DNA from: Candidatus Omnitrophota bacterium
GTDB taxonomy: Bacteria > Omnitrophota > Gorgyraeia > Tantalellales > Tantalellaceae
Length of the DNA: 64,000 bases
Assembly: GCA_049643885.1 (NCBI GenBank)
Contig: JBARQV010000033.1
Coordinates: 11,229-75,228, forward strand
Direction of reading: 5' to 3'
Positions 1 to 64,000 of this stretch are shown here, piece by piece. Made by a program: the position numbers and the translations under genes. Positions within the stretch are counted from its first letter, which is position 1; every line of letters begins with the position of its first letter. Under the pieces are notes generated by a model, which was not told the origin of the DNA, did no database searches, and worked only from the letters and a program-made list of their open reading frames with translations.

Positions 1-7
1 GCAAGAA

Positions 8-3000
8 GTGGAAGTAGACGGCAAGCCGATGCAAATAACCCTGCCAAGCGAAGTGGGGAATCGAAAGGTCCTGAGCCATGAGATCTTCCCGGCATGGACC
101 GGCGGTTTCCATGTATCGTTCATTCTGGAAAAGACACCGGAGGACATAGAAAATCTCAATAAGGCAAGAGACGTATCCCTGGATAGGATCGGAGCAAAAA
201 TACGGGCGTTGGAAGAAATTCCTGAACAAGAGAGAACACCAGAAACGGAAACCGGGAGAATGCTGGAAGTCCTGAAAAAAGTTCAAGCCGACCTGAAAGC
301 ACGCGACATGAAAGACGTGAGAATTTTTGTCGCGGTTTCTCTTGAAGGAGAAAAACTCAATGCTCATATAATCAGTGGAGTTATAACGGTGCCTGTCGAT
401 CAGCTGGAGAGAACTGAGGTATTGGCATATTCTCTTGGACATGAATCGTCTCACCAGTTTGTCCCTGAAGTATACGAAATAGACGATCCGCAAGTAGAAG
501 AGGATAAAGTTATTGAAGTCGGCGTTGAAGTATTCGGTCCTATGATACAGGTATCCATTGCCCGGTCACCAGAGGGCGGATATGGGATAAACGTTACATC
601 CATAGATATTAATTTAAAAATGGATGACTCGAGGGCCGTGGAAGCGGTAAGAAACGCTTTTATCATGGCCTGGAACCAGCTTGAAGGACAGAAAGCACGC
701 GGCGAAGAGATAGATCCGGAATATGAAGATTTCGTCAGGGCAATGCTCGAAAGAGAAGGCCTGGAGCTGAAATATGAGGCGGCCCCGGGAGTTACGTTCC
801 TGATCGACGACGCCGGCATGCGGGTCCTGTCGGAAAGAACCCCGTTAATGGTGACCCAAGCTTTCCCGGTTGCCCTGGCGCGTGAGATGCTTGTCGCCGA
901 ATTGCCCGAAACCAGGCCAGTCGTTCTACAATCGCTTCTTGCGAATATCGCCAGCGGAAGGGGGATGTTTTCCTGGTTTTTGAGCCCGTTATTATGGTTA
1001 TTAACCATAGGCTCGACTCCGATTCATGAGTGGGCGCATATACAAGCAATCAGGAGATATGGCATAAGCCCTGAATTACTGTCCCCGGCCCAGAGACGTG
1101 GAGAGGATGTTGGAACTTTCTCACTAATATGGAGTCTTATCAAGGGCGAGGTCATAGTTCATAAAGCCCTTTCTGGAGTTGATGAAGCTCACATGGAGGT
1201 ACATGTAGCCGGAGTGAGAGCTAATCTTCGTGCATCTTTTTATTTTGGGATTTTACTGGGAGGTGCAATCGCTGCTTATCTTTCTCTGTCGCCTCTGGCA
1301 TTTTGGCCCATGGTCTTTTTGTCGTATCTTACAGCAATCAATTTCATATCCGTGGTGGTCGAATATTTTGGAAGAGGAGACTTGGCGATGATACTGCGAG
1401 AATCTAAATCTTCTGTTTTTGAACTAATCACCCGCAGGCCGCATCTGGAGGAGTCGATGTTAGAAAGATATTTTTATGGAGAAAAACGAAGACTTTCGAG
1501 GTTGGCGAAAAGAATGGGCGTAAATATCAAGGGATTTGAAGATGACATTGAAAAGATTCGTTACGAAGTCGCAAAAACGCAAGTAAGTTATGTTATAAAA
1601 TGGCGAGCGATTGACCAATCGTTATTAGGAGATTATACCACGCCACTATGGATAGCTGGTAAAAAAGATGAGATTTGGCAGAAAAGGTTTAATGAAATTG
1701 TTTCGTATCTACCCAGAGGCGCGCCAATATTTAACGAAATAAAAGATGATCAAGTGAAAGCAAAGATCATTGCAGAAGTTATTGGTGAAATAGAAGAAGC
1801 TGTGGGTGCCGCCCGGCTCTCGGAGCGCGAGGGATACTTCCACAGCGTTATTGGAATGGCTGATAGAAGCGGTTATTCTGAAATAATGCACGCACGGTGG
1901 GGGAAGGAAATCAATGACCTTTACTTAAAGGTGAAAAAGGACGTGGCAGAAAAGAGAAGGGAGAGAGGGGATTTAAGTTCAGGCTATGCTAAAGGGATGC
2001 TTATAAAAGAAGTATTTGATTCGATCCGCAGGAACGTTAAAGGCGACCTGAGGCAAGCCGAGAACTATGTTAAGTACCATTATGTGCTCGACATCAACCA
2101 GGTCCTCAGCGATAAAAAGGGTGTTTGCAGGCATATGGGAATAATAACGGCGATGATGTTAGAGAAACTCATTCAGCAAAAGGAACTTGATGGCCTTGCC
2201 TTCTATGTTCGCAGGGATTTTCACGCGTGGGCGATGTATGCAACAACTTACGGGGAACTCATTGTCCTGGATGCTGCCCAAAGTATCGATGGGGTTGTAG
2301 AGCAATTCGGCTATCTTGAAGATTTTGCAAGGGCGCAAGACCCATGGGCGGTTCTGAAATCTCCTGCAAGTAGCAACCGGGAAAGAAGAGCATGGGCACG
2401 TTGGTATGCGAAATATGGTAGGGATTCGGAAGATTTGATGCGAAATCCCACAGCTGTAAGGATGATTGTGGAGCGCGTGCAACGACAGGCTGCGCGAGAA
2501 AGAGCAGCAGAAGCAGAAGGCAGAAGAGATTATTACTATGGGACGGTCCTGACAAGTGGGATGGGGCCGGATCAATTGGGCAGGAAAGATATGTTTTATA
2601 TGCCCGCTGCGGTTTTGCAAGAAATTATACGGCAAGGTCCTATTGAGGAGGCTGCTCCTCAACGCGTTGAACCGGAAGATCTGGTCCGCGAGCTTGAACC
2701 TGTGGCCAGGGACGTGGCGGAAAGGTTCAGAAGGGAAGGGATTAGCCCGCAAATGTGGAATATGTACAGGAGAGAGCTTATGGCAAAAGGGCGTAGGCGC
2801 AGTGCCGTTTTCCGGAGGATACATAAGATAATCCTTGATTTCCATACATCCATTTTAATAAAGGAACAGTATAGCAGACCGGTAAGGCATGCTTATGTAC
2901 GAGACTCCGAAGCATTAAACATTGCGATTGACAGAGAACTGGCCACGGCGCGTGAGATGCTTGCCGCCGCGCCGCCAACCGTTGTGCCCGGTAAAGGTGT

Positions 3001-6000
3001 CCTCTGGTTTATCTCGGGGGCTATTTTCGGGCTTATGAACCTTTTGGGGATTACTATTACTCCGGCCAGAAAGGATTTTGTTGAAGATTTTATTATTCCT
3101 TTACTTGAAGAAGGCGGTATGCTCCTGGTGCTGTGTTATTGGGGGGCGTTGCCATATTTATTAGTAAGGCTTGGATTTGCAATTATGCATGCAAGACGAA
3201 GCTTGATAAAGGCAATACTGGGGCGCGTATTCTTAGGCAGGGCACCCCCTGTGGGGGAAAAACCGATTTCTCAGCAAGTCATTGAACAGTTAACCATCCC
3301 CGCCATCGCATCAGCCGCAGCTCTCCTGCCCCTTATAGCTTTAGCTTTTGGAGTACCATTAAGCCCGGCAATATTCGGATTCGTTGCTGGGACAGGGCTC
3401 TTTGCCCATATCCTCGGGAACCGCTATGTTACGGAATTCAAGTCCCGCCTGCAGAAAGCTGTTCTGGGAGAAGAGCTAGGCATAGATTATGAAGGCCGCC
3501 CTGCCGCCTTGGAAAAAGTAAAAACAGACTATGAAACCCTGATACGCCCCCTGACAAATATTCCCTTTGATGAACTGCCGGGTGCGACAAAAGAGATATT
3601 GTTCGGGGCTGGAGTGGACAACGGGTTGGTAGAAATGAGTAGATCGGCAGGCAGAAACGCGAGGGATCTATTCCGGTCCGGTTTTCCAGTTCTAAAGGAC
3701 GCCATTTTGGTCGAGGGAGATCCTGACAGGACAAGGGAGAATCTAATGGCTATAGCTTCCGGCCTTGTAAGGATAGGCGCCGCAAGCGAGTCGTTCGGCC
3801 ATGCCGATTATGTGTTCAGGCTGGGCTTGCCGAAGCTTATACAGGCCTTCGGCCCGGAACTGATAAGGGAGCAGTGGGAAACTTTCGTGTTATTTGGAGA
3901 AACTGCCGGCAAGAATGCGAGATATCTTTTTGGAGCGACCTTGCCGGCGTTCAGGGAAACTATAATCGTAGAGGGGGACGTCCAGAGGACCAGGCAAAAT
4001 TTGCTGGACATCGGGAACAGTATTTTAAGAGTTGTGCCGGAAAACGATGAAATAGCTGAGGAATTACTTAATAACGCCTTGCCTGCGGTGAGCGGTATTA
4101 TCATCGTCGAAGGCGACGCGGAAAAGGCCAAGGATAATTTAAACAGGATCGGAAGCAGTGTTTTAAGAGTTCTTGAGGCAGCAGGCGATAAAGTGCGGGG
4201 CCTGTTCAGGCACGATTATCCCAGGATAGAGGCCGGGCTTGGCGCTGAATTTGTAAAAACACATTGGGAAGGCATTTTCAGATTGGGCGAAGCCGCGGGA
4301 ACGGCCGCAGGCAATTTCTTCAAAAACGGGTTTGCCGGCTTCATCCAAAGCTTTGGTTTAGATTTCCTGGAGAACAACTGGCAGGATATCGTAAAACTGG
4401 GTGAGATCGCGGGTAAGCGTTCAGGCTATGATGTAGGGAATATCTTTAACCGCACATTGGTAGGGTTCGCAAAGATCTATGGACTCGAATTCGTAAAAGA
4501 CAATTGGCGAGATCTCATGGATATCGCCGGATCTACCGGCAAAGACGCCGCTTTTCTTTTGTCAAACGGGTTTTATAGTCTGGAAGAAGGATTCGGCGCT
4601 GATTTTATTAAAGCGCACTGGAAAGACCTTGTGGAATATATCAAAACGAACGGTGAATACGCACTGGAACTGGTCAAGGACGGCTTACCGTCCATGAAAG
4701 AAGCGATCGTAGTAGCGGGAGATGAAGCGGAAACGAGGCAAAATCTCCGAGCCGTGGGCGAGGCGCTTGCGTCTGTCGCCAGGGCCGCGGGGAAGCAAGA
4801 AGCGACGTACGTTTTCAGTCAGCATCTTCCCGATATTAAAAGGCGGTTCGGTAAGGAGTTTATAAGGGATTGCTGGAAGGACATGCTGGGTCTGGGCGCG
4901 AGCACCGGTAAGAATGTAAGATATTTCTTCAGATACGCGCTTTCCGAGTTCAGCAAGACGATCGTGGTAAAAGAGGACGTGGAAAAGACGCGTGAAAATC
5001 TCCGCGCCATAGGAAATGAGCTTGTAAAACTCAGCAATGCGGCGGGAGAACATGCGCTTGTAGTATTTGAGTACGGGATACCCGCCATGATAGGGGCGAT
5101 CGCGGTCGAAGGCAATGCAGAAGAAACTGCAAAAAATTTAGACATTATAGGAAGCGAACTTATAGCTTTGGCGCTGCTGGACGGCGAAGATGCCGGCAGA
5201 CTGTTCGAATATGGACTTCCGGCTCTCGAGAAAGTGCTTATAGTCGAACAGGATGCTGAAAAGACAAAAGAAAATCTTGCTAGTGCCGGAAAGGAGCTTT
5301 TTGAGCTTGCCGCAAAAGTTACAGGTGAGATGCGTATTTTTTGGCGAAGCATATTATGGTCCCAGGATGATATAGTTGCGGAAGGCGATTTCGCGCAAAC
5401 GATCGAAAATTTAAAGACTGTCGGAAAAGACCGCGTAGAATTCACCAATAACGCGGGTATGGGCGGAATTGCAGAAGATTTCTTTAAAACAGTTTTCAAT
5501 TTACGCTCACGCTTCGGACTGGATTTTCTGCCATGGCGTGATGTTATAAAATTCGGCAGAATACACTTTATTTATAATCTAAGCAACAAAGTGGGATGGG
5601 AATTTGTAAGGTCTTATTGGGGGGATTTAATAGAGATCGGTGCTGTCCTGGGGTACAAAACAGGAGAGATGTTCAATGAGGTACTTCCGGCGGTAAAATC
5701 CCTGGTTACTCCCGAAAGTATTCAGGATCTGGTCAGATGGGTGTCGTTAGGCGATCCTGTTGATACCGATATATTGAAGGAATTTCTGGCTTTATCCCGC
5801 GAAGAAAGGGCGGATTATTTTAATACCCGCGAGGATGAGCTGGCCAGAATACGCGATGGCAAATTCGACATAGCTGATCAAAAACACCTTTTTATCGGAT
5901 ACCGGCTTATTCTCGACGATATCCGAGACAATCCGACTGTAAAAAAAGACATAACATATAAAGAATATTTATCTTATGTAAAAGCCGGAAAGCCCGCCAA

Positions 6001-9000
6001 GGAAAGATTCCGTGAAAAAGACCGAGCGGAGCTTACCTACTTATGTTATGAAGCATTGAAACTCATGAATTTTATCAGAGAATTGAAAGCCAGAGCCGAT
6101 TCGCTGGGGAGACCACTTGTGTTGGTTGAGAATATTACGTACGGTTGGATGGCCACAATACCCATTGAAGAGGAGATCAAAGCCATGGGTGTAAAGATCA
6201 TAAAGACCAAAGCCGGATCGACCTTTGCTCACGATAATCCGACGGTTATGCACGGCTTGAATCCTCATGGCCCGGATGATTCCAAACTTTTTAGCGAAGA
6301 AGATCTGAGATATTTCGTAGAAGAACAGCCTTTGGTGTTGGTGGTGGACGGAACTTATTCGCTTGACCCGCAAAAAATGGCGCGTTTTAGAAGAAAAGGG
6401 GCACGATATCCAGATGCCCACCAGGCTTATCGTAATTATTTCCACGCCATAAGCGGAGAGCCTAAAGATAATGATTTTGATATCGATAGATTGCGACTTG
6501 GAAGCAAGCTTAAAGAAGATAATGTTTATAAGGCAGTAAGGAGAAGTGCCGAAGACATCAAGCCGGCGCCCGAAAGGGGTAATTACCAGATGAGATTCTG
6601 GTATCCGGGAAAGAAGTCACTTGGATTAAATAGCCAGAGAAAATCAAGAAAACTTTCAAGCCAATTAGATCTTATCAATTCTAAAAATACGGACGAACCT
6701 CTTTTAGATAAAATCAGCGGTCCGACATTAATTTTTTCTGTGGCTAACATGGAAGATGAGGCCATACCCGATAGTGTCAGGCAGGGGGGGATATATCATA
6801 ATTCCGCGCATTTTGACGACAAAGAACCCTTTGGGAGAACGTTTATTGATGTTACACCTTACGGTCCGAAGATCTCGAATGAATTTCAAAATGCAGCCAT
6901 CGCGGAATACAAGCGATTAAGCCAGCAATTAGGAGTTGTGCCGCCCCTTGCCCCGCCTGCCGTGATGGCGAGGGAAAGCCGCTGGGCCCAGTATGCGGCA
7001 CCTATGGCCGGCGGCGTTCTGGGTTTTCTCACGGTATTTTTATTCGGCTCGGCATTGTTGCCGGGCATATTGAGCGTCTTGCTTTTATCAGCGTATTTTC
7101 CGCTTGCGAGGCAAACGGCCCTGGCGCGTGAAGTTGCCGGTGAAACGGGCGTCGCCGCTAGGCCCGTGGATACGTTCGGGGATATTCTTGGCAACTTCGG
7201 GCCTATTATCGGTCCCTTGGTGTGGCTCCATGAATTTGTTCACCGCCTTACCGGCGTGTTGGGCGTAAAAAGGCTAGGCATATTTAGCAGATTTATGGAC
7301 GAGGCAATGGCTTATTCGGTCGAATCGGTATTCGCCATGCCTGTAGTTGCTGTTTCTTCGATCGTGTATGGGTTAGTCATGCTTTTCATGCCCCCCAGGG
7401 GCGAAGAAGCCCGCGCCCCGCCTGCCGAACCGGGGATAGATTTCGAGGGCGAGTGGTTGACTGTGCCCATGATCGCTGAACGTCTTGAAGAAGAGCCACA
7501 ACTTACAATTGCAATATGGGAAATGCTCACACCGGAACTTAGGAAAGCTGTTGAGAGCCTGCTTAGTGAAGAGAGGAAAAGGCTGGTTAAGATCCGACTT
7601 TTTATTTATGAACACCTGGCTGAACTCCAAAGCAAGGAAGTTTCGAGTGATCTCGAAGATAGAAAGAACAGCGCAAGTTTACTAGAGCGGCAAAGAAAAG
7701 TTTTTGAGATCGGACGAAAGGGATTTGAAGCTCATGGAGTAGAGCATGGTTTAAATGTTTTTCTACAGATCATGCTGGATGGGCTCATCCGGAATGAATT
7801 TAAGGGCCCGCTAAATATGGGACCAAAAGAGTTCTTTGCCGGTCCTTACGGACCGCATTATATCGTTCTTGATCCGCGCAGTGTCAAAAAACCGGGCTTC
7901 GAATGGCAAGAGAGGCAGAACCATTTATTATATCTTGTTCCAAACGGGTCGGACTACAGGTTACTAATAAGCTTGGTAGATAAAGCACGTGATGAAGGGA
8001 TCATTAAACCGGAAGACGCCGGATTCATAAAGAACAGGATAACGACTTATGACATGTTCATTGCAATGACTAAAGAGGTTTCTGTTCCGGAGGAAGTACC
8101 GGCTACAACAGCAGCTGTTGAGGTTCCTGTTGCAGAGGAAGCGGCTGTTACTACGGTATTTGTTGAGGCCCCTGCCATTGCGCCTGCTGAGGTTATACCC
8201 GAGGAAGAAGTTCTTCCCGAGGCGCAGAGGGTATACTCAGCGGCGAGGGATCTTATTCCGGTGCTCCTGGATCTTATAAGGAGAAATTCACCGACTTACC
8301 TTGTAGGGCCTTCTTTTCTGGAGGATCTGGCGAAAGATGAGGGACGCAACAGGAAGGTGGAAAGGGTACTGGGCAAGGAAGGCCACAGGATAGATGCCAG
8401 GTATTGCGGGTACGATCCGACGCGCGCGGATCCGGAAGAAGCCTGGTTTGAAGAACTTACAAAACCTGGTGGAATTCTTGACAGAGCACTCAAAAGGTTC
8501 GGTATAGACGTTGTGGAAAACCCAACGTCAAGAATGACCATAAGGCTTGTCAGGGGGGCGGATGAAGAAAGGAACCAGGACAGAAGAAGTAAATTAGAAG
8601 CGTTAATTGTGAAAAGGCTCATGGATATAAATCCTGTCTTGAGATCAATGCTTGAAACAATGAAAGAAGAAGATCGGAAAAACTGGTTAAGGCAGTACGT
8701 GAAGATAATAGATGTAGATGTCGAAGGTATCGAGCATGTGAATCCCGTGCTGGACCTCTTTGCCGATGCCGGGGCGATGGAGCTGGACAGGTACGAGAAA
8801 AAAGATTACAAGGACGAAGCCCCTGACGAGCTTAAGGAACGATTGGTCATACTGTTAAAGCTTTCCCTGGGCAGTCTGGTCGATTCAGAGAGAGGTGACA
8901 TACTCGAAGGCCTGACCGCGGGTAAGCTTTACGGGGTTTTAGAAAGGGTTTTTTCGGGGCTAGCGTATTTCGCGGTCAAAAGAATAGATTGGGAAAGTAT

Positions 9001-9046
9001 AAGGGACAGGATAGATGCCGAGAACGAAGTAATAAGATCGCTGTAA
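8..9046 (+). CDS. Giant multidomain protein, 5'-partial (gene continues upstream of window); 3012 aa visible. Contains TM blocks with HExxH motifs, a transglutaminase-like Cys-His-Asp core, a long alpha-helical tandem-repeat array, and a C-terminal domain shared with the next ORF
   Basis: Uninterrupted ORF of 9 kb reaching the window edge with no stop upstream; TAA at 9044-9046; strong periodic coding signal; internal paralogy to downstream ORF at 9061. Confidence 0.85.
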   Translation: MEVDGKPMQITLPSEVGNRKVLSHEIFPAWTGGFHVSFILEKTPEDIENLNKARDVSLDRIGAKIRALEEIPEQERTPETETGRMLEVLKKVQADLKARDMKDVRIFVAVSLEGEKLNAHIISGVITVPVDQLERTEVLAYSLGHESSHQFVPEVYEIDDPQVEEDKVIEVGVEVFGPMIQVSIARSPEGGYGINVTSIDINLKMDDSRAVEAVRNAFIMAWNQLEGQKARGEEIDPEYEDFVRAMLEREGLELKYEAAPGVTFLIDDAGMRVLSERTPLMVTQAFPVALAREMLVAELPETRPVVLQSLLANIASGRGMFSWFLSPLLWLLTIGSTPIHEWAHIQAIRRYGISPELLSPAQRRGEDVGTFSLIWSLIKGEVIVHKALSGVDEAHMEVHVAGVRANLRASFYFGILLGGAIAAYLSLSPLAFWPMVFLSYLTAINFISVVVEYFGRGDLAMILRESKSSVFELITRRPHLEESMLERYFYGEKRRLSRLAKRMGVNIKGFEDDIEKIRYEVAKTQVSYVIKWRAIDQSLLGDYTTPLWIAGKKDEIWQKRFNEIVSYLPRGAPIFNEIKDDQVKAKIIAEVIGEIEEAVGAARLSEREGYFHSVIGMADRSGYSEIMHARWGKEINDLYLKVKKDVAEKRRERGDLSSGYAKGMLIKEVFDSIRRNVKGDLRQAENYVKYHYVLDINQVLSDKKGVCRHMGIITAMMLEKLIQQKELDGLAFYVRRDFHAWAMYATTYGELIVLDAAQSIDGVVEQFGYLEDFARAQDPWAVLKSPASSNRERRAWARWYAKYGRDSEDLMRNPTAVRMIVERVQRQAARERAAEAEGRRDYYYGTVLTSGMGPDQLGRKDMFYMPAAVLQEIIRQGPIEEAAPQRVEPEDLVRELEPVARDVAERFRREGISPQMWNMYRRELMAKGRRRSAVFRRIHKIILDFHTSILIKEQYSRPVRHAYVRDSEALNIAIDRELATAREMLAAAPPTVVPGKGVLWFISGAIFGLMNLLGITITPARKDFVEDFIIPLLEEGGMLLVLCYWGALPYLLVRLGFAIMHARRSLIKAILGRVFLGRAPPVGEKPISQQVIEQLTIPAIASAAALLPLIALAFGVPLSPAIFGFVAGTGLFAHILGNRYVTEFKSRLQKAVLGEELGIDYEGRPAALEKVKTDYETLIRPLTNIPFDELPGATKEILFGAGVDNGLVEMSRSAGRNARDLFRSGFPVLKDAILVEGDPDRTRENLMAIASGLVRIGAASESFGHADYVFRLGLPKLIQAFGPELIREQWETFVLFGETAGKNARYLFGATLPAFRETIIVEGDVQRTRQNLLDIGNSILRVVPENDEIAEELLNNALPAVSGIIIVEGDAEKAKDNLNRIGSSVLRVLEAAGDKVRGLFRHDYPRIEAGLGAEFVKTHWEGIFRLGEAAGTAAGNFFKNGFAGFIQSFGLDFLENNWQDIVKLGEIAGKRSGYDVGNIFNRTLVGFAKIYGLEFVKDNWRDLMDIAGSTGKDAAFLLSNGFYSLEEGFGADFIKAHWKDLVEYIKTNGEYALELVKDGLPSMKEAIVVAGDEAETRQNLRAVGEALASVARAAGKQEATYVFSQHLPDIKRRFGKEFIRDCWKDMLGLGASTGKNVRYFFRYALSEFSKTIVVKEDVEKTRENLRAIGNELVKLSNAAGEHALVVFEYGIPAMIGAIAVEGNAEETAKNLDIIGSELIALALLDGEDAGRLFEYGLPALEKVLIVEQDAEKTKENLASAGKELFELAAKVTGEMRIFWRSILWSQDDIVAEGDFAQTIENLKTVGKDRVEFTNNAGMGGIAEDFFKTVFNLRSRFGLDFLPWRDVIKFGRIHFIYNLSNKVGWEFVRSYWGDLIEIGAVLGYKTGEMFNEVLPAVKSLVTPESIQDLVRWVSLGDPVDTDILKEFLALSREERADYFNTREDELARIRDGKFDIADQKHLFIGYRLILDDIRDNPTVKKDITYKEYLSYVKAGKPAKERFREKDRAELTYLCYEALKLMNFIRELKARADSLGRPLVLVENITYGWMATIPIEEEIKAMGVKIIKTKAGSTFAHDNPTVMHGLNPHGPDDSKLFSEEDLRYFVEEQPLVLVVDGTYSLDPQKMARFRRKGARYPDAHQAYRNYFHAISGEPKDNDFDIDRLRLGSKLKEDNVYKAVRRSAEDIKPAPERGNYQMRFWYPGKKSLGLNSQRKSRKLSSQLDLINSKNTDEPLLDKISGPTLIFSVANMEDEAIPDSVRQGGIYHNSAHFDDKEPFGRTFIDVTPYGPKISNEFQNAAIAEYKRLSQQLGVVPPLAPPAVMARESRWAQYAAPMAGGVLGFLTVFLFGSALLPGILSVLLLSAYFPLARQTALAREVAGETGVAARPVDTFGDILGNFGPIIGPLVWLHEFVHRLTGVLGVKRLGIFSRFMDEAMAYSVESVFAMPVVAVSSIVYGLVMLFMPPRGEEARAPPAEPGIDFEGEWLTVPMIAERLEEEPQLTIAIWEMLTPELRKAVESLLSEERKRLVKIRLFIYEHLAELQSKEVSSDLEDRKNSASLLERQRKVFEIGRKGFEAHGVEHGLNVFLQIMLDGLIRNEFKGPLNMGPKEFFAGPYGPHYIVLDPRSVKKPGFEWQERQNHLLYLVPNGSDYRLLISLVDKARDEGIIKPEDAGFIKNRITTYDMFIAMTKEVSVPEEVPATTAAVEVPVAEEAAVTTVFVEAPAIAPAEVIPEEEVLPEAQRVYSAARDLIPVLLDLIRRNSPTYLVGPSFLEDLAKDEGRNRKVERVLGKEGHRIDARYCGYDPTRADPEEAWFEELTKPGGILDRALKRFGIDVVENPTSRMTIRLVRGADEERNQDRRSKLEALIVKRLMDINPVLRSMLETMKEEDRKNWLRQYVKIIDVDVEGIEHVNPVLDLFADAGAMELDRYEKKDYKDEAPDELKERLVILLKLSLGSLVDSERGDILEGLTAGKLYGVLERVFSGLAYFAVKRIDWESIRDRIDAENEVIRSL
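2110..2280 (+). other. Transglutaminase-like cysteine-protease core (Cys-His-Asp) inside ORF 8-9046
   Basis: KGVCRHMGIITAMM...DFHAWAMYATTYGELIVLDAAQ matches the G-x-C...HAW...D signature of transglutaminase-like superfamily. Confidence 0.6.
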
Positions 9047-9060
9047 TGTGAGGTATAAAG

Positions 9061-12000
9061 ATGAATTGGCTTAAGAGGGTTCACAGGGATCAAGAGATCA
9101 AGAAGCTCTTCAGCTTCCAGAGGCGGAGTCTAGCCCTTAAAGCCTGTTCAGTTATCACCTCGGTCGCGTTTTTCTTTAATATTCTTTCTTACGATATCGC
9201 CCTTTCGGGCCCCCTCCAGAAAAAACAACCGGCTACGGAAGGGCAAGCCTGGGCCATACGAGTTCCGCCGGAGTCTTCTCACGTCGGCTCCGGTGTGAAC
9301 TCAGGCCCGGGCACTCCCCAAAAGCTTACCATCAAAGGCTTTACACTGCCCGAATATCTTGGTGTGGTGACCGACAGGTTCAGTCCCCCGGCGAAGGAAC
9401 CTGATAAGATAGTGGTTTTGATACAGGACGCGCATTGTAACTATGCGGCCCAGAAAAAGATCGCCGAGATCGTCCGGCATTTCAACAAGCTCTACCGCGT
9501 GCGCGTCGTCAACATGGAAGGAGGTAAGGGCGATTATAACCTTTCGATATTCCTGGATATAGGCGACAAGAAGGTCAGGGAAGAGGTATCCGATTACTTT
9601 GTGAAAGAGGGGCAGATAAGCGGCGCTGAATACTTCGCCATAAACGATCCTTTCAGGGCCTACTTATGGGGAGTGGAAACCTCTGAACTTTACCTGGAGA
9701 ACCTTAAAGTTTACAGGGAGTCCCTTGGATACAGAGGTGAAGTCGAGTATTTCCTGGATTCGCTTACCTATATTTTGAACAATCTTAAGCGGCACATTTA
9801 TTCGAAGGAACTCTTGGATTTTGACAACGAATATTCCCGGTATAAGGCCGGCGATATCAAATTCAAGGATTACGTGAATTACCTTTTAAGCGTGGCCAAG
9901 GAGAAAAAGGTATATATCAAGAATCTCCTGCACCTGTATTTGTTATATCACTCGATAGCATGGGAAGGGGAAATAGATTTCAAGAGAGCGGATCATGAAA
10001 GGGATATCTTGATCAGCAGGCTTGAAGGCGTTCTGTCCGGGAAGGAGATGGACGAGCTTATCAACAAGACCGTAGAGTTCAGGAACAAGAGGCTTTCGCA
10101 GACCGAATTCTACGGGTATCTCCTGAAGAAGGCGGAGGAAGTGAAGCTCGACCTGGCCGATTTCCCGGAGTTCAAAAAATACCTCGGTTATATTTTCCTC
10201 TATCATGTCGTGGACAGGGCAAAAGTAATGGAGGAGATAGGCATTCTCGAAAACGCTATAAAAGGATCTCTTTACGAGAACGATAAACAGAAGGAGCTAG
10301 ACCTTCTTTCCAAGCATTTGACTCTTACAAAGAACTTTTTCGACGCCACTTTGACAAGAAGCGATTACGAATATTACGAACAGAACAAATTAGCGTTTGA
10401 AACACAGAATTACATTTCGTTTATAGAAAAAGAAGCCCCAAAGTACAAAATAACCGCCCAACTGCCTTCTGATATACAAAATCTTGATTTTCGTATGGCC
10501 GAAATGGACAAGTTCTACGAATACTCGTTCAAGAGGGACCTCGCCTTCCTCGACAACATAAAATTTAATGCGACTGAATCTCCAACATCCAACATCCAAC
10601 AACCAACATCTATTTTGATTACCGGCGGTTTCCACGCCGAAAATCTCTGTAAGTTGTTTAAAGAAAATGATATAGCATATATATGCATAATGCCGAATTT
10701 TACGAGCGAAGAAGGTTATGTTTGCCCGTATTTCGACCTCTTGGCGGGTGAAAGACCTCAAGTTGAAATGATGATCAGCGATATCATGGGCTATTCACTT
10801 GCTATAGCGAGCATACTCAGCCAGCTGGGGCCGGACGTGTATGATGAAAACGCTCGCAGGATATTCGGGCTTCATGTTCAGTGGAAACGCGCTGTGGCGG
10901 AAGGAAAAGGCGGCCTCGCGATCATGGCAGAGGATGGGAGATTCCTCGGCGCGGTCAATGCCAGGGGAGAGATCGTCCCTGAAGACAGGTCAAAAGGCTT
11001 TGAAGTGGCGCGGGTTCCGGCAGTTGTCCCGGCTATCGCTCCGGCAACTCCCGAATTGGTGGATCTATTCGGGAACTGGTTCGATCTGAATCTGGAACTT
11101 GATTATTTTAGCGGAGAGTTTGAAAGAGGTGAGGCGAAAGGGCTGGCGGCGATACAGGAAGGGGTGCAGGCCGAAAGAGGCATGTATCCCAAAGAAGAAA
11201 TAGAAGGCGGCGATTTCTATTTTGACCTGGAAGCCTTCTCTTATTTTTCAAGGGGACTTATCGACAAAGCCACTTTAGCGGAAGTCATGAGGCCTTACAG
11301 CGATAAGCTGCCCGGCCAGATAAATGTTATAGTCGTGGACAAAGGACCAAAGGCCGTAGCCAGATACGGGAACACTATAGCGATAAACCGCGCCGTGTTC
11401 GAGCTTACGCGCGGCGTCTCTCCCGTTATCCGCAATTTGATCACTATGAAACTCCTGGACACGGCCCTGAGGGCAAGCAGCGAGACCGGTATCAGGGAAG
11501 GAGAGGATCTGGGTATTTCGCTTGCAGACCTGAGAAGGGTCGGGAGCCGCGAGAAACCGGACAGGATAATGGAAGTCATACGCCAGGTATTCTCTCCAGA
11601 GTCAAAACTCGCTTCCGACGAACAGGAAGAAAATCTGATCCTGGCTTACGATTATGACCAAAAATATATTGCTCAAGGCAGTTTCAACGAAGAGATACTG
11701 AAACAGGCCATTAAAAGAGGTTTCACCACGGTCATAGTTAGATTTTTGGAAGGCGACGTCATAGGAGGACAGGTCGAGGTCATATTCGCGAACAAGTCGG
11801 ACGTGCTAGTGGAACGGATAGATATGCTTCCCGAGAATATGGATGTTCTTTTCTCGGCCGTCGGCGAGAACATGGAACCGGGCTCCGTATGGCGCTTCAC
11901 GCGGCGTTTCCTGACATACGATATTAAACGACGAGCGTTTCTCGCAAAAGAACGCCCCAGGATAATGACCTACGAATTGGAGAGAAAACTTGAAGTGTAT

Positions 12001-15000
12001 CGCGAGAGGATCGGCGACAGGGAGCTTGAAGGGCGGAATTTCGGGTATGAATACAAGATAGAACGTGACGAAGCGAGCCCTCTTGGCAGGAAGGTAAGGA
12101 TAGACCTGACAGAGAACCCCCCGGAAGGGTTTGAGAGCGCGAGGCCTGTGATCAAGGCGAAAAAATATACTTACGAGGACATCTATGAATATTTTAATTT
12201 TTATCACAAATACTGGATGCCCAAAGAAGGACACGGTGATTGGGAGCTTAGCAGGTTCCTGAGGGAGATAGTGGCCAGTGACCTCACTCCTGAAGAGAAG
12301 CGCGAAAAGATACTGGGGTTCTTCGAAGAGTTGACCCAGGGGCAGATGTATATGGATGGCAAGGGCGTGCCGGCGCCTGATAAAGACCCGCTTGAGCTCA
12401 TCAACGGGGAGATAAGGGGCACCCCGGGACGGCTTCCCTTTGAGGAAAGGCTTCTAGCAATGCTCAAATCGCCCCCCGAAGTGCCCCCTGTCACAAGACT
12501 GGCACCTGGTAAAGGTGTCCTGGATATTGTCGCAAGGGGTGTTTTCAAGGTAACCGATCCCTTTATGGCCAGGGAAGATGCTGAAGATCTTGTCGTTCCT
12601 GTTGTTGAGGAAGGTATTATGTTTCTCGCGCTTGCGCCGTATTTATGGGGCGGCGCGCCGTCTTTGGTCGTTCTTTTTGGGGCAGTACTTTATTTTCTTT
12701 TGAGGGCAGGGTTTATTGCGGCTCACGCGCTGCAGGACAGGGCGCCCCCGGGGAGAAGAAGGACGATCTTTGAACGAATTATCATCCCCGCCCTTATATC
12801 TGTTCCCGCTTTCTCACTTCCTGTTCTGGCATTATTAGGAGCTTCTCCCATAGCCCTTGGCATTGTTGCGGGCGCGGTGACACTTTTACATATGGCCGCG
12901 AACCGCTATGTTACTTTTGCAGGCTCAAAGTTACAGAAGGCTGTTCTTGGAAGAAAGGTCGAGCGGTATATCGGAGAGACGGGGACAGATGTCGAAAGGT
13001 TTAAGGTAGACATCGGGGATGACAGGGAATCGTTACAAAAGTTTATGAAGAAAGTAAAAAGTGTTTTTATGACCGAAAGGGAGGTCGCATCATTGCAAAA
13101 CGTTCTGGCGCACGGGGAGGATTCGCTTGAAAAAATGGGGAGAGTGGGCAAACTTTGGCAGGCCGTGCGTTACGGGAACGTGAGGCAGAAAAAAGCCGAT
13201 TTTCTTAGAGGATTCCTGGAAGAAATAAACAGCACCGGGACCTTTAGTGTAGGAAGGACCGAAACTTTAGAACCAAGAAGCGTAACAAGGACCAAGAGTG
13301 ACATGGAAATGATCGAAGAACAGCGTAAGGTATACGTGGAAGGAGTGGAAGAAATATTCAAGCGCGTAGAATCGGGCCAGGAATATGATACCGGGGAACT
13401 GGCTGGGTTATTCGACAGGATCATACTCAATGTCCTGACACAGTTCGGTATAAAGGATGACGTTATGGTGGTAGGCCTCGGGAGTTACGGTAGAGGAGTC
13501 GTCCCGATAGGGTCGGATTGTGATGCCGTGTTCATAGTAAGAGGCGCCTTTCCCGGGCTTGTAAAAAAAGATATACAGGAAAGGGTGGTCTGGATACTGG
13601 AACAGATCGGCCTGGACGTCGATCCGGGAGCTCTCCTGCCCGGGGACCTGAAAGATTGGCCTACCATGGACCAGCTCAGGGCGGCATTCGATGAAGGGGT
13701 CGAAAGCGGGGAGCTTGTGGGTATAAATATGCTGTTCCTCGCGGATAACAGGCTTGTTTCGGATGCCGATGAAAAGTCGATACCGGAGTTCGGGGAATAT
13801 TGCAGGATGAGAGACGAAATAATCACCGGGAAGCACCCGGCATTTATCGCTCACCTTGTCCTGGAAATAGCGAATTTCCTGAGGATAACCGGCGGAACAA
13901 CTCCGGAAGCGGCGGGACCTTCAGCGGGCCTTATAGATATATATTACAGGTACGGGGATGATAAAGAAAGAATCATGCAGGAGATCGGCAAGAAGATAAA
14001 ATCTTTATATACAGTTGAGGATGGCGAGCTGAGACTAAGCCCCTTGGGCGAAAGTGAAATACTCCGCGACATCAGACAATTCAACGTTAAACAGGATTCC
14101 GGCGGCATGAGGAGCCTTGACTTTGTTTTATGGACAGGGAGGGTCTTGAGCGGGGTGAACGACCCCGATCCTTACAAGATCATTGAGCAGTTGTCCGCCG
14201 AGTACGCGACCGGCGAAGAAAAAGAAATATTGAGGGAAACAATGGATTATTTCATCAAGTTAAGGTCCGTTATTAATTATATCTCCTCTTTGGAAAAGGC
14301 CGAGGGGACTCCCGAGTTCATCGAACATGACACTATAGATTTCAACGATATCAGCAGCATTGAGCAGATCGTCAAAGTCATGGAACCGCAGAACGAGCTG
14401 GTGCGGAAGATCATGTCATTAGAAGGACAGGAACAGGATATAGAATCCGAACTGAGGAAACTAAGCACTATAGATACCGAGGATGTAGAGGAGAAAAGAA
14501 GATTATCGGGAGAGAGGCGGTCAGTTCGGGGAGAATTGTTGAAATCACGCAAAGAATTGGCAGGTGAGTTCCGGGGAAAGGTCAATTCCATGAGGGGTAA
14601 AATAGCGGCAATCGGTTTAAAGGCACTGGATAAATATCTTGTAAGCTTTATAAGGGAAGGCAAGATAAGGGATGAAGACGCTTTGTACGTGATGGTCCCC
14701 ATCGGCCAAAGGGCTCTTCTTGACCTGAAAAGAGAACTGAAACACCGGGGAGAGTATAGAAAAGACCTTGCCAGGGTAATGCGCGAGCGATATCGCGCTT
14801 CACGGGCTGATCTCGGCAAAGGCGTCCTGGGATTTATCGCGGCAGGTGTTTACAAATTTACTGATACCGTCATGGACCTTTTTGGCCGTGAAAAGACGCC
14901 CGGCTACAGGGCTTTTGTCGAAGATTATTTTATTCCCGTTATAGAAGAAGGCGCGATGTTCCTCGTTCTACGCTCCTGGGGGACGTTGCCGTATTTTCTC

Positions 15001-18000
15001 ATCCGGCCTGGGTTCATACTGGCTCACGCGTTCCAGGACAGAGCTCCTCCCGGGAGAAGAAGGACGATCTTCGAACGGATCATCATCCCCGCCCTTATAT
15101 CAGTTCCTGCCTTTTCACTTCCTATTCTCGCGCTTTTGGGAGCATCGCCTGTAGTACTTGGAGTTGTCGTAGGTGCGGTGACACTTTTACACATGGCCGC
15201 CAACCGCTTTGTAACTCTAACAGGTTCCAGACTCCAGAAAGCCGTTCTGGGAAAGAAGTTTGTCCAGCCTCCCGTGAGAAAGGCCAGGATCATTTCAATA
15301 AGAGGAGAAAAGGTTTCAGATACGTATCCTGTTGTGCCTGTAACTGTTCGCGAGGAAGCGGAACCGGTGCCCGGAGTCGAATTTATAGCGACGGAGGAGA
15401 TACTCGATGAACTGATGACCGATTATCCCGAAAGGATCCTCAGAGACCGCGGGATGGACGCCGAACAATATTCAAGGCTCGCTGAAACAGCCGTTGTCAC
15501 GAACAAAAAACCGATCAAAGTCGATCCCAGCGGGAGGGAATGGATAGGTGAGCGGTATATCATCGGGCGGACCCCGTCGGGCGAGGATATTGAACTTGGC
15601 AGAGGCGGCGTAGCTGTTGTTTATTATGGCCTTGATACTCAAAGTGGAGATGAGATCGTTTTAAAGGTTCCTGAAGAAGAAAGAGCTGTTCCCGGTAAAG
15701 AAAAATTACCGTTTGAACTTAAGAAAATGTCATTATTACGCGAGGCGGCATTCATAGAATACGTGAAGGAGCAGGAAAAACAAGGCCGTGTGGATCTTGA
15801 GGGCGGGGTGGTAGATTTACGCGACGCAGGGGTCTACAGGGGGGCGTACCTTGATGATAAGGGGCGTCCGACCGGGAAGGAATACACCAATTATTATATA
15901 GCAATGGGTTACGTTCATGGTTTGACGCTGGGGGATCTTTTGAACCAGCGCGGTCCACTTGCGGAAGACGAAGCCAGGGCTCTTTTTGAAAGGGTATACG
16001 ATACAACAAGAAAACTCCACAAGATAGGCGTGATCCATATGGACATAAAATCGGATAACATCTTCATTCCTCTGGTCAACGGCAAGCTTGAGTTCGGGAA
16101 AGCCGTGCTGGGAGATTTCGGCTTTTCGATAAAAGTCGATAATGTCGATGGCCAGTATGTTCACGATTTCACGTACGGGACTGAAGGGTACGTACCGCCG
16201 GAGGGGGGCGTAGGTGTATTTTCAGGGAGGAACGACATGTACGCCCTGGGCATGACGCTTTATGAAATGATGACCGGCACGGTAATCGAAGATGGCGTCA
16301 AGGCGGAATTCACGCCCGACATGGAAAGTGCGCTTCCCGCCGATCTGGTCGCTGTTGTCAGATTGTTGACACAGGAAAACTGGGAAGAGTCGTCAGTTCT
16401 GGCGGAAGGCGTAACCGGGATATTGGAGAGAGGAAAAGTCGCCATAGCGGACGATGTCGTTCTTGAGGATTTTGAAGGGTTTGAACTCGAGGACATGGTC
16501 TTAAAGCTCATGAAGCCCGGTCAGAAATACTCAAGGGAGGAATTTAAAGCCGAGGTAGAGAAACTCAAGTTATTTTTAACGCGTGCGATAGGGGTCAATC
16601 TCCGGCAGATGGCCGGTGATATTTCGGAAGCGAAGTTCGGCGCCGGCAAGCGCGACGGATTCAAACGTTTCATCGTTAAAAAGATCCGGCATGCCGGGCG
16701 CGGCGATTACAAGCACGCGTTAAGGGTCGAGGCTGATACCGACCAAGGCCGGCAGGTCTTCGCGGTCAAGTTCCTGAAGCCCAAAAGGCCCGAGTATACT
16801 TTTGAGGGTTTTAAGAAAATGATAAAAACAGAATACGAAAATAGCAGGAGATTAAGTGAAACGGGTTTAGCGGCGGATTATTACGGGGAACCTTATTATG
16901 TCGGTGAACGGTTCGATGAAAAGTTCTCAAAAGGATTAGAAGAGCATGGCATCCTGGGCTTGCTTGTGGGTGAATATGTGGAAGGTACGCCTGTCAGTGA
17001 GATATACGAAAGAGATGAAAGGAAAGAAGCGTATCGCGGATTAGTGAAAGCCACGGTCCGTCTCTGGCTAGAGACTTATGATCCTGAAACGCAGGCCGGT
17101 CTTGTTTTGTATGACCTTGCCGGGAGGAATTATGTGCTTGAGGATGGAACGGGCAGAATAAAGACCATAGATCCCGCGTTTTTGGATCCGTTCAATGTTG
17201 ATTACCTGAGAGACATGATAAGCGCTCTTCTCATAGCGGAATTGGCCATGGAAAAAGAAGGTATAAGGTTCGACGCGATGCCGGGCGGCGCGGACGAGAT
17301 GTATTTCCTTTCGGCGATACCGGAGGAGATAAATGATTACCTGAGGGAAAAAGGCGATAGTTTGGACGAAAGGAAAAAGAGGGCCGTCATGGAGCTTCGT
17401 GGAGCCGAGGCGTTAAGGGACATCCAGGTAGCCGTTGAGGAAAAGATCGACCTACAAAAAGCTATTGCTGACGCGTCAGGCAGAGGCGATGTGATACGGA
17501 TGGCCGAGCTAAGCGACGGAAAAGAACTGGAAATACATGACGCTAAAGCGTTAGTGCGGGACGATGAGGAGATGTTCAAAGAACTTCTGGCGGCGGTCCA
17601 GAAGGTTGTAGCTTCTTCTTTCGGGCCTTCAAAAGCATACGGGCTTGCGGCTGAGTTGAGGATAAAGCAGATCCTCCAGGAGAACGAGGTGATGATAGCC
17701 GTTGTGGGTAACGAAGTGATCGGCTTTCTGGCATATCAGTTCAAGCCCGGGGAAGCCCGGAGTATTTTAGACTGGTTTGCCGTGATGCAGGAGCATCAGG
17801 GCAAAGGCATCGGCTCGAGGATGATGGACGAATTCATGGAGGTGTCACTGAAAGCCCGCGAGACCGGCATCGAAAAGGCCTGGTGGCATTCATGGGACGA
17901 AAAGTCAGACGATTTTTATATTGGATATTTTAGAAAAAAAGGAATAAAACCTGAACAGGTCGGACGTAATTTTACTCTTGGACTGGATGCAGTTGGCGCG

Positions 18001-19431
18001 GCAATGGCTCCTGACCACGGGGCGATAATGAGAGGGCTCAGGCCGGAGGACGTGGAAGAAGCCATAACCGGTGATGTCGACAAGAGCACGTTGTCCGAAG
18101 AGTTCAAGGCGATCGAAGAAATGCTTGACGATAGCTCATTAGAAAGGAACAGGACACTTCGCGAGCTGGCAGATAAACTGGAGATCCCATGGGATCTTAT
18201 GCTTTCAAGGATCAAAAAAGCCAGGGACGACCTTCTGAAAGGAAATAAAGCATTGAAGGAGTTTCCCGCCATTGTCCGCGGTCTCGATGAATATGCTCTT
18301 GGCATGGCCACGGAAGACAAAATAACTTACAGCACAGAGATCCTCGCGATGTTACCCGCGCCCTTGAGAGCCGAATATGTCCTGCACGAAGCGATCTGTT
18401 ATTATTTCCCGGGATTGGAGGGGCACCAGACCGCCAGGCAGATACAGATGGTCCTGTTCCCGCGGAATTACGGGAACCTGACGCCTGAAGAAAGAGAAGA
18501 ACTTGAGGGGACAGAGGCGCTGACAGGTGACTTAACGTTGTTTTTAAGCGCATTTATCGATGTAACGGCCCCGCCGCTTGAAGGCCCGCCGGCTGAAAGA
18601 AAAGCGCAGGAGATCTACGCCCAGGCCAGGATGCTGGCCCCGGCGCTTGCCGATGCCGTAAGGCGGGGCGCGCCGACGTATGACATAGGGCCGTCATTTT
18701 TCAGGGACATGGCCCGGGACGAGCAATGCAATAAGGAAGTAGCGAGGATACTCGGCAAAAAAGGCCACAATATTTACGCCAGGCATTGCGCGTTCGACCC
18801 CACGAAAGATACTGCCGCGAAATGGTTCGAAAATATGGTCGAAGACAGGCCCGGGGGAGTCCTTTACGACATGCTGGAGACTTTCAGCCGGGACGCCTCA
18901 GTAGACCCAAGGACCAGGATGACTATCAGGCTTATAAGAGGGCCGGATGAAGCAGGGAACAAGGCAAGAAGAAAAGATATGGAAGGTTTTATTTTAAGGA
19001 ACCTTAAGCTCATGAATCCCGATCTGGCAGAGAGACTGGAGACGATGAGCGAGGCCGAAAGAAATGAGTGGTTCAACAAACATGTGAAGGTATTGGACGT
19101 GGATGTCGGGAATATTGAACACGTCAACCCTGTGCTGGATCTTATTACGGACATCGGCGTCATGGAGCTTGACCGCTACGCGAAGCACGATTACGAAGGT
19201 AAAGCTCCGCGGGACCTTGAGGAGAACCTTGTCAGACTATTGAACCTTTCGATAGGGAGTTTTGTGAATATCGATACGAAACAGGCGCTTAAAAAGGTCT
19301 CCCGTAAAGATCTATACAGGGTTTTAGCAGCCCTTTTTACGGGAAATATGTACATTATGGTAAGGAAGATCGACTGGGGCAGCATAAGGGAGAAGATCAG
19401 GGCCCAGAATGCTGTCCTTAAATCGTTGTAA
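9061..19431 (+). CDS. Giant multidomain protein (3456 aa): N-terminal signal/anchor + conserved 'QDAHCN' module, two polytopic TM modules, GlnE/GlnD-like nucleotidyltransferase, Hanks-type Ser/Thr kinase, second atypical kinase-like fold, GNAT acetyltransferase-like segment, conserved C-terminal domain
   Basis: ATG at 9061 preceded by GAGGT 6 nt upstream; 14 nt after stop of upstream ORF; 10.4 kb uninterrupted ORF; multiple recognisable catalytic motifs in-frame. Confidence 0.9.
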   Translation: MNWLKRVHRDQEIKKLFSFQRRSLALKACSVITSVAFFFNILSYDIALSGPLQKKQPATEGQAWAIRVPPESSHVGSGVNSGPGTPQKLTIKGFTLPEYLGVVTDRFSPPAKEPDKIVVLIQDAHCNYAAQKKIAEIVRHFNKLYRVRVVNMEGGKGDYNLSIFLDIGDKKVREEVSDYFVKEGQISGAEYFAINDPFRAYLWGVETSELYLENLKVYRESLGYRGEVEYFLDSLTYILNNLKRHIYSKELLDFDNEYSRYKAGDIKFKDYVNYLLSVAKEKKVYIKNLLHLYLLYHSIAWEGEIDFKRADHERDILISRLEGVLSGKEMDELINKTVEFRNKRLSQTEFYGYLLKKAEEVKLDLADFPEFKKYLGYIFLYHVVDRAKVMEEIGILENAIKGSLYENDKQKELDLLSKHLTLTKNFFDATLTRSDYEYYEQNKLAFETQNYISFIEKEAPKYKITAQLPSDIQNLDFRMAEMDKFYEYSFKRDLAFLDNIKFNATESPTSNIQQPTSILITGGFHAENLCKLFKENDIAYICIMPNFTSEEGYVCPYFDLLAGERPQVEMMISDIMGYSLAIASILSQLGPDVYDENARRIFGLHVQWKRAVAEGKGGLAIMAEDGRFLGAVNARGEIVPEDRSKGFEVARVPAVVPAIAPATPELVDLFGNWFDLNLELDYFSGEFERGEAKGLAAIQEGVQAERGMYPKEEIEGGDFYFDLEAFSYFSRGLIDKATLAEVMRPYSDKLPGQINVIVVDKGPKAVARYGNTIAINRAVFELTRGVSPVIRNLITMKLLDTALRASSETGIREGEDLGISLADLRRVGSREKPDRIMEVIRQVFSPESKLASDEQEENLILAYDYDQKYIAQGSFNEEILKQAIKRGFTTVIVRFLEGDVIGGQVEVIFANKSDVLVERIDMLPENMDVLFSAVGENMEPGSVWRFTRRFLTYDIKRRAFLAKERPRIMTYELERKLEVYRERIGDRELEGRNFGYEYKIERDEASPLGRKVRIDLTENPPEGFESARPVIKAKKYTYEDIYEYFNFYHKYWMPKEGHGDWELSRFLREIVASDLTPEEKREKILGFFEELTQGQMYMDGKGVPAPDKDPLELINGEIRGTPGRLPFEERLLAMLKSPPEVPPVTRLAPGKGVLDIVARGVFKVTDPFMAREDAEDLVVPVVEEGIMFLALAPYLWGGAPSLVVLFGAVLYFLLRAGFIAAHALQDRAPPGRRRTIFERIIIPALISVPAFSLPVLALLGASPIALGIVAGAVTLLHMAANRYVTFAGSKLQKAVLGRKVERYIGETGTDVERFKVDIGDDRESLQKFMKKVKSVFMTEREVASLQNVLAHGEDSLEKMGRVGKLWQAVRYGNVRQKKADFLRGFLEEINSTGTFSVGRTETLEPRSVTRTKSDMEMIEEQRKVYVEGVEEIFKRVESGQEYDTGELAGLFDRIILNVLTQFGIKDDVMVVGLGSYGRGVVPIGSDCDAVFIVRGAFPGLVKKDIQERVVWILEQIGLDVDPGALLPGDLKDWPTMDQLRAAFDEGVESGELVGINMLFLADNRLVSDADEKSIPEFGEYCRMRDEIITGKHPAFIAHLVLEIANFLRITGGTTPEAAGPSAGLIDIYYRYGDDKERIMQEIGKKIKSLYTVEDGELRLSPLGESEILRDIRQFNVKQDSGGMRSLDFVLWTGRVLSGVNDPDPYKIIEQLSAEYATGEEKEILRETMDYFIKLRSVINYISSLEKAEGTPEFIEHDTIDFNDISSIEQIVKVMEPQNELVRKIMSLEGQEQDIESELRKLSTIDTEDVEEKRRLSGERRSVRGELLKSRKELAGEFRGKVNSMRGKIAAIGLKALDKYLVSFIREGKIRDEDALYVMVPIGQRALLDLKRELKHRGEYRKDLARVMRERYRASRADLGKGVLGFIAAGVYKFTDTVMDLFGREKTPGYRAFVEDYFIPVIEEGAMFLVLRSWGTLPYFLIRPGFILAHAFQDRAPPGRRRTIFERIIIPALISVPAFSLPILALLGASPVVLGVVVGAVTLLHMAANRFVTLTGSRLQKAVLGKKFVQPPVRKARIISIRGEKVSDTYPVVPVTVREEAEPVPGVEFIATEEILDELMTDYPERILRDRGMDAEQYSRLAETAVVTNKKPIKVDPSGREWIGERYIIGRTPSGEDIELGRGGVAVVYYGLDTQSGDEIVLKVPEEERAVPGKEKLPFELKKMSLLREAAFIEYVKEQEKQGRVDLEGGVVDLRDAGVYRGAYLDDKGRPTGKEYTNYYIAMGYVHGLTLGDLLNQRGPLAEDEARALFERVYDTTRKLHKIGVIHMDIKSDNIFIPLVNGKLEFGKAVLGDFGFSIKVDNVDGQYVHDFTYGTEGYVPPEGGVGVFSGRNDMYALGMTLYEMMTGTVIEDGVKAEFTPDMESALPADLVAVVRLLTQENWEESSVLAEGVTGILERGKVAIADDVVLEDFEGFELEDMVLKLMKPGQKYSREEFKAEVEKLKLFLTRAIGVNLRQMAGDISEAKFGAGKRDGFKRFIVKKIRHAGRGDYKHALRVEADTDQGRQVFAVKFLKPKRPEYTFEGFKKMIKTEYENSRRLSETGLAADYYGEPYYVGERFDEKFSKGLEEHGILGLLVGEYVEGTPVSEIYERDERKEAYRGLVKATVRLWLETYDPETQAGLVLYDLAGRNYVLEDGTGRIKTIDPAFLDPFNVDYLRDMISALLIAELAMEKEGIRFDAMPGGADEMYFLSAIPEEINDYLREKGDSLDERKKRAVMELRGAEALRDIQVAVEEKIDLQKAIADASGRGDVIRMAELSDGKELEIHDAKALVRDDEEMFKELLAAVQKVVASSFGPSKAYGLAAELRIKQILQENEVMIAVVGNEVIGFLAYQFKPGEARSILDWFAVMQEHQGKGIGSRMMDEFMEVSLKARETGIEKAWWHSWDEKSDDFYIGYFRKKGIKPEQVGRNFTLGLDAVGAAMAPDHGAIMRGLRPEDVEEAITGDVDKSTLSEEFKAIEEMLDDSSLERNRTLRELADKLEIPWDLMLSRIKKARDDLLKGNKALKEFPAIVRGLDEYALGMATEDKITYSTEILAMLPAPLRAEYVLHEAICYYFPGLEGHQTARQIQMVLFPRNYGNLTPEEREELEGTEALTGDLTLFLSAFIDVTAPPLEGPPAERKAQEIYAQARMLAPALADAVRRGAPTYDIGPSFFRDMARDEQCNKEVARILGKKGHNIYARHCAFDPTKDTAAKWFENMVEDRPGGVLYDMLETFSRDASVDPRTRMTIRLIRGPDEAGNKARRKDMEGFILRNLKLMNPDLAERLETMSEAERNEWFNKHVKVLDVDVGNIEHVNPVLDLITDIGVMELDRYAKHDYEGKAPRDLEENLVRLLNLSIGSFVNIDTKQALKKVSRKDLYRVLAALFTGNMYIMVRKIDWGSIREKIRAQNAVLKSL
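13390..14290 (+). other. GlnE/GlnD-type nucleotidyltransferase domain inside ORF 9061-19431
   Basis: VVGLGSYGRGVVPIGSDCDAVFIV matches hG[GS]...[DE]h[DE]h nucleotidyltransferase motif with downstream helical domain typical of GlnE/GlnD-like enzymes. Confidence 0.55.
15550..16300 (+). other. Hanks-type Ser/Thr protein kinase domain inside ORF 9061-19431
   Basis: GRGGVAVVYYG (Gly loop), IVLKV (VAIK), HMDIKSDNIF (catalytic loop), GDFGFS (DFG), GYVPPE (APE), DMYALGMTLYEMMTG. Confidence 0.75.
17600..17900 (+). other. GNAT acetyltransferase-like segment inside ORF 9061-19431
   Basis: IGFLAYQF...FAVMQEHQGKGIGSRMMDEF resembles GNAT motif A (Q/R-x-x-G-x-G/A) with preceding beta-strands. Confidence 0.5.
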
Positions 19432-19446
19432 TATAAGAGGTGTGTG

Positions 19447-22400
19447 ATGTTCAGGTTAAGATTTTTAGGACATGATCTTATTAATAAGGCGATAAGCCTC
19501 ATGCTTGTATTTGCCTTTTTCTCCGCCTTTGTCGTTAAGGACACATGGCCGGTAGAGGACATCGGCGGATTCAGACTGGAGGAAGTTGTGACGGGCGAGC
19601 TTGCGCCGATCGACGCGGATACTTTCACCATACCCGATTACCTGGCGAGCGTGCGGGATTCATACAAGGGTTCTTCGAACAAGGTCATCGTACACATCCA
19701 GGACGCCCACTGTAATTACGGCGCGCAGAAAAGGGTATCGGAAATAATAAATTACCTCAAGCAGCAATACCGGATAAGTGAAGTCAACCTCGAAGGCGGC
19801 AGGGGCGATTACGATCTTACGGTCTTCACGCGTATCCCCGAGAAAGACGTGAGGGAGAAAGTCGCCGATCTTTTCGTCCGGGAGGGAGCATTAAGCGGCT
19901 CGGAATATTTCGCCGTAAATAATCCCGGTGAAGTGTCGCTGTGGGGCGTGGAGGATGCCAGGCTGTATATGGATAACCTCAAAGCGTACAGGGACTCACT
20001 CTCATATAAAGGCGAAGTCGATTCTTGCCTGAAGACCCTTTCGCATATTTTGAACAATCTCAAGCAGAAGATCTATACCGAAGAACTTTTTGATCTTGAC
20101 CTCAAGTATTCACAATACAAAGCAGGAAATATCGGCTTCAAGGATTATCTTGTATATCTCCTGGCCAAGGCTAAGAATAACGCCGTAGATATCAAAAGAT
20201 ATCCTAATGTCTATCTCCTTGAACAGTCCCTCCAGCAGGAAGAAGCGGTGGATTTCAAAGAGGCTACTTTCCAGAGAGACGAACTTGTGAAGCGGCTGGA
20301 AAAGATGCTGCCAAAGCGGGCGCTGGAAGAGCTGGTAATGAAGACAGTCGAATTCAGGGCCAAAAGACTTTCCCAGTATGAATATTACGAACATATTTTA
20401 AAGAACGCGAATATAGTGAATATAGACATGGAGGATTATCCCCGCCTCAGAGAATATATCGTCTATATCTCCCTTTACCACGCGATCGATAAGCTCGCGG
20501 TGATGGCCGAGATCACTTCTCTTGAAGACACCATAAAGGGTATCCTTTTCCAGGACGATATCCAGAAGGAGCTGAGTGTCCTCTCCAAAAACCTGGTATT
20601 GACCAAAAATATCTTCGACATAGAACTGACCAAAGAGGATTACAGGTATTACAGGGAGAACAGGTCTTCCTTCAGAGCGCGTAATTTCACCGCGTTCATC
20701 GACCGGGAGGCGCCTAAATACAAAATAGACGCCAGGCCCGATAAAGGGATCGAACGGCTCGACGATCACCGGGAAAGTATCGAGAAGTTCTTTGCGGTCT
20801 CCTTCGACAGGGACCTTGCCTTCATGAAAAATATCCGGTTCAAGGAACAGGCTGAAGGCATAGAGGCCGCTGTGATAGTTACCGGCGGTTTCCACACCGA
20901 GAACCTGTCTGAATTATTCAGGAAAGAAGGGATATCGTATATTTCCATTATCCCGAACTTCACTAACGAAAAGGGTTACGAGTGCCCATATTTCAAGATC
21001 CTGGCGGGCGGAGAGACGGATATCGAAAAAACGGTCGATTCTGCATTCTCCGCGTTACAGGTCCCAAGCATGCTTACCGAACTCGGCATCGAGGCAGGCG
21101 GCGAAAGGGAAGTGAACAGGTTCAAGTTATCCGCGAGGATCGCCGAGGCGATGATAAGAGGGAATTCTTTTATCATCAAAACGCCTTTTGAACTGGTGAC
21201 TTTCAGAATGGAAAACGGCAAGGTCGTGTATGACGTGGAAAAGCCCGCGGACCTGGCAAGCGCCAGTTGTGATGTCGTGGTCTCTGATGTCGGGCCGCTA
21301 AATTACCAGGCGCAGGAAGAAGTGGTAGATGAACCCCTAAAAGAGGCATACGATGAAGGCAGGTATAAGAGCGTTTTCGGGGAACCCGGGAAAGATCTGG
21401 ATAAGGTTGTTGATTACATCAGGAATGTCCTGGGCCTTGGAGAAGTCGCTGACCGGCTTGTTGTCTTGCAGAGGGCCGGGAGAGTCAACCTGGTGTGGGG
21501 AAGGCCCGGGGAGCCGCTGGGCAGCTTCAAGGGGCACGCCGGAAGGATGGGTATTCATATAAATAATGACCTTGCGAAGACGCCTGGGCAGATACAGGCT
21601 GTCCTGATACATGAGGCGATGGCGTATTTTTTTCAGCTGGGACATGATTTTAACGAAAACGTGATGATAGCGTACGCAAAAGGATCGGGAGCCAGAGATA
21701 CAGCGGATCTGCGGAGGGCATTAAGCGGCGCGGAAATGCGTCCCGTCGCCGAAAGGACAAGGGAGGAAAGGGAAAGAGTCGGCGAGGATTATGCCGAGCC
21801 TGTCGGGGTAGCCGCGTTCAGCCTTACCGGCTTTCTGCTAAGGGCACAGACGTCCGCCGAGCCTGTCCAGGCGATGATCGCCCAGGCAAGGGACCTTTAT
21901 AACCGCGGTATGGTACAAGATGCGGTTTCATTGGCCGCGGCAGCTGTCAATTTTATCAGGGACCAGTTTGAGGACGTTGACGACCCGGACATATTCGGTG
22001 CCATAAGGGCCTTTAAGGATTTTGAGAAGAATGTTCCGATGCAGGTGCTTCTGGGAGTCCTTGATACGAATTACGACGCCTTCCGGTCTTTGTGGGAGAG
22101 GTTCGATACCGGCCGCGCGCAGGATTATGGCAGGGACGTCCTGAAGACAAGGATAGAGAACGAGGATATGCCGGATTATGTCCGCGTGCGGGCATTGGAA
22201 AATGAAAATTTCATGAAACTTTGCCGCGAAATGTTCGGGGATGCCGTGGCAGCCGAGTATCTTGAGAGTCTTCCAAAATGGGGGGATGCCGCGTATGATG
22301 TGGCAGGGATAAAGGATATTGAAAAAAGCGATATCCCTTCAAAACAGAATGCGATCAGGGCCCAAAGGGAAAAAAGGATATGGGTCAAGGACAAGCGTCA

Positions 22401-25400
22401 GTCGTATGATATGGGTGTGGTCAATGGCGACCCTAAGAACGACAACGGGCTTTTTAGTGGAGAAGCGTTTGAAGAAGCCGTACGGAGAGTATTGGAGGGC
22501 GGTAGGGATGCCCGCTCCAGGTGGGAAAGTCCTGACCCGGAGAACGCCATGCCCAGGCAGTTCGACTTTGACCGGTTCTGGGAGATCTCCGAGATGCCAT
22601 GGGCGGATCTTGTTTATAACGTTTACGTGCTACTGGTCCAGCAAAATGTCATATTTGGCAGGTTCATAGAGGCATCAGATACTGGAAATAAAATAAAATC
22701 CATGCGAAGGACCCTGGAGATGTTCATGGAAGAGGGGATAGCGAATGAAATAATAGGGAGGACCGAAGCGGAAAGAGATGAAATCATTAAGCTGGCAATA
22801 AGGTTCGAAAGCGCGTGGAATCAGGGAAACGCCGCGGAAGGCCGGCAAGTTGTTTTCGACACGGAAGACCTTGTGCACAGAAGGTTCGCCGATATGACGG
22901 AAAGGCTCTATCTTGCTTTTGCGGAGGCGATCGATTATTTAAGAACACAATCCGGACCGGTAGCGCCGGATGAAATATTACGGAGGATAGCCGAGAGCAT
23001 GCATTTGCGCGATCTGTCCGGCATGGGAAGAATAGGAGCGAATGAATTAGGCTGGATATTTGATGAATTTCTCAATGAAGAAATGCTTGAGAAGTTACGT
23101 ACCGCCGGTAAGTGGGAAGATGCTGCCGGAAGGCACGCAGCCGAACTTCAGAACATTTTCATGGCGAAACTTGCGAAATTTTCCGTTTTCGGCATGGAGG
23201 GCATCAAAAAGTCGGAATTCAGGGCAAGACACAAAGGGCCGGGAGGAGCGATAGAGAGATGTTACAACGATTTAACCACGGCATTAAGGACCGGGGCGGT
23301 TTCTTCGATTCCCGATTTTTTTGACAATGAATCCAATATAGAAGATAAATATGGCCTGCGTAAGGGGGAAGCAAGGCTTCTCAGCCACTGGGTGAGCATT
23401 CTTTTAAGGGGAGAGATAGCTAAGGCCGGCGAGATGCCGACGGAACCCGTAAAGAAAGCCATGACCCCGCTTGCACGGTTGGGAGTAGGGGCGTTCACCA
23501 TGGGCGGCATGAACGTTATTTGCGATGAGAAACAATTTCTCGAAGACGCCAAAATGCTCAGGGAACGTCTCAGGGGAAAAGAAAAAGATCCAGATGAAAC
23601 AAGAAAAGTTCTTGCTGATTTTGTCCAGGAAAGATATACAGCAATGCAAGGTGCGGATGCCGCGGGAAGGGCCAGGGAAAGGGCTGTGAGGTTCCTGAAT
23701 GGGATCGATGATGTTTACATGGCTCAGACCGCCCGGTTTATTACAGATCTCGCGGATGAAAAGCCCGATGCGCTCAAGGAACTTCGAAAGCTTACGACTA
23801 AAACAAAACTGAGCGAAAAAGGCTATATGGTGCCGCACGAATGTGTTTTTAAAGTCCCCGTGTTAAGCGCTGAGGAAACGATCTTTAAGTTCGAGATCGA
23901 CAGCTCGGCGAACCTGGATGAGCTGTCCGGAAAGTTGTTCAGGAGGGGTATCGGGGGCAGAGTCGTAGCAATTGATGATGCCAGGGCTTATCTTTCAGAG
24001 CTGAATGCCAGGCAAGGAGGGAAGTATGTGGTTATTAGGAGATTCGGGGAGGTGAGAGCATTGGCTGGCGGAGGAGAAGCGACTTTTATGTCTCTGGTAT
24101 TCCCGAACGGAGAAATACTTGAGGTGCCGGCGTTGCTTTATACTGATCTTGATACCGGTAAGAAAACCCCTCTCAGCGGGGCATTTAAAAAAGCCGACAG
24201 AAACGAAAGACTAAAAGGAACCCTCGAGGGCATAAAGGCACTTCTCGGCGGCCGCATTATAGATACGGACGTAATAGAAGGCCTTTCGTCCGCGTTGGAC
24301 GGCAAGAATGTTTTTATAGTCAGGCAGGAAAGATGGGATACGTCTCAAATGAAAGACGGACAGGAAGTATTCCGCGAGGCAGCGAAGGGAACAAGGCCCC
24401 GTGATGTGCTGGACAGCGCCGAAGCGAACATAAATGACTTGATGAAAATGAAAATGCAGATTGCCTCCTTGAGGGCTACCGCTCTTGGGGTTACCGCCGA
24501 AGGGACCAGGTTCTATGACGCCCGGTCTTTGCTTGATGTGGACGGGGAACTAAGGCCCATTCTTGCGCTGGAGATGTACAGGGTAGCAGCCGCGGCCGCT
24601 GACCCGAACTATGATCCGAATGAAGAAGTAACTGAGCTTATGCTGAAAGATTTCATGGAAGCTATTGGCAAGAACCAGGCCATTGTAGCCTTCAAAGATG
24701 GAAAACTTACCGGGGTTTTGACCTTTTCCGAAAGAGGCATAGCGGTGGAAGTGGTCAGGTTCGGGGTCTCGCCTCAGGCGGGTGATGACTCAGTTATAAG
24801 TAATATCAGAACTTTGCTTATGGACCAGGCGATGGATCTTCTTCTGAGGAGGAGCGTGGATGTGGTGCAATCCGTTATGTTGACGCCGACTTTAGCGAAT
24901 CTGGAATTTTACCAGGATTATTTTCAAAACAGGATCGGGCAGGGAGATCTGAGAGATATGGAATCAGAGGTGCGGGAAAGGCAATATGTTGTTCGCTTGA
25001 GGCCGCAGGTTACCGGTGAGGGGCTGATAGCCGGCGGGGTTTACAGGAGGAACAGGGCGAAGGCGCGCGAAAAGGTAGAAGAGCTTAGAACTGAACCGGG
25101 CGCGGCGGCCGTGAAACCGGTAACCGACAGGTGCGCGTCTCTTTTAAAGGATAAATGGGCTGCTGTCGAAGCGGCCCTGAAGAGAAGGGGTGTTCCCCAG
25201 GACCAGATCGACAGGGCCAGGCAGGCTTTAGAGAGCCCGATGACCATGTTTGGATTTTTTAATGCCTTGGTAGAAAATGCGGATGACTATATTCTGGGAC
25301 AGGACAACGCTCTCGCGGTAAATATCGTTGAGTTTCTTGCCGGAAAAGGGGATCTTCTGGATGAATACATACTGCATGAAGCGCTGGAAAGGATCGACGA

Positions 25401-26406
25401 TAAATTCCTGGATCATGAAGAAGCTATAGAAATTACCAGCGGTGTATTCGCCGGGCGCCCGCGGTTCGTCAAGGGCGGGGCAGTGAGGCCGGGAGAGACT
25501 CCACTGGGCAAGGCGTTACGGGATTTCATAAATACCGAAGCAGGGGAAAAAGAAGCGGTCAGCCGTGTCCAGGAAGCGATAAGCCAGGATGTCAGGGCCG
25601 AGGCAGAGGTGCCGAACCCGAAAAAAAGAGTGGCCTCTGTTTTCAAGGGACACAAAGGAACGCGTTTCAAGGAATTGAGCGGCGTCTATAAGGACAAGAG
25701 CGAGGCCGGGACAAAGGCGATGGGCAAGACCAGGAGCAGCTATGAGGTCAATGTGTCTGAAGAAGGTTTTACCGACGCGGAAACCATCGCTAACATGGGG
25801 GAAACAGGGGCCCGGGCTTTTGCGATGATGCGGGGAGAAGACAACCGGCTTTCGGATGAAGATAAAGGGGGTCATATTACGCTGTTTCAGCCGACAAAAG
25901 ACTCGAGCGGACGGGATCTTGACCGGGGGCCGACGCAGAACGCGATCTGGGAAAGCTTCAAGGAAGAAGCAGCTCGGAGAAGAGTGGCCGTGAACGATGA
26001 CAGCATAATCAGCCGGACGGACAGCGTGATCACCATCCGGACTGAAGACGGATCGGTTTACAATCTCATTTTCTTTTCGGATGATTATACCGATTTCAGC
26101 ACGGAAGAAGGAAAAGAGGCGTATCCAGACCCGGTCAAAAGGCAGGGCATATCCAGGACCTGCGCGTTTTTTGAGGAATCTAAAACAGCCGAAAGTGTTG
26201 ATTCAATGAGATACGCGATGGGCCAGGTAAAAAGGTACTTGACCGCTATCGGTTCTTCGGATCTTCTGGACAAGATCAGCGATATTAAAGATCCCGCAAA
26301 ATACTTTGACGCGTTATACAAAGCAGGCTTAAAGATCGAGCCAATAAACTTTGCCAGTATAAAAGAGTATATTGAGATGTTCGAAAAAGTCGCTGTATCG
26401 CTGTAA
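19447..26406 (+). CDS. Giant protein (about 2319 aa) with N-terminal signal/anchor + conserved 'QDAHCN' module, second conserved module shared with ORF at 29485 (GH...HE...H motif), long largely helical C-terminal region
   Basis: ATG 19447 (alternative GTG 19444) with AGAGG RBS 6 nt upstream; only 12-15 nt after upstream stop; 7 kb uninterrupted ORF; N-terminal module paralogous to ORFs at 9061/29485/36881. Confidence 0.9.
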   Translation: MFRLRFLGHDLINKAISLMLVFAFFSAFVVKDTWPVEDIGGFRLEEVVTGELAPIDADTFTIPDYLASVRDSYKGSSNKVIVHIQDAHCNYGAQKRVSEIINYLKQQYRISEVNLEGGRGDYDLTVFTRIPEKDVREKVADLFVREGALSGSEYFAVNNPGEVSLWGVEDARLYMDNLKAYRDSLSYKGEVDSCLKTLSHILNNLKQKIYTEELFDLDLKYSQYKAGNIGFKDYLVYLLAKAKNNAVDIKRYPNVYLLEQSLQQEEAVDFKEATFQRDELVKRLEKMLPKRALEELVMKTVEFRAKRLSQYEYYEHILKNANIVNIDMEDYPRLREYIVYISLYHAIDKLAVMAEITSLEDTIKGILFQDDIQKELSVLSKNLVLTKNIFDIELTKEDYRYYRENRSSFRARNFTAFIDREAPKYKIDARPDKGIERLDDHRESIEKFFAVSFDRDLAFMKNIRFKEQAEGIEAAVIVTGGFHTENLSELFRKEGISYISIIPNFTNEKGYECPYFKILAGGETDIEKTVDSAFSALQVPSMLTELGIEAGGEREVNRFKLSARIAEAMIRGNSFIIKTPFELVTFRMENGKVVYDVEKPADLASASCDVVVSDVGPLNYQAQEEVVDEPLKEAYDEGRYKSVFGEPGKDLDKVVDYIRNVLGLGEVADRLVVLQRAGRVNLVWGRPGEPLGSFKGHAGRMGIHINNDLAKTPGQIQAVLIHEAMAYFFQLGHDFNENVMIAYAKGSGARDTADLRRALSGAEMRPVAERTREERERVGEDYAEPVGVAAFSLTGFLLRAQTSAEPVQAMIAQARDLYNRGMVQDAVSLAAAAVNFIRDQFEDVDDPDIFGAIRAFKDFEKNVPMQVLLGVLDTNYDAFRSLWERFDTGRAQDYGRDVLKTRIENEDMPDYVRVRALENENFMKLCREMFGDAVAAEYLESLPKWGDAAYDVAGIKDIEKSDIPSKQNAIRAQREKRIWVKDKRQSYDMGVVNGDPKNDNGLFSGEAFEEAVRRVLEGGRDARSRWESPDPENAMPRQFDFDRFWEISEMPWADLVYNVYVLLVQQNVIFGRFIEASDTGNKIKSMRRTLEMFMEEGIANEIIGRTEAERDEIIKLAIRFESAWNQGNAAEGRQVVFDTEDLVHRRFADMTERLYLAFAEAIDYLRTQSGPVAPDEILRRIAESMHLRDLSGMGRIGANELGWIFDEFLNEEMLEKLRTAGKWEDAAGRHAAELQNIFMAKLAKFSVFGMEGIKKSEFRARHKGPGGAIERCYNDLTTALRTGAVSSIPDFFDNESNIEDKYGLRKGEARLLSHWVSILLRGEIAKAGEMPTEPVKKAMTPLARLGVGAFTMGGMNVICDEKQFLEDAKMLRERLRGKEKDPDETRKVLADFVQERYTAMQGADAAGRARERAVRFLNGIDDVYMAQTARFITDLADEKPDALKELRKLTTKTKLSEKGYMVPHECVFKVPVLSAEETIFKFEIDSSANLDELSGKLFRRGIGGRVVAIDDARAYLSELNARQGGKYVVIRRFGEVRALAGGGEATFMSLVFPNGEILEVPALLYTDLDTGKKTPLSGAFKKADRNERLKGTLEGIKALLGGRIIDTDVIEGLSSALDGKNVFIVRQERWDTSQMKDGQEVFREAAKGTRPRDVLDSAEANINDLMKMKMQIASLRATALGVTAEGTRFYDARSLLDVDGELRPILALEMYRVAAAAADPNYDPNEEVTELMLKDFMEAIGKNQAIVAFKDGKLTGVLTFSERGIAVEVVRFGVSPQAGDDSVISNIRTLLMDQAMDLLLRRSVDVVQSVMLTPTLANLEFYQDYFQNRIGQGDLRDMESEVRERQYVVRLRPQVTGEGLIAGGVYRRNRAKAREKVEELRTEPGAAAVKPVTDRCASLLKDKWAAVEAALKRRGVPQDQIDRARQALESPMTMFGFFNALVENADDYILGQDNALAVNIVEFLAGKGDLLDEYILHEALERIDDKFLDHEEAIEITSGVFAGRPRFVKGGAVRPGETPLGKALRDFINTEAGEKEAVSRVQEAISQDVRAEAEVPNPKKRVASVFKGHKGTRFKELSGVYKDKSEAGTKAMGKTRSSYEVNVSEEGFTDAETIANMGETGARAFAMMRGEDNRLSDEDKGGHITLFQPTKDSSGRDLDRGPTQNAIWESFKEEAARRRVAVNDDSIISRTDSVITIRTEDGSVYNLIFFSDDYTDFSTEEGKEAYPDPVKRQGISRTCAFFEESKTAESVDSMRYAMGQVKRYLTAIGSSDLLDKISDIKDPAKYFDALYKAGLKIEPINFASIKEYIEMFEKVAVSL

Positions 26407-26544
26407 TCTTACCCAACATTGTCGTTGTTAAATTTAAAAAAGTCAGAAATTTCTCTTGCGTTTTCTTCTTGCCCCATGTTATCGTATAGGAGTTAATATT
26501 ACAAAAAGCAAGTAGTATTAGTATATACTGGAGGAAAGTAAGAC

Positions 26545-29262
26545 GTGAAAAACAGCATATCCTGGAGGGTGTGTGTGAAAGTTATAAGTCTGGTTATAAT
26601 TTTCATATTCACCTCTACAAATGTAGCACCCGTACAACCTTTCAAGTACGCAAGTTATTGCCGGGGTATCAATCTGTCCCCTCAATATTCATCCAAGCCG
26701 ATCGAGGACATAAGCGTCCAGGAGAAGAGCCGGCTCGGCCTTATTATTTTGGAAGCCGTGACAAGAAGGCCGGAGCTTTTGGCTGCGGAGACCATCCAGG
26801 ACATGGCCATGGGAGAATACGTTGTCCGTTTCTCATCTATCGAGCCGGTTGCTATTAAGAGCGGTCTTGCGGCGGAAGAAAGCGCAAATCTCTTTTTTAT
26901 TCCATGTTATGTCGCGGAAAAACTTTTTTACGCGTATCTTGTCCGTTACGCTGATGGCAGGTCCAAGATCGCCGTGATGACGGAAAAAGAGTATGAGTCA
27001 TCTTATAAAGAAATAACGGATAGTAAGGCGATCGATCCTGAAACCGCGAGCCGGTTAAAGGAAGACCTCTCCCCGGGAAGCCTAAGGGAAAGCGGACCTG
27101 ATATGTGTTTTCTGGACAAGACCGACCCGAGCGTCGGGATGCTCTCGCGTTTTCTTGAAAAAGCAGGAACAGTTAACTTAAAAAAGAAACTGGAAACGCT
27201 TTTAGGTCAAAGACTGCTTTTCACTGTGCAAGGGCCGGCTCTTGTGTCGCGCGGAATCGTAGTTGATTCTTCGAAAGAGCCGGAGAGCAGGGCGATATCA
27301 ATACTGTCGAGGATCCTTATAGATTCGGGCGCAAGTTATCTCCGCGTTGTAGGAGCCTTTTCGGAGTTTCTTAAGGATGAAAACTCATTTGACCTGGATG
27401 TATTTGATCCGGAGCTTAATGTTTTCTTGCGTGAATTGGACAAAAGCCTGGGGTCGCCCGTCTCCAATGAAGGGAATATACGTTTTTCGGATCGGGCATA
27501 TGGAGAGATGATGATCCCGTTCACCATAGTCAAAGGCAGGCGGGTAGAAGTGAAGCTTGAGGATTGCCAGGAGGTCGTACACGATATTATCCGCGTTTTC
27601 AAGAAAGTGATCAAGCATGAGATGGAGGATTATAATAAGACTGCCCCGGAAGGACGCAAAATAACGATAAAGGATATGCCCGGCCGCAGGATCGTGGTTG
27701 AGCACATTTCCGATTGTCTTCTTCCCACCCTTATTGAAGACAAAGACGGAACGATAAGAATAAATGAGCTTGTTGTAAAGACCCTGCGCGTGGCACTTGA
27801 TAAAGGCGTATTTACCCGTATGGGCAATATGAAATCTTTTCATGGGCAGGGGGAGCGGGGTGAAGATATCGGGAATTTTTATGAATCACTGCTTTATTCA
27901 CTAGCGCTTCATTCTATAAGAGGACATTTCAGGATAAATGAGTATGGATTCGCGGTGTTCAACCCGGATGAAAGCTGGGCCCAGGGGGAGAGAGGAAGAT
28001 CGCATTTATATCCAAATATACTGGCGATGCTTACCTGGTGGTTTGTGGCTGTCGATCACGGTGTTGACTTGCGCGAAAGAGTAAAACTTTTCATTGAAGA
28101 GAACCCCGAAGTTTTCAGGCATCTCTCGGATGAAGAAAGAGAAAGACTTCCCGAGCATGTTGGTCAGCTGGACTGGCATATGATGAGAGACGGTGTATCT
28201 CTGGGGAGCATGTATGACAGAAAGACCGGCATGGATTACCTGGATTACGGGCGAATAGTGCGGGAAGGAAGATATGTAAAACCCTATCCTAAAAAAGAAA
28301 AACCCGAACGAAATGATGTTTCTGGGGGCGAGACGGAAGACTCCGGAAAGTCCGCGCAAAGGGGGGAAGAAGCGGCTACCGAGGCGGAGATACTGGAACT
28401 ACTTTCAGTCGAAGGCCGTCCTTTTACCATGGCGGAAATAGCCGCGGATCTGGATTATCAGCAGCCGGGTGACGTTCTGATCCCTCTTGTAAGGCTTGTA
28501 GAGCTAGGCGTAGTGGATGATGCCGGGATCAGGGATGAACAGCCGTTATTCCAGGCATTGCCGCTCAAAGTAGACGATGTAAGGAGCATCCAGGGAGTAT
28601 TGGATGAAAACGAACTTTTCGGGTTAGATACAGATAACATGAAGGTCAAAGGTGAAGTATATAAGAGGACAGAACCCAGGTGGGCGAGAGCCCTTGTTGA
28701 AACAGTAACGAACAGTAAAAGGATAGATGAAATAAAAGAAAGCGGCCAGAAGCTGGTCATTGCCGTTGAGACCGACTGGATACCTGAAGAACAAAGGGTT
28801 TTTATACAGGAACTGGTCCAGGAGATAGAGAAGTTGAACCACACGGGTTCGGTCAAAATAGTAAGAGGGTCAGGCGCTGGCCTGGCAACGAAGATCAGCA
28901 AGGCAATATCCAAAGAAGGCGTTAAGCTCAAAAATGTTGTTGTCCTTGCGAGCCGGGAAACGATCGAAAGCAAGGAATTCGAGCCATTTAGGGCTAAAGA
29001 CGACAAAGATACAGAAAAGGCTTTTCTCGCCGGTGTTGACGCAAGCCAGCTAAAAGGAGATTCATATATAAGGCTGGTTGAGATGCTTAACCTTACTATT
29101 CGCATGGCTTTAGGGCAAAAACTACTCTCAAATCACCGCAAAATAACGATTGAAGTGTTGAACAGCAGAACGATAATACTCCTACCCAGGGCCGAAAAGG
29201 TCAAAATCGAGGATCTTCAAGATATCTATAATAAACAAAAGAACTTACTTGCCGCCGCTTAA
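26545..29262 (+). CDS. Large secreted/membrane-anchored hypothetical protein (905 aa) lacking the shared N-module; N-terminal hydrophobic signal, possible winged-helix-like segment near aa 610-660
   Basis: GTG start with GGAGGA RBS 9 nt upstream; hydrophobic N-terminus (VISLVIIFIFTSTNVAP); 2.7 kb ORF embedded between giant genes on same strand. Confidence 0.75.
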   Translation: MKNSISWRVCVKVISLVIIFIFTSTNVAPVQPFKYASYCRGINLSPQYSSKPIEDISVQEKSRLGLIILEAVTRRPELLAAETIQDMAMGEYVVRFSSIEPVAIKSGLAAEESANLFFIPCYVAEKLFYAYLVRYADGRSKIAVMTEKEYESSYKEITDSKAIDPETASRLKEDLSPGSLRESGPDMCFLDKTDPSVGMLSRFLEKAGTVNLKKKLETLLGQRLLFTVQGPALVSRGIVVDSSKEPESRAISILSRILIDSGASYLRVVGAFSEFLKDENSFDLDVFDPELNVFLRELDKSLGSPVSNEGNIRFSDRAYGEMMIPFTIVKGRRVEVKLEDCQEVVHDIIRVFKKVIKHEMEDYNKTAPEGRKITIKDMPGRRIVVEHISDCLLPTLIEDKDGTIRINELVVKTLRVALDKGVFTRMGNMKSFHGQGERGEDIGNFYESLLYSLALHSIRGHFRINEYGFAVFNPDESWAQGERGRSHLYPNILAMLTWWFVAVDHGVDLRERVKLFIEENPEVFRHLSDEERERLPEHVGQLDWHMMRDGVSLGSMYDRKTGMDYLDYGRIVREGRYVKPYPKKEKPERNDVSGGETEDSGKSAQRGEEAATEAEILELLSVEGRPFTMAEIAADLDYQQPGDVLIPLVRLVELGVVDDAGIRDEQPLFQALPLKVDDVRSIQGVLDENELFGLDTDNMKVKGEVYKRTEPRWARALVETVTNSKRIDEIKESGQKLVIAVETDWIPEEQRVFIQELVQEIEKLNHTGSVKIVRGSGAGLATKISKAISKEGVKLKNVVVLASRETIESKEFEPFRAKDDKDTEKAFLAGVDASQLKGDSYIRLVEMLNLTIRMALGQKLLSNHRKITIEVLNSRTIILLPRAEKVKIEDLQDIYNKQKNLLAAA

Positions 29263-29484
29263 TAGAGAAGTTAGTATTTCAAAAAGCAAGCTCAATTAAT
29301 TTGTATTCCTTATATATTAGGTGTAAACTAAAATTAGGGTACATATATCTAGCTTGGCGTATAGATAACCGTAAGCTTGGACTTAGGTTAGAGGATATGT
29401 CTGGTCTAGGTTGTGTGCCTTTTTTATAGGCTAAATAGTAAATAGTTTTGAAAAGTATTAATACAATTGTTTGCGAGGTGCGTC

Positions 29485-32400
29485 ATGAAAAATATATGGC
29501 TAAAGACAATAAGTGTTGTTGTAGCGCTTACTTTCTTCCTGAGCATGCTGCCTATCGATGCACTAGCAGTTGAAGATCCGGAGGGTGCGCCTTTACCTTT
29601 TGCTGAAGGAAAAGGAGATGAAGCGGCGGTGTTTAACCCGGAGACTTTCGCGCTTCCCACGCAGATGGGAACGGTAAAAGATTCGTGGAAAGGGAAGACT
29701 GATAAGGCGGTTATTCACATCCAGGACGCCCACTGTAATTATGACGCGCAGAAGCAGATTTCGAACATCATTGAATATTTAAGCGGAGTGTATGGTGTAG
29801 ATACTGTCAACCTGGAGGGCGGTAGCGGCGAATACGACCTCGCTGTGTTTACAAATATCCTTAATAAACATGTGAGACAGGAAGTCGTTGATTCATTTGT
29901 CCATGACGGCCTTGTCAACGGGGCGGAATATTTTGCCGCGACCAATCCGGATAAGGTCAAACTCTGGGGGATAGAAAAGGTGGATCTTTACCTCCAGGAC
30001 CTGGATGTCTACCGTGAATCGCTTACGTATAAAGAGCAGGTGGACAGGTACATCAAATCGCTTACCCACATCTTGAACAACCTCAAAATGCATATCTTTC
30101 CCAAAGACCTCCTCGAGATGGACATGAAATATACGCAATATAAGACGGGCGAATTGAGTTTCAAGGATTACCTGGTATTTTTGCTGGATAAAGCGAAACA
30201 GATGGGGATAGACATAAAAGGATTCGCGAATATCTTCCTGTTGAAACAATCTCTTGAACAGGAAGGCCGGATCGATTTCAAACTGGCCAGCAGGCAGCGC
30301 GAGGACCTGGTGAAAAAGCTGGAAGCGTCCCTGTCGAGGAAGCTTATCAAGGAACTGGCCGGGAAAATGGTCGCGTTCCACGAGAAAGAGATATCCCAGT
30401 ATGACTTTTATGAATACCTGATCGAAAAAGCGAAAATGGTAAATATTGACATGAAAGAATACCCGGAACTGCAGAAATACGTGGTATATATCGCCTTATA
30501 TCACGCGGTAAATAAATCCAAAATAGTGGCGGAGTTAAATTCCCTTGAAGACAGCATCAAGGTGTCCCTTTTCACTAACGATGACCAGAGAGAGCTCGAC
30601 GTCCTTTCAAAGAACCTGGTCCTTACGAAGAACATGTTCAACATTACAATGACCAAAGAAGATTACGAATATTACATGAAGAACAGATCATCTTTTGACG
30701 TTCGTAATTATTTATCCTTTATCGAAAAGCAGGCTCTCCGCTTCAAGATAACCGCGAGGCCCGAGCAGGATATAGAGCGGCTTGACGGGTACCGCGAGGA
30801 TATCCAGAAATTCTTCGAGATATCGTTCAAGAGGGACGATGCGTTCATGAAAAACATGAAATTCTCAGAGCAGCAGGGGCAGGGCAGGAAAAAGATGCAG
30901 ATAGCGATCGTCATGACGGGAGGGTTTCATACTGAGAACCTGTGCGAGCTTTTCAGGAAAAAAGGTATTTCTTACGTTTCCGTAATACCGACGTTTACCA
31001 ATCCCAAAGGGTACGAGAGCCCTTATTTCAACCTTCTCGGAGGAAAAGAGGCCGGTTTAGTCGAGCAATTTAATGAAATATTCGCTTCGATGTCCGCGTT
31101 GCAGGTAGCAAGCATGCTGAACAACGCGCTCGGATCACAGGTGTGGGGAGAACGTAACATCAGGGCTTTTGATGCTGCGGCTATCGTCAGGGAGGCGATA
31201 GCAAGAGGCATCGAAGTAACGGACATAACAACGGAAGCCGGAAACATCATCTTCCGCATGGCGGATGGAACTACCGAAACAATGGCTATCACAAAGTTTT
31301 GGAAGATAGTGGGAGATGTTGACATCGACGCACAGATGGACGCACTGCCCGAAAACGCGTTTTCGGATATCATAATGGAACGCGGCCAGGTACAGGAGAT
31401 CAAAAACTTTCTTAAGGAAATAGGCGTGCCTGCCGATGCCGTTGATGCGTATATGGATGAACTTTTCACGGGTATAAATCCCGATACAGAACTGAATTAC
31501 CTGAGGTTTGTGGAAGGGGTGGATTTTGGAGGTCATCCGGGCGGATTTGGAATAAGACTTAACAGGAAATACGGTGACGCCCAGGGGCGTCTCACGCGTG
31601 AAGGGATGGCGAAACTTGTCCATGAGATAGTAGGCGGTCTCTACGGCAACCATCTTATGGCCGGTAAAGCGGAAAGCTGGTTCAAACAGTCGGCCAGGGC
31701 AAGAAGAGGCAAACAGCTGGCAGAAGCGCCCGCGAATTCTCCGTTAGGAAAATATGGCAGGCCGGTATGGAGGTTGAATTTCGGTGAAAGAAACAGTGTC
31801 GAGAGGGATTTCGCGACGCGCGGGGAAGGAGAGGAAGAGGCAGCGGCAGCGGCGGAAGCGGTACCCGGCGCGGCAGTCGAGGGTGCGAGAGTGGCCGAAG
31901 TGGGAATGGAATTTTTTACCGCAGCGCCCGAAGTGGGTGCCGTGAACGAGATTGCCGCGAGGATCCAGACGGGCGACGCGGCCAGTGTCGTGGAGCAGAT
32001 CGATGCGGTAGTTCTTGAGATAAATAACAGGGCTAATTTAGCGGATACGGATGCCGCCAGGGATATGCTTTGGGCCTTTTTAGGATCGATATTTCAGAAT
32101 GGAGCGGCTCTTCAAGGACTTACTTTTGAAGGCAGGTCTGTCAGGGAATACGCCCTGGCCGCGGCCGGGCATGCTTTATATACCATTGACAAAAATCTTG
32201 GTCATGTGCCCGAAGGCGTTCCTGTCGATCGTTACTCTCGAGCGGTCTGGCTGGACCGTTTAATGAATGCCGCGTTTAAGAACCAGCAAGCGGGACCGGG
32301 TTATACAAACAGCGTAAGGGGCGCTCTTCGAGGCGCGATCAAAGGAATACTTAAGGGCAATACGGATCTTCCCGTGGAGGCTGAGGATGTAGCTCCCGTC

Positions 32401-35400
32401 CGTGTCTGGACCTGGGACGCTGAAAGGAAGATGCCTGTTCCAGCGCCGGGGATCGGAGTCGTCAGATTGCCCAATGGGGAAAAGATAGATAAAAAATTGT
32501 ACGATCTGGCAAGGGCAAGAAATGCCGCGAAGGACGCGCAGGACCAGGGAGACGGAAGAAGCGCGATAATGGCGTTTAACGCGGCGAATAAATTGCGCGC
32601 CGAAACCGTTGAAATGCTGGAGAACGTCTCACCCGAAGCGAGGGAAAGGTTAGGGTTGCCTTCACCCGATGAATTGGCAGAAGAGGCACGAGAGGATCCC
32701 ATTGCCCAGTTAGAGGTCGGGGAGATCGGTGAGGGCGAGCTTGCCGCCGCTGAGGGGACCAGGCTTATAGAGAACATGTTCACGTTCGTTGACAGGACAG
32801 GACGGGCCAGGCCGATGTCCGCGGCGGAAGCGGAGAGAACAATAGGTGACTTGGATGTAATGATAGCTCTTATTGTCGCCGGCAATTCGGCCAAGGTTGA
32901 TCTGACAACGGCCGTGAACAATAATCTCGGGACAATGGATAGATACGTTGCGGAATTCGTTAACAGCATGGCCCATCCCAGCCGCCGCCAGGCGCGGTGG
33001 GCGGGGTTGAGATACACGGCGCGCGAGTCCTTTGCTAAACCCGAGCTTAACGCCCTCAGGGCGATGAAAATGATGCGGCAGCTGCTCCGGCAAAAACTGG
33101 AGCAACTCAAGGCGCAGGAAGTCCAGCGCGATAACGTGTCTTATAACACTTTTGTGGCCAGCACGAGCAGGGGGATATACCAGGCCCAGGAGCTTCTTGG
33201 ATATCTCGCGGCACAGGATGAACCGGCCGACGTGACGATCCAGGCAATAAGGCATATGAACCAGCGCGTAGGCCTTTTAAGGACGAATATAGAGGCTCTT
33301 TCTATTTTGCAAAGAAGAGTGGAGCAGAACCTGGGAGACGAAGAAAGGTCCAGGGAAATGGCCGCACAGTTGGGAGAACTGGAAAAAATGCTCGGCGAGA
33401 TGCAAAAGAGCCTGTCCATTTTCGTGATAAATCATGAAACTCAATTATCGTCGGCAATGAAAAATGAAGACGCGAAAGAAAGATTATCGGAACTTATACG
33501 CGGTCCGGAAGACGACAAGACAAAAGGCCTTTTGGGACAGCCGGTCGTAAAGCACCAGGAGATCATCGATCAAATCACCGACGCGGCCGCGGAGGGCAGG
33601 TCCGGAGCAGCCATACTGGACCCAAATCTCGCCCAGGTTAAAGACAATGAATTCACCGCGGCTGACGCCGAAGGCGGCGTTTTCTCGCAGATGCGTGATA
33701 CGATAATACGGGAGAGACACAACGGATTTGAGCCGGGAAGACCCGTGATGAGTGGGGAATTGTTGCTGGAGTTAAGGAACGCCATATTGGGCGTGAACCT
33801 TCTTATGCAGCAGGCAATGGGCATAAGGGAGGACGTTCCGTTCTCAGACGAAGAAAAGGCCCTCATGACCCTTGCCAGGAGATACGGTGAACGTTTGGCG
33901 GTCAGTATACATTCGCAGGGGATACGTCCGGCGGATACCGGATGGACAGGACTGCCGACAAGAGACCCCGCGTTTTTAAGGATGGCCCGCCTGATGTTGC
34001 AGAGGAAGATAGGGGACCTGATGCTGGAGGACGCCAATAATCTTATGGATCTTGTGGAAAAACAGCTCGAAAGAACGGAAAGAGGAGAATTAGCTCCTCC
34101 AACCAGAGGCCAAATGGCCGGTTTGGTCAGGGAACTGTACCGCGCCGACAGCGAGCTTGACCGTTTTATGGAATTAGGCGTGGTAGGGGAAGCCGGCAGG
34201 AACGCATTTACGGACAGGTTCGTCGCTTTCTGGAGAAGAGCGGAAGCGATAGATCCCAGGTACGGCAGCGATAACCTGGAGACTTTGCTGGAATGGGCGG
34301 AAAAAGCGGGTATGATCGACAGGATAGGGTTTCCTGCCAGGATCGGAGCTACCGCGGACAGGCTGCTTGATGAAACTGTCGAAGCCCTGCAGGAGAGGAT
34401 AGATGCCAGGCGGGATTTTGAAGCGGCTTTAGCCCGGGCTAAAAGAGAAATCCCATCAATGCGTTCGACCGAAGGACAACGGAGTTATCTTATAAGTATG
34501 ACCAGCAGGGCCCTTAACGAGGAATTGAACAAACCGGAAGACCAGAGGAGCTATGAAGATATAAACGAATTAAGAGCTGATCTAGCCCGGTACGAAGCGG
34601 AAAGGAACGAACTCCGCGCAAGGCGGCGCGCTCTCATGACGGAAGCCATTCTCGCGCTTACCGGCCGGAATATTGAAGCCGGGACGATACATGACAGCTG
34701 GCTGGACGTTGATCCTGTCAGGCTGGAGTCTGAAATAAGGTTTCTTCGTGATACCGCGGGAACGGACATTTACGCGCATAATTATACTATTTTCCAGCGG
34801 CGGTTCCGGGCGATCATGGACAAAAAAGATCTGATCAGGACGTTGAACGGACTTCTTCCTGGGACGGCAAGGCCTATTCCGATGGGGGCTGCCGAACTTA
34901 TTGCGAGCGCCAGGGCACTGGTGCGAAGAGCCATTGCCGCGTTGGTCGATAGCGGTGGGACCGCGCGGCAGGTCCTGGCGTTATTGGATGCAGGTACCGC
35001 GAATGCGAACACTGCGGTCGCCGGTTTAAGCGCGGCGGAGTTGAGTGACATGCTTGACGAACTGGAAGAACGCGGAGATGTTGTTTATGAGGATAAGAAC
35101 CTGGAGGCAGGCGGTATCAAGGACCGATTGGAACTGATAGGGCTGTTGAATATGCAGCTTCCCCGGGGCAGAAAGATCGCGACAAATATTGACAACCTGA
35201 CGATGGACAGGCGGGAATTGATAAGAACGGCGGTTAACGGGGCTGAGTCCGCGAGTAATATCTATTCTATATTACAAATGTCCCGCGATGAAGATATATC
35301 CTTGACCGCTTTGTCGGGTATAAAGGTTCAAATCGTAGGGCTGGGATTGGACGCGAACGGCCTGCGCGAGATCCTCAATGACATAGAAGCGTTAGGTTAC

Positions 35401-36831
35401 GATATTTACGGGGGAAGGATTGAAGGGGCCGAATTGTTCGGGCGTGATATGTTCGCGCTTCGTGATCAGGTACAGGCTTTGCAGGATTCATTGCGCGGGG
35501 TTGCCTGGGACCAGGCGGCGGGTCAGATCGGCCAGGAACTTGCGACCCCGGAGAACACTTTTCGCAGGAGACTAGCCGAGTCTATGGTACCTGCGATGAG
35601 AGGCATGGACAGGATGCTGATCCGTGACGATACGCTTCCGTCGATCATTTCCAGGCTTGAGCGGATGCCTCTATTCCGGTGGCAGCAGGCCTCGCGGGCC
35701 AGGTCCGCCAGGAAGACGCCCGAACAGGTACGGGGTGTAATAAAAGTGCTGGAATCATACCGCGACATATTCATGGGCAGGTCGGGCATGGTATCCGAAA
35801 GGCTGCAGCGCGCCTGGGACGGGTCCAATGAAGCGGCGTACAGGGAAGCGATGATAAGGATAGTCGAGGCTTCTGGAGAACTTGGCGATCCTTTACTTAA
35901 AAACGGTACATATGATCTCGCGGTAATAGACCAGGCGATAAAGACCGCCCAAACGCAGCTTAGGTTGAGCGAGGCTATAGCATCGCGCGCGGCCGAAGAA
36001 GGAAGGGCAGCCATGGGCGAAACTGTCATCAACATGAATCAGTTCGCCGAACAGATCGAGGAAGCGATGGGGACCCTGATGCAGCCCAATCTTCCCGGGA
36101 AGATGAGCGCCGGTGTTCCCGTCGGGACGCCGGAAGACGAGGTGAACTGGAGAAATGCCGTCAGGGCTAAATCCAAGATCAACAGTTTCTGCAAGACTGC
36201 GTTTGGTAAGGGAGTCGATACCCCGGCCCAGGCGGACGGGAACCAGATAGGTCTTTTCAGGATAGTCAGGGGCGATCCCATGGAGACGCTTACCGGGGAA
36301 CATGGTATGGCTCAAGACTGGCATAAGAGAGCCCGGGCCGGAGAGCCGTTTGTCGCGTATATTCCTGAGATGGAAGGCCTGCCGTCGAACATCGACAAAT
36401 TCCAGATCAGCAATTACAGGGATTTTGTGCTTGCGGTGATACAAATAAGAGCTAGCGCGGGACAGAAGATGTACCAGGACCTGCTGGATCTGATAAACGC
36501 CGGCGATATTATTCTTTTGCGTGACAGCTATTCGGATTGCACCGCGGGGCCTACGGTCGCGCCGCCGGAGATATTCAGGCGGTTTCTGGGTATGAGGAAG
36601 ATAGTCCATATAGAGGATACCGAAGAAGGGTCATCGGCCATGGCGTCGGCACTTACGGATTTTAAAAAATTCCTTATTCAGGCCTCACCAGACAGGGAAG
36701 CCGCAAGGAGAGCTCTTGAAGGCATGAATAATCTGACCGATATACTTAAGAATTACGTGATGCAGTGGAGCGTGGTCGAGAGAATAGGCCAGGAAATAGA
36801 AGCCTACATAGAAGTGGTCATATCCGTATAA
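29485..36831 (+). CDS. Giant protein (about 2448 aa) with signal peptide + conserved 'QDAHCN' module, second module shared with ORF at 19447, long helical/coiled C-terminal region
   Basis: ATG 29485 with GAGGTG RBS 5 nt upstream (in-frame TTG at 29467 possible); 7.3 kb uninterrupted ORF; clear paralogy of first about 500 aa to ORFs at 9061/19447/36881. Confidence 0.9.
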   Translation: MKNIWLKTISVVVALTFFLSMLPIDALAVEDPEGAPLPFAEGKGDEAAVFNPETFALPTQMGTVKDSWKGKTDKAVIHIQDAHCNYDAQKQISNIIEYLSGVYGVDTVNLEGGSGEYDLAVFTNILNKHVRQEVVDSFVHDGLVNGAEYFAATNPDKVKLWGIEKVDLYLQDLDVYRESLTYKEQVDRYIKSLTHILNNLKMHIFPKDLLEMDMKYTQYKTGELSFKDYLVFLLDKAKQMGIDIKGFANIFLLKQSLEQEGRIDFKLASRQREDLVKKLEASLSRKLIKELAGKMVAFHEKEISQYDFYEYLIEKAKMVNIDMKEYPELQKYVVYIALYHAVNKSKIVAELNSLEDSIKVSLFTNDDQRELDVLSKNLVLTKNMFNITMTKEDYEYYMKNRSSFDVRNYLSFIEKQALRFKITARPEQDIERLDGYREDIQKFFEISFKRDDAFMKNMKFSEQQGQGRKKMQIAIVMTGGFHTENLCELFRKKGISYVSVIPTFTNPKGYESPYFNLLGGKEAGLVEQFNEIFASMSALQVASMLNNALGSQVWGERNIRAFDAAAIVREAIARGIEVTDITTEAGNIIFRMADGTTETMAITKFWKIVGDVDIDAQMDALPENAFSDIIMERGQVQEIKNFLKEIGVPADAVDAYMDELFTGINPDTELNYLRFVEGVDFGGHPGGFGIRLNRKYGDAQGRLTREGMAKLVHEIVGGLYGNHLMAGKAESWFKQSARARRGKQLAEAPANSPLGKYGRPVWRLNFGERNSVERDFATRGEGEEEAAAAAEAVPGAAVEGARVAEVGMEFFTAAPEVGAVNEIAARIQTGDAASVVEQIDAVVLEINNRANLADTDAARDMLWAFLGSIFQNGAALQGLTFEGRSVREYALAAAGHALYTIDKNLGHVPEGVPVDRYSRAVWLDRLMNAAFKNQQAGPGYTNSVRGALRGAIKGILKGNTDLPVEAEDVAPVRVWTWDAERKMPVPAPGIGVVRLPNGEKIDKKLYDLARARNAAKDAQDQGDGRSAIMAFNAANKLRAETVEMLENVSPEARERLGLPSPDELAEEAREDPIAQLEVGEIGEGELAAAEGTRLIENMFTFVDRTGRARPMSAAEAERTIGDLDVMIALIVAGNSAKVDLTTAVNNNLGTMDRYVAEFVNSMAHPSRRQARWAGLRYTARESFAKPELNALRAMKMMRQLLRQKLEQLKAQEVQRDNVSYNTFVASTSRGIYQAQELLGYLAAQDEPADVTIQAIRHMNQRVGLLRTNIEALSILQRRVEQNLGDEERSREMAAQLGELEKMLGEMQKSLSIFVINHETQLSSAMKNEDAKERLSELIRGPEDDKTKGLLGQPVVKHQEIIDQITDAAAEGRSGAAILDPNLAQVKDNEFTAADAEGGVFSQMRDTIIRERHNGFEPGRPVMSGELLLELRNAILGVNLLMQQAMGIREDVPFSDEEKALMTLARRYGERLAVSIHSQGIRPADTGWTGLPTRDPAFLRMARLMLQRKIGDLMLEDANNLMDLVEKQLERTERGELAPPTRGQMAGLVRELYRADSELDRFMELGVVGEAGRNAFTDRFVAFWRRAEAIDPRYGSDNLETLLEWAEKAGMIDRIGFPARIGATADRLLDETVEALQERIDARRDFEAALARAKREIPSMRSTEGQRSYLISMTSRALNEELNKPEDQRSYEDINELRADLARYEAERNELRARRRALMTEAILALTGRNIEAGTIHDSWLDVDPVRLESEIRFLRDTAGTDIYAHNYTIFQRRFRAIMDKKDLIRTLNGLLPGTARPIPMGAAELIASARALVRRAIAALVDSGGTARQVLALLDAGTANANTAVAGLSAAELSDMLDELEERGDVVYEDKNLEAGGIKDRLELIGLLNMQLPRGRKIATNIDNLTMDRRELIRTAVNGAESASNIYSILQMSRDEDISLTALSGIKVQIVGLGLDANGLREILNDIEALGYDIYGGRIEGAELFGRDMFALRDQVQALQDSLRGVAWDQAAGQIGQELATPENTFRRRLAESMVPAMRGMDRMLIRDDTLPSIISRLERMPLFRWQQASRARSARKTPEQVRGVIKVLESYRDIFMGRSGMVSERLQRAWDGSNEAAYREAMIRIVEASGELGDPLLKNGTYDLAVIDQAIKTAQTQLRLSEAIASRAAEEGRAAMGETVINMNQFAEQIEEAMGTLMQPNLPGKMSAGVPVGTPEDEVNWRNAVRAKSKINSFCKTAFGKGVDTPAQADGNQIGLFRIVRGDPMETLTGEHGMAQDWHKRARAGEPFVAYIPEMEGLPSNIDKFQISNYRDFVLAVIQIRASAGQKMYQDLLDLINAGDIILLRDSYSDCTAGPTVAPPEIFRRFLGMRKIVHIEDTEEGSSAMASALTDFKKFLIQASPDREAARRALEGMNNLTDILKNYVMQWSVVERIGQEIEAYIEVVISV

Positions 36832-36880
36832 TCCTTTCTTCGGCTTTTACGGATGTTGGGATAGAAAAGGGGGTTTTGAG

Positions 36881-39800
36881 ATGAAAAAAATCACAACCAT
36901 TGTGGTTTTTTTTATGTTTCTCGCTTGTTTCGTCCTCACGGACGCCCGGTCCGTGGTGGATATAGACGCTCCCTATGATGTGCCGGAAGTCGGTGAACTG
37001 CAGCTTGCGCGCCTGGATGTTGATACATTTACCATTCCCGCGCATCTTGGCGAGATCAAATATAAGTTTAAAGGAGATCCCCGCAAGGTTGTCATCCATA
37101 TCCAGGACGCCCACTGCAACCATTTCGCGCAAAAAAAGATCGCCGATATTATCGACTACCTGAACCGTGAATACGGCATAAAGACGGTCAACCTTGAAGG
37201 CGGCGTGGAAGAGTATGACCTTTCCGTGTTCACCTCCATTACCGGCAAAGCCATAAGGCAGGAGGTCGCCAACCATTTCCTCAAGAAAGGCGAGATAAAC
37301 GGGGCGGAATTCTTCGCCGTGAATAATCCCGATAAGGTGCAGCTCTGGGGCGTCGAGGACAAGGACCTGTATCTTGCTAATCTGAAAGTCTACAGGGATT
37401 CCCTTGCGCATAAAGAAGAGGTTGACGAATACATGAAGGGGATCACTCACGTGATAAATAATCTCAAACTGCATATCTACGACGGTGAACTCCTTAAGAT
37501 GGACATGAATTACAACGCTTACAAGGAAAAGAACATGCAGTTCCGTGAATATCTGGAATTTCTGCTTAAAAAAGCGCAGTTCCATGAAATCGATATGACG
37601 AAGTATCAAAATTTGAATCTTCTCGAAAAATCGATCGAACAGGAAGAGGCTATAGACTTCGAGACGGCAAGCAACGAAAGGAAGACCCTTATCGATGAAC
37701 TTAAGAAGAACGTCTCGAAGGCCGACTTGCGGAATATCGTGCAGATGACCGTCGACTACAAGACAAAGAGGATCACGCCGAAAGCTTTTTATACGTATCT
37801 TCTCGACAAGGCAAAGGATGAAGGGATAGACGTAAATAGGTTCCCGGTCCTTGCCGGTTATATAGAATATGTCTCCACCTTTGAATCCGTCGACCGTTTC
37901 AAAATAATGAAGGAACTGGATGACATGGAAGCGGAGATAAAAAAAGACATCTACCAGAACAATACGCAGAAAGAACTCGATACGCTTTCCCGCAACCTGG
38001 TCATCATGAAAAATATTTTCGATATCCGCCTGAATAAGACGGATTACGATTATTACCTGGAAAATGAGGATTCTTTTGATGCCATTAATTTTCTCGAGTT
38101 CATCGACAGGGAAGCCCCGAGATACAGGATCACGGCACGGCCGGATCCGGAAGTCACAAGGTTGGACGTATACAGGGAAGACCTCTCCCAGTTCTTTGAG
38201 TTTTCCTTTCAAAGGGACGAGGTCTTCCTCAGGAACATGAAGTACAGCCGTGTCGCCGACGGCATCCAGGCGGCTATACTGATGACCGGCGGTTTCCATA
38301 CCGAGAACCTGTGCGTGCTTTTACAGGAAGATAATATCTCATATGTCTCCATTCTCCCCAGGTTCACCATGGACAGGGGTTATGTGAGCCCTTATTTTGA
38401 TATCCTTGCGGGGGATTCGACGGGCATACAGGAAGTTTTGCGCTCTGTCTTTGCACAACAGGCCGCGATGCTGCAGGTGCCTGCGAAGATGTCGCCGAAA
38501 ATAGCGGGATTTGTTTTCTCGGCGACGGAATTGGCGGCGTTCAGGGCATCAGTCCAGCTGACGGCCATGATGTTGATGGAAGCTGGAGATAGGGGGATGC
38601 AGACGGGCCAGGTAATGAAAGTCCCCATAGTGGACGAAGAGGACAGGGAGCAGGCTGCGATATACGCGAGGGTGACCATGAGAGAAGGCAGGGCTGTGGG
38701 AATAGATCTGGTTGAAGAAGAAGTAACTCCCGATGTTGAGATGAAAGTGACGATAGACGAACTCAACGAGCTTTCCCTGCCAAGACCCGCCGCTCCCAGG
38801 GTGCCGGAAGGCGCTGCCGTCGCGGAAGGCAGGCGGGGGCTCAAAGAAGACAGGTATCCCAGGTCCGAGGAGTCTTTAAGGGAAATGGTCAGGACGGGAG
38901 AGGCCCGGCTTGCCGAGGACGTGGACCTGGCCGCGGTGAAGGCAGGGGCGAACGAAGTTCTCCGTGGTGAGATAGGCGCCGAGCTTGCTTCTCTCATTGA
39001 GGACCTCAGGGGAAAGAATCCGGATGATACGGTAATGCTTGGAAAGGTGATCGGGCGAAGAGATATGAGAAGGCCTTATACGGTGAAGGACGTCCTGGAC
39101 AGGCTCCGCGGGAGAGGTTTCACGATAAGCGAAGATGATCCTATCGGCGACCTCGAGGAATTACAGAGAAGAATAGCCGCGGCCGAGATGGGAGATGTAA
39201 GGTTTTACACGGCTTCCCTCGGAGATACAATATACGCGCAAAGCTACAGGGACGAGGCCGGCGTCACGCATATCATTCTCAATTCCGACAGAGGCATCGC
39301 TGGGAAATATCTAAGAGACCGGGAAGTATTGGCCAGGCTCGGCGCGCATGAAAGGCTGGAAGCGGACAAAGCGAACCTGGGCCTTGATCACGCCATGGTC
39401 GAGCACCTGGAGGTCATCGCGAACGGTTACAGCGGCATGACGCCGTTAAGCGGATTTATTCTGGATAAAGAAGTGGCGAGATTTGAAGACCTTGATGATA
39501 TAGGCGAAATACATGACAGCGACCCGGATGGGAGCTTTTATATGGGAAATTACCTGCAGAGGCAAATATATCTTGCAAGAGACATGCTGGGGCACACCGA
39601 TCCGAAAGGCCCTCCCGTGGATGAGATCCTGGAGATCTCCGAGGAAGAGATGCTAAGGATAAGACCCCAGTATGAAAGGATAGGCAACGCAGCGGGAAGA
39701 TACTTCACGTTGACTTACGGGCCGCGGCTCAGGCTTCACCTGTGCGTGACCGGGCAGGCGGCGGCGGTACGTGAAGAGATAGCGGGAAGCAAGGATTTCC

Positions 39801-40192
39801 GGAAAGCCGCGGATGACGGTCTGAACCCGCAGATCTTTATTTTCGCGCATGAAGGTATCTCGAATGCAGATATTAACGCTTTAAGGGCGGCTGACGGCGT
39901 TGCCGGAGCCATAAAGTTCGGCAGGGTGGATCCTGCCAACCCGCTTGAGGTCGACCTGATCGCGCTACTTGGAGCTGACCTGGTCCAGGCGATCAGGAAT
40001 AAGGATGAAGAACTGGCCAGGACAGCGGGAGCGTTGATGGAATACATGTCGGGCGGCCTGGTCGAAGTGAGGAACCTGGAGGACCTGAAAAAATTCATGG
40101 AGCAATATGAAATCTTTAAGATAAAAGCGATAGATTACGGGGAAATAACCGAGTTTGCCAAGTCTCGGATGGAGGTACTCCGCTCCCTCTAA
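36881..40192 (+). CDS. Large protein (1103 aa) with signal peptide + conserved 'QDAHCN' module and a unique C-terminal half ending in the family C-terminal tail (...EVLRSL)
   Basis: ATG 36881 with AAAGGGGG RBS; 3.3 kb ORF; N-module paralogy; followed by intrinsic terminator. Confidence 0.9.
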   Translation: MKKITTIVVFFMFLACFVLTDARSVVDIDAPYDVPEVGELQLARLDVDTFTIPAHLGEIKYKFKGDPRKVVIHIQDAHCNHFAQKKIADIIDYLNREYGIKTVNLEGGVEEYDLSVFTSITGKAIRQEVANHFLKKGEINGAEFFAVNNPDKVQLWGVEDKDLYLANLKVYRDSLAHKEEVDEYMKGITHVINNLKLHIYDGELLKMDMNYNAYKEKNMQFREYLEFLLKKAQFHEIDMTKYQNLNLLEKSIEQEEAIDFETASNERKTLIDELKKNVSKADLRNIVQMTVDYKTKRITPKAFYTYLLDKAKDEGIDVNRFPVLAGYIEYVSTFESVDRFKIMKELDDMEAEIKKDIYQNNTQKELDTLSRNLVIMKNIFDIRLNKTDYDYYLENEDSFDAINFLEFIDREAPRYRITARPDPEVTRLDVYREDLSQFFEFSFQRDEVFLRNMKYSRVADGIQAAILMTGGFHTENLCVLLQEDNISYVSILPRFTMDRGYVSPYFDILAGDSTGIQEVLRSVFAQQAAMLQVPAKMSPKIAGFVFSATELAAFRASVQLTAMMLMEAGDRGMQTGQVMKVPIVDEEDREQAAIYARVTMREGRAVGIDLVEEEVTPDVEMKVTIDELNELSLPRPAAPRVPEGAAVAEGRRGLKEDRYPRSEESLREMVRTGEARLAEDVDLAAVKAGANEVLRGEIGAELASLIEDLRGKNPDDTVMLGKVIGRRDMRRPYTVKDVLDRLRGRGFTISEDDPIGDLEELQRRIAAAEMGDVRFYTASLGDTIYAQSYRDEAGVTHIILNSDRGIAGKYLRDREVLARLGAHERLEADKANLGLDHAMVEHLEVIANGYSGMTPLSGFILDKEVARFEDLDDIGEIHDSDPDGSFYMGNYLQRQIYLARDMLGHTDPKGPPVDEILEISEEEMLRIRPQYERIGNAAGRYFTLTYGPRLRLHLCVTGQAAAVREEIAGSKDFRKAADDGLNPQIFIFAHEGISNADINALRAADGVAGAIKFGRVDPANPLEVDLIALLGADLVQAIRNKDEELARTAGALMEYMSGGLVEVRNLEDLKKFMEQYEIFKIKAIDYGEITEFAKSRMEVLRSL

Positions 40193-40242
40193 TACAAACC
40201 CACGGCTGAATGAAGCTTGGTGTTTAGAAGTACCTCCGGGAA

Positions 40243-40276
40243 GCTGCCGGTGCTCACGCGCCGGCAGCTTTTTTTA
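40243..40276 (+). terminator. Rho-independent terminator closing the giant-gene array
   Basis: GCTGCCGG-tgctcacgcg-CCGGCAGC perfect 8-bp GC-rich stem followed by TTTTTTT, 50 nt after stop of ORF ending 40192. Confidence 0.7.
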
Positions 40277-40702
40277 TCAGTATCTCATGAATTGCAGGAG
40301 ATGGATGGTGAAGACGTTCATGCCGATGATGATCCGGGTGATCCTGAACAGCTGATTGAAGAAAGAGCGTCTTTTCGATGTAAGGATCTTCCAGCTCCCT
40401 TCAAGGACAAGGAACATTCCCGCCAGGAAGGCGAACCAGTCTATGCTGACTTCGGCAAAGGGCGTGTCGAAAAGCCAGCAATTAACGAGAAAGCAGATAG
40501 TTATCAGTGCCAGGAGCCCTATTATCTGTAAGAATTTTTCCGTCATGACACAGAATTTACCATATACCACGCAGAGATGCAAATATCCGGCATGATACGG
40601 GCTATGGGGGCAGGCGAGAATTGATTTCTGCAAAAACAATAAAATCCTTCCCACCAAATTAAAATATCTATTCCGGCGGATACATGCCTTCCGTCTCGAC
40701 AA
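40277..40702 (-). CDS. Possible small membrane protein (hypothetical); start uncertain (TTG at 40702 or ATG at 40546)
   Basis: ORF with two or three hydrophobic helices (LLALITICFLVNCWLF, AFLAGMFLVLEGSW, IIIGMNVFTIHLL); no clear RBS; sits in the only sizeable non-coding gap. Confidence 0.25.
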   Translation of the reverse strand: MSRRKACIRRNRYFNLVGRILLFLQKSILACPHSPYHAGYLHLCVVYGKFCVMTEKFLQIIGLLALITICFLVNCWLFDTPFAEVSIDWFAFLAGMFLVLEGSWKILTSKRRSFFNQLFRITRIIIGMNVFTIHLLQFMRY

Positions 40703-41034
40703 AAATTCTTAACGCTTTTCCGTCATTTTAAGCTGACATGGCAAAACTCGCCCCTCGCTATAGGAATGCTCGGGGCTCGGACAGTTGCCATGCCTACGCA
40801 TGTTTAATAGCCGTGACAACTTCAGCTTAAAATATCCGGAAAAGCTGAATTTTTGAATGATCCGTCAGGCATGCATTCGCCGTTATATGATTTTATTGTT
40901 TTTGCAGAACTAATTTTCGCGCCCCTCTGCCACTTTGACACTTTTATGATGTAGTTGCCCAATTTATTGGGCAAACCATCGAGCAAGAATAGTTGCTCGA
41001 TAAATCGAGCAACTACATATATAATGGTTTTAAT

Positions 41035-41973
41035 ATGAAATACAGGAAAATCGCGAATACAGATCTCGAAGTCTCGTCCATATGTCTGGGCACGTGGGCG
41101 TTCGGCGGCGATTGCTGGGGAGAGGCGGATGACGCCCAGTCGATCCGCGTCATCGAAGAAGCCGTCGATAAAGGCATCAATTTTATCGATACCGCGCCGA
41201 TCTACGGCAGCGGCCGTTCGGAAGAAGTAGTGGGTAAAGCGATAAAAAATAAAGCAGGCGTTATTATCGCCACGAAATGCGGGCTTGAACAAAAAGGCAA
41301 ATCGATCAGGCCCAATCTGCATGCAGATTTCATAAGAAAAGAAGCGGAAGGATCTTTGCGCCGTCTTGGGGTGGAGACGATAGACCTCTACCAGTGCCAC
41401 TGGCCGGATCCCAATACATCCATGAAAGAGACTTTCGGTGAAATGGATAAGCTCGTCCGGGAAGGGAAAATAAAGTACATAGGTGTTTCAAATTTTGAAA
41501 AAGGCGTCCTTGAGAGATCCATGCGCGCGGCACCCATTGTAAGTGATCAGGTCGAGTATTCTCTTTTTAAAAGAAAGATCGAAGAAGAGCTCATGCCGTT
41601 TTGCGGAGAAAATAAAGTTTCAGTTCTCACGTACGGACCCTTGGGCGGGGGAATTTTGACGGGGAAATACAAAACGCCCCCGACGTTTCCAAAAGGAGAT
41701 GTCAGGAACTTTTTCTATACTTTTTATAAAGAACCTTTCTGGAGCAAGGCGAAGGCGCTTGTTTCAGTCCTTGAAGAGCTTGCCGCGAAGAGACAGTGCC
41801 CGGTATCGGATATCGCTATTAATTGGGTTTTAAGCCACGCAGCTGTAACAAGTTGCATTGTCGGGTGCAGGACGCCCGAACAGCTCCGTCAGAATATCAC
41901 TGCCGCGGATTGGGAGCTGAGTGCGGATGAATTGGCTAAGATCCAAGGGGAGTATCAAAAAGTTTTTGGGTAG
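41035..41973 (+). CDS. Aldo/keto reductase family oxidoreductase
   Basis: MKYRKIANTDLEVSSICLGTWAFGG..., IDTAPIYG, LYQCHWPD, typical AKR motifs; in-frame upstream extension to 40993 is probably not used. Confidence 0.85.
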   Translation: MKYRKIANTDLEVSSICLGTWAFGGDCWGEADDAQSIRVIEEAVDKGINFIDTAPIYGSGRSEEVVGKAIKNKAGVIIATKCGLEQKGKSIRPNLHADFIRKEAEGSLRRLGVETIDLYQCHWPDPNTSMKETFGEMDKLVREGKIKYIGVSNFEKGVLERSMRAAPIVSDQVEYSLFKRKIEEELMPFCGENKVSVLTYGPLGGGILTGKYKTPPTFPKGDVRNFFYTFYKEPFWSKAKALVSVLEELAAKRQCPVSDIAINWVLSHAAVTSCIVGCRTPEQLRQNITAADWELSADELAKIQGEYQKVFG

Positions 41974-41977
41974 GTTA

Positions 41978-42136
41978 TCGTGAGGTAGGATATCAGGGGA
42001 TTGGGAAATCAGGGGGAAGAATATCAGGGGATTAGGGCATCAGGAACACCTGATATCCTGGTTCTCTGATTACCTGTCCCCTGATAACCGGATGCCCCGA
42101 TAATCTACCTCCCGATTCCCTAATATTCTGATATCC
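41978..42136. repeat. Long imperfect palindrome built from GATATCAGGG / CCCTGATATC units between convergent genes; probable bidirectional terminator/structured repeat
   Basis: Left arm has repeated ATATCAGGGG units, right arm has complementary CCCTGATA / CCCGATTCCC units; located between the AKR stop (41973) and GH1 stop (42142). Confidence 0.6.
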
Positions 42137-42141
42137 CTTCT

Positions 42142-43449
42142 TCATTCAATCTTTCCAGTCCTTATTACTTTTGCCAGGTATCTCGCTGAATCTCTAATAG
42201 TACGTTTCTGCGTCTTGTAATCCACCTCGATCAGGCCGAAACGCGGTCGGTAGCCTTCAGCCCATTCAAAATTGTCCAGGAGCGACCAATAGAGGTAACC
42301 GATCATGTCCACGCCTTCGTTTATCGCGCGCAGGACCTGGGCAAGATGGTCTTTTATGAATTTTTTGCGGGTATCATCATCCGAGGCAATGCCGTTCTCG
42401 GTTATGAATATCGGCAAGCCGTAGCGTGAAAAGGTCTTCGCGGCCTCGTATATTCCCTCGGGATATATCTCCCATCCCATATCGGTCCTTTTTCCTGTTA
42501 CATGATGTTCGCGGGAGCAGATCTCTCCTATGGGTTTTTTTACCATAGGCCTTATGAAATGGACGTGTTCCCTTGTGTAGTAGTTAAGGCCGATAAAGTC
42601 CAGCGTGTTCTTCACCGGGAGTTTTTCGTTGATGTAGGGAAAGAAGAAGGACCGCCCGGTTATCGCGGACCTTATAAAACTGTGGTTGTAAAAATTACTC
42701 CTAAGGAAGGCCGCAAGCCTATGCCGTATCGAGTGCCTGGTGCAGGGATGGAAGGCAGTAACAGCCTTAGCGATGCTGATCTTGGGTTCTTTTGCCCCGA
42801 CAGAAGAGCGAGCGGTTTCTTTCATTTCGCGATAAGCTTCAACATGGCCTTTCAGCATGTTTTTCAACGTTGTAAGGGCATCATAATGGGTCATTTTCTC
42901 AGGGGGCCACTTACTGTTCACGTAACTTCCAAGAGCCACGACGCACGGTTCATTTATGGTCATCCACCACCGGACGCGGTCGCCCAGTTCCTTAACGGCG
43001 CGAGCGGCGAAGCGGGTGAAAAGCTTGGCTGAATCACCGCTTAACCATCCGCCCTTGCGCTCGAACCAGACGGGAATAGTGAAGTGGTTGAGCGTTACCA
43101 TCGGTTCTATCCCAAGTTTGATAAGCTCGTCAACGACCTCTTTGTAGTGGTCCCATTCCTTCCGGTCCCAGACCCCGTCATCTTTTTCAACCCGGCTCCA
43201 TTCGATACCGAACCTGTGGACGTTATGGCAGAGCTCTTTGGCGATCGCGAAGTCTTCTTTGAACCGGTGATACTGGTCGCAGGCCTTCCCGGAAGGCTGG
43301 ATGTGGCCCGACTGTTCCCACTCCCACCAGTTATTGTTAACATTGTCGCCCTCGACCTGGTGAGCGGAAGTAGCCGAACCCCACATAAAATTTTCAGGAA
43401 ACCTGTCGCTCATGTGGATATTATACACGGAAATTGATGTTTTGAACAT
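42142..43449 (-). CDS. Glycoside hydrolase family 1 beta-glucosidase
   Basis: FPENFMWGSATSAHQVEG N-terminal signature, TINEP and ITENG catalytic glutamate motifs; alternative start ATG at 43413. Confidence 0.9.
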   Translation of the reverse strand: MFKTSISVYNIHMSDRFPENFMWGSATSAHQVEGDNVNNNWWEWEQSGHIQPSGKACDQYHRFKEDFAIAKELCHNVHRFGIEWSRVEKDDGVWDRKEWDHYKEVVDELIKLGIEPMVTLNHFTIPVWFERKGGWLSGDSAKLFTRFAARAVKELGDRVRWWMTINEPCVVALGSYVNSKWPPEKMTHYDALTTLKNMLKGHVEAYREMKETARSSVGAKEPKISIAKAVTAFHPCTRHSIRHRLAAFLRSNFYNHSFIRSAITGRSFFFPYINEKLPVKNTLDFIGLNYYTREHVHFIRPMVKKPIGEICSREHHVTGKRTDMGWEIYPEGIYEAAKTFSRYGLPIFITENGIASDDDTRKKFIKDHLAQVLRAINEGVDMIGYLYWSLLDNFEWAEGYRPRFGLIEVDYKTQKRTIRDSARYLAKVIRTGKIE

Positions 43450-43600
43450 ATGTCATCCCAGGCGAGGCTGAAATAGAAATATGTCATCCCGGAAACTGCC
43501 GAAGGCAGTTATCCGGGACCCAATAAAATTATTATGTGATCCCCGCTTTCGCGGGGATGACATATGCCTAAATCGGCGAATTCCGGGATGACATACTTTC
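43447..43600. repeat. Cluster of REP/MITE-like short repeats (GGGATGACAT core in both orientations, GCCTTCGGC / GCCGAAGGC tetraloop hairpins)
   Basis: ATGTCATCCC(A/G)G at 43450 and 43482, reverse copies CGGGGATGACAT at about 43547 and CCGGGATGACATA at about 43580; 23-nt string TCGGCGAATTCCGGGATGACATA recurs at 49281. Confidence 0.6.
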
Positions 43601-43649
43601 GCCTTCGGCGATGGAAGAGCACCATATTTCCATATTAATCAAAAATAAG

Positions 43650-43678
43650 TTGACAAATTATCAAGATAGGAATAAAAT
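43650..43678 (+). promoter_or_regulatory. Candidate sigma70-type promoter (TTGACA-N17-TAAAAT)
   Basis: Near-consensus -35/-10 with 17-nt spacer about 175 nt upstream of the BNR-repeat gene; followed by a GC hairpin at 43684-43714. Confidence 0.4.
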
Positions 43679-43851
43679 ATAAAGGCGGGTGAGGGTAGGG
43701 GGCGATCACCCGCCTTTGTTACGCGAAAGATCCGGGACCGGATCTGCGTTTTACTGCTAATATTCTACCAAAAATCATGAATATGTCAACTATAAATTGA
43801 GGTGGTTGTTTACCGTTAAAACCGCTCCCGACAGGGGCAGGAGAGGTGAAA

Positions 43852-45435
43852 ATGGGCAGATTTAAAGCTTTAATATTTACGTTGATCTTTTGCGCTTTTG
43901 CGGCTGTTTTCAGTGCTGCCGGTACGTGCGAATGGAAAGAAAAGTTCGTTGTATCATCAGGAAATATTTCGAGCATGGAGTGCCTTAACGGGACGGGTCT
44001 GGTATACCTCGGGACAAGTGAGGGGCTGTATAGATCAGATGATAGCGGAGAGAACTGGAATAAGGACGATATCCCGGGCGAGGTCTCAGAAATAAGGGAT
44101 ATTGCTGTTTCAGAAGGAAAGGTGGCCGTTGCGACGGATAACGGTATATATATAGGTAGAGGTAAAGGTAAAGGTAAAGGTGGGGAGTTCTGGGAAAGGA
44201 TCATCGGAAAGAAAGATATCGCAGGTGTCGCTATTTGCCGGCTCCCGGGGCAAAAAGACATTTTACTGGCCTGGGCCGATGAAGTTCTCTATAAGATAAA
44301 TGATGATGATCTGGTCCGCGCAGGCTCAGGGTCTTTGTGGAGAAAAAGAATAGACGATGTTGTGTGCCATAACGGCGCAATATACACGGCCGCGGGCGGA
44401 AGCATTTTACGGTCCCCGGATGGAGGGGATACCTGGGAGCGGATGAAACTCGTTTCCGAATACGGCCCCGCGGAAGATCTGGATGAAAAAAATGATTTTG
44501 AGAATACTGAAAATGATGAGGTGAAAGAGAGTAAGCTTTCACTTATAGGGAATATTGATCCTTCCGGGAAAGGGATAACCGTTTCAACGGAAAGAGGCAT
44601 TTTTCAGTTTCGCGTTAAAGATGGCGCGTGGGACCGGATAGACACCACGGGGCTTCCCTCGACACGGGTCAAGTATGTCGCCGGTACCGGAGGTGTTATT
44701 TTTGCCGCGACTGACAGGAATGTTTTCTTGTATTCTGCGGAAGGAAGGGAGTGGCGTTCCGTGTTCGAACTTCCCGTCCAGGGAAGCATTTCCTTTGTGA
44801 AGTCCAGTATTGACGGGGATGAGCGGATATGGCTTTGGACCGCGAACAGAAAGCGGCTTTTCAGGCACGATGCGCTTGCCTTGATAAAAGCAGCCGATGA
44901 TCTCGAAAAAGGAAAAGATATTCCCGACGCTCTGAAAGAGCCTTCGATACTGGAAGTCCAGCGGATGGCGATCAATTATGCCGAGGTGAGCCCGGATAAG
45001 ATAAAAAGATGGCGCAGCGGCGCGAAGTGGAAAGCGCTTTTGCCGAGGCTGTCTTTCGGGATAAGCGAATCAAAAGACGACCAGGTCGAGATCTACACGA
45101 GTTCCACAAAAAATTACCATTACGTGGTCCCGGACGTGGTCGATACGGGGTGGGATATCGACCTTACATGGGACCTTTCGGACCTGGTCTGGAACGATTC
45201 CCAGACGAGTATCGACGTGAGGAGCAAGCTCATGGTCCAGCTCAGGGACGAAATACTCGAAGAAGTGACGAGGCTCTATTTCGAGAGGAAGAGGATCCTG
45301 GTCGAGCTTGAGGAATCCACGCCGAGGGACAAGCGGAAGCTTCGCGAAAAACGGATGCGCATAGAGGAACTTACGGCCCATATTGACGCGCTGACCGGGG
45401 GACAGTACTCAAAAGCACTGAATGATCGCCGGTAG
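43852..45435 (+). CDS. Secreted BNR/Asp-box repeat (sialidase-like beta-propeller) protein
   Basis: Signal peptide MGRFKALIFTLIFCAFAAVFSAAG; Asp-box motifs SDDSGENW and SPDGGDTW; GKGKGKGKG low-complexity insert; alternative GTG at 43846. Confidence 0.8.
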   Translation: MGRFKALIFTLIFCAFAAVFSAAGTCEWKEKFVVSSGNISSMECLNGTGLVYLGTSEGLYRSDDSGENWNKDDIPGEVSEIRDIAVSEGKVAVATDNGIYIGRGKGKGKGGEFWERIIGKKDIAGVAICRLPGQKDILLAWADEVLYKINDDDLVRAGSGSLWRKRIDDVVCHNGAIYTAAGGSILRSPDGGDTWERMKLVSEYGPAEDLDEKNDFENTENDEVKESKLSLIGNIDPSGKGITVSTERGIFQFRVKDGAWDRIDTTGLPSTRVKYVAGTGGVIFAATDRNVFLYSAEGREWRSVFELPVQGSISFVKSSIDGDERIWLWTANRKRLFRHDALALIKAADDLEKGKDIPDALKEPSILEVQRMAINYAEVSPDKIKRWRSGAKWKALLPRLSFGISESKDDQVEIYTSSTKNYHYVVPDVVDTGWDIDLTWDLSDLVWNDSQTSIDVRSKLMVQLRDEILEEVTRLYFERKRILVELEESTPRDKRKLREKRMRIEELTAHIDALTGGQYSKALNDRR

Positions 45436-45475
45436 TCCCTTCCGGGGAGGCGTCGCTCCGATTGTAAGTTTAGGA

Positions 45476-45551
45476 GTGCAGTATGTTCCCTACCAGGGCC
45501 CCTCCGCCCGGTGTGGGTCCTCCCTGTACGGGAACATACTGCACCTTTTCT
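45476..45551 (+). terminator. Rho-independent terminator (long stem-loop + T-tract)
   Basis: GTGCAGTATGTTCCC ... GGGAACATACTGCAC 15-bp inverted repeat followed by CTTTTCT, 40 nt after stop at 45435. Confidence 0.6.
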
Positions 45552-45618
45552 ACATTAACTACAAACTACTAATTTCTATCTTCCAATTTCCACTATCCAC
45601 TATCCACGTATATTACGC

Positions 45619-45646
45619 TTGACAAAACACATAATATTGTTACAAT
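45619..45646 (+). promoter_or_regulatory. Candidate sigma70 promoter for fabG-acpP-fabF (TTGACA-N16-TACAAT)
   Basis: Consensus -35 hexamer, 16-nt spacer, TACAAT -10, about 20 nt upstream of GGAGG RBS of fabG. Confidence 0.5.
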
Positions 45647-45667
45647 TATGGGAGCGCGGAGGTGGTT

Positions 45668-46694
<1,027 letters not shown>

Positions 46695-46713
46695 AACCCA
46701 CCAGAGAGAACTG

Positions 46714-47973
46714 ATGCCGAACAGAAGAGTAGTCCTTACGGGGGTAGGTGCTATTACTCCCGTAGGGAATAATGTTCCAGATTTTTTGAATGCTGTCGTT
46801 AATGGCAAGACCGGTGTTGCCCGGCTTTCCGCTTTTGACCCCACACCTTTTAATTCCCACATTGCCGCTGAGGTCAAGAATTTTGATCCATCACCTTACA
46901 TGAACCCTAAACAGGTCAGAAGGCTGGACCAGTTTGTCAAGTTCGCCATAGTCGCGGCCAAACAGGCGTTCGAGGACAGCGGGCTGGACATAGGGAAAGT
47001 GACAAGGGAGAGAGCGGGCGTTTATATCGGTTCGGGTATCGGCGGGCTTCATACAGTAGAATTTGAGCACGAAAAGTACATGAAAACACCTGATAGAAAT
47101 GTTGCCGCTTCGAGGATATCTCCGTTTTTGATCCCGATGTTGATAGTGAACATGGCTTCCGGGGTCGTTTCCATAGAACTCGGGTTTAAGGGGCCGAATT
47201 CAGCGGCCGTGACAGCTTGCGCGACTGGAAGCCATTCGATCGGCGACGCTTTTAAGATAATCCAAAGGAGCGAAGCCGATATTATGGTAGCCGGCGGGTC
47301 TGAAGCGGCCATAACCAATATGGGGTTTGGCGGTTTTTGCGCCTTGAAGTCACTTTCCACCCGGAATGATGAGCCCGAGAAGGCTTCCCGGCCTTTTGAC
47401 AAAGAGAGAGACGGCTTTGTCATGGGCGAGGGCGCGGCGGCGATCGTGCTGGAAGACTTGGAGCATGCCCGGGGAAGAGGGGCCCGTATATACTGTGAGA
47501 TCGTGGGTTACGGCATGAGCGGTGATGCCTATCACATGACGGCTCCCGATCCGAGCGGCGACGGCGCTATAAGGTGTATGAAGGCCGCTCTCGATGACGC
47601 GGGTTTGAATCCGGAAGATGTGGATTATATAAACGCGCACGGAACTTCGACGGTGCTCAACGATAAGATGGAAACGCTCGCGATCAAGGCGGTGTTTGGT
47701 GAATACGCGAAGAAGCTCGCGGTAAGTTCGACAAAGGGAGTGACCGGACACATGCTTGGCGCTGCCGGTGCCGTGGAACTTATAGCCTGCATCAAAGCGA
47801 TCGAGAATAAAGTCATACCTCCTACCATAAATTATGAATATCCGGACCCCGAGTGCGACCTTGATTATGTCCCGAACGAAGCCAGGGAAAAGGAAGTGAA
47901 TGTGGCGCTCAGCAATTCACTCGGATTTGGCGGACCTAACGCGACTCTTGTAATCAAGAAGTTTACCGGATAA
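46714..47973 (+). CDS. fabF: 3-oxoacyl-[ACP] synthase II (KAS II)
   Basis: [15 protein letters not shown]-terminus, active-site [17 protein letters not shown] and GHMLGAAG motifs. Confidence 0.9.
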
Positions 47974-48063
47974 TCATCATGTAATCATCATGCCTTGTTT
48001 TTCATGTGTGGATTCTAATGATCAGGAGAAGCCTGAAGCGGTAAAAATAGAAGGAGATTGATC

Positions 48064-49218
48064 ATGAATTACCTTTTAACAGAAGAACAACAGATGATAA
48101 AAGATCTGTGCCACCAGATCGCCGAAGAGAAGATCAAACCCGTGGCCGCTCATTACGACGAGACGAATGAGTTTCCCTGGGAAATAGTGAAAGTCCTTGC
48201 CGAATCGGATATCTGCGGGATATACATCCCGGAACAGTATGGCGGCATGGACGGCGGAGTGTGTGCCCTGGCCATCGCTACCGAGGAACTTTCCTGGGGC
48301 TGCGGCGGTATCGCTCTGGCTTTCGCGGCCACAGGTTTGGGGACTTTCCCGATAATCCTTTTCGGGAATGACCAGCAGAAAGCCAAGTATCTTCCCGATA
48401 TCGCGTCCGGTAAAAAGCTGGCGGCGTTCGCTCTTACCGAGGCCGAGGCCGGGTCAGACGCCGGGAGCATCAAGACGACAGCAAAAAAGGACGGTGATCA
48501 TTACGTCCTTAACGGCACTAAGCAATGGATAACCAACGGCGGTGAAGCCGAGACATATACTGTTGTCGCCATGACAGACAAGTCGAAAGGCGCGCGCGGC
48601 GCGAGTGCTTTTATCGTTGAGAAAGGCACTCCGGGATTTGATTTCGGTAAAAAAGAGGACAAGATGGGCATCAGGGCTTCAGCCACGAGAGAGCTGATAT
48701 TCAGTGATTGCCGCATCCCGAAAGAAAACCTCCTCGGAAAAGAAGGCCTCGGGTTCATCGTCGCGATGAAAACGTTTGATTTTTCACGCCCGGGAGTCGC
48801 GGCGCAGGCGATCGGTATCGCCAAAAGGGCGCTTGATGAAGCCGTGAAATACGCGCACGAGAGGAAACAGTTCGGCCATTCCATATCTTATTTCCAGGGC
48901 GTCCAGTTCATGCTCGCGGATATGGCTATACAGCTTGAAGCGGCGCGCGCTTTGGTCTATGCCGCGGCCAGGATGATAGATAACGGGGACAAGAACATAG
49001 CCAAAGTGTCTGCGATGTGCAAGACGATGGCTTCCGATACGGCCATGAGGGTCACCACTGACGCGGTCCAGGTCTTCGGCGGGTACGGGTACATGAAAGA
49101 GTATCCGGTGGAAAAACTCATGAGAGACGCGAAGATCACGCAGATATACGAAGGGACGAACCAGATACAGAGAAGCGTTATCGCGTCGGCCCTTATCAAG
49201 GAGAGCCTCGCGAAGTAA
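48064..49218 (+). CDS. Acyl-CoA dehydrogenase (short-chain/butyryl-CoA dehydrogenase-like)
   Basis: ACAD fold motifs including catalytic IYEGTNQIQR; AGGAG RBS 8 nt upstream; followed by etfB/etfA. Confidence 0.85.
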   Translation: MNYLLTEEQQMIKDLCHQIAEEKIKPVAAHYDETNEFPWEIVKVLAESDICGIYIPEQYGGMDGGVCALAIATEELSWGCGGIALAFAATGLGTFPIILFGNDQQKAKYLPDIASGKKLAAFALTEAEAGSDAGSIKTTAKKDGDHYVLNGTKQWITNGGEAETYTVVAMTDKSKGARGASAFIVEKGTPGFDFGKKEDKMGIRASATRELIFSDCRIPKENLLGKEGLGFIVAMKTFDFSRPGVAAQAIGIAKRALDEAVKYAHERKQFGHSISYFQGVQFMLADMAIQLEAARALVYAAARMIDNGDKNIAKVSAMCKTMASDTAMRVTTDAVQVFGGYGYMKEYPVEKLMRDAKITQIYEGTNQIQRSVIASALIKESLAK

Positions 49219-49220
49219 TT

Positions 49221-49302
49221 TTATTTGTTCCCGGGTCTCGGCCTTCGGCCTCGCCCGGGATGACATATTTTTCTCGGCGAATTCCGGGATGACATATTTG
49301 CC
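49221..49302. repeat. REP/MITE-like element, second locus of the GGGATGACAT family
   Basis: GGCCTTCGGCC hairpin + CCCGGGATGACATAT + CGGCGAATTCCGGGATGACATA; shares an identical 23-mer with 43573-43595. Confidence 0.6.
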
Positions 49303-50094
49303 ATGAGGGTAATAGTACTTATAAAACAGGTTCCTAACACGACGGATGTAAAGATCGATCCGGAGACCAACACCCTTAAAAGGGAAGGGGTGGAATCCGT
49401 CATCAATCCTTTTGATGCGTATGCCATAGAGGAAGGCGTCCGTATCAAAGAGAGAGCCGGTGAGGGCGAAGTGACTGTGATAAGCATGGGCCCCCCGCAG
49501 GCTGAAGACGCTTTACGCGAAGCGTTATCTTTAGGATGCGATAAGGCGATCCTGCTCAGCGACAGGAAGTTCGCCGGCAGCGATACCTGGGCGACCAGTT
49601 ACGCGCTTTCGCAGGCGATCAGGAAGATCGGCGATTACGATCTTATTATCTGCGGGAAACAGGCGTCGGACGGTGATACCGCACAGGTAGGTCCGGGGGT
49701 TTCGATGCACCTGGACATACCGCAGGTGACTTACGTCAAAAAGATCGAATCTTTGACTAAAGAGAAAGCTACAGTGGAGAGGATGACAGAGGAAGGTTTT
49801 GATATCATCGAAGTTCCGCTGCCCGCTGTCCTTACGGTGGTCAAAGAGATAAATGAGCCGAGGCTGCCTTCGCTTAAGGGAAAGATGAAGGCCAAGAAAG
49901 AGCAAGTGCCGGTCTGGAGCGCGGATGACGTGAACTGCGACGAGAAGAAGATAGGCCTGGACGGCTCGCCCACCAGGGTACTGAAAATATTTACTCCCCC
50001 TCCCAGGGAAAAAGGGCGCGTTTTGGAAGGGGAACCGCCCGATATATCCAAGGAACTCGCGGGGCTTCTGAGAGATGTTGTGATCGGCGGTTGA
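49303..50094 (+). CDS. etfB: Electron transfer flavoprotein beta subunit
   Basis: MRVIVLIKQVPNTTDVKID... canonical EtfB N-terminus and length. Confidence 0.85.
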   Translation: MRVIVLIKQVPNTTDVKIDPETNTLKREGVESVINPFDAYAIEEGVRIKERAGEGEVTVISMGPPQAEDALREALSLGCDKAILLSDRKFAGSDTWATSYALSQAIRKIGDYDLIICGKQASDGDTAQVGPGVSMHLDIPQVTYVKKIESLTKEKATVERMTEEGFDIIEVPLPAVLTVVKEINEPRLPSLKGKMKAKKEQVPVWSADDVNCDEKKIGLDGSPTRVLKIFTPPPREKGRVLEGEPPDISKELAGLLRDVVIGG

Positions 50095-50122
50095 GCAATG
50101 GACTACATACGACCGACGAAAA

Positions 50123-51334
50123 ATGGCAAATAATGACGTGATAAAAGTGATACTGGACAAATGTACGGGCTGCACGCTTTGCGTGAAGGTGTGCCCGTTT
50201 GACGCCATCAAGATGGTGGATAAAAAAGCGGTCATAGATCTGAGCAAGTGCACTCTATGCGGCGCGTGTGTGGACGCCTGTAAGTTTAACGCCATCATCA
50301 TACAAAAAACCGAAAAGAAAGAAAAGGTCGACCTTTCCGCCTACAGGGACGTGTGGGTATTTTGCGAGCAGAAGAAAGGCAAGGTCCAGTCCGTAGCTTT
50401 CGAGCTTTTAGGTAAAGGAAGAGAACTCGCCGATAAATTAGGCGTCAGTCTCTGCGCGGTCCTCCTCGGGGAGAATGTCGGGGAAGAAGGCGATGAACTT
50501 ATCGCGCGAGGCGCGGACAAGGTATACCTGGCCGACAACCCGAAACTACGCGCGTACCAGGACGAACCGTATACGAAGGTCTTGACCGAATTGGTCCGGA
50601 AGCATAAACCCGAGATCGTTCTTTGCGGCGCCACTACCATAGGCCGGAGCCTTATTTCCCGCGTAGCCGTCAAGATCGAAGCAGGGCTCACGGCCGATTG
50701 CACAGGGTTGGACATAGACCCGGAAGAGAGGCTTCTGCTGCAGACCAGGCCGGCTTTTGGCGGCAACATCATGGCTACGATCATCTCGCCTAACGCCAGA
50801 CCGCAGATGGCGACGGTGAGGCATAAGGTCATGAAAGAAGCAGTTCCGGAAAAAGGCAGGAAAGGCGAGGTCATCAAGGAAGAGTTCCCCGAAGAGATCT
50901 ATACCTCCCGCAGTAAGCTTATAGATATCGTAGAAGAAATAGAAGAAACGATAAACATCGCCGAAGCGAATATCATTGTATCCGGCGGAAGAGGGGTAGG
51001 GTCAAAAGAAAATTTCGATATCATCAAGGATTTTGCCCTTTCCGTCAATGCCGCTGTCGGCGCTTCAAGAGCGGCGGTAGATTCCGGATGGATGCCGTAT
51101 TCCCATCAGGTAGGGCAGACCGGGAAAACGGTTTGTCCTAAACTTTACATCGCGTGCGGGATCAGCGGACAGATACAGCATCTTGTAGGCATGAAAAGTT
51201 CAGACGTGATCGTCGCTATCAATAAAGATCCCGAAGCACCAATATTCAGCGTAGCCACTTACGGAATAGTGGACGACCTCTTCAAAGTCGTTCCTCTCCT
51301 CACAAAGCAATTCCAGCAGGTATTAGGTAAATAG
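50123..51334 (+). CDS. etfA: Electron transfer flavoprotein alpha subunit with N-terminal 2x[4Fe-4S] ferredoxin domain
   Basis: Two CxxCxxCxxxCP motifs in first 60 aa followed by EtfA FAD-binding domain (...VAINKDPEAPIFSVATYGIVDD). Confidence 0.85.
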   Translation: MANNDVIKVILDKCTGCTLCVKVCPFDAIKMVDKKAVIDLSKCTLCGACVDACKFNAIIIQKTEKKEKVDLSAYRDVWVFCEQKKGKVQSVAFELLGKGRELADKLGVSLCAVLLGENVGEEGDELIARGADKVYLADNPKLRAYQDEPYTKVLTELVRKHKPEIVLCGATTIGRSLISRVAVKIEAGLTADCTGLDIDPEERLLLQTRPAFGGNIMATIISPNARPQMATVRHKVMKEAVPEKGRKGEVIKEEFPEEIYTSRSKLIDIVEEIEETINIAEANIIVSGGRGVGSKENFDIIKDFALSVNAAVGASRAAVDSGWMPYSHQVGQTGKTVCPKLYIACGISGQIQHLVGMKSSDVIVAINKDPEAPIFSVATYGIVDDLFKVVPLLTKQFQQVLGK

Positions 51335-51585
51335 GGTATTAGGATATCAGGGTATCAGGGGGCAGGATACCGGGATATCAGGGTATCAGGGGGCAGGATA
51401 CCGGGGTATCAGGGTATCAGGAGGTAGGATCCCAGGGTATCAGGGTATTTGGGGGGCAGGGTATCAGTATATCGGGATACCAGTTTTTTGTCCCTAATAA
51501 CCCGATTACCTGATACCCAGCCTCCCGATTTCCCGGTTTCCTGATATCCTATCTCCCGATTCCCCAATTTCCTGATCTTTCTCCC
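51335..51585. repeat. Long hairpin-forming repeat array (GGGTATCAGGG units, tandem 31-nt duplication, then complementary CCTGATA(C/T)CC units); same family as 41978-42136
   Basis: ATATCAGGGTATCAGGGGGCAGGATACCGGG occurs twice in tandem; downstream arm is its approximate reverse complement; shares CCCGATTCCC and GATTACCTG with the 42-kb copy. Confidence 0.65.
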
Positions 51586-51654
51586 TTGACTACTACCACT
51601 TAGTTAGGTATACTCAATGAAACATCCCTAAACATAAATAAAGGTGTTCAAACT

Positions 51655-51873
51655 TTGACTAGAAACTCTATTATGCTGGAACGAGGTAGAAAAAAATATA
51701 ACGTACAAGAAATAGCCGACTTGCTGGGCATATATCGTGGAACGGTCATTAACTACGAGAAAAAAGGCATTTTTCCGGCGCCTCACAGGAATCCTATAAA
51801 CAAATACAGGGAATATACCGAAGAAGACGTAGAGAGCCTGAAGAGGATACTTGAGGGGAAATCGCACGCATAG
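51655..51873 (+). CDS. Small MerR-like helix-turn-helix DNA-binding protein
   Basis: YNVQEIADLLGIYRGTVINYEKKGIF resembles MerR/excisionase-type HTH; TTG start 8 nt after AAGGTG (alternative ATG 51673). Confidence 0.5.
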   Translation: MTRNSIMLERGRKKYNVQEIADLLGIYRGTVINYEKKGIFPAPHRNPINKYREYTEEDVESLKRILEGKSHA

Positions 51874-51885
51874 AAGGGAGTAGCC

Positions 51886-54800
51886 GTGTATTTTAAGAGC
51901 CTTGAAATAGTAGGATTCAAGTCGTTTTTAAACAAAACAAAATTAAAGTTCGAACCCGGAGTCACCACCATAGTCGGTCCGAACGGGTGCGGGAAAAGTA
52001 ATGTCGTCGACTCCATAAAGTGGGTGCTCGGGGAACAGTCTTCCAAGTCGATGAGAAGCTCTTCCATGCAGGACGTTATTTTTAATGGGACCGATAAGTA
52101 TGATCCCGTGAGCATGGCGGAAGTATCACTTACACTTTCTAACGAAGACAGGGCCCTGCCGGTGGATTATGATGAGGTCACAATAAGCCGCAGGCTTTTC
52201 CGTTCGGGGGAAAGCGTGTATTTCCTCAATAAGACCCCCGTGAGGCTGACAGACGTCAGGGAACTTCTCTTGGGGACCGGTATCGGGACAAGTTCCTATT
52301 CAATAGTGGAACAGGGCAGACTGGACATGATCCTCAACGCGAAGCCGGAAGACCGCCGGTATGTTTTTGAGGAAGCCAGCGGCATCACCAAATTCAAGGC
52401 AAAGAAAAGAGAGGCCTTGCTTAAACTGGAACACACCCGGAACAACCTTATCAGGATCACCGATATCATACATGAAGTGGAAAGGCAGATCAAGGCGATC
52501 GAGCGCCATGCACGAAAGGCCGAAAAGTATAAAGCCTTTTATGACCAGCTTAAAGACCTTGACGTTAAATTGTCATACCGGAATTACGTGGATCTCGAAA
52601 AAGAGAGCAGTTCGTTGGAGCGGAGCAGCGGCGAGATCGGGGAACTTTCCGGAAAGCTGAAAGCCTGGCTGGAAGAGGCCACGGGCACGCTTGTGCGGCA
52701 AAAAGAAGAATACAACCAGGTGGTGGGCGATCTGCAAGCCACCCAGGGCCAGGTCATGAAGCTCAGGTCAGATGTCGATAAGAATAACCACGTGATGAGC
52801 GTTAACGGGGAGAGGATACAGGAACTTAAAAGGTACACGGAACAGCTTGACAAGGAGATCAAAGAGATAAGCGGCAGGCAGGACGCGTTATGCAGCCGTC
52901 TGGAAAGGCTCGAAGTCAGATGTTCCGATATTACAGGCCAGAGGCGGGGCAAGGAGGAAAAACTGGCCGGGCTTGAGGAAAATGTAAAAAGAATACTCGG
53001 TATCGTGGAAGAGAACAAGAAGCGGATGAAGGAAAACCGCGAGAAGACTCTTGATATCGTCAGCGAGCAGACCAAAACGAAGAACATGCTGATCAAGATG
53101 AACGCTGACATCCAGAACATGATGGCCAGGGAAAGGCGGCTCAGGACCGAAAAAAGTAACGTCGAGGCCGAAAAAGAGGCCGTTTCGTTCGAGTTGGAGA
53201 AAGCGGAGGAAAGGGCCGGCCAGGTAAGGGAAGAGCTCGACAGAAAAGTACTGGAGTTCAGGGAGTTCAGTGACGCATATTCAAAGAAACAGCAGGAGCT
53301 GTCCGCCCTGAACGAAGAAAAAAGGAACAAGGAAAAACGGCTTAACGAAATAAAACCCCGCAGGGAGTTCCTGGAAAAACTTATCAGCGAGCGCGAAGGA
53401 ATAGGCGAAAGCGTGAAAGCTATAATAAGGTGCGTCGAGACCGGCGATATCCGGCTTGCCGGGGTCCGGGGGATACTTTCGGAGATCATAAACGTGGGCC
53501 AGGGCTACGAGGAATCGCTCGAATTCCTGCTCGGTGACGTGTCCCAGGCTATCGTGGTCGAAACCAAGGAAGCAGCAGCCCATGTCATCAGATACCTGGA
53601 AGATAATTCCCTGGGTAACGTGAGCTTTGTGATCCTGGATGAACTGGAAGGTTCTGCCGGGAACTTTACGCCGGAGGACGGGAGATTCAGCAATGTTACC
53701 CGGATACTTGCCGGTGATGAACGCTGCCGTGCGGCCCTTTGCAATATGCTCAGAGATGTGTTTGTCACAGAAAGGCGGGAAGGATCAGGGTCTTTGATCG
53801 AGGAAGGTGGGGTTGTTACGGGCAGGATAATAGGAGAGAAGGGCGAGGTCCGGCAGAAAGGCATGTACCGGAGCCGGAACTATTCGCAAAAGGAGATGAT
53901 CTCGCTTTTCGGACGCCGTGAGAAGGTAGCTCAACTTCGCGAAGAAGAGGAAGGCATTAAAAAACAATTATCGGATATAAGCGAAGCTGTAAGGGGCCTG
54001 GAAGAATGGTTGGAGAAGTCCGTTGTCGAAAAAGAAAGGATCGAGGCCGAGCTCAGAGAAAAACAGATGGAATTCGCCGCCGCCCAGTCCAGAAGGGGCG
54101 CGGTGAAGGAGAAGGTAGATGCCCTGAACGATGAAATACTGCTTCTGCAGACGGAACTTGAGGAAGAGATATCGTCGATCAAACAGCTCCGCGAAGAAGG
54201 GGAGGCTCTGAACCAGCGTCTTAACGAGATCGAGTCCGAAAGCGCGAAGCTCGAAGAATTAATAGAGGAGTCGCAAGGGATCATACAGGAAGGCGCACAG
54301 GAAAGGGAAAAGGCTCTTTACGCGATATCCGACCTTAAGGCAGAACTTTCAGCGCTGCGCAAGGAAGAAGAAAACCTGACCGATAACCTCCATCGGGAGA
54401 AGGAAAATTACAGCCGGATAGATCTGGAAGTCAGGGGAAGGCATGACCGGATCGAGAACAACGGCCGGCGGGCCGGCGAGCTGGAAAAGGAAATAAGCGA
54501 TCTTGAGGTCAAGAACCGGGAACACCAGGCGGAAATAGAGAAAAAATCAGCCGAGATCGAAGAAAAAGCCGGCCGGAAGGGAAGCCTGGAACAGGTCATT
54601 ACCCAGGCCGAATCCGCTATCAAGAGGGCGGCACAGGAGTTGGAAGAAGCAAGGAACAAGGCCAGGGATGTCGAGATAAGCCGTAAAGAGATCGAATATA
54701 AGCGGACCAACCTGATCGATAAGATCCGTGATGCGTATAAGGTCGACCTGTCCCGGATCGAGGTCGATCTAGACGGCCAGTCCCTGGACTGGGAGGCTGC

Positions 54801-55479
54801 CAGGGGCCAGATCGAAGAACTCAGGACGAAACTGGACAGGATGGGAGAGGTCAGTCTCGGGGCGATGGAAGAACATGACCAGCTTCAGCAGCGTTATGAC
54901 TTTCTCGTAAAACAAAGAGACGACCTGGTAAAAGGCGAGGAGTCTCTCATGCAGGCTATCGCCAGGATCAATCGGACCACCCGCAAGATGTTCGTGGAGA
55001 CATTTGAAGCGATAAGGAATGAGTTCCGCGATTACTACCGCATGTTGTTCAACGGCGGCAGGGCCGACCTGATCCTTACAGACGAGTCTAACCTACTGGA
55101 AAGCGGAGTAGATATAGTCGCCAAGCCTCCCGGGAAAAAACTGCAGAATATATCACTGCTTTCCGGAGGAGAAAAGTCCCTCACGGCCATAGCCCTGGTA
55201 TTCGCGCTTTTCAAGGTAAACCCGAGCCCGTTCTGTATCCTGGACGAGATAGACGCGCCGCTTGACGAATCGAACGTTGTGCGGTTCAGCCGCGTTCTGC
55301 AGGAGTTCCTCAAGACTTCGCAGTTCATCATCGTTACACATAACCGGACGACAATACGGCTGGCGGATGTCCTGTACGGAGTGACCATGCAGGAAAAAGG
55401 CGTCTCGAAGATCGTCTCTGTGAAGTTTAAGGACGAGGACGAACTGCTCGCGGAAGAGGCTGCCCAGGTAGCCGCTTAG
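51886..55479 (+). CDS. smc: Chromosome segregation protein SMC
   Basis: N-terminal Walker A GPNGCGKSN, long coiled coils, C-terminal LSGGEKSLTAIALVFA signature and D-loop ILDEIDAPLD; GTG start after AAGGGAG RBS. Confidence 0.9.
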   Translation: MYFKSLEIVGFKSFLNKTKLKFEPGVTTIVGPNGCGKSNVVDSIKWVLGEQSSKSMRSSSMQDVIFNGTDKYDPVSMAEVSLTLSNEDRALPVDYDEVTISRRLFRSGESVYFLNKTPVRLTDVRELLLGTGIGTSSYSIVEQGRLDMILNAKPEDRRYVFEEASGITKFKAKKREALLKLEHTRNNLIRITDIIHEVERQIKAIERHARKAEKYKAFYDQLKDLDVKLSYRNYVDLEKESSSLERSSGEIGELSGKLKAWLEEATGTLVRQKEEYNQVVGDLQATQGQVMKLRSDVDKNNHVMSVNGERIQELKRYTEQLDKEIKEISGRQDALCSRLERLEVRCSDITGQRRGKEEKLAGLEENVKRILGIVEENKKRMKENREKTLDIVSEQTKTKNMLIKMNADIQNMMARERRLRTEKSNVEAEKEAVSFELEKAEERAGQVREELDRKVLEFREFSDAYSKKQQELSALNEEKRNKEKRLNEIKPRREFLEKLISEREGIGESVKAIIRCVETGDIRLAGVRGILSEIINVGQGYEESLEFLLGDVSQAIVVETKEAAAHVIRYLEDNSLGNVSFVILDELEGSAGNFTPEDGRFSNVTRILAGDERCRAALCNMLRDVFVTERREGSGSLIEEGGVVTGRIIGEKGEVRQKGMYRSRNYSQKEMISLFGRREKVAQLREEEEGIKKQLSDISEAVRGLEEWLEKSVVEKERIEAELREKQMEFAAAQSRRGAVKEKVDALNDEILLLQTELEEEISSIKQLREEGEALNQRLNEIESESAKLEELIEESQGIIQEGAQEREKALYAISDLKAELSALRKEEENLTDNLHREKENYSRIDLEVRGRHDRIENNGRRAGELEKEISDLEVKNREHQAEIEKKSAEIEEKAGRKGSLEQVITQAESAIKRAAQELEEARNKARDVEISRKEIEYKRTNLIDKIRDAYKVDLSRIEVDLDGQSLDWEAARGQIEELRTKLDRMGEVSLGAMEEHDQLQQRYDFLVKQRDDLVKGEESLMQAIARINRTTRKMFVETFEAIRNEFRDYYRMLFNGGRADLILTDESNLLESGVDIVAKPPGKKLQNISLLSGGEKSLTAIALVFALFKVNPSPFCILDEIDAPLDESNVVRFSRVLQEFLKTSQFIIVTHNRTTIRLADVLYGVTMQEKGVSKIVSVKFKDEDELLAEEAAQVAA

Positions 55480-56708
55480 GAAGGCTTTTTCATTCTAGCA
55501 GGATCAAAAACGCAGGTCTTGTTTTTTCCGGTCTGCTTCGCGGCATAGAGCGCAAGGTCCGCTTTCTCTACAAGATCATCCCCTACTCCGCTGTCGGCGG
55601 GAAAAGTCGCCAGCCCGAGACTTATGGTCAATTTCAGGTCTTCCGGAAGAGAATCATAAAATTTAAAAGAGTTATAGACTTCCATACGCAGCCTTTCGGC
55701 TATGATCTGGGCGTTGCTTTTGTCAGTGTTTGACATGATGATGCAGAATTCCTCGCCGCCGTACCTGCACACAAAGTCTGTTTTGCGCGAAAACCGGTCA
55801 AGGGTCCCGGCAACTCTTTTTATGGCTTTATCTCCCTCCTGGTGACCCAGGGTATCGTTGTAGTTCTTGAAATTATCTATGTCTAACATGAGAAGGCTTA
55901 GACAAGAGTCTTTGTCAGTGGCTTCCATGAGCATAGTGTCGAGTGCCTGATGGAAATGACGCGTATTCCATAACCCGGTCAGCCAGTCAGTTCTTGAAAG
56001 ACGGACGGTCTCCTGGTAAAGACGCGAATTTTCAATGGCCAGGGCGGCCTGGTCGGCGAACATGTTCAATATCCGTATATGGTCTTTTGTGATAGGGTTG
56101 CGGGAGGAAATATTGTCGGCCAGTATCGCGCCAAGGGTCCTGTTGCTTGTCTTAAGCGGAACAGTTACGAAAAGATCAGCATTCAGGAGATTCTTTATAT
56201 CGTCGTGGACTTTTGATTTCGCTTCTTCAGTATTGATCTCGAAGGGCATGCCTTCCAGTATGGTCAAGGCCAGGATCCCGGTGTCTTCTTTGAGGGGTAT
56301 GCTTATACCTTTTACTATGCTGTTCAGCTTTGATTCCGGATCTTTTTTAAATCTTTCATAAGCCGTCGCAAGCGCCTGCAGGGGAAGGCGCTTTGCGTCG
56401 ATAGAATGCCAGACCTTATCGGCTTCTTCCGCGGAGTGCGGGCCGATTCCCATTTTCCCCTCAAGCGTCTTTTTATCTTCATTGACCATAAAAAGCATGG
56501 CCCTGTCAAACCCAAGTCCCTCATGAGATGTGACAGAGGTGAGTATCGTGTACAGTATCTGATCAAGTTCCAGTGATTGCATTATGGAATTGGTGATCTC
56601 TGAGAGCATCACAAGCTCATGCTTGGTCTTCTCGTAGAGATCCCTTAATTCCGAGTTATTTTTTTCAATTTCGGAAACAATCTGATTTTCAGCAAGCCGT
56701 TTATTCAT
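55476..56708 (-). CDS. GAF-domain diguanylate cyclase (GGDEF, here GGEEF)
   Basis: C-terminal GGDEF domain motifs RSDWLTGLWNTRHF, LMLDIDNFKNYND, RYGGEEF; N-terminal GAF-like region; 4-nt tail overlap with smc. Confidence 0.85.
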   Translation of the reverse strand: MNKRLAENQIVSEIEKNNSELRDLYEKTKHELVMLSEITNSIMQSLELDQILYTILTSVTSHEGLGFDRAMLFMVNEDKKTLEGKMGIGPHSAEEADKVWHSIDAKRLPLQALATAYERFKKDPESKLNSIVKGISIPLKEDTGILALTILEGMPFEINTEEAKSKVHDDIKNLLNADLFVTVPLKTSNRTLGAILADNISSRNPITKDHIRILNMFADQAALAIENSRLYQETVRLSRTDWLTGLWNTRHFHQALDTMLMEATDKDSCLSLLMLDIDNFKNYNDTLGHQEGDKAIKRVAGTLDRFSRKTDFVCRYGGEEFCIIMSNTDKSNAQIIAERLRMEVYNSFKFYDSLPEDLKLTISLGLATFPADSGVGDDLVEKADLALYAAKQTGKNKTCVFDPARMKKPS

Positions 56709-56820
56709 AATTAAATAAAGTCTATATTATTATTGGGTCAAAGTCAACCCGGAAGCGTTAATTTTTTGAAAAGTAAGATAGTCTTGAGGTTAGAATATAA
56801 AATAGCTAGATATATTTATG

Positions 56821-56849
56821 TTGACTTTTATTGGACTAACTGTTAATAT
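56821..56849 (+). promoter_or_regulatory. Candidate sigma70 promoter (TTGACT-N17-TAATAT) for the downstream giant gene
   Basis: Good -35/-10 with 17-nt spacer in AT-rich leader about 60 nt upstream of the ORF; flanked by TTGACT/AGTCAA inverted repeat. Confidence 0.45.
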
Positions 56850-56906
56850 ATAGTCAACTTACAAGTTAAGAGATAAAATATCAAGAAGGACTTGTGAAAG
56901 CGGTTA

Positions 56907-59900
56907 TGTGGACGAAAAGTAAACCAATAAAAATATGTATTCGTGTAATTGCAGCTATAACTCTGCTCTGTTTCATTACATTAGACATAGCATGGGCTTA
57001 TCCTGTAGACGGCAGAACCTCCCCTGAAACCCTTCTCCAGCAGACTCTATTCACTTCAAACGAAAAGGCAGAATCACTCAGCAAAGTAGCCATTCGATAT
57101 TTCCGCATAATGGTCGAGCTGTATTTCGACGACCTTCCAATAGCCGGCGTTGAAGAGAAAGCAAAAGAGATGCTGAAAATAGTCCAGGAAGCCGCAGAAA
57201 GGCTTGCCGGGCAGGAAGAGGCTGTAAGAATGCGGGAGAATAACCGTTTCAGCGTGGAAAGCAGTATAGGCCAGGTCCTTTTTAAGATAGATAGCGGGGA
57301 CATAGTCCTAAAATTCTTCTTTCCCCAGTACAGGGAACTCGAGGCAGCAAACCAGGGATTTGACGTGAAAGAAGAGAGAACATTTCACACGTATCTGAAA
57401 TACCAGGTCCTAAAGGCGAAGCAACGAGAAGCAGGGAGGACAGACAGAAAGACTGTTCAGGGGGAGAGGCCGGCCGCGACGGAAAACATCGAGCAGATCA
57501 TAGAGCATATAAGGGAAAAACTTGATAGAAACGAAAAGGTCATGGTGCTGGTCGACGGTGACCCGGGGACCGGTAAAACGGATATAATCGCTCCCGGAAT
57601 AAGAAAAGCTTTCTCATCCTGCAAGGTGATAGCGCTCGATGATTATATAAGGTCCAGAGACAGCGTAAACTATGTTGATGTCCGCCGGCTTGAAGGCGAC
57701 CTCTGGGCCGCGCAAAGGGAAAATGTAGATGTTATCGTTTTTGAAGGATTGAACCTGCAGTTCGCTCTGGACGAGATAAAAGCCCAGCCTTCACCTTTCC
57801 AGGAATACATTTATCAGCTTATGGGCCGCAAGCCGGTCGGTATCAGGGCGATTGTAGACGACGAGCAGGAGCGGATCGACTTTATCAAGAAGACTTCTCC
57901 TACCGCCGATATATTCAGGGCAAGGATGAGATACAGGCAGGGGAGCGAGTACGACCTGAAAGATGGCTACGATTTCATATTCAGGCGTAAGACCGCGAAA
58001 ACGAGCCTCCAAGAGATGCTTTCCAGGGATGCGGAGAGGGCGCCTCCTGTTAAATCCGGGATATTGAAGCTTGTTCTGGAGGACTCTCCGGAGAAGTTCA
58101 TGCCCGAGTACCGTGAAAAAGTAGAGGCATTTTTGGAGGTGATCGGCGAGGAATTCGGGTGGGAGCTTATAGACGATATTACGACTACCGAGGATCTTAA
58201 TGAAAAGGCGCTGGAAAGATTAGAGAAGGAGATATGTTCCCTTTATTCCCATCCTGATTACGTTAAAGGGAACGAGCAGTATACCCAGGAGCTGAGGAGG
58301 CACGTGGATAGTGTGATCTATCTTGTTAAAAGCATGGCCCTGGGCAGCGGATTCGACAAAAAGACGGCCGCGGCTCTCGGGGTGGTCGCAGCCGCGCATG
58401 ATCTGGGGAAACTCAAGACCCCGGAGAAGCTGGCCCTCCATTATTCCGAGAAATTGCTTGGCGAAATGACTTCCGGGGAAAGAAGCATGATCTTCGAACA
58501 TACGAAGGATTCTCTCACCATGCTGAAGGAAAACGGTATTAGACTTCCTCTTGAAGCCATTTTGCCCTTGGTTTTGATCCATGAGATCCCGACAGCCAGA
58601 GACCACCAGATCGTCGGGTATCTTCCGGCCATGGCGAAACTGCGGATACCGGGTGAAGACCAAAAGATCAGGGTGGAAGTCAAGACCCTTTTGAGGGAGA
58701 TAAGCCGGTCCCTGTGGAAGGCGCCCGCCGTAATGTCTATCACAGACCGGTTCTGCGCTTTCACCGAAAGGCGTCCTTATCACCGGGGAAGGGTAATAGG
58801 CCATGAAAAAGACATCAGCCACGGCTTTTTGAAATTCCAGGAGCACGAGGGATATCTTGATAACGATGCAGTAAGGGCTGTTGAACCGGTCCTTATAGAT
58901 TATTTTAAGAAGCTGGAAGGAGACCGGACGGAAAGGGAAGACGGCGGCACTTTGCCCGCCGTGATCCCGATACAATTTACACTTGGGCAGTATCTGGCCG
59001 GCGTGGCGGTTTTCTTGATCCTTTTTGTGAACCTGTGGGCGCTTTTAAAGATAATGTGGGCGAAAAGAAGATTGCGCCAGTATCTGCAGGATAAAAGGCC
59101 TTTAAATAATGTGCAGGTCAGGGGCGGTTATCCGACGTTGTCTATAATAAGAGGCGTCAGGGTAGCGGCCGGAATAGATCCGGAAGGCCGGGTCGTTACG
59201 GAAACCTGGAAAAGGAGCCGCATCCTGGGGCCTCTGGATCTGCTTTTATTTTTAGTTTATTTTCCCGTCCGCCTGCTTATAGGTTTGAAAGAAATTTTTT
59301 CCGGTAAAGAAATGGTGCCGCCCGGCGATGGCCGTGAAAACTCCAAACCGCAAAGGTGGGCAGCTCCGACTCAGAGGACAGAAGTAACATCTAAGAGTGA
59401 AGCTCCACCCGTGTCTTCGGGGAAGGCAAGGGTAAGAGTCGCCGACACGCATCGTATGTTAACAGAACTTCTTACGAATGAGAACTGGAGGGATTATAGT
59501 TTTACAAGGGAATATTTTACAGAGCGTTTCACGGAGGAAGTTATTATAAGAGCATTCGATGTTCTTGTAAAGCTTGGAATATTGAATGTTGATACGTCCG
59601 AGCAGCAATGGACTTACTGGTTTGCCGATCCGTACCGGAACATGCCTAATGAAAATCTTGCCTGGATAAGTAACCATCTTATCAGGACCCTGCCCCAGGC
59701 CCCGTCAGAAATTGAATTGGGTATTGTAAGAAAAAGCCTGGGATCTTTCACCGGCGAAGCCGTAGAAGATACGGCCGAAGAGGCCGCACCGGCAGGGGAA
59801 GAGCCGATGGAAGAAGTCACTTCCGTAGAAGGTGTCCTTATTATCAGGATAGTCGCCGCGATAGCCGCGGACGAAAAGCTGAGAAACGGCCAGTTTGACA

Positions 59901-62900
59901 GGACCGTGGTCGGGGACAAGATCGGTCAGTCTTTCGGTTTGTTAGAAGTGTTCAATAAAATGGTCCAGCGCGGGATACTGGTAATGATCAGGGACAAGTA
60001 CTGCCTGGCGGAATATTTGCGGACAATGTCCTCCACGGAACGCAGGGGATTGCTGGAGAAAAAACTTGGCATAGCCGTCACGGCAGAAGCGCCTGCAGCA
60101 TCTCCTGAAAGACCCGCGGCGCCGCCCGTCGCTGGTGACCGGGCTTCCGTAGAAGAGAGCCGAAAGGGCAATTTGCTCAGAGTGTTTGATACTATTGTTG
60201 CTGATGACAACCTGAAAAACAGTTCTTTCGGGCCCCATATCGAAGAACAGACCGGTCTCAACGTTGAAGCTCTTAAACCTGTGATCGACGAACTGGTAAT
60301 GTTAAGCGTGCTGGATATCGCCGGTGTGGGATACGTCCTTAATGTCCAGTACCGTATAGCTGGTCCCGAAGCAGTCGGAAGAGTGAGAAAGATCCTCGGC
60401 GGTTTGCCGGATCATATGAATGTCAGCGAGCGGCTTAAGACCAGGCAGGCGCTCCAGACAGCTCTTGCCGGGCTCGGAGCGTCTACTGAAGATCGTTCCC
60501 CGGGACAAACCGGTCCCGCGGAACAGCCCGTTATGCCGAAAGAACCGCGGAAGCTCAAACCGCACGAAACAGCCGCGGGTGAAGGAGGAATAACCCGGGA
60601 AAGCAGCGCCGTAAAGGTATTAAAAATAATAGTGGAAAATAAAGAACTGAAAACCGCAAGCTTTAATAGGGGCGGGCTCATGGAAAAAGCGGGAAATATG
60701 GAAATGGGGACCGCTTATCTAGGACTGGTCGATCTTGAAACGCTGGGGATATTAAAGGTACTGAATAAAAATAAACCCAAAGGTGAATGGGTGTACGAAC
60801 TCGGCGTTGAATACAGAGACGCGCCGGAAGAAGCGCTCAAGTCGATAATGGAAGACAAGGACCCGAACGGCCTGAGACGCATGTCGGACCAGGCAAAACC
60901 GGGGCAGATCGAAAAAGTCAAGATGTTCCTGAAGTTGAAGCTTGCCGGGAAAAGCGGCGCAAGCGGAACCAGCCCGGCCGGTTTTCTCGGTGGTTTTGTC
61001 CCCATGCCTTTACTGGCGAACGGAAGTTTGGGAGCGGGGAGTTATTTCAGCGTTATCGCGGTGCTGGCCGTGGCGGCCATGATCTATTACTACCTGCCGG
61101 TCTGGTGGAGAATATCGAAAGCGAAAAGCCTTTTTCGTAAGTACATGAAGGCAGAAGGAGACGATGAAAAGATAGATGTGAAAGGTGAAATTGAATCGGA
61201 AACAGATTTTGAGTTAATCCATTATCCAGCCACCATAACCGACAGTGCATATGAAATTCTGGTCGTCCAGGAAGGTGTAGAGGTAAGAGAGCGCACTTTA
61301 AAATTCTTAGGTGAAGAGCTTAAGGTCATTTGGACAGATTATACGACGACTAAAACAAAATTACTTTATCTTCCGCTTGAGATAGTGGCTTGGACTATTG
61401 CGATCATAGCTATCATCGCAGTTATCCCGTTCATGGTCATATATGCTGTCGGGAAAAATATCGTAAAAGATAATCCTTTCAGGACCCTTTACAGGACCTC
61501 TAAGGCAAGAAAGGTCCTAACTGAATATGTGACTCTACGGGATGAACTTGAGAGCGACAAGCCGATGGACCCGTTTGAGGCAGAAATAAAAGAGGAAAGG
61601 CTGGCTGAACTCGGGGCAAAATGGAAAATCGGACCTGCGCCGGGGCAGGGTATGAGTATAACATGTGATGCCTCTATACGCATAGCACCCGGGATAAGGA
61701 TGCTTTATGAATATAGCGGCCGCGGGAAGAAAAATGTATATACATTTGTAAGTTTAGGTAAATATGACGGGTATTTCTACAGGGCTCGTTTACGGAATGC
61801 CCCCATCGTAATTGCCATAGAATTTTATCGTCTTTACAGGAAGACGGTGAGCCTTGCGAAAAAGATGCCAAGATTCTTAGATGATCTGATCCGGGCGATC
61901 CCGGTAATAGATAAGAAGATCGTTTTTATTTTGGATAAATTTAACAGGAAGACAGACGGCGAAGAAGAAAAAGGCGAGAAAGCGGCTGAAGAGGAGATCG
62001 CGCTCGAAGACAAAGGTGATATTCTTAACGGCTTTAACGAGGTCGTGAAGAATTTTGTCAAGAAAAGCAATCCGGTCGAATTTACGCGCAAGGATTTCCG
62101 GGGAAAGAGGATAAAGAGCAAAAAAGGGAAAGAGGCCTTTTCATATACTACCTGCACGGCCGAGTTGGAAGGATTAGTAACGCTTGGGGTTTTGGCCGTG
62201 GACAATGCTCTAAGGCCATATAAGTATCAAGTAGATGAGAAATATCTCAGGGGTCCCCCGGAAGCGATCGAGAAAAGACTTGAAAAAGTAAGAGCTATTA
62301 TCGAAAGTGAAAACCTGCCTGCCGATCCAACTGCAAAAAAACTCAGAGAATTAAAAGAAAGAATGGAAGATGAGGCCTTTACGGAAGAAGAAAAGGCCGT
62401 TCTCGCCGAAAGCAGAGAGATAACCGACCGCAAATACAAGGAAGCCCTGCTCAAAGACGAAGCCGTAGTGAAATTCTACCTGGAACTGCTTTACGGATTG
62501 AATCTGGAACTTTACGCCCTTGCTTACGAACGTATGCATCTTGAGGATTCCGGGGGACCGGCGAAAGAACTTGCCGGGATAAAAAAGAAAATAAGCAATT
62601 TGCGAAGACGGTCCGAAAGAGAGATCAATAAATTCAAGAAAATGAAATACAGCGGTCCTGCGATCAGGCGGTATGAAAATTACCGGGGCAAGGCCAAGGA
62701 ACACTTCAGGGAAGCCATCGAGCTTATAGGCAGGGAAAAGCTTGATGAGGAGACGATCAAGGCTTTCAGGGGCATGATGGGAAGGGCGATAAATGACCTT
62801 AAAGCGGACAGGATGTGGCTTCTCGGCAGGAGACTTGAGAGAAAACGGAGAGCCAAAAGGGTCTGGATAGACGAAAAGAACGGTAAATATATATTAGTCG

Positions 62901-64000
62901 AGGGCCGCTGGGTCGGCAAAGGCGCGCCTCAGCTTAAAAAACACAGGACTGCTTACAGTTACCTGTGGGACGCTTTCCGCGCTACGGACCACAAGATAGA
63001 TTCGGAAGATGAAAACCTGCTCTGGATAACGCCTGTCATAGATGAATTAAAGAGCATCCGGGATCATCTGCAGGAAAACGAGAAAACACCTTCATCTGTG
63101 CCGGAAAAAGAGATCAGGGAACTAGTGAAGAGGTTGAGTGCCGTCCTGGAGCAGTTAAAAGGGGTGAAAGTCGAGGAAAAGAGGTTCGCACGGTATACCC
63201 TTGACGCGGTCGCCAGGCTCGTCCGCATAAGAAAAATCGACACCGCGAGAGGGCTGTTGACGACAGCCGTGAGGCTTTTTGAGGATAGACGTAACAGCGT
63301 GGAAGACATACTTGAGAACATAAAAACAGGAAGCCTGAACGCGCTTCGCGATAAGGTGGAAAAACGGAACAAGGATATCGCGGGACGAACGGAAAGGATC
63401 ATCGAATACTTTAAAAAAGGCGGGGATGACAATACAAGAAAAGCCCTCGGAGAATTAAGAGGATTAAAGAGGCTCAGGTGGATGCGGGAGCCGGAATATT
63501 CCGGGCTTGACCGGCAACTGTTCTTGTGCGTGCAGAGCGTGGCGTCCGGCAGGCCGGACATGGAAAAGATAGAGTCGACTATGCGCATTGTGAAGTCAAG
63601 GGCCAAAAACGCGGATATCCTTTCGCACTTTATGGAGGATTACAGAGACCTGCATGAGCTTTGGCTTTTAGGAAAGAGGCCGGACCTGAGAACAGAGTTT
63701 GACGTCTTCAAATTCACATTCCAGGAATATCTCAGCAAGGCCGACAGGATACGAGGCAGGCCCGGAAGGATCGGGTCCTGCGAAGAAGTTCAGCGCGCTC
63801 CCCGGACTTTCTGGACAAGATTCCATCAAGCCGCTTTTATCCCGTTCCGGATGGATGACCCGTCCGGCAGGACGGATAAAAAAGGAAAACCTGTAAGAGT
63901 GTTCAACCCGGCGTTCCAGGCCGTTTCAGATATGATGCTGATCCAGCTCTTGCCTGATCTAAAGCATATCGTGACCGCTCTTAAAAGAAAAGAGACCCGG
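56907..64000 (+). CDS. Giant multidomain protein, 3'-partial (no stop before window end; more than 2360 aa visible): N-terminal signal/anchor, uridine-kinase/PRK-like P-loop, HD-domain signature, four winged-helix-like repeats, internal TM helices, long helical C-terminal region
   Basis: Uninterrupted frame from 56895 (GTG) / 56907 (ATG) to position 64000; not in ORF track because it lacks a stop; all overlapping antisense ORFs are short. Confidence 0.85.
58240..58640 (+). other. HD-domain (metal-dependent phosphohydrolase) signature inside ORF 56907-
   Basis: RRHVDSVIYL ... LGVVAAAHDLGKLKTPE ... LIHEIP pattern H...HD...H typical of HD/HDIG domains. Confidence 0.45.

What the first reader, a model, noticed from the sequence alone, without database searches (positions are those of the whole stretch)
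12505..15260. Repeated polytopic membrane module (PGKGVL ... NR[YF]VT..S[KR]LQKAVLG) inserted three times inside giant proteins
A block of about 150 aa with 3-4 predicted TM helices occurs once in ORF1 (nt 2985-3475) and twice in ORF2 (12505-12960 and 14815-15260), with long identical stretches. These include EEG(G/A)M(F/L)LVL, APPGRRRTIFERIIIPALISVPAFSLP(V/I)LALLGASP and LLHMAANR(Y/F)VT. The two ORF2 copies are near-identical and bracket the nucleotidyltransferase region. Soluble enzymatic domains such as the kinase, NTase and GNAT are thus interspersed with membrane-embedded modules, so these giants probably thread the membrane repeatedly or carry their own translocation/anchoring cassettes.
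Basis: seen in the sequence. Interest (0 to 1): 0.7.

Follow-up and report, generated by a model that had tools for sequence, protein, structure and literature searches.

The report
Protease-like membrane module inside giant proteins
A rare ~150-residue membrane domain, found almost only inside giant proteins of Omnitrophota-type bacteria, carries buried Glu-Glu/His/His-Asn residues arranged as in Rce1-type intramembrane proteases, so it may be an enzyme that cuts the giants rather than a plain anchor.

Summary
A ~150-aa hydrophobic module occurs once in ORF1 (nt 2972-3487) and twice in ORF2 (nt 12490-12969 and 14797-15270). The two ORF2 copies are an old duplication under purifying selection (dS 1.2, dN 0.21), and five assemblies reproduce ORF2 exactly, so this is not an assembly artefact.

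An exhaustive profile search of 1.84 billion representative proteins found only 30 carriers. Nearly all are 1.6-7.7 kaa proteins, and the named ones come from Omnitrophota or Auribacterota. Pfam, NCBIfam and PDB sequences give no match.

Across 30 copies, seven residues are invariant: E-E, R, H, P, H and N. A confident AlphaFold model (pLDDT 86) places E-E, R..F...H and H...N on helices 2, 3 and 5. This is the motif order of CPBP/Rce1 glutamic intramembrane proteases.

Both module borders carry a K-[GA]-V-L motif (40 of 45 family occurrences; 2.2 expected by chance).

Best reading: a new, minimal CPBP-like catalytic membrane domain. Its four-TM core leaves both flanks on the same side of the membrane. 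It may self-process the giants at its borders; that step is inferred, not shown.

The parts
2..9046 (+). ORF1, a giant gene whose N-terminus is cut by the window edge (3957 aa in full). It carries module copy 1.
   Evidence: The full length comes from the gene call on L001. The missing N-terminal part is seen in P0001.
2972..3487 (+). Module copy 1 (ORF1 window aa 991-1162). Border GKGVL nt 2990-3004; EE nt 3107-3112; R..F...H nt 3167-3190; RAPP nt 3239-3250; H...N nt 3407-3421; border LQKAVLG nt 3449-3469.
   Evidence: (HMM 235 bits).
9061..19431 (+). ORF2, a 3456-aa giant protein. Order of parts: N-terminal TM and conserved head, module A, NTase-like segment, module B, Ser/Thr kinase, GNAT, conserved C-terminal tail.
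   Evidence: The exact protein is present in five assemblies.
12490..12969 (+). Module copy 2 (ORF2 aa 1144-1303). GKGVL nt 12508-12522; EE nt 12607-12612; R..F...H nt 12703-12726; H...N nt 12889-12903; LQKAVLG nt 12931-12951. It has a 12-residue longer stretch between EE and the first His than copy B.
   Evidence: (238 bits).
12970..14796 (+). Soluble segment bracketed by the two ORF2 modules. It is putatively nucleotidyltransferase/GlnD-like.
   Evidence: Pfam GlnD_UR_UTase at E 0.029, below the cut-off. A GS...DxD-like motif is visible in the translation. No PDB sequence match.
14797..15270 (+). Module copy 3 (ORF2 aa 1913-2070), the reference for residue numbering. GKGVL nt 14815-14829; E50/E51 nt 14944-14949; R70..F73...H77 nt 15004-15027; H132...N136 nt 15190-15204; LQKAVLG nt 15232-15252.
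   Evidence: (290 bits).
15592..16296 (+). Ser/Thr protein kinase domain, downstream of module B.
   Evidence: Pfam Pkinase E 3.9e-24, ORF2 aa 2178-2412.
17677..17919 (+). GNAT acetyltransferase domain.
   Evidence: Pfam Acetyltransf_1 E 7e-9, ORF2 aa 2873-2953.

Best explanation
The repeated block is a distinct domain family not represented in Pfam, NCBIfam or PDB sequences. It has about 150 residues and five helices: an amphipathic or variable first helix plus four hydrophobic transmembrane helices. Its occurrence is almost restricted to internal positions of giant multi-enzyme proteins of Omnitrophota and related PVC-group bacteria.

The domain carries an invariant set of buried polar residues. 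E-E lies on helix 2, R..F...H on helix 3 and H...N on helix 5. This is the same residue set, order and helix assignment as the catalytic constellation of CPBP/Rce1-type glutamic intramembrane proteases (EE on TM4, FxxxH on TM5, HxxxN on TM7).

The most likely mechanism has three steps.
1. The four-TM core inserts as two hairpins. Both flanking soluble parts stay on the same, probably cytoplasmic, side, and the giant is tethered to the inner membrane. This step is inferred from hydropathy and charge.
2. The E-E/H/H-N site, sitting in the cytoplasm-facing half of the bundle, acts as a hydrolytic centre. This step is inferred from the motif analogy.
3. The flexible K-[GA]-V-L segments that delimit every copy may be its cis substrates. 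The module would then cut the giant into functional pieces. For ORF2 these would be head | NTase part | kinase-GNAT-tail. This step is a hypothesis only.
For: 1. The copies are real, selected and reproducible.
2. The family is rare and specific. There are 30 hits at E<=1e-3 among 1.84e9 representatives, nearly all 1.6-7.7 kaa, with up to 3 module matches per protein. The named carriers are Omnitrophota and Ca. Theseobacter of the Auribacterota.
3. In a 30-copy alignment with 27% mean column identity, E50, E51, R70, H77, P98, H132 and N136 are invariant. L11, E42, P47, Y66, F73, S102 and K148 are at least 90% conserved.
4. The AlphaFold2 model has pLDDT 86 and pTM 0.78. Its helices are 12-29, 35-61, 63-78, 91-113 and 118-142, which puts the motifs on helices 2, 3 and 5.
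5. CPBP motif definitions and helix positions come from PMC11980579 and PMC6588880.
6. hhalign against bona fide PF02517 proteins aligns P..EE with AP..EE, F...H with F...H and H...N with H...N in one colinear alignment.
8. The four core helices are hydrophobic in all copies. The inter-helix loops are short and neutral, while loop 3-4 and the tail are positively charged.
9. The motif [GSQAE]K[GA]VL occurs 45 times in 104 kaa of family proteins, against 2.2 expected. Forty of these are at module borders, which lie in flexible, low-confidence ends of the model.
10. Precedent exists. PrsW, a CPBP/APH-1 relative, is fused to polymorphic toxins and predicted to autoprocess them (PMC3482391). Post-translational cleavage of Omnitrophota giants has already been proposed (bioRxiv 10.1101/2023.11.21.568195).
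Against: - Homology to CPBP is not statistically established. No Pfam or NCBIfam hit to PF02517 or any relative was found at E<=10 for any of 30-32 members. No PDB sequence hit was found.
- hhalign gives only 9% probability (P 0.0037) with a 6-sequence CPBP profile and 3.3% (E 0.013) with a 122-sequence profile. In the second case only EE and FxxxH align. In a block-shuffle null, 31 of 150 shuffles scored as high as the real alignment.
- The Arg of the canonical EExxxR motif is absent. The invariant Arg sits on the next helix.
- The module has 4-5 helices, against 7-8 in Rce1, PrsW and APH-1.
- No direct evidence of cleavage exists. K[GA]VL is not enriched elsewhere in the giants.
- If helix 1 is a true TM helix, as it may be in 8 of 30 copies, the two border motifs would lie on opposite sides of the membrane.
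- I could not obtain model coordinates, so the clustering of the invariant residues in 3D was not verified.
Confidence: 0.5

Rival explanations
1. Passive membrane anchor or topogenic cassette. The module only tethers the giant to the membrane or threads it through, and has no chemistry of its own.
For: Four hydrophobic helices are present in every copy. Omnitrophota giants are known to be rich in TM segments. No significant match to any enzyme family was found.
Against: Seven residues are invariant, six of them polar or charged and lying on the core hydrophobic helices, across copies that are otherwise about 27% identical. Such conservation is not expected of a mere anchor. The even number of consistent TM helices leaves both flanks on one side, so the module does not thread neighbouring domains across the membrane. 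There is no insertase-like fold among the hits.
Confidence: 0.17
2. A CPBP/APH-1-like fold used non-proteolytically. It could be a substrate-presenting or scaffold unit, as in APH-1, LnsB and SpdC. It could also be a different membrane enzyme such as an acyl- or lipid-transferase acting on envelope lipids or on the neighbouring domains.
For: The best structural match is APH-1B, which has no protease activity of its own. CPBP-fold proteins with non-protease roles are documented (PMC7387801). The EExxxR arginine is missing.
Against: The documented non-proteolytic members have lost the catalytic residues (PMC7387801). Here E-E, H, H and N are invariant. The conserved flexible border motifs are more easily explained as substrates or linkers for a protease.
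Confidence: 0.17
3. A cofactor- or metal-binding helical bundle. The two His and the Glu pair would ligate a metal or haem, and the module would serve sensing or redox functions that regulate the adjacent kinase, NTase or GNAT domains.
Confidence: 0.1
4. Assembly or annotation artefact: a collapsed or duplicated repeat, or a non-coding region.
For: Repeats inside very long ORFs of metagenome assemblies are a known source of error.
Against: The DNA of the two ORF2 copies is only 78% identical, with dS about 1.2 and dN/dS about 0.18. The identical 3456-aa ORF2 is found in five assemblies from several data sets. Homologous modules occur in about 30 other protein clusters.
Confidence: 0.01

Closest known systems
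CPBP family (Rce1 / Abi / YdiL, Pfam PF02517), glutamic intramembrane endopeptidases
   Same: Paired glutamates lie in one TM helix, F...H in the next and H...N two helices later. The order and approximate spacing agree: EE to H is 26-38 residues and H to H is 55 residues in the three window copies. The predicted active site is in the cytoplasm-facing half of the bundle. hhalign puts all three motifs in register.
[quoted passage not shown]
PrsW-peptidase fusions in polymorphic toxins (Zhang et al. 2012, PMC3482391)
   Same: A membrane-embedded peptidase of the CPBP/APH-1/PrsW assemblage is fused in cis to soluble enzymatic cargo. It is predicted to autoprocess and release that cargo.
   Different: PrsW domains have about 8 TM helices, sit at the N-terminus and precede a single C-terminal toxin. 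Here the module is minimal, internal and repeated. The flanking domains are a kinase, an NTase-like segment and a GNAT within 2-8 kaa proteins. No PrsW Pfam hit was found.
Giant proteins of Omnitrophota ('Archaeovorins', West-Roberts et al. 2023; 2026 complete-genome survey)
   Same: The phylum is the same. They are very long ORFs with many TM segments and many unrelated enzyme domains. Embedded peptidases (C39, S8) have been proposed to cleave them.
   Different: The window's proteins are 2.3-4 kaa, not over 30 kaa. They have no SecA-DEAD domain in Pfam. The module, its motifs and its borders are not mentioned in those papers in my term searches.
Membrane-associated cis-acting autoproteases of viral polyproteins, such as HCV or pestivirus NS2 (my own knowledge, not tested here)
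   Same: Conceptually the same: a hydrophobic protease domain inside a long polypeptide that cuts at its own border.
   Different: The fold, chemistry (Cys/His) and biology are unrelated. This is an analogy only.

Membership tests
CPBP / Rce1-like (PF02517) | Two adjacent glutamates inside a TM helix (motif 1, EE) | tested here: met
   E50 and E51 are invariant in 30 copies. They lie on model helix 35-61.
CPBP / Rce1-like (PF02517) | Arginine of the EExxxR motif on the same helix | tested here: not met
   No conserved R or K lies 3-5 residues after EE. The invariant R70 is on the next helix, 7 residues before H77.
CPBP / Rce1-like (PF02517) | FxxxH on the following TM helix (motif 2) | tested here: met
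   F73 is at least 90% conserved and H77 is invariant, on helix 63-78.
CPBP / Rce1-like (PF02517) | HxxxN/D on a later TM helix (motif on TM7 of Rce1) | tested here: met
   H132 and N136 are invariant on helix 118-142, two helices after FxxxH. The definition is from PMC11980579.
CPBP / Rce1-like (PF02517) | Significant sequence or profile similarity to family members | tested here: not met
   hmmscan against Pfam gave no PF02517 hit at E<=10 for 32 members. hhalign gave probabilities of 9% and 3.3%. The block-shuffle null reached the real score in 31 of 150 trials.
CPBP / Rce1-like (PF02517) | Fold similarity to MmRce1 (4CAD) or APH-1 | tested here: inconclusive
CPBP / Rce1-like (PF02517) | Peptide-bond hydrolysis dependent on the Glu/His residues | not testable with these tools
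   This needs biochemistry.
PrsW-type autoprocessing toxin fusions | N-terminal ~8-TM PrsW domain (PF13367) followed by a C-terminal toxin | tested here: not met
   No PrsW hit in Pfam. The module is internal, has 4-5 helices and is repeated.
Archaeovorin-type giant proteins of Omnitrophota | Over 30,000 aa with SecA-DEAD and preprotein-binding domains and numerous TM regions (bioRxiv 10.1101/2023.11.21.568195) | tested here: not met
   The ORFs are 905-3957 aa. No SecA domains were found at E<=0.1.
YidC/Oxa1-type insertase (translocation cassette idea) | Sequence or fold similarity to the YidC core | tested here: not met

The most novel reading that the evidence does not exclude
The module is a self-excising intramembrane protease cassette. 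It cuts at the K-[GA]-V-L motifs on both of its borders, converting giant Omnitrophota ORFs into membrane-organised polyproteins. A membrane-embedded glutamic protease domain would be the processing enzyme. The cassette would have spread by duplication within and between giant genes.
Probability: 0.2. Interest if true: 0.8.

Novelty: new variant of a known kind. Interest (0 to 1): 0.58.

Why it matters
It is an open question whether the giant proteins of ultra-small, probably predatory or epibiotic Omnitrophota act as single polypeptides or are cut into pieces. The answer has been limited by not knowing any cleavage points (bioRxiv 10.1101/2023.11.21.568195).

This module gives a concrete candidate processing enzyme, with five residues to mutate. 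It also gives concrete candidate cleavage sites, the K-[GA]-V-L borders. Both can be checked in existing metaproteomes or by expressing a 1-kaa fragment.

Independently of cleavage, it defines a new, very rare membrane domain family that current libraries do not detect. If the CPBP relationship holds, it would be the smallest and most divergent version of the glutamic intramembrane protease core. It would also be the first found repeated inside multi-enzyme proteins.

The even-TM topology also bears on a known puzzle. Topology predictors place ATP-dependent domains of these giants outside the cell.

Tried and rejected
- Pfam on whole ORFs and on isolated modules found no family for the module. 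NCBIfam found none either.
- A PDB sequence search with a 32-copy profile gave nothing at E<=10.
- The word-indexed homologue search with the 3-copy alignment returned nothing. I treat it as uninformative.
- The first AlphaFold run, with 3 sequences, was poor (pLDDT 61) and was not used.
- The afdb50 fold library was not available.
- Foldseek against the PDB gave no hit at E<=0.001.
- hhalign against CPBP looked promising (P 0.0037, three motifs in register). It failed my block-shuffle control and did not improve with a 122-sequence CPBP profile. I do not count it as evidence of homology.
- The metagenome-contig scan found only one extra locus, L009, too few to deepen the profile. The 30-copy alignment was too diverse for that tool.
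- P0020 seemed to start with the module and to lack the N-border motif. However, the frame stays open for 144 codons up to the contig end, so it is uninformative.
- Profile searches of the shared N-terminal head against Pfam and PDB found nothing. A Pfam scan of the C-terminal tail segment found nothing either.
- blastp self-comparison did not detect the short helical repeats of ORF1. A regular expression did.
- An intein/Hint reading was rejected. The only support was one Hint_2 hit at E 0.19 in 32 members, and there are no conserved Cys/Ser/Thr-His-Asn splice junctions.


Full report
**Context.** The first 40 kb of the window is a head-to-tail array of very long plus-strand ORFs.
- ORF1: nt 2-9046, cut at the window edge; 3957 aa in full on L001.
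- ORF2: nt 9061-19431, 3456 aa.
- ORF3: 2320 aa. ORF4: 905 aa. ORF5: 2454 aa. ORF6: 1103 aa.

The rest of the window holds ordinary chromosomal genes: aldo-keto reductase, GH1, FabG/FabF-like, acyl-CoA dehydrogenase, ETF, SMC and a GAF-GGDEF protein. ORF2, ORF3, ORF5 and ORF6 share a ~550-aa N-terminal head; the full-length ORF1 (P0001) carries the head's QDAHCNY motif. ORF1 and ORF2 share a ~300-aa C-terminal tail. Relatives that carry a source name are Candidatus Omnitrophota or Ca. Theseobacter exili of the Auribacterota, PVC group. One MAG is labelled Planctomycetia. The window is therefore most likely from an Omnitrophota-type genome, a phylum known for giant, TM-rich proteins.

**Checking the observation.**
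- ORF1 aa 991-1162, nt 2972-3487.
- ORF2 aa 1144-1303, nt 12490-12969.
- ORF2 aa 1913-2070, nt 14797-15270.

Pairwise protein identity is 70% between the two ORF2 copies and 43-46% between either and the ORF1 copy. blastp E-values are 5e-26 and 7e-19. An HMM built from the three copies finds only these three in all six frames of the window.

The DNA of the ORF2 copies is 78% identical over 267 nt. Nei-Gojobori estimates are dS 1.2 and dN 0.21 overall. For the C-terminal half, dN is 0.11 with dS 1.08. This is an old duplication held by purifying selection, neither an assembly duplicate nor a recent gene conversion. The exact ORF2 protein is encoded in five assemblies.

'Near-identical' is an overstatement, and the quoted long identical strings are shared by the ORF2 pair only. 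The flanking kinase and GNAT domains are confirmed by Pfam. The NTase assignment is weak.

**Distribution.** A profile of the three copies was scored by HMMER against 1.84 billion representative proteins. Thirty proteins reached E<=1e-3 and 19 reached E<=1e-10. Two of the weak hits (P0022, P0025) are tandem-repeat surface proteins and look spurious.

The others are almost all giants of 1.6-7.7 kaa, or fragments of such proteins. They have one to three module matches each, always internal. Many have the same N-terminal head, and some have the same C-terminal tail as the window's ORFs. Pattern scans found two more loci in 185,579 species genomes and one in the JGI metagenome collection. The module is thus real, rare and tied to this family of giant proteins.

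**Anatomy.** In an alignment of 30 copies with 27% mean column identity, seven residues are invariant: E50, E51, R70, H77, P98, H132 and N136. Numbering follows ORF2 copy B. Seven more are at least 90% conserved: L11, E42, P47, Y66, F73, S102 and K148.

With this alignment AlphaFold2 gives a confident model (pLDDT 86.1, pTM 0.78). It has five helices at 12-29, 35-61, 63-78, 91-113 and 118-142, with disordered ends. E-E therefore lies on helix 2, R..F...H on helix 3 and H...N on helix 5.

Family-wide hydropathy shows that helices 2-5 are hydrophobic in all copies, with mean Kyte-Doolittle values of 1.1-1.6 despite the buried charges. Loops 2-3 and 4-5 are short and neutral. Loop 3-4 (often QDRAPPxGRxRT) and the C-terminal tail are positively charged. 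Helix 1 is TM-like in 8 of 30 copies and clearly not in 15 of 30.

By the positive-inside rule, an inference, the consistent core is a four-TM bundle with both ends on the cytoplasmic side. The polar constellation sits in the cytoplasm-facing half. This fits the cytoplasmic nature of the neighbouring ATP- and acetyl-CoA-dependent domains. It argues against the module carrying neighbouring domains across the membrane.

**Border motifs.** Every complete copy starts with x-[GS]-K-G-V-L, often followed by x-P. It ends with L-Q-K-[AG]-V-L-G. K is conserved at 86-90% and L at 63-93%. The pattern [GSQAE]K[GA]VL occurs 45 times in 104,107 residues of family proteins, against 2.2 expected from composition. 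Forty occurrences are at module borders, and one more is the end of a split copy. Both motifs lie just outside the first and last helices, in lower-confidence parts of the model.

In P0021 and P0027 the loop after the first His carries an insertion of several hundred residues. The domain therefore tolerates being split between helices 3 and 4.

**What it resembles.** The set E-E / F...H / H...N, on consecutive helices with one spacer helix before the last, defines the CPBP (Rce1, Abi, YdiL) glutamic intramembrane proteases. In those enzymes EExxxR is on TM4, FxxxH on TM5 and HxxxN on TM7, with catalytic residues E140, H173, H227 and N231 in MmRce1 numbering (from my own knowledge; the papers read, PMC11980579 and PMC6588880, give the motifs and the MrtX residues). 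I tested membership in four ways.

1. *HMMER.* No member of the family hits PF02517 or any related model, even at E<=10. The profile hits no PDB sequence.
2. *Profile-profile comparison.* I collected bona fide PF02517 proteins: 6 from a consensus-like seed, then 122 in total. hhalign with the small profile aligns all three motifs colinearly but at only 9% probability (P 0.0037). In my control, block-shuffled CPBP profiles reached that score in 31 of 150 trials. Reversed profiles scored lower, at 11-12. The larger profile gave 3.3% probability and aligned only the first two motifs.
4. *Motif details.* The canonical Arg of EExxxR is missing, and an invariant Arg sits on the next helix.

My conclusion is that the module works like, and may descend from, the CPBP/PrsW/APH-1 assemblage, but membership is unproven. 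I do not file it as a CPBP family member.

**Mechanism proposed.** Shown: a conserved, selected, four-TM-core domain with invariant buried acidic, His and Asn residues and conserved flexible borders, embedded between soluble enzyme regions. Inferred: it anchors the giant as two hairpins and forms a hydrolytic site analogous to that of Rce1.

Hypothesised: the two K-[GA]-V-L segments are cis substrates. On that reading ORF2 would be cut into three parts: head plus unknown region, NTase-like part, and kinase/GNAT/tail. The aliphatic-aliphatic pair after a small residue loosely recalls the 'AAX' that Rce1 removes. This is an analogy from my own knowledge and was not tested.

Two precedents make the idea reasonable. 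PrsW domains fused to polymorphic toxins are predicted to autoprocess them (PMC3482391). Cleavage of Omnitrophota giants by embedded C39 and S8 peptidases has been suggested. ORF1 also contains two TM-embedded HExxH motifs, so these giants may carry more than one kind of membrane protease-like unit.

**Rivals.**
- *Passive anchor.* This does not explain the invariant polar set.
- *Non-proteolytic CPBP-like scaffold or another membrane enzyme.* Possible, since APH-1, LnsB and SpdC are such cases (PMC7387801). Those proteins, however, have lost the catalytic residues.
- *Metal- or haem-binding sensor bundle.* It cannot be excluded without coordinates or biochemistry.
- *Assembly artefact.* Excluded.

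**Unresolved.** ORF2 begins with a basic stretch followed by one hydrophobic segment (aa 24-42). If that is an N-in signal anchor, the head would be exported, and an odd number of further crossings would be needed to return the kinase to the cytoplasm. The even-TM modules do not supply these. The same kind of inconsistency was noted for other Omnitrophota giants. A dedicated topology predictor is needed.

**Verdict.** The feature is a new variant of a known kind: a minimal, highly divergent, CPBP-like intramembrane domain, repeated inside giant proteins and delimited by its own border motif. Interest is moderate to high, mainly because it offers a testable handle on whether and where these giants are processed.

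Noticed in passing
window 2-40192 (ORF1-ORF6): There is an operon-like array of six long plus-strand ORFs separated by only 12-14 nt at the first two junctions. ORF2, ORF3, ORF5 and ORF6 share a ~550-aa N-terminal head after a single N-terminal hydrophobic segment; the full-length ORF1 (P0001) carries the head's QDAHCNY motif. The head motifs are HIQDAHCNYxAQ ... NLEGG ... GAEYF ... TGGFHxENL. It has no Pfam or PDB-sequence match.
   Followed up: partly
window 8150-9046 and 18547-19431: ORF1 and ORF2 share a ~300-aa C-terminal tail (47% identity) that ends in ...IDWESIR..I.A.N.V..SL-stop. Similar ends are seen in P0003, P0014 and P0026. This could be a common sorting or assembly domain of the family.
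   Followed up: partly
window 1025-1039 and 7229-7243: ORF1 has two HExxH motifs (HEWAH, HEFVH) set in hydrophobic, TM-like surroundings. They may be membrane metalloprotease-like modules. Similar motifs occur in P0007, P0011 and P0026. There is no Pfam hit.
   Followed up: partly
window ~3710-5413 (ORF1 aa 1237-1804): At least eight copies of a VEGDxExTxxNL motif occur at 45-46 or 85-86 aa spacing, directly downstream of the ORF1 module. They look like a helical-repeat array. blastp self-comparison did not detect them.
   Followed up: partly
L008 434-11736 (GCA_028715345.1): A module-bearing giant (P0020) lies directly upstream of SMC and a GAF-GGDEF gene. The same neighbours are found at window 51886-56708, which suggests conserved synteny of the giant-gene locus.
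   Followed up: no
P0021 aa 1407-1944; P0027 aa 2369-2710: In these two proteins the module is split by an insertion of several hundred residues in the loop after the first His. The second half (H...N helix and K-G-V-L border) follows far downstream.
   Followed up: no
window 16500-17400 (ORF2 aa ~2480-2780): A second kinase-like region lies downstream of the Pfam-detected kinase, between it and the GNAT domain. I read this in the translation only, from the sequence context '...LAGRNYVLEDGTGRIKTIDPAF...'.
   Followed up: no
window 1-64000: GC skew is positive in every 2-kb bin, reaching 0.24. AT skew is positive in all bins but one. Nearly all long ORFs are on the plus strand.
   Followed up: no

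Follow-up and report, generated by a model that had tools for sequence, protein, structure and literature searches.

A divergent GlnD/GlnE-type nucleotidyltransferase module between two putative CPBP/Rce1-like membrane modules in a mosaic giant protein from Omnitrophota

Introduction

GlnD is the [protein-PII] uridylyltransferase/uridylyl-removing enzyme, in which the HD domain accounts for uridylyl removal and the ACT domain for glutamine sensing. GlnE, the glutamine synthetase adenylyltransferase, consists of two tandem nucleotidyltransferase (NTase) modules, a removase and a transferase, together with a regulatory linker, and its AT and AR domains are distinguished by a position which is occupied by G697 in the former and by N169 in the latter (PMC4454073). 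The Legionella effector DrrA/SidM, which carries an N-terminal AMPylation domain, is soluble, is exported by the T4SS and is confined to that genus. It has the GS-ATase fold in common with GlnE, along with most of the catalytic residues (PMC4454073). The DUF294 family (PF03445/PF10335), the members of which are predicted to be signal-transducing nucleotidyltransferases, belongs to the same superfamily. Intramembrane proteases of the CPBP type are free enzymes of 200-300 aa. For their TM4-TM7 core, the order and spacing of the motifs have been described (PMC11980579).

Mosaic multi-enzyme giant proteins have already been reported for Omnitrophota (10.1101/2023.11.21.568195, 10.64898/2026.06.07.730766), and neither a GlnD-type NTase nor CAAX/CPBP modules are mentioned in the main text of these two studies. 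Omnitrophota have been described as ultra-small and predatory or host-dependent, and an action on prey has been suggested for their giants (10.1101/2023.11.21.568195). For the long proteins of this phylum, the GNAT and kinase-type domains have been interpreted as a membrane-anchored regulatory module (10.64898/2026.06.07.730766). Here, we describe a mosaic protein which, besides a kinase and a GNAT domain, harbours a GlnD/GlnE-type module placed between two homologous membrane modules.

Results and Discussion

ORF2 and its genomic setting

ORF2 is located in the window, i.e. the whole 64,000-nt stretch of DNA which was analysed and which stems from the metagenome-assembled genome (MAG) of an uncultured Omnitrophota bacterium. 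A protein identical to its product is present on contig JBARSM010000028.1 of NCBI GCA_049644745.1. The features of ORF2 are compiled in Table 1. Its N-terminal hydrophobic segment, which according to charge counts is preceded by seven Lys/Arg residues, has counterparts in ORF3-6. The adjoining conserved domain of about 550 aa, which shows 40-47% identity among the paralogues, has no match in Pfam, NCBIfam or the PDB. It was found at 389 tblastn-confirmed places in GTDB genomes, the best 80 of these 389 being labelled as Omnitrophota or "uncultured Planctomycetia". This domain is a marker of the Omnitrophota giant-protein family to which ORF2 belongs: ORF2 carries it behind a signal or anchor segment and forms part of a tandem array. 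With its membrane-spanning segments and its many unrelated enzyme domains it further resembles the described giants, in which GNAT, kinase and HD domains occur, although at 3.5 kaa it is far smaller than the 10-147 kaa class on which the two studies cited above (10.1101/2023.11.21.568195, 10.64898/2026.06.07.730766) are centred. For the C-terminal domain of about 300 aa no match was obtained in Pfam, NCBIfam or structure searches, and tblastn revealed related sequences in the loci L077, L040, L076 and L039. The linker which leads from the NTase module to the second membrane module yields only weak Pfam matches of the coiled-coil type (YabA and APG6_N). No tRNA or Rfam element is present within the window.

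The initial annotation had placed a Ser/Thr kinase and a GNAT domain in the same polypeptide, and Pfam bears this out. The kinase (E 3.9e-24) and the GNAT domain (36.4 bits with Acetyltransf_1) both score above the gathering threshold, and the motifs of both were read from the sequence; the latter is also recognised by Acetyltransf_7 (E 1.1e-7). A presumed second kinase-like domain at aa ~2560-2760 (AVKFLKP, DLAGRN, IDP) found no support in Pfam, NCBIfam, the PDB or a BLAST comparison with the first kinase. Since the PADLOC matches in the window are confined to the kinase domain of ORF2, they provide no evidence for a defence system.

Table 1. Positions of the features of ORF2 in the window (nt)
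Feature	Position	Strand	Characteristics	Basis
ORF2	9061..19431	+	3456-aa mosaic giant protein housing all parts below	ORF list and translation
Hydrophobic N-terminal segment, aa 24-42	9130..9186	+	signal peptide or signal anchor	Kyte-Doolittle, charge counts
Conserved N-terminal domain, ~550 aa	9322..10908	+	common to ORF2/3/5/6; invariant IQDAHCN, TGGFHxEN	
Membrane module 1, four-helix CPBP/Rce1-like core (putative)	12496..12960	+	E1183/E1184, H1222, RAPPGRRR loop, H1277, N1281	A4 alignment and HMM; linked by hhalign to modules embedded in other giants
GlnD/GlnE-type nucleotidyltransferase module	13273..14373	+	N-terminal helices, NTase core, helical domain; aa 1405-1771	A3 profile
NTase catalytic core	13480..13623	+	G1474-S1475, R1478, D1486-x-D1488, third acidic D1521 (LDVD)	
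Lineage-specific insertion, ~aa 1590-1665	13828..14055	+	holds IYYRYGD	A1 columns ~230-290
GlnD_UR_UTase-like helical domain core	14077..14286	+	FNVKQDSGGMRSLDFVLW ... DYFIKLRSVINYIS	Pfam PF08335 aa 1673-1742, E 0.003
Highly charged helical or coiled-coil linker	14398..14808	+	NTase module to membrane module 2	composition
Membrane module 2, second CPBP/Rce1-like core (putative)	14809..15264	+	E1962/E1963, H1989, H2044, N2048	A4 HMM
Hanks-type Ser/Thr protein kinase	15592..16296	+	GRGGVAVV, VLKV, HMDIKSDN, DFG, PPE	Pfam Pkinase 85.9 bits
GNAT acetyltransferase domain	17677..17919	+	HQGKGIG acetyl-CoA motif	Pfam Acetyltransf_1 E 7.2e-9
C-terminal domain, ~300 aa	18547..19428	+	47% identity with ORF1; also in other Omnitrophota giants	blastp

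Homology of the NTase module to GlnD and GlnE

The initial annotation had pointed out an NTase motif of the type G-S-x9-13-D-x-D. It is indeed present as GSYGRGVVPIGSDCD at aa 1474-1488, embedded in VVGLGSYGRGVVPIGSDCDAVFIV (aa 1470-1493, nt 13468-13539), and the module as delimited here encloses the interval originally proposed (13390-14290). The motif alone does not exceed chance, since 0.27 matches to GS-x(9-13)-D-x-D are expected per shuffled ORF2, and about four to a looser form of the pattern. Moreover, none of the curated Pfam or NCBIfam thresholds is reached by the sequence of the module itself. One might hence suspect a fortuitous motif within a long ORF devoid of any NTase domain. 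This is extremely improbable and is refuted by the profile comparisons, according to which the region taken as a whole is beyond chance.

A phmmer search with aa 1374-1840 of ORF2 against 1.84 billion (1.84e9) representative proteins returned only five matches (P0001-P0005). Two of them, each aligned over two colinear stretches, are P0004 (E 9.3e-5), a bona fide GlnD comprising NTase, GlnD_UR_UTase (1e-40), HD and ACT domains, and P0001 (E 7e-11), a stand-alone GlnD_UR_UTase protein. The others (P0002, P0003 and P0005) are giant proteins whose modules exceed the Pfam threshold for GlnD_UR_UTase and match NCBIfam GlnD models colinearly at ~1e-12; the NTase halves of P0002 and P0005 also pass the threshold for DUF294 (PF03445). 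The profile A3, which was built without any GlnD, matches GlnD in hhalign (97.6%, E 3.5e-12, 238 columns) and the GlnE structure 3k7d with an E value of 1.2e-4. With GlnD included, as in alignment A1, the latter value becomes 1.3e-7, and a further GlnE structure, 1v4a, is matched at 5e-4. The similarity to bona fide members of the family (GlnD P0004, GlnE 3k7d) is thus statistically significant over both domains, both halves of the module, NTase and helical, aligning to GlnD.

At 22-26% identity to its nearest relatives the module is extremely divergent. In the HMM scan suggested by the initial annotation, ORF2 itself remains below threshold with GlnD_UR_UTase (18.0 bits, E 0.003; cut-off 21 bits) and NTP_transf_2 (E 0.1) and does not match DUF294. 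NCBIfam GlnD models match it with E values of 8e-4 to 0.03, and the PF08335 and GlnD matches fall on separate halves of the module. Neither a phmmer search of the NTase segment against the PDB nor a genome scan with this segment produced a match, and with the A3 HMM no further copy is detected in the window beyond the one in ORF2. The AF2 model of the module is poor (pLDDT 49.6), so that evidence concerning the fold is only suggestive. In this model the secondary structure elements follow one another in an order compatible with the fold (helices, strand, GS loop, strand with DxD, helix, strand with D), and Foldseek ranks GlnE 3k7d first and DrrA 6yx5 second, both without significance (E 0.05-0.09).

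As the core motif is generic, an NTase of another kind was considered, namely one resembling aminoglycoside/kanamycin NTases, nucleic-acid 3'-end transferases, cGAS/DncV-like cyclases or MNT antitoxins. The A1 profile does touch MNT-like, kanamycin NTase and Pol lambda chains (E 0.009-0.8), and DncV, TUTases and poly(A) polymerases appear among the Foldseek matches (E 0.2-2). These matches, however, span just the 40-50 residues of the GS/DxD core, while full-length matches are obtained with GlnD and GlnE only. In addition, the second half of the module specifically matches the helical domain of GlnD_UR_UTase, with the K-x3-GG-x-R and W/R positions included, and PADLOC reports no CD-NTase. We therefore consider such an assignment quite unlikely; that of a GlnD/GlnE-type NTase with its helical domain is, at the level of sequence, sound.

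Catalytic residues and the insertion in the helical domain

The G-[GS] turn of the NTase core is followed by D1486-C-D1488 at a distance within the 9-13 residues typical of the motif, and neither A1 nor A3 shows any variation in the respective columns. With 12 residues, the G-to-D spacing equals that of the aligned GlnD P0004. No member of the five-member clade deviates at the third acidic residue, D1521, which aligns with the Asp of "EVDARLRP" in GlnE; as judged by alignment, the Asp triad which the initial annotation had proposed to inspect (D1486, D1488, D1521) is complete. Invariance comprises, beyond this triad, G1474, S1475, R1478, D1562 and R1564 as well as K1677, G1681, R1684, W1691, R1694 and R1735 of the helical core, a stretch which aligns to both GlnD and GlnE. 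Accordingly, the signature motifs G-S, D-x-D, third Asp, D-x-R and K-x3-G-x2-R are all invariant. The helical signature N-h-K-x3-GG-x-R ... W..R is present as FNVKQDSGGMRSLDFVLWTGR, although Pfam PF08335 itself scores below threshold.

The helical region which the initial annotation had likened to that of GlnE/GlnD holds up in part. DYFIKLRSVINYIS (aa 1729-1742) lies inside the GlnD_UR_UTase match. In contrast, IYYRYGD (aa 1627-1633), which had been cited along with it, is situated within an insertion of about 60-70 aa which is absent from all five relatives in the A1 alignment and is therefore not a feature of the family. Furthermore, ORF2 contains GGMRS where GlnD and GlnE have GGxRD/E. Either this exchange or the insertion could change or abolish the function of the NTase.

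Together with the low sequence identity, the sub-threshold family scores and the visible shuffling of modules in Omnitrophota giants, these two peculiarities might indicate a dead relic, that is an inactive NTase module which has been left with a structural or binding role while the mosaic protein around it evolves rapidly. Yet, all residues which are invariant across the relatives, GlnD and GlnE are retained, including the three acidic ones and the G-S turn. P0003 and the giant array of the window, moreover, both directly precede genes for an aldo-keto reductase and for GH1, which are 56% and 51% identical, respectively, between the two loci. This synteny indicates that the module has persisted here in genomes distant from one another, and its retention beside flanking enzymes which are just 51-56% identical argues for selection. 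An inactive relic thus appears quite improbable to us. Since none of the signature residues for metal and nucleotide binding is missing, we infer that the module is catalytically active.

Comparison with described nucleotidyltransferases

The module is colinear with residues ~10-252 of GlnD, with which it shares G-[GS]-Y-G-R...S-D-x-D at identical G-to-D spacing, D-x-R and N-V-K-x3-GG-x-R...W..R. It differs from GlnD by the insertion mentioned above, by being embedded in a membrane protein and by its third Asp (LDVD), which faces Ser or His in the aligned GlnD. ORF2 was rejected as a GlnD orthologue as it contains no match to HD or ACT and as the best-matching NCBIfam model attains 17.5 bits with a cut-off of 1010 (the cut-offs of the GlnD equivalog models amount to 500-1000, that of the best-matching one to 1010). 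Among proteins of solved structure GlnE (AT domain, 3k7d; AR domain, 1v4a) is the best relative by profile, and the alignment extends from the GS/DxD strand via the third Asp of "vDxRLRP" to the K-x-x-x-GG-I-x-D-I-E-F helix. Orthology to GlnE was likewise dismissed, as ORF2 has one NTase module instead of the tandem of AR and AT and does not match Pfam GlnE. At the position which discriminates AT from AR it carries Pro.

In possessing a single GlnE-like NTase module which lacks a removal domain and is fused to unrelated domains, ORF2 resembles DrrA/SidM. The respective scores, however, are not significant (E 0.056-0.076 in the profile-PDB comparison, where the match covers the core only, and 0.088 in Foldseek with the poor model), and in contrast to the soluble DrrA the ORF2 module is locked between membrane cores. 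With DUF294 proteins it shares the two-domain layout, although ORF2 matches neither PF03445 nor PF10335 and is free of the CBS and cNMP-binding domains which usually accompany them.

The twin membrane modules

The NTase module is flanked by two membrane modules which, as the initial annotation had recognised, are twins: they share 64% identity at the protein level, and the DNA contains a direct repeat of 267 nt (12691-12957 and 14992-15258, 78% identity, 2301 nt apart). Each comprises a four-helix core whose helices 1, 2 and 4 contain EE, F-x-x-x-H and H-x-x-x-N, respectively, in the same order and at the same spacing as in CPBP proteins. The two Glu of the EExxxR motif (E1183/1184 and E1962/1963) are invariant; in place of its Arg, modules of the type found in the window have Phe or Leu (EEGIMF and EEGAMF), and the homologues in L033, L072 and L074 retain the Arg. 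FxxxH (F1218...H1222, F1985...H1989) and HxxxN (H1277...N1281, H2044...N2048) are invariant in the alignments A4, A6 and A8.

The ORF2 modules do not match Pfam PF02517 (Rce1-like; cut-off 22.4 bits). Related modules embedded in other proteins exceed this cut-off (27.5 bits for L074 and 25.6 bits for L049), and those of L024, L035 and L033 give sub-threshold matches. By means of hhalign, A4 is linked to A5 (88.5%, E 2.7e-6) and A6 to the L074 module (93.9%, E 1.6e-7, 96 columns spanning all three motifs), which is also recovered in an hmmsearch with A6 at 2e-4. Profile-level homology to accepted CPBP members is hence established through the embedded modules of other Omnitrophota giants. No link was found to L069, a stand-alone CPBP protein of the same phylum, or to any PDB entry including Rce1; direct Pfam and PDB searches gave nothing beyond weak FieF and FA_desaturase noise, and a metagenome scan with the membrane module remained without match. 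CPBP/Rce1-like cores with the catalytic motifs are present inside at least nine giant ORFs of Omnitrophota. Taken together, the twin modules are probably divergent intramembrane glutamic proteases of the CPBP/Rce1-like type, differing from the usual CPBP enzymes by being internal and duplicated in a giant protein, and their role may be proteolytic.

Conserved K-[GA]-V-L motifs are found on either side of each membrane core. In the syntenic relative P0003 the embedded proteases would be M50-like instead of CPBP-like.

Proposed function and topology

We consider it fairly probable that aa ~1405-1771 of ORF2 make up one highly divergent module belonging to the GlnD/GlnE/DUF294 class which acts as an NMP transferase within a membrane mosaic. 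Its pol-beta-like NTase core is followed by the helical domain with which GlnD, GlnE and DrrA bind both nucleotide and protein substrate, and AMP or UMP would be passed from the NTP to a hydroxyl group of a putative protein target. As HD, ACT and the second GlnE module are missing, the module would be a stand-alone "writer" rather than an enzyme of nitrogen regulation. It sits between two homologous four-helix, putatively protease-like membrane cores, with the kinase and the GNAT domain following downstream. [quoted passage not shown] The N-terminal signal anchor, however, predicts the part following it to be non-cytoplasmic, which conflicts with this placement if both membrane modules comprise four helices.

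The initial annotation had perceived in the three modifying activities the logic of an effector toxin. In this case NTase, kinase and GNAT would be delivered into prey or host, or would act outside the producer, and would modify foreign proteins in the manner of DrrA-type AMPylators and kinase effectors. The presumed predatory or host-dependent lifestyle of Omnitrophota and the proposed action of their giants on prey (10.1101/2023.11.21.568195) would be in line with such a role, as would the signal anchor, which suggests export of the part behind it, and the resemblance to DrrA in architecture and, albeit without significance, in the Foldseek and profile-PDB lists. Pfam, NCBIfam and PADLOC, however, reveal no secretion, translocation or receptor-binding domain in ORF2, and the two multi-helix membrane cores make a release of the enzymes unlikely unless the protein is processed. 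The charge distribution assigns the enzyme domains to the cytoplasmic face, the closest relative, P0001, is encoded by an ordinary stand-alone gene among housekeeping genes and looks cytoplasmic, and in comparable GNAT and kinase-type domains a regulatory module anchored in the membrane has been seen (10.64898/2026.06.07.730766). ORF2 represents an integral membrane mosaic of a kind common in Omnitrophota; the effector interpretation is unsupported, and we regard it as unlikely. Very unlikely, in our estimation, is a self-processing membrane polyprotein in which the CPBP-like cores would cut at the K-[GA]-V-L motifs and thereby free the GlnD/DrrA-like NTase as well as a kinase-GNAT fragment as separate enzymes, possibly directed against prey or host.

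Conclusion

What is added here to the mosaic multi-enzyme giants already known from Omnitrophota are the GlnD-like NTase and the CPBP-like modules. About 370 residues of "hypothetical" sequence become assignable with confidence to a GlnD/GlnE-type module, which represents a rare and very divergent branch of the GlnD/GlnE superfamily, given that a search of 1.84 billion representative proteins detects only five relatives. Provided that the preferred reading of this module as an NMP transferase is correct, protein nucleotidylylation, i.e. tagging with AMP or UMP, would join the activities encoded on Omnitrophota giant mosaic proteins. The recurrent CPBP/Rce1-like cores may matter even more than the NTase, as they offer a testable handle on whether the giants are processed. 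If self-processing were true, embedded intramembrane proteases would constitute a general route by which Omnitrophota giants are cleaved into their working parts.

The nucleotidyltransferase module of ORF2

The nucleotidyltransferase (NTase) strings quoted in the initial annotation of the 3456-residue giant protein ORF2 are indeed found where they had been placed, with VVGLGSYGRGVVPIGSDCDAVFIV at aa 1470-1493, IYYRYGD at aa 1627-1633 and DYFIKLRSVINYIS at aa 1729-1742. The bare motif is no evidence by itself since shuffling ORF2 would yield GS-x(9-13)-D-x-D 0.27 times by chance, and about four times the looser pattern G[SG]...[DE]x[DE]. In none of the curated libraries does the window sequence reach threshold for this module. 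NCBIfam GlnD models match aa 1414-1521 with E 8e-4 to 0.03. Of the Pfam families proposed for an HMM scan, GlnD_UR_UTase (PF08335) matches aa 1673-1742 below threshold (18.0 bits, cut-off 21, E 0.003) and NTP_transf_2 matches the GS/DxD strand with E 0.1, while DUF294 finds no match in the window sequence and is thus rejected. The two sub-threshold matches are independent, colinear and fall on consecutive N-terminal domains of one enzyme, GlnD. Within the PF08335 match, DYFIKLRSVINYIS is part of the last helix, a conserved one; IYYRYGD falls in an insertion of about 60-70 residues which is seen in none of the relatives.

An exhaustive phmmer search with aa 1374-1840 of ORF2 against 1.84 billion representative proteins yielded just five proteins at E<=1e-3 (P0001 to P0005), to all of which the query aligns by both its halves. 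P0004 (E 9.3e-5) is a GlnD of classical composition, with NTP_transf_2, GlnD_UR_UTase (1e-40), HD and ACT domains. P0001 (E 7e-11) is a stand-alone protein of 416 aa which passes PF08335 and whose gene has housekeeping neighbours on a 194-kb contig. The remaining three (2277-2569 aa) share the N-terminal domain of ORF2; their internal modules pass PF08335, two of the three also pass DUF294, and they are colinear with the NCBIfam GlnD models at profile positions ~12-272 (~1e-12). A profile of the window sequence and the four non-GlnD relatives, from which GlnD was left out to avoid circularity, aligns with residues 10-252 of the GlnD P0004 (hhalign probability 97.6%, E 3.5e-12), with the E. coli GlnE adenylylation-domain structure 3k7d (E 1.2e-4) and with 1v4a (E 4.6e-3). 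Adding GlnD to the profile improves the latter values to 1.3e-7 and 5e-4, respectively. Together, the phmmer, hhalign and GlnE-structure matches bear out the proposed GlnD/GlnE-type NTase domain.

Invariant columns comprise G1474, S1475, R1478, D1486, D1488, D1521, D1562, R1564, K1677, G1681, R1684, W1691, R1694 and R1735. In GlnD, mutagenesis has revealed that uridylyl transfer requires the G-G and D-x-D residues, and the G-to-D spacing of 12 residues is equal in P0004 and ORF2. The strand Asp of the GlnE motif EVDARLRP aligns with D1521, whose position in the sequence is that expected for the third metal ligand of polymerase-beta-like transferases. AF2 modelling from the single sequence gave a pLDDT of 36.6. 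With a six-sequence alignment the N-terminal half reached 60-87, its elements following the order helices, strand, GS loop, strand (DxD), helix, strand (D), although the model as a whole is poor (49.6, pTM 0.47).

ORF2 does not represent a GlnD orthologue, as it is devoid of HD and ACT domains, nor a GlnE, as it harbours one NTase module rather than two. Matches to MNT-type and kanamycin NTases, Pol lambda, DncV and TUTases are confined to the generic core of 40-50 residues, and PADLOC recognised neither a CD-NTase nor any other defence NTase in the window. DrrA is known to adopt the fold of GS-ATase and to keep most of its catalytic residues, despite lacking significant sequence similarity to it (PMC4454073). 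Judged by its sequence, the ORF2 module is a single GlnD/GlnE-type nucleotidyltransferase with intact catalytic residues, lacking removal and sensor domains.

Giant-gene array and conservation

The window comes from a bacterial chromosome and contains very long ORFs that follow each other in tandem, all on one strand; the first three are separated by just 12-14 nt. Outside the kinase and GNAT domains of ORF2, Pfam matches are nearly absent over ~13,000 residues of giant ORFs. Positive GC skew and AT skew are observed in almost all 2-kb bins, the long genes being mostly on the plus strand; the single dip (42-44 kb) coincides with a minus-strand GH1 gene. Contig JBARSM010000028.1 of NCBI assembly GCA_049644745.1 encodes an identical ORF2 protein.

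Features of the giant ORFs (nucleotide positions in the window unless marked aa)
Feature	Location	ORF	Remark
ORF1	8-9046	ORF1	at least 3012 aa in the window, 3957 aa in the record
ORF2	9061-19431	ORF2	3456 aa
ORF3	19444-26406	ORF3	2320 aa
ORF4	26545-29262	ORF4	
ORF5	29467-36831	ORF5	
ORF6	36881-40192	ORF6	
Further giant ORF	from 56870, past the window end (64000)		at least 2377 aa
Shared N-terminal domain	9322-10908	ORF2	
Shared N-terminal domain	19624-21170	ORF3	
Shared N-terminal domain	29500-31260	ORF5	
Shared N-terminal domain	37010-38510	ORF6	
Shared C-terminal domain	8161-9043	ORF1	
Shared C-terminal domain	18547-19428	ORF2	
N-terminal hydrophobic segment	9130-9186 (aa 24-42)	ORF2	seven K/R ahead
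Membrane module	2972-3490 (aa ~991-1163)	ORF1	third copy
Membrane module 1	12496-12960	ORF2	
Flanking motifs, module 1	12508-12525 / 12925-12945	ORF2	upstream / downstream
Membrane module 2	14809-15264	ORF2	
Flanking motifs, module 2	14818-14829 / 15226-15246	ORF2	upstream / downstream
Ser/Thr kinase	aa 2178-2412	ORF2	Pkinase, E 3.9e-24
Kinase-like strings	16651-17460 (aa ~2530-2800)	ORF2	rejected as a domain
GNAT	aa 2873-2953	ORF2	E 7e-9

Four of the giants have an N-terminal domain of ~550 aa in common (40-47% identity, invariant motifs IQDAHCN and TGGFHxEN), which is preceded by a hydrophobic segment and is family-defining for these proteins. It finds no match in Pfam, NCBIfam or the PDB. 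Scanning GTDB species genomes with it gave 389 confirmed places, the best 80 of which all belong to MAGs labelled Omnitrophota or “uncultured Planctomycetia”, a label originating from automated binning. On this basis the window is assigned to an Omnitrophota bacterium. A C-terminal domain of ~300 aa, 47% identical between ORF1 and ORF2, also closes giant ORFs at four other Omnitrophota loci (L077, L040, L076 and L039; 26-31% identity).

The NTase module is rare: among ~1 Mb of loci fetched via the shared N-terminal domain it occurs in one further ORF only (L023 1212-8954, apparently P0005). There, a full GlnD-like module (aa ~1703-2040) is followed by a partial NTase core (aa ~2121-2199), which suggests that some members may have a tandem arrangement like that of GlnE.

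Downstream of the array, housekeeping genes follow (aldo-keto reductase, GH1, FabG, FabF, acyl-CoA dehydrogenase, ETF, SMC and a GGDEF protein). P0003 is a single giant gene product of 2478 aa in a distant Omnitrophota genome (L083; GCA_028715965.1, JAQUQS010000001.1), directly downstream of which an aldo-keto reductase (56% identity to that of the window) and a divergently oriented GH1 (51%) are encoded. The same arrangement is present downstream of the window's array (compared over 36881-43449, ORF6 included), where six genes take the place of P0003. This synteny implies that the giant gene(s) of the locus have retained a GlnD-like module, while the surrounding modules were reshuffled, across genomes in which the flanking enzymes share only about half of their residues. 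Upstream of its NTase, P0003 harbours a different intramembrane-protease-like element than the window, namely an HEVGH motif within a hydrophobic stretch weakly matching Peptidase_M50.

Kinase, GNAT and the effector reading

The kinase and the GNAT domain claimed downstream of the NTase are both borne out by Pfam matches and motifs. The kinase has retained its glycine loop, the VLKV lysine, the HMDIKSDN catalytic loop, DFG and PPE, and the GNAT domain shows HQGKGIG. Between them, a second kinase-like domain was considered and rejected as neither Pfam, NCBIfam, PDB nor BLAST supports it; the region contains the strings AVKFLKP, LYDLAGRN and KTIDP and is conserved, with a weak tblastn match to a giant ORF of L055. 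From this combination of activities ORF2 had been read as an effector toxin. This is possible, and the phylum has predatory members, but no feature tested speaks in its favour.

Twin membrane modules and their orientation

The twin membrane modules reported around the NTase are real. The copies are 64% identical as protein, and their DNA forms a 267-nt direct repeat (78% identity) with a spacing of exactly 2301 nt (767 codons). Besides the ORF1 copy, a fourth occurs in a giant ORF of another Omnitrophota MAG (L032; 46-48% identity). Each copy contains four hydrophobic helices. Invariant are P-h-h-E-E where helix 1 begins, F-x-x-x-H where helix 2 ends, the loop RAPP(G)RRR, and H-x-x-x-N-R where helix 4 ends. 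Order and spacing of these motifs match those of the catalytic motifs in the TM4-TM7 core of CPBP/Rce1 intramembrane glutamic proteases (PMC11980579), whose EExxxR arginine, however, is absent from the window's modules.

Direct Pfam and PDB searches with these modules gave no match. Searching the fetched Omnitrophota loci for the motifs revealed the full EExxxR/FxxxH/HxxxN set in embedded modules of three giant ORFs (L033, L072, L074), that of L074 passing Pfam Rce1-like (27.5 bits vs 22.4). The window-type profile aligns with these modules (hhalign 88.5%, E 2.7e-6); complemented by L033 and L072 it aligns with L074 over 96 columns including all three motifs (93.9%, E 1.6e-7) and retrieves it with hmmsearch at 2e-4. 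A combined profile added five further embedded modules (L024, L035, L049, L006 and L015), among which Rce1-like is the sole Pfam family matched by more than one (L049 25.6 bits, above threshold; L024 and L035 E about 0.015). Weak other matches are those of L015 to PrsW, an intramembrane protease family, and of L049 to Ost5. A profile link to a stand-alone CPBP of the same phylum was looked for and not obtained. On these sequence grounds, the twin modules probably represent CPBP-like intramembrane protease cores.

Two stretches are strongly basic, namely the loop joining helices 2 and 3 (5 K/R in 17 residues) and the tails past helix 4 (6-8 K/R); the remaining two loops of the core are short and uncharged. 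Under the positive-inside rule, each core is therefore predicted to have its two ends in the cytoplasm, as well as the three catalytic motifs, which are situated at the cytoplasm-facing helix ends. This would make NTase, charged helical linker, kinase and GNAT cytoplasmic and give them access to NTPs and acetyl-CoA. The NTase module would most likely transfer an NMP to the hydroxyl group of a protein, acting on the cytoplasmic side of a multi-enzyme protein anchored in the membrane. From the N-terminal signal-anchor of ORF2, export of the ~1100 aa that follow is predicted, in conflict with cytoplasmic core ends; between aa 43 and aa 1176 the chain has no other hydrophobic segment. An extra, clearly hydrophobic helix precedes the module in ORF1 and L032; it is degenerate in both ORF2 copies.

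Short invariant motifs flank each module (P-G-K-G-V-L upstream, L-Q-K-A-V-L-G downstream), with GKGVLH and EKATLVK at the corresponding sides of the distant modules of L024 and L035. They may be recognition or cleavage sites. Very long Omnitrophota proteins have been described as membrane-associated multi-enzyme mosaics with GNAT, histidine-kinase-type ATPase and HD domains, and their cleavage was raised as an open question (10.1101/2023.11.21.568195; 10.64898/2026.06.07.730766). GlnD-type transferases, PF08335 and CAAX/CPBP/Rce1 are absent from the main texts of both papers. Given the retained CPBP motifs and the profile links to modules which pass Rce1-like, intramembrane-protease-like cores therefore appear to recur in the giants, and we regard these probable CPBP-like protease cores inside several Omnitrophota giants as the most interesting by-product of this analysis.

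Follow-up and report, generated by a model that had tools for sequence, protein, structure and literature searches.

Why does a giant protein of an Omnitrophota bacterium, which begins with an export signal, carry a Hanks-type Ser/Thr kinase domain deep in its interior, and on which side of the membrane would this kinase work? We addressed this question in a 64,000-nucleotide stretch of the genome, referred to below as the window, in which one gene (G2) encodes a 3456-aa protein with the kinase and several further enzyme modules (Table 1). Omnitrophota are tiny, possibly predatory bacteria. We favor the reading that the kinase is exported cargo of the effector type, with a probability of roughly 45%.

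Table 1 Features of G2 and its protein product in the window
Feature	Residues (aa)	Window position	Strand	Basis
G2, multi-enzyme giant with kinase	1–3456	9061..19431	+	ORF list and translation
Sec-type signal peptide or signal anchor	1–49	9061..9207	+	hydropathy, homolog N-termini
N-module, family-defining	86–640	9316..10980	+	present in 124/124, invariant columns
Membrane module, copy 1	1126–1300	12436..12960	+	hydropathy: four hydrophobic helices
Probable GlnD/GlnE-like nucleotidyltransferase region	1414–1742	13300..14286	+	sub-threshold matches and motif
Membrane module, copy 2	1898–2067	14752..15261	+	intragenic duplicate of copy 1
Hanks-type Ser/Thr kinase domain	2164–2464	15550..16452	+	Pfam, PDB alignment, AF2/Foldseek
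PKL2, second atypical protein-kinase-like domain	2520–2800	16618..17460	+	hhalign, AF2, weak PDB profile matches
GNAT acetyltransferase domain	2873–2953	17677..17919	+	Pfam Acetyltransf_1 PF00583
Unassigned module	2985–3170	18013..18570	+	common to P0003 and P0050
C-module, family-defining	3188–3456	18622..19428	+	iterated HMM, alignment

G2 encodes a Hanks-type kinase with intact catalytic residues

The G2 start codon (ATG) is preceded by a ribosome-binding site (GAGGT, 6 nt 5'), and because an identical protein is called on six public contigs, each assembled independently, G2 is not an assembly artefact. A Pfam scan of the product revealed a Pkinase match (PF00069; E 3.9e-24; 85.9 bits against a gathering cut-off of 31.7) over aa 2178–2412 (nt 15592–16296), a score far beyond chance. 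The core motifs that the initial annotation had listed were all found, in the order it gave and in the frame of the G2 ORF: the Gly loop GRGGVAVVYYG (G2180, nt 15598), IVLKV (K2202, nt 15664), the catalytic loop HMDIKSDNIF (H2326; D2328, nt 16042; K2330; N2333), GDFGFS (D2352, nt 16114) and GYVPPE (E2381, nt 16201), followed by D2392 as the Asp of subdomain IX. In a phmmer search against the PDB, each motif aligned with its counterpart in StkP and PknB (E 2e-14 to 5e-12), with the Gly loop G2180-R-G-G-V-A-V-V opposite GRGGMADV and IVLKV opposite VAVKV of StkP. The AF2 model of the kinase core reached pLDDT >90, and a Foldseek search with this model retrieved the kinase domains of ULK1, IRAK4, Pim1 and CaMKII (E ~1e-11 to 1e-12). 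The domain is a Hanks-type (ePK-fold) Ser/Thr kinase, new but ordinary among bacterial kinases of this family; the interval that the initial annotation had given for it, 15550–16300, corresponds to aa 2164–2414 and covers the catalytic core as far as helix αF. Kinases of the Ser/Thr type are marked by DxKxxN and GTxxYxxPE.

Alignment with bona fide kinases placed K2202 of strand β3, E2228 of helix αC, D2328, K2330, N2333 and D2352 in nearly invariant columns (E79, D179, K181, N184, D203 and D243 are such columns in the numbering of the segment), and because its catalytic residues occupy these columns the domain is not an obvious pseudokinase. The catalytic Lys and Asp, whose loss the initial annotation had named as the sign of a pseudokinase, are both intact (K2202 and D2328). 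The domain keeps all residues for ATP binding and phosphotransfer, and from its sequence it is predicted to be active. The Arg of the HRD motif is replaced by Met (HMD), which makes it a non-RD kinase; such kinases are not themselves switched by phosphorylation of the activation loop.

In the C-lobe, the Pfam match reaches no further than HMM position 199 of 263, and that to a generic bacterial kinase HMM no further than 216 of 289, so that the αG–αI (GHI) region, which usually helps substrate docking, was recognized by neither. AF2 gave pLDDT <50 for segment residues 267–315, where the alignment was trimmed, so this value may be partly an artefact. Identity with ordinary kinases is ~24–35%. 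A k-mer-prefiltered search with the kinase and PKL2 together returned generic kinases only (≤36% identity) and is uninformative on orthologs, since it missed the protein P0001; in an exhaustive search, P0001 alone matched the whole tandem, and no other close ortholog was present among 1.84 billion representatives. These features would suit a pseudokinase, catalytically dead or repurposed, with a role as a scaffold or in nucleotide binding. We consider this very improbable, because every catalytic residue is kept in G2 and because their retention in ~14 of 19 kinase domains of divergent family members (<35% identity) argues for selection on catalysis; minimal kinases of the Bud32/RIO type, moreover, are active without the GHI subdomain.

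Cluster look-up of the best matches from the exhaustive search gave a mixture of Omnitrophota and Chloroflexi multi-kinase proteins, and no clear donor lineage emerged from these clusters. The BREX PglW and MADS6 defence kinases and the lanthionine synthetase kinases were rejected as relatives, as each matched in the generic kinase core alone and far under the cut-offs. Weak Bud32 matches to G2 appeared in the NCBIfam scan.

Enzyme modules adjoining the kinase

Besides the Hanks kinase, the cargo of G2 consists of a GNAT acetyltransferase, a weakly matched GlnD-like nucleotidyltransferase and PKL2, a putative second kinase-like domain of atypical sequence. Enzymes of all these types use ATP/NTP or acetyl-CoA to modify macromolecules, among them proteins. 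The GNAT neighbor proposed initially is well supported: Acetyltransf_1 scored above its Pfam threshold (E 7.2e-9; 36.4 bits against 20.7), and the acetyl-CoA motif QGKGIG begins at aa 2913. The nucleotidyltransferase neighbor is less certain. A GS...DxD motif is present (GLGSYGRGVVPIGSDCD; GLGSYGRG...SDCD at aa 1472–1488), but the GlnD matches lie below threshold (NCBIfam GlnD, PRK03059, E 8e-4, 17.5 bits; Pfam GlnD_UR_UTase, E 0.003, 14.8–18 bits against 21), and a profile search of this region against the PDB was empty or spurious. Pfam and NCBIfam scans at E ≤10 returned nothing meaningful for the N-module, aa 641–1125, the membrane modules, PKL2, aa 2985–3170 or the C-module.

PKL2 has no Pfam match, and its likeness to kinases comes from hhalign against a kinase profile (probability 68.5%, E 4.6e-5, in register over 170 columns) and from weak, sub-threshold PDB profile matches, 16 of 17 of which were kinases; its AF2 pLDDT was ~85–95. 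Its motifs are GRGDYKHA, AVK (K2570), YDLAGRN (D2685, N2690) and IDP (D2704). Homologous copies are limited to P0001 (two copies), P0006 and P0145; in these homologs D2685 and D2704 are invariant, N2690 is kept in three of four, the fourth having it at a shifted position, and K or R stands at the β3 position. The DxxxxN loop of PKL2 is typical of small-molecule and atypical kinases, and Pfam families of the APH/ABC1/Kdo type also match related family proteins, which would fit phosphorylation, at the cell envelope, of a small molecule such as a sugar, a lipid or an antibiotic-like compound. A non-protein substrate of this sort is very improbable, since the Hanks domain itself combines the DxKxxN loop, which is specific to protein kinases, with a complete activation segment and the P+1 motif GTxxYxxPE.

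The covalent joining of the kinase to several other enzymes raises the further reading that it phosphorylates mainly the giant itself or the neighboring modules (nucleotidyltransferase, PKL2 and GNAT), switching their activity or triggering processing, and not foreign substrates. Kinase and GNAT occur together in G2, P0001 and P0025, and a missing or divergent αG–αI docking subdomain would suit a tethered substrate. Regulation in cis is nevertheless improbable: kinases accompany many different cargo sets in the family and are near-sole recognizable cargo in P0092 and P0039, and activation-loop phosphorylation does not switch non-RD kinases.

A family with conserved ends and variable cargo

Among GTDB species representatives, 451 loci encode proteins related to G2. 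Of these, the 78 that were listed are titled Omnitrophota or, for some MAGs, 'uncultured Planctomycetia', and judged from these 78 the family appears to be specific to Omnitrophota. At least five family paralogs lie within the window; the N-module was found in G2, G3, G5 and G6, and the C-module together with a membrane module in G1, the 5' end of which is outside the window. Family proteins are 1,100–6,000 aa long. Comparison of 273 homologs revealed similarity confined to the N-terminal 15–19% of G2, with differing Pfam domains beyond it: Pkinase, ABC1, GNAT, PPDK_N/PEP-utilizers, HATPase_c, metallophos, M48, methyltransferases and cNMP-binding domains. Sequence comparison thus defines a frame of signal peptide, ~550-aa N-module and, mostly, C-module, with variable enzyme cargo predicted in between. 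Hanks kinases were present in 15 of the 127 family proteins examined, and nearly all of them are non-RD and retain the catalytic set K/E/D/K/N/D.

At the N-terminus of G2 lie a basic n-region and a hydrophobic core (aa 24–42), and DIALS|G stands where the family has an AWA|A cleavage motif. Across 120 N-termini of the family, the hydrophobic core was seen in 113, a positively charged n-region in 109 and an AxA motif in 85. In each of the 124 family proteins examined the N-module is N-terminal, and it has the invariant motifs IQDAHCNY (aa 121–128), NMEGG (aa 151–155) and TGGFH..N (aa 521–528). In the AF2 model of the paralog G6 (pLDDT 85–95), it forms a parallel β-sheet core flanked by helices, with invariant His, Glu, Glu, Arg and His at strand ends (QDAH, NLEGG, GAE, RD and GGFH), and a helical insert of ~290 aa splits the core. 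It had no Pfam or PDB sequence match, and a PDB profile search with the whole family was empty or spurious. Foldseek placed Bcr135 (3b55, 2rad) and HopBA1 (5t09) within the top 40 at non-significant values (E 0.11–2.4). Enzymes of the TIKI superfamily have two His, two Glu and a conserved basic residue (PMC6254334), a set that fits the N-module, whereas the ~290-aa insert sets it apart from the TIKI/TraB/EreA/ChaN superfamily; from the model, the N-module possibly has a TIKI/EreA-like hydrolase fold.

The C-module, found by iterated HMM in 102 family proteins, is ~230–270 aa long, lies 0–11 residues from the C-terminus and ends in a conserved L.I..ID..SI.EW......V..SL-type motif. It had no Pfam or PDB match, including in the PDB profile search, and in the AF2 model of G6, a minimal paralog, pLDDT was <50 past residue 570, the C-module included.

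Topology and the site of kinase action

The description of G2 as a secreted or membrane giant agrees with its predicted Sec-type N-terminus and two hydrophobic four-helix modules. The two membrane modules share 66% protein identity and, as DNA, a 267-nt repeat of 78% identity. Invariant EE, RxxFxxxH and HxxxN over the four helices resemble the motif set of CPBP/Rce1-type intramembrane proteases (EExxxR, FxxxH, HxxxN/D); none of nine members matched PF02517, and neither Pfam nor the PDB profile search gave a match. The CPBP reading is solely a motif-level lead.

Two modules of four strong helices each make an even number of spans, which would put the kinase on the same side of the membrane as the N-module. 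The kinase is also predicted to be exported because in seven relatives no segment of hydropathy ≥1.5 separates the N-module from the kinase that follows it. Hydrophobic segments past the signal peptide are absent from 31 members, yet their cargo is ATP- or nucleotide-dependent. Under export, the C-module is expected in one compartment across all members.

The flanks and the h2–h3 loop (QDRAPPGRRRTIFER) of the G2 modules are strongly basic, which by the positive-inside rule would place the nucleotidyltransferase and kinase regions in the cytoplasm and counts against export. This points to a different layout, a membrane-tethered cytoplasmic kinase similar to a receptor kinase, in which only the N-terminal ~1100 aa are exported, the first membrane module and a fifth span return the chain to the cytoplasm, and the nucleotidyltransferase, kinase, PKL2, GNAT and C-module modify the producer's own proteins in response to a cue that the N-module, in the periplasm, senses or processes. 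The fifth span could be helix h0 ahead of each module, which is clearly hydrophobic in G1 and P0004, giving five spans there, but weakly so in G2 (KD17 0.96 and 1.24); weak as it is, h0 could add a span and is a point against export. The basic loops fit this arrangement except at the N-flank of module 1, which, unlike that of module 2, is not basic. Every cargo enzyme needs cytoplasmic cofactors, and a membrane-tethered cytoplasmic kinase is the usual layout of bacterial Hanks kinases such as PknB. A 2026 preprint reads the regulatory Pfam content of Omnitrophota long proteins as compatible with a cytoplasmic face (bioRxiv 10.64898/2026.06.07.730766). Tethering would, in turn, require different span numbers of the two module copies, and the 31 span-less members and seven with a kinase after the N-module would put C-modules and kinases in differing compartments among paralogs. 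A Ser/Ala-rich conserved helix after the N-module, considered as a hidden TM span by which all cargo would come back into the cytoplasm, is unlikely to be one (median KD19 1.06, without charge bias), which also argues against tethering. We regard the tethered kinase as the main alternative to export, and as less probable than it.

In our preferred reading, export of an effector-type kinase, the cargo would cross the inner membrane of the producer, and the kinase would work where ATP exists outside the producer's cytoplasm, most plausibly within a host or prey cell or on its surface. Ser/Thr residues of target proteins would be its substrates there, with no need for activation-loop phosphorylation, and the N- and C-modules may form a common frame for export, processing or delivery, like the frame of MARTX or polymorphic toxins. 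Against this stand the periplasm, which lacks ATP and acetyl-CoA, the unrecognizable αG–αI region, and the gene neighborhood: around G2 lie fatty-acid, ETF and SMC genes and none for a delivery machinery, and neither a T3SS nor a T4SS is evident here. A search of the whole protein gave no sign of RTX repeats, of an autoprocessing protease or of a translocation domain of known type (no HemolysinCabind, RTX or Peptidase_C80 match at E ≤0.1). Action on host or prey proteins, or autoregulation, as first suggested for this kinase, is something we infer, with some support from the predicted topology of the family.

Comparison with known systems

PknB of M. tuberculosis and StkP of S. pneumoniae, the best PDB sequence matches of the G2 kinase, share its order of motifs: Gly loop, VAIK Lys, αC Glu, HxDxKxxN, DFG, APE and the Asp of subdomain IX. 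The G2 kinase differs from them in being non-RD, in inserts after β3, in an extended β4–β5 hairpin and in its unrecognizable αG–αI region. G2 also has no PASTA or other sensor domains, and its kinase lies 2160 aa into a protein with a signal peptide, whereas that of the PknB/StkP type is N-terminal in a single-pass receptor kinase.

Some bacterial effector kinases (YpkA/YopO, LegK1-4, NleH/OspG, SteC and HopBF1) are translocated into another cell, whose proteins they phosphorylate; they are small, stand-alone T3SS or T4SS substrates from pathogens of eukaryotes. Their likeness to G2 is one of description, in that they too have Hanks or kinase-like domains, and they were absent among the top sequence (PDB) and fold (Foldseek) matches listed for the G2 kinase.

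The organization of G2 may be compared, in logic alone and without homology, with that of MARTX toxins such as RtxA1 of Vibrio vulnificus, which are giant and secreted, and in which conserved ends frame variable effector modules that use host cofactors. MARTX export depends on a C-terminal T1SS signal, in contrast to the N-terminal Sec-type signal of G2. MARTX toxins also have RTX/glycine-rich repeats at both ends and a C80 cysteine protease domain for autoprocessing, neither of which was detected in G2. A MARTX effector, RRSP, is a TIKI-superfamily enzyme (PMC6254334); the TIKI-like domain is thus cargo in MARTX, whereas in the G2 family it would belong to the conserved frame.

A further comparison is with the Omnitrophota giant proteins ('Archaeovorins' and related), which have at least 10,000 to at least 30,000 aa and are classed by Pfam content (bioRxiv 10.1101/2023.11.21.568195, bioRxiv 10.64898/2026.06.07.730766, PMC10066038). 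They come from the same phylum as G2 and likewise combine a signal peptide and TM helices with many enzyme Pfam domains, those in both groups including GNAT, HATPase_c, PPDK_N and methyltransferases, and both pose the same puzzle of cytoplasm-type enzymes predicted to be extracellular. The passages of these papers considered here do not describe the frame of N-module and C-module or single out Hanks kinases.

Significance

Taken alone, the kinase domain is a further addition to the divergent Hanks kinases of bacteria, and standard annotation pipelines detect it already; the carrier protein is more interesting than the kinase. The kinase provides a handle on the role of the giant, multi-enzyme signal-peptide proteins of Omnitrophota: it is an assayable domain of ~300 aa with obvious dead mutants, predicted on the exported side in several paralogs, and it could separate delivered effectors acting on host or prey proteins from membrane-tethered self-regulators.

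A broader proposal is that the kinase is cargo of an undescribed, phylum-wide family of effector carriers in Omnitrophota, Sec-exported and framed by the TIKI-like N-module and the C-module, that enters host or prey cells. The cargo proposed for such carriers includes non-RD Ser/Thr and atypical kinases, acetyltransferases, nucleotidyltransferases, PPDK-like and GHKL ATPases, and cNMP-binding modules. We consider this proposal unlikely; if true, the family would be a new protein-delivery platform, MARTX-like in logic and unrelated to MARTX, that would underpin a predatory or parasitic lifestyle of these nanobacteria.

A Hanks-type kinase domain in the giant protein G2

The five Hanks motifs that the initial annotation had quoted from the 3456-aa giant protein G2 were all recovered, in the order stated. 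Pfam Pkinase matched G2 aa 2178–2412 (window 15592–16296; E 3.9e-24; score 85.9 bits, gathering threshold 31.7), and the best partial matches in NCBIfam were PknB/Stk1-type kinases. In a phmmer comparison with the PDB, every motif lined up with the equivalent motif of StkP and PknB (E 2e-14 to 5e-12). An AlphaFold2 model of G2 aa 2150–2800 reached pLDDT >90 across most of the catalytic core, and Foldseek matched the modeled kinase to the kinase domains of ULK1, IRAK4, Pim1 and CaMKII (E ~1e-11 to 1e-12). The observation is confirmed as real and far beyond chance, and the identification as a Hanks-type Ser/Thr kinase is supported; the DxKxxN loop and the G-T-x-x-Y-x-x-P-E segment are Ser/Thr-type signatures.

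K2202 of IVLKV and the catalytic Asp D2328 of HMD are both retained, and in alignments with 25 kinases the nearly invariant columns comprised the αC Glu E2228, the catalytic Asp/Lys/Asn, the DFG Asp and the subdomain IX Asp D2392; that the domain is a pseudokinase is a minor alternative. The K/E/D/K/N/D set was retained in ~14 of 19 kinase domains of the G2 family. The HRD Arg is replaced by Met in G2 and, in almost all other kinase domains of the family, by L, A, C, G or N, which by sequence classes these domains as non-RD kinases. Non-RD kinases of other systems do not require activation-loop phosphorylation.

The Pfam match ended at HMM position 199 of 263, leaving the C-lobe beyond helix αF unmatched, and that of a generic bacterial kinase HMM ended at 216 of 289. 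The model fell to pLDDT <50 at segment residues 267–315, perhaps partly because generic kinases were trimmed there in the input alignment. This part of the C-lobe is the sole departure from kinase anatomy; apart from a GHI subdomain, which could not be recognised, the domain has every sequence feature that defines PF00069. When 1.84 billion representatives were searched exhaustively with the kinase–PKL2 tandem of G2, one protein, the Omnitrophota giant P0001, matched over the full length of the query (E 8e-110, 34% identity), and 211,521 further representatives matched at E ≤ 0.001.

Directly after the Hanks kinase lies PKL2, a second, atypical kinase-like domain (motifs GRGDYKHA, AVK, YDLAGRN and IDP) that no Pfam model matched. 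It aligned in register with a kinase profile (hhalign; probability 68.5%, E 4.6e-5), was modeled confidently by AlphaFold2 and gave weak PDB hits almost exclusively to kinases; its homologs kept the catalytic-loop and metal-binding Asp in four of four cases and the Asn in three of four. Together, these data point to a kinase-like fold. Among the 1.84 billion representatives, homologous copies occurred only in three other giant proteins.

Features of G2 and of its paralogs in the window
Feature	Residues	Window (nt)	Remarks
G1		8–9046 (+)	5' end outside window; full length 3957 aa; C-module 8240–9043
G2		9061–19431 (+)	N-module and C-module
G3		19444–26406 (+)	N-module; C-module ~25537–26403
G5		29467–36831 (+)	N-module
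G6		36881–40192 (+)	N-module; C-module ~39560–40189
Sec-type signal, G2	1–49		
Conserved N-module, G2	86–640	9316–10980	
Unique sequence, G2	641–1125		
Four-helix membrane module, copy 1	1126–1300	12436–12960	
GlnD-like nucleotidyltransferase	about 1414–1742		sub-threshold; GS...DxD
Four-helix membrane module, copy 2	1898–2067	14752–15261	
Hanks kinase	2164–2464		Pfam, PDB phmmer
GRGGVAVVYYG	G2180	15598	
IVLKV	K2202	15664	
HMDIKSDNIF	D2328, K2330, N2333	16042	
GDFGFS	D2352	16114	
GYVPPE	E2381	16201	
PKL2	2520–2800	16618–17460	
GNAT domain	2873–2953		above threshold; QGKGIG intact
Module without assignment	2985–3170	18013–18570	
Conserved C-module, G2	3188–3456	18622–19428	

Gene structure and other modules of G2

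The G2 ORF comprises 3456 open codons; its ATG follows a GAGGT ribosome-binding site by 6 nt and the stop of the upstream giant ORF by 14 nt. Six independently assembled public contigs encode the identical protein, including GCA_049644745.1 (146 kb), GCA_049642145.1 and Logan SRR28062510/11. As for the neighbors ascribed to the kinase, the GNAT domain was found with its motif intact, whereas the nucleotidyltransferase held only in part: the motif and a sub-threshold match were present, but no above-threshold match and no PDB hit were obtained for the region.

The two membrane modules share 66% protein identity and 78% DNA identity over 267 nt, and the module recurs in G1 (window ~2933–3478). 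Neither Pfam nor the PDB yielded a match; the invariant EE, RxxFxxxH and HxxxN are reminiscent of CPBP/Rce1 intramembrane protease motifs. The ~185-aa module without assignment, 54% identical to a segment of the family protein P0003 and 34% to one of P0050, is another shuffled cargo unit.

A family of giant proteins with conserved ends and variable cargo

A whole-protein search with G2 returned 273 homologs; the 120 listed were all 1900–6000 aa long. Named homologs were nearly all from Omnitrophota, and names that NCBI gives to relatives include 'protein kinase'. Homology was confined to the first 15–19% of the query (identity 38–55%), and Pfam content varied: Pkinase, ABC1, GNAT, PPDK_N/PEP-utilizers, HATPase_c, metallophosphatase, M48 peptidase, methyltransferases, cNMP-binding, HEAT and TPR. 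The N-module was N-terminal in 124 of 124 family proteins (median start residue 61). An iterated HMM found the C-module in 102, always 0–11 residues from the C-terminus and closing the protein with a conserved L.I..ID..SI.EW......V..SL-type motif; proteins without it were mostly partial records. A module so constant in its place may be a sorting or assembly signal. Hanks kinase domains occurred in 15 of 127 family proteins examined. What is shown is a catalytic-type non-RD Ser/Thr kinase module, which these framed, signal-peptide-bearing giants carry among several enzyme modules that can replace one another.

G1, G2, G3, G5 and G6 are tandem, same-strand members of this one family; in G2, G3, G5 and G6 the N-module follows a signal peptide, and the G1–G2–G3 intergenic gaps are merely 12–14 nt. 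When a single genome of each GTDB species was scanned for TGGFH[TS][ED]N[LI] or QDAHCNxxAQ, 451 family loci emerged; the 78 listed belong to MAGs of Omnitrophota, some of them under the title 'uncultured Planctomycetia', and a genome frequently held several. Many family-bearing records (binchicken MAGs, e.g. loci L005–L008, L010 and L014) carry that title, with N-modules 50–59% identical to those of Omnitrophota. The titles probably reflect a labelling difference, not a wider phyletic range, and the family is Omnitrophota-specific.

Within the array, G4 (window 26545–29262) is a 905-aa signal-peptide protein without a Pfam hit, whose C-terminal ~80 residues are similar to the end of a protein adjoining a family gene (locus L037) and bear a looser likeness to the family's C-terminal motif. 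A further giant ORF (window 56870–64000, frame 2, at least 2377 aa, continuing past the window end) has an AWA-type signal peptide and the P-loop GDPGTGKT; N-module motifs were not seen in its first 400 residues. The + strand holds nearly all large genes, every giant gene included, and GC skew stays above zero in all 2-kb bins of window 1–64000, with cumulative skew rising monotonically.

The AlphaFold2 model of the minimal paralog G6 (1103 aa; pLDDT 85–95 at residues 45–510, window ~37013–38410) gave an N-module with a parallel β core split by a ~290-aa helical insertion; the invariant QDAH, NLEGG, GAE, RD and TGGFH..N lie at or just past strand ends or on flanking helices. Foldseek against the PDB found nothing significant; the non-significant ranks included Bcr135 (3b55, 2rad; erythromycin-esterase-like) at 2, 5 and 40 and HopBA1 (5t09) at 23. 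These three entries belong to the TIKI superfamily, which has a 2His/2Glu site and a conserved basic residue (PMC6254334). The modeled N-module may weakly resemble TIKI/EreA-type hydrolases.

Predicted side of the membrane

The earlier description of G2 as a secreted or membrane giant agrees with its Sec-type signal and two membrane modules. A hydrophobic core was present in 113 of 120 family N-termini and an n-region of net positive charge in 109; in 85 an AxA motif came just after the core (AWA in 63). By these features the N-termini look like cleavable Sec signals. With the threshold set at 1.5, thirty-one members lacked any further hydrophobic segment; their recognisable cargo included PPDK-like, HATPase_c, cNMP-binding, ABC1 and Hanks kinase domains. 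In seven members (P0025, P0028, P0057, P0060, P0068, P0070 and P0092) a kinase comes after the N-module and no segment >1.5 separates the two. A conserved Ser/Ala-rich helix that follows the N-module does not resemble a transmembrane span (median hydropathy 1.06). Each membrane module of G2 has four strong helices, an even number that would leave the kinase on the side of the N-module.

We infer the function of the kinase as follows. The cargo may be exported from the producer and act where ATP exists beyond its cytoplasm, a reading to which we assign a probability of roughly 45%. The most plausible place of action for the kinase would then be a host or prey cell, inside it or at its surface, with export, processing or delivery as the task of the conserved end modules; this fits the predatory or parasitic lifestyle proposed for Omnitrophota (bioRxiv 10.1101/2023.11.21.568195, PMC10066038). 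The main alternative, a receptor-kinase-like layout with all C-terminal enzymes of G2 in the producer cytoplasm, appears less likely; the span-free members and the seven with a kinase directly past the N-module speak against it. However, the flanks and central loop of the G2 membrane modules are very basic, which under the positive-inside rule would place them, and hence the nucleotidyltransferase and kinase, in the cytoplasm, in conflict with the signals, span-free members and even helix number; an additional weak helix, h0, might provide an odd span favoring the same placement. A DeepTMHMM survey of long Omnitrophota proteins describes the same puzzle (bioRxiv 10.64898/2026.06.07.730766). 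Regulation of neighboring modules in cis and action of the kinase on a non-protein substrate are minor alternatives.

Relation to known systems

The G2 family and MARTX toxins are alike in their frame-plus-cargo logic. MARTX toxins have RTX repeats, a C80 protease and a T1SS signal, whereas G2 has neither the repeats nor the protease and bears a Sec-type signal instead, and its assignment as a MARTX toxin was rejected. Giant multi-enzyme Omnitrophota proteins with signal peptides and transmembrane segments have been described (bioRxiv 10.1101/2023.11.21.568195, bioRxiv 10.64898/2026.06.07.730766, PMC10066038). In the available portions of the literature on these giants we found no mention of the N-/C-module frame, the tandem of Hanks and atypical kinases, or kinases on the predicted exported side, and these are the parts worth following. 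That the family constitutes a new, phylum-wide effector-carrier platform seems rather unlikely; such a platform would be of high interest if true.

Follow-up and report, generated by a model that had tools for sequence, protein, structure and literature searches.

The window analyzed here, a 64-kb stretch of DNA from a Candidatus Omnitrophota bacterium, contains two long non-coding foldbacks that lie 9 kb apart (Table 1). Locus 1 is found 3′ of etfA: the stop codon of this gene is at 51334 and the element begins at the next base. On the other side it is bordered by a promoter-like block, which is kept in relatives without the element and marks the right-hand limit of the insertion. Locus 2 takes up all of the space that separates the stop codons of a convergent gene pair, coding for an aldo-keto reductase and a GH1 protein. 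The initial annotation had described two long imperfect palindromes built of short tandem units at these sites, and both TRF and inverted-repeat detection bore this out. No listed ORF of at least 60 aa was present inside either element (166 and 251 nt).

Table 1. Coordinates of the two foldbacks and of their flanking features in the 64-kb window.
Feature	Position	Strand	Description
Locus 1, whole foldback	51335-51585		251 nt; imperfect palindrome, 3′ of etfA
Locus 1, 5′ G-rich arm	51335-51479	+	about 17 octamer units (ATCAGGGn, ACCGGGnn); TRF, direct-repeat families D1 and D2
Locus 1, 5′ arm irregular units			GGGCAGGAT / AGGTAGGAT after each third octamer; 31-nt super-repeat, 3.8 copies
Locus 1, perfect tandem duplication	51342-51405	+	31-nt super-unit GGATATCAGGGTATCAGGGGGCAGGATACCG; 2 x 31 nt plus 2; longest perfect period-31 run
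Locus 1, apex (loop)	51480-51497		T6 run (CCAGTTTTTTGTCCC); 18 nt separating the arms; inverted repeat I1
Locus 1, 3′ C-rich arm	51498-51585	+	CCYGATnn units; irregular units CCCAGCCTC / ATCCTATCTC; 31-nt period, 2.5 copies
etfA, last 16 nt	51319-51334	+	GGTATTAGGTAAATAG, encodes ...VLGK*; context outside the element
Promoter-like sequence of the merR-like/smc operon	51586-51614	+	TTGACT-17-TATACT; promoter scan; context outside the element
Locus 2, whole foldback	41974-42139		166 nt; imperfect palindrome
Locus 2, 5′ arm	41974-42044	+	GGTTATC terminus, then ATCAGGGG / ATTGGGAA / ATCAGGGG / GAAGAAT units; two 31-nt super-units
Locus 2, apex	42045-42048		4-nt loop; inverted repeat I1 and fold
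Locus 2, 3′ arm	42049-42139	+	CCTGATnn / CCTGGTnn / CCCGATnn units
Aldo-keto reductase gene	40993-41973		convergent with GH1; locus 2 starts right after its stop codon
GH1 gene	42142-43449	-	locus 2 ends 2 nt short of its stop codon

Architecture of the two loci

In both loci the 5′ arm consists of ATCAGGnn octamers and the 3′ arm of their complement, nnCCTGAT, with an irregular unit of 7-9 nt (GGGCAGGAT, GGGAAGAAT; gCAGGAT-like) after each third octamer. Because three octamers and one irregular unit add up to 8+8+8+7 nt, the arms acquire a super-period of 31 nt. The basic unit had at first been taken for a decamer, but it is the octamer ATCAGGnn, and the string after which the repeats had been named, CCCTGATATC, is not literally present, the nearest sequence being CCTGATATCC, at 42049 and 51540. 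Two substrings had been listed as shared by the loci: CCCGATTCCC is indeed confined to them, but GATTACCTG is found five more times elsewhere in the window and is therefore not diagnostic.

In locus 1, TRF detected a period of 8 at 51333-51467 and a period of 31 at 51342-51460 (88% matches) in the left arm, and both periods at 51501-51576 in the right arm. The arms of the detected inverted repeat (51436-51479 and 51498-51541) are 73% complementary and, since the 3′ arm is the shorter one, the surplus 5′ units fold on themselves in the predicted structure. The perfect 31-nt tandem duplication reported earlier does exist, although at 51342-51405 rather than at 51353-51415; its perfection points to a recent event of slippage or unequal exchange. 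The octamer periodicity is already detectable in the coding end of etfA (period 8 at 51319-51360), and the 3′ end of the gene resembles the first two units of the array. The C-terminal LGK* of EtfA is kept in relatives, where it is encoded by other codons. In locus 2, the inverted-repeat arms (41971-42044 and 42049-42122) are 74 nt each, 4 nt apart and 70% complementary, and the left arm also contains a 31-nt direct repeat.

The sequence GGKATCAGG occurs above chance (9 occurrences against 0.98 expected), and clusters of ATCRGG or CCYGAT were found within the 64-kb window at these two loci only, so that the copy count for the source genome is 2 within the window. A single G4-type motif was counted, in locus 1; a reading of the units as G-quadruplexes was discarded, as elsewhere in the family the core is GG and not GGG. 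We also rejected the idea that giant ORFs located upstream are PKS/NRPS genes; three of them had no Pfam match.

A dispersed family of foldback repeats

To survey other genomes we derived a degenerate pattern from both loci and scanned it over one genome per species, which yielded at least 118 stretches. Among the matches listed, many are chance matches in coding DNA and dozens are foldbacks of about 130 nt with the same build. Judging by the record labels of the matches listed, the carriers include Sedimentisphaerales, Phycisphaerae, Pirellulales and Planctomycetia (Planctomycetota), as well as Candidatus Omnitrophota, Elusimicrobia, Candidatus Aegiribacteria, Syntrophaceae and other 'Deltaproteobacteria' (Desulfobacterota-type) MAGs, with weaker cases labelled Acidobacteriota and Anaerolineaceae. 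The canonical form, of about 130 nt, has a 5′ arm of (ATCAGGnn)x3, TGCAGGAT and (ATCAGGnn)x3, a variable loop, and a 3′ arm of (CCTGATnn)x3, ATCCACTA and (CCTGATnn)x3. In 184 arrays the core-to-core spacing was 8 nt in 369 cases, 15 nt in 128, 16 nt in 82 and 7 nt in 40. The ATCAGG array lay 5′ of the CCTGAT array in all 34 of the paired arrays listed, both window loci included, and the reverse arrangement was seen in none.

From an alignment of 25 copies, all of them outside the window and from other organisms, we built a covariance model (R1), whose consensus reads AGGnnATCAGGnnATCAGGAnATCAGGnTGCAGGATATCAGGGnATCAGGATATCAGG - loop - CCTGATATCCTGATAnCCTGATATCCACTACCTGATAnCCTGATAnCCTGATAACC. 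The model matched locus 2 at 41980-42113 (82.7 bits, E 1e-20) and locus 1 at 51388-51557 (79.3 bits, E 9e-20), in both cases over model positions 1-155, and found no third match in the 64-kb window. In 100 retrieved loci (L007-L106) it gave about 36 strong and about 10 weaker matches, with more in the remaining loci, and locally up to 3 copies were packed into about 5 kb. Canonical copies score 30-40 bits higher on one strand than on the other, a polarity set by TGCAGGAT versus ATCCACTA. The window copies are a symmetric variant, with gCAGGAT-like units in both arms and, for locus 2, nearly equal scores on the two strands (82.7 vs 82.3 bits): they lack the asymmetric pair of irregular units and conform to the 8-nt register with an irregular unit after each third octamer.

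The two window loci are thus members of one dispersed, non-coding foldback family. The initial annotation had suggested a genome-specific REP-like family; the covariance model upholds the dispersed family, but, since a model made from copies of other organisms matches both loci end to end, the family is not genome-specific, and by record labels it is present in several phyla. A search of all Rfam families with E up to 10 returned only microRNA-precursor-like hairpin noise (highest score 27.8 bits, the gathering score being 100). The literature, searched for arrays of octanucleotides or inverted repeats as well as for the unit strings themselves, contained no match to the sequence, and only analogues in Geobacter metallireducens came up. 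No match to the family was found in viral contigs (0) or in plasmids, and a phage or plasmid origin was rejected. With no Rfam model, no unit-string match in 8 million papers and no plasmid or viral match, the family appears to be unnamed. A metagenome scan with the window-type pattern recovered the general family, and the source species was not among its matches, nor among the matches listed from the genome scan.

Insertion at the two window sites

The EtfA homologues we retrieved are labelled Candidatus Omnitrophota, and four of these relatives (L125-L128) keep the gene order fabG-acpP-fabF-acd-etfB-etfA-merR-smc and the TTGACA...TATACT block. In L128, whose EtfA is 86% identical, the etfA stop codon is followed by about 40 nt and then by TTGACA-N17-TATACT, with no element in between. 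L127 (81%) likewise keeps etfA-merR-smc and the promoter, and the element is absent. The gap downstream of etfA holds a foldback of another kind, with 24-nt tandem arms, in L125 (82%), and other long inverted repeats in L126 (80%). At the second site, the gap between the aldo-keto reductase and GH1 genes of L126 is just 11 nt, i.e., an empty site. Because relatives keep the gene order without the element, both window copies are lineage-specific insertions, and the comparison shows that they entered this Candidatus Omnitrophota lineage by insertion into two short gene-free gaps. Strains that are nearly identical to the source (99.6-100%) bear identical elements.

We searched the flanks of the window copies for target-site duplications and found no 8-mer pair with at least 7 matches beyond the conserved promoter and coding sequence; an outer terminal inverted repeat (TIR) is absent as well. 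With neither of these features at the window copies, we can only infer how they were inserted.

The relatives also bear on the idea that each locus was invented in place, by tandem expansion of a short seed and a template-switch palindrome, with no transfer between sites. The perfect 31-nt duplication of locus 1, the octamer periodicity that extends into the coding end of etfA and the unrelated foldbacks in the same etfA-downstream gap of L125 and L126 would fit such an origin. However, both loci align with the whole length of a model made from copies in other phyla, with E of about 1e-20 and including the irregular unit and the 3+1+3 layout, and two loci separated by 9 kb share this 3+1+3 architecture. 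Local invention is disfavoured by these results, and we regard it as highly improbable.

The predicted hairpin and its conservation

The folding of both regions had been proposed as a check, and the predicted folds were much more stable than those of shuffled sequence. As RNA, locus 1 folds with -128.4 kcal/mol (z -5.25) and locus 2 with -89.2 kcal/mol (z -6.14); as DNA, the values are -47.2 (z -3.2) and -35.1 (z -3.5), respectively. In each of the four runs (RNA and DNA, both loci), the native sequence outperformed all 200 shuffles. Within the window, the + strand (sense for etfA) gives folds that are more stable by 13-14 kcal/mol than those of the - strand and contain more G-U pairs. A comparison of fold energies between strands gave a weak and inconsistent trend (14 to 9, p 0.06), and the notion of a strand-specific RNA was dropped.

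We then asked whether the pairing between arms is conserved in the 25-copy alignment, using as a null the column-wise shuffling of the 3′ letters among sequences. Paired cells made up 76.2% of the total against 76.4 +/- 0.4% after shuffling, and 377 of 500 shuffles were as good. The covariation score was 0.109 against 0.105 in the shuffled sets, a value reached by 123 of the 500, and the covariation term of RNAalifold was +0.2. Facing spacer dinucleotides were complementary at 50% of positions, where 45% is expected by chance (370 of 2000 shuffles were as high); mismatches were frequent in these spacers and at the C/T position of the core, and no compensatory changes between the arms were found across the 25 copies. 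Since the paired share and the covariation match those of the shuffles, the conserved motif by itself accounts fully for the pairing of the arms. The long hairpin is therefore physically plausible, but selection does not maintain its pairing, and the hairpin could not be upheld as a selected feature. What is conserved is the hexamer, the 8-nt register and the inverted layout, not the base pairs.

These results weigh on the possibility that the elements are structured RNAs, transcribed with the neighboring operons and acting as terminators, mRNA 3′-end stabilizers or RNase III sites. In line with it are the strong predicted folding (z -5.3 and -6.1), the 13-14 kcal/mol advantage and the additional G-U pairs of the + strand, and the position of the elements, which occupy short gaps that are transcribed and keep away from divergent promoter regions: copies lie 10-60 nt from both neighboring genes, in gaps that are co-directional in 13 of 16 cases, convergent in 2 and divergent in 1. 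Against it stand not only the missing compensatory changes and the frequent mismatches of spacers and core, but also an orientation that is random with respect to flanking co-directional genes (8 antisense, 5 sense), the persistence of one-armed copies and the mere hairpin noise obtained from Rfam. Nor did the terminator scan call a consensus intrinsic terminator at either locus (0). The apex of locus 1 holds a weak candidate, GGTATC...GATACC followed by AGTTTTTT, which has a 10-nt loop and was not called. All this makes a role as structured RNA rather improbable. We also rejected a CsrA-type GGA sponge, as A follows GG in only 40% of the units.

Turnover and probable mobility of the arrays

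Three related Planctomycetota genomes all carry the element at the uppS-cdsA junction. In one of these copies the units that would lie between two ATCAGGgtATCAGG direct repeats are gone, and two of the genomes contain another small element, unrelated to the first, nested at differing positions. Downstream of floA, in four genomes, the ATCAGG arm alone persists. The strongest sign of mobility came from 'Deltaproteobacteria' MAGs and lake metagenomes, in which six copies of about 213 bp with sharp shared boundaries occupy unrelated sites. These copies have 21-bp TIRs (GTAGCAGTTTAGCGCTTTGAA / TTCAAAGGGCTAAAGTATTAC) with the ATCAGG foldback inside, and their 8-bp flanking direct repeats agree at 8, 7, 7, 7, 7 and 6 of 8 positions, whereas the flanks of different elements, used as a control, agree at a mean of 2.1 and a maximum of 5. 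Given its TIRs and its 8-bp target-site duplications, the 213-bp subfamily is a true MITE. GTAA-type ends together with 8-bp duplications would fit the IS66 family. The same TIR also flanks an element of about 175 bp with another cargo, two GC hairpins, and its transposase therefore does not need the ATCAGG arrays.

As for an autonomous copy, locus L055 (position 4393; contig JAGXTA010000125.1) carries the same TIR (GTAACACTTTAGC) and, after it, an ORF that is truncated by the end of the contig. The 54-aa fragment of this ORF had no match in Pfam or NCBIfam and no homologue match; we consider the TIR and ORF a candidate autonomous copy. Nothing similar turned up for the subfamily of the window copies. 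An arm-gene-arm arrangement, as expected of an autonomous element, was not found among the loci examined. When 733 neighboring ORFs were clustered, the smaller recurrent clusters that we sampled were the host genes NfeD/FloA, uppS/cdsA and PhoH, with no transposase.

Transposition was thus shown for one subfamily, the 213-bp copies, and gain and loss of units was shown in the arrays. The earlier suggestion that the loci are remnants of a small mobile element fared well, as the sites are empty in relatives and one subfamily has TIRs and 8-bp target-site duplications. Our favored reading, to which we give a probability of roughly 0.6, is that of a foldback, MITE-like repeat family that is dispersed, mobile and expanding locally by slippage, and that behaves as selfish DNA and not as a finely tuned RNA structure. 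The tight placement of copies between neighboring genes, their random orientation and the loss of units likewise count in its favor. The family would spread as non-autonomous DNA, and the window copies would have arrived by means of the same or a related trans-acting machinery; the ATCAGG foldback itself may be the cargo of a MITE or a module nested in it. After insertion, the arrays would grow or shrink as their own direct repeats slip or undergo unequal exchange, a process that could have produced the 31-nt super-repeat and the perfect duplication of locus 1. Because hexamer, register and inverted arrangement are conserved and base pairs are not, the octamers are most likely iterated recognition sites for a putative trans-acting protein, and the predicted long hairpin, of DNA or RNA, would be a physical by-product. 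The foldback at 51335-51585 would keep apart the fab/etf operon and the merR-smc promoter, possibly halting read-through, and that at 41974-42139 may stop colliding convergent transcription; any such terminator or insulator effect is inferred.

Several observations speak against a mobile origin. The window copies have neither an outer TIR nor a target-site duplication, no transposase recurs among the sampled neighbors and no arm-gene-arm arrangement was found, the TIR of the MITE subfamily also carries another cargo, and the copies seen in the source genome number two, within 64 kb. It is also unusual for MITEs to have the same non-coding consensus in several phyla, and the retention of one-armed arrays at a given site in several genomes could reflect a host function of the array itself. 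In a different reading, a host DNA-binding protein (nucleoid-associated, partition-type or regulatory) polymerizes on the 8-bp units, and the arrays are kept for a chromosomal function with mobile elements as their carriers. In its broadest form, the octamer arrays would be docking sites for a putative sequence-specific protein present in at least five phyla, mostly of uncultivated anaerobes, that polymerizes along DNA or single strands in the 8-nt register; foldbacks and one-armed arrays would serve chromosome organization, transcription insulation or recombination control in the host, and MITEs would have picked the arrays up as cargo. A non-palindromic hexamer in strict 8-nt register, its fixed convergent arrangement (34 vs 0 among the pairs listed), the lack of covariation, the one-armed arrays directly after floA in four genomes and the conservation of the motif across phyla all argue for a protein of this kind. 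There are parallels for such binding, as MetJ binds 8-bp metboxes and the omega repressor binds 7-bp heptads, and TATCAG would fit WATCAR, one half of the IHF consensus. Moreover, similar paired octamer or heptamer arrays in G. metallireducens were guessed to be IHF/HU sites (PMC2700814). On the other hand, both window sites are empty in close relatives, copies decay by loss of units, some are embedded in a MITE with target-site duplications, and the sampled recurrent neighbor clusters held no candidate partner gene; the 8-bp spacing would also be too tight for an IHF-sized footprint at each unit. We consider the host-protein array, in its narrow as in its broad form, unlikely.

Comparison with known repeat families

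Bacterial MITEs, such as Correia/NEMIS of Neisseria, ERIC/IRU of enterobacteria and RUP of pneumococcus, resemble the ATCAGG family in being short, non-coding, multicopy and intergenic, in that the whole element is an imperfect palindrome whose presence differs between related genomes and, for one ATCAGG subfamily, in the TIRs and 8-bp target-site duplications. The window copies agree with MITEs in size, in their inverted arms (~70-74% complementary) and in their presence or absence among relatives, but they have no outer TIRs or target-site duplications. No parent insertion sequence was identified. The family further differs from MITEs in that its arms are tandem 8-nt arrays with a fixed irregular unit instead of unique sequence and that, by record labels, its consensus is common to several phyla.

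REP, BIME and REPIN (RAYT) sequences are likewise abundant extragenic palindromes located between genes, whose inverted unit pairs form long hairpins, and they have been suggested to influence termination and the stability of mRNA. REP units, however, are palindromes of 20-40 nt with a GTAG or CGTC tag (PMC3733652), whereas the ATCAGG units are non-palindromic octamers; the ends of the window copies bear neither tag, and there is no RAYT-like gene among the sampled neighbors of the copies. The ATCAGG family thus fails the REP definition, as it fails the tests for a structured RNA.

Analogues found in the literature are the 'global regulator binding sites' of classes 1-3 in Geobacter metallireducens (Aklujkar et al., 2009; PMC2700814). 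These are intergenic pairs on opposite strands, each of 3-5 tandem units of 7-9 nt, namely (GTTGCTYN)4, (TCTCCGTS[Y])3 and (MTYCTGA)5, with a variable distance between the halves and with insertion sequences nearby; the families were described as unique to that genome, and their function was only guessed (PMC2700814). The ATCAGG arrays share with them the paired, opposite-strand tandems of short units, the intergenic position and the variable distance. Compared by the published unit formulas, the unit sequences differ, class 3 (MTYCTGA) having only CCTGA in common and a 7-nt period.

A resemblance in build only, with no sequence relationship, is found in the FB elements of Drosophila, which also have long inverted arms of short tandem repeats varying in number and little unique sequence between them. 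FB arms are composed of 10-, 20- and 31-bp tandem repeats; these are kilobase-sized elements of eukaryotes, some of them with transposase genes. As a lead on how the arrays may work, the ends of IS607-family elements, MetJ metboxes and omega heptads are alike in having adjacent short repeats that are bound cooperatively. At IS607-family ends, TnpA dimers assemble into a filament along four direct repeats of 9 bp (PMC6188088); unlike the ATCAGG octamers, the IS607 motifs have a helical phasing of 10-11 bp and lack the foldback arrangement.

The element works like a MITE or REPIN and belongs to no named family: its class is ordinary, and its octamer architecture and spread across phyla are out of the ordinary. 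Arms of phased octamers with a fixed irregular unit are an unusual build. A motif and register conserved without pairing point to a putative protein partner, and separable modules, with one TIR carrying different cargo, make the function of the array a testable question. In addition, the genome dynamics of uncultivated lineages can be followed with the ATCAGG family as a ready-made marker. Finally, the arrays cause assemblies to break at such sites, as illustrated by two short-read Logan contigs that stop inside the locus 1 array, at 51371.

Elements sharing the termini of the 213-bp MITE

The TIRs of the 213-bp ATCAGG MITE, the subfamily of other genomes in which the foldback lies inside TIRs, also bound an element of about 175 bp with a different interior, in which CCTCCCTTTGCCAAAGGGAGG and CCCCCTTTGGAAAAGGGGG each form a GC hairpin. 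Termini and cargo are separable modules in these elements. The same TIR precedes an ORF that extends past the end of its contig (L055), and we regard this locus as a candidate autonomous insertion sequence; a 54-aa fragment of the ORF found no match.

The etfA end and neighboring repeats

The last 16 nt of the etfA coding sequence (51319–51334, GGTATTAGGTAAATAG) share the octamer periodicity of the adjoining ATCAGG foldback, and the EtfA C-terminus (...LGK*) is kept in relatives, though encoded there by other codons. This periodicity could reflect a target preference, gene-end conversion or chance. Two of the four relatives that keep the etfA-merR-smc order (L125 and L126) carry foldbacks unrelated to the ATCAGG family in the same gap, which seems to accumulate palindromic elements. 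Two independent short-read contigs from the Logan assemblies (L004 and L006) end at window position 51371, 37 nt inside the array; assemblies are therefore interrupted by the element.

An intergenic repeat distinct from the ATCAGG family lies upstream of the GH1 gene (43444–43600). The motif of its hairpin is similar to a small element (GTCATTCCCGCGAAAGCGGGAATC, TIR GTATCTGTTGCGGA) that sits within the foldbacks of two other loci, L034 and L122. The 800-nt gap preceding the aldo-keto reductase gene holds a further inverted-repeat structure (40619–40916), which is MITE-like.

Repeats and related elements in the window and in other loci
Feature	Source	Position	Details
ATATGTCATCCC	window	43444–43600	3 copies, direct orientation
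GGGATGACAT	window	43444–43600	2 copies, inverted
Small GC hairpin, TATGTGATCCCCGC/GCGGGGATGACATA	window	43533–43564	in repeat upstream of GH1 gene
28-nt inverted repeat, AATTGATTTCTGCAAAAACAATAAAATC / GATTTTATTGTTTTTGCAGAACTAATTT	window	40619–40916	89% complementary; 242 nt enclosed
Inner second inverted repeat	window	40716–40736 / 40822–40842	within the enclosed 242 nt
~175-bp element	L156	1615–1787	
~175-bp element	L163	8579–8757	
~175-bp element	L163	10441–10613	
TIR of 213-bp MITE (GTAACACTTTAGCTCTTTGAA) with ORF	L055	4393–4663	ORF start (MESVVFRYRCRDIEPQDICFIQRTISQFYGKGRSHISRALCKAWGW...) 108 nt further on
Foldback	L125	5615–5750	each arm unit 24 nt long, around ACCAGG; two units in tandem
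Long inverted repeats	L126	11210–11800	

One-armed arrays and window composition

In the genome of Candidatus Tantalella remota (L095) the majority of arrays are one-armed, and all arrays of any one contig run in the same direction. At 6950–7480 of this locus, a unit in which short GATTCT/GATGCT repeats come after a single ATCAGG arm occurs in five tandem copies, 117 nt from start to start.

Six very long ORFs (3012, 3456, 2320, 905, 2454 and 1103 aa) follow one another at window positions 8–40192; the three compared with Pfam have no family at E<=1e-10. Another giant gene, of 11,637 aa in L001, begins near 56894; all encode giant proteins. Nearly all long ORFs of the window are carried by the + strand, along the whole of which purines are in strong excess (GC skew near +0.15 and AT skew near +0.1).
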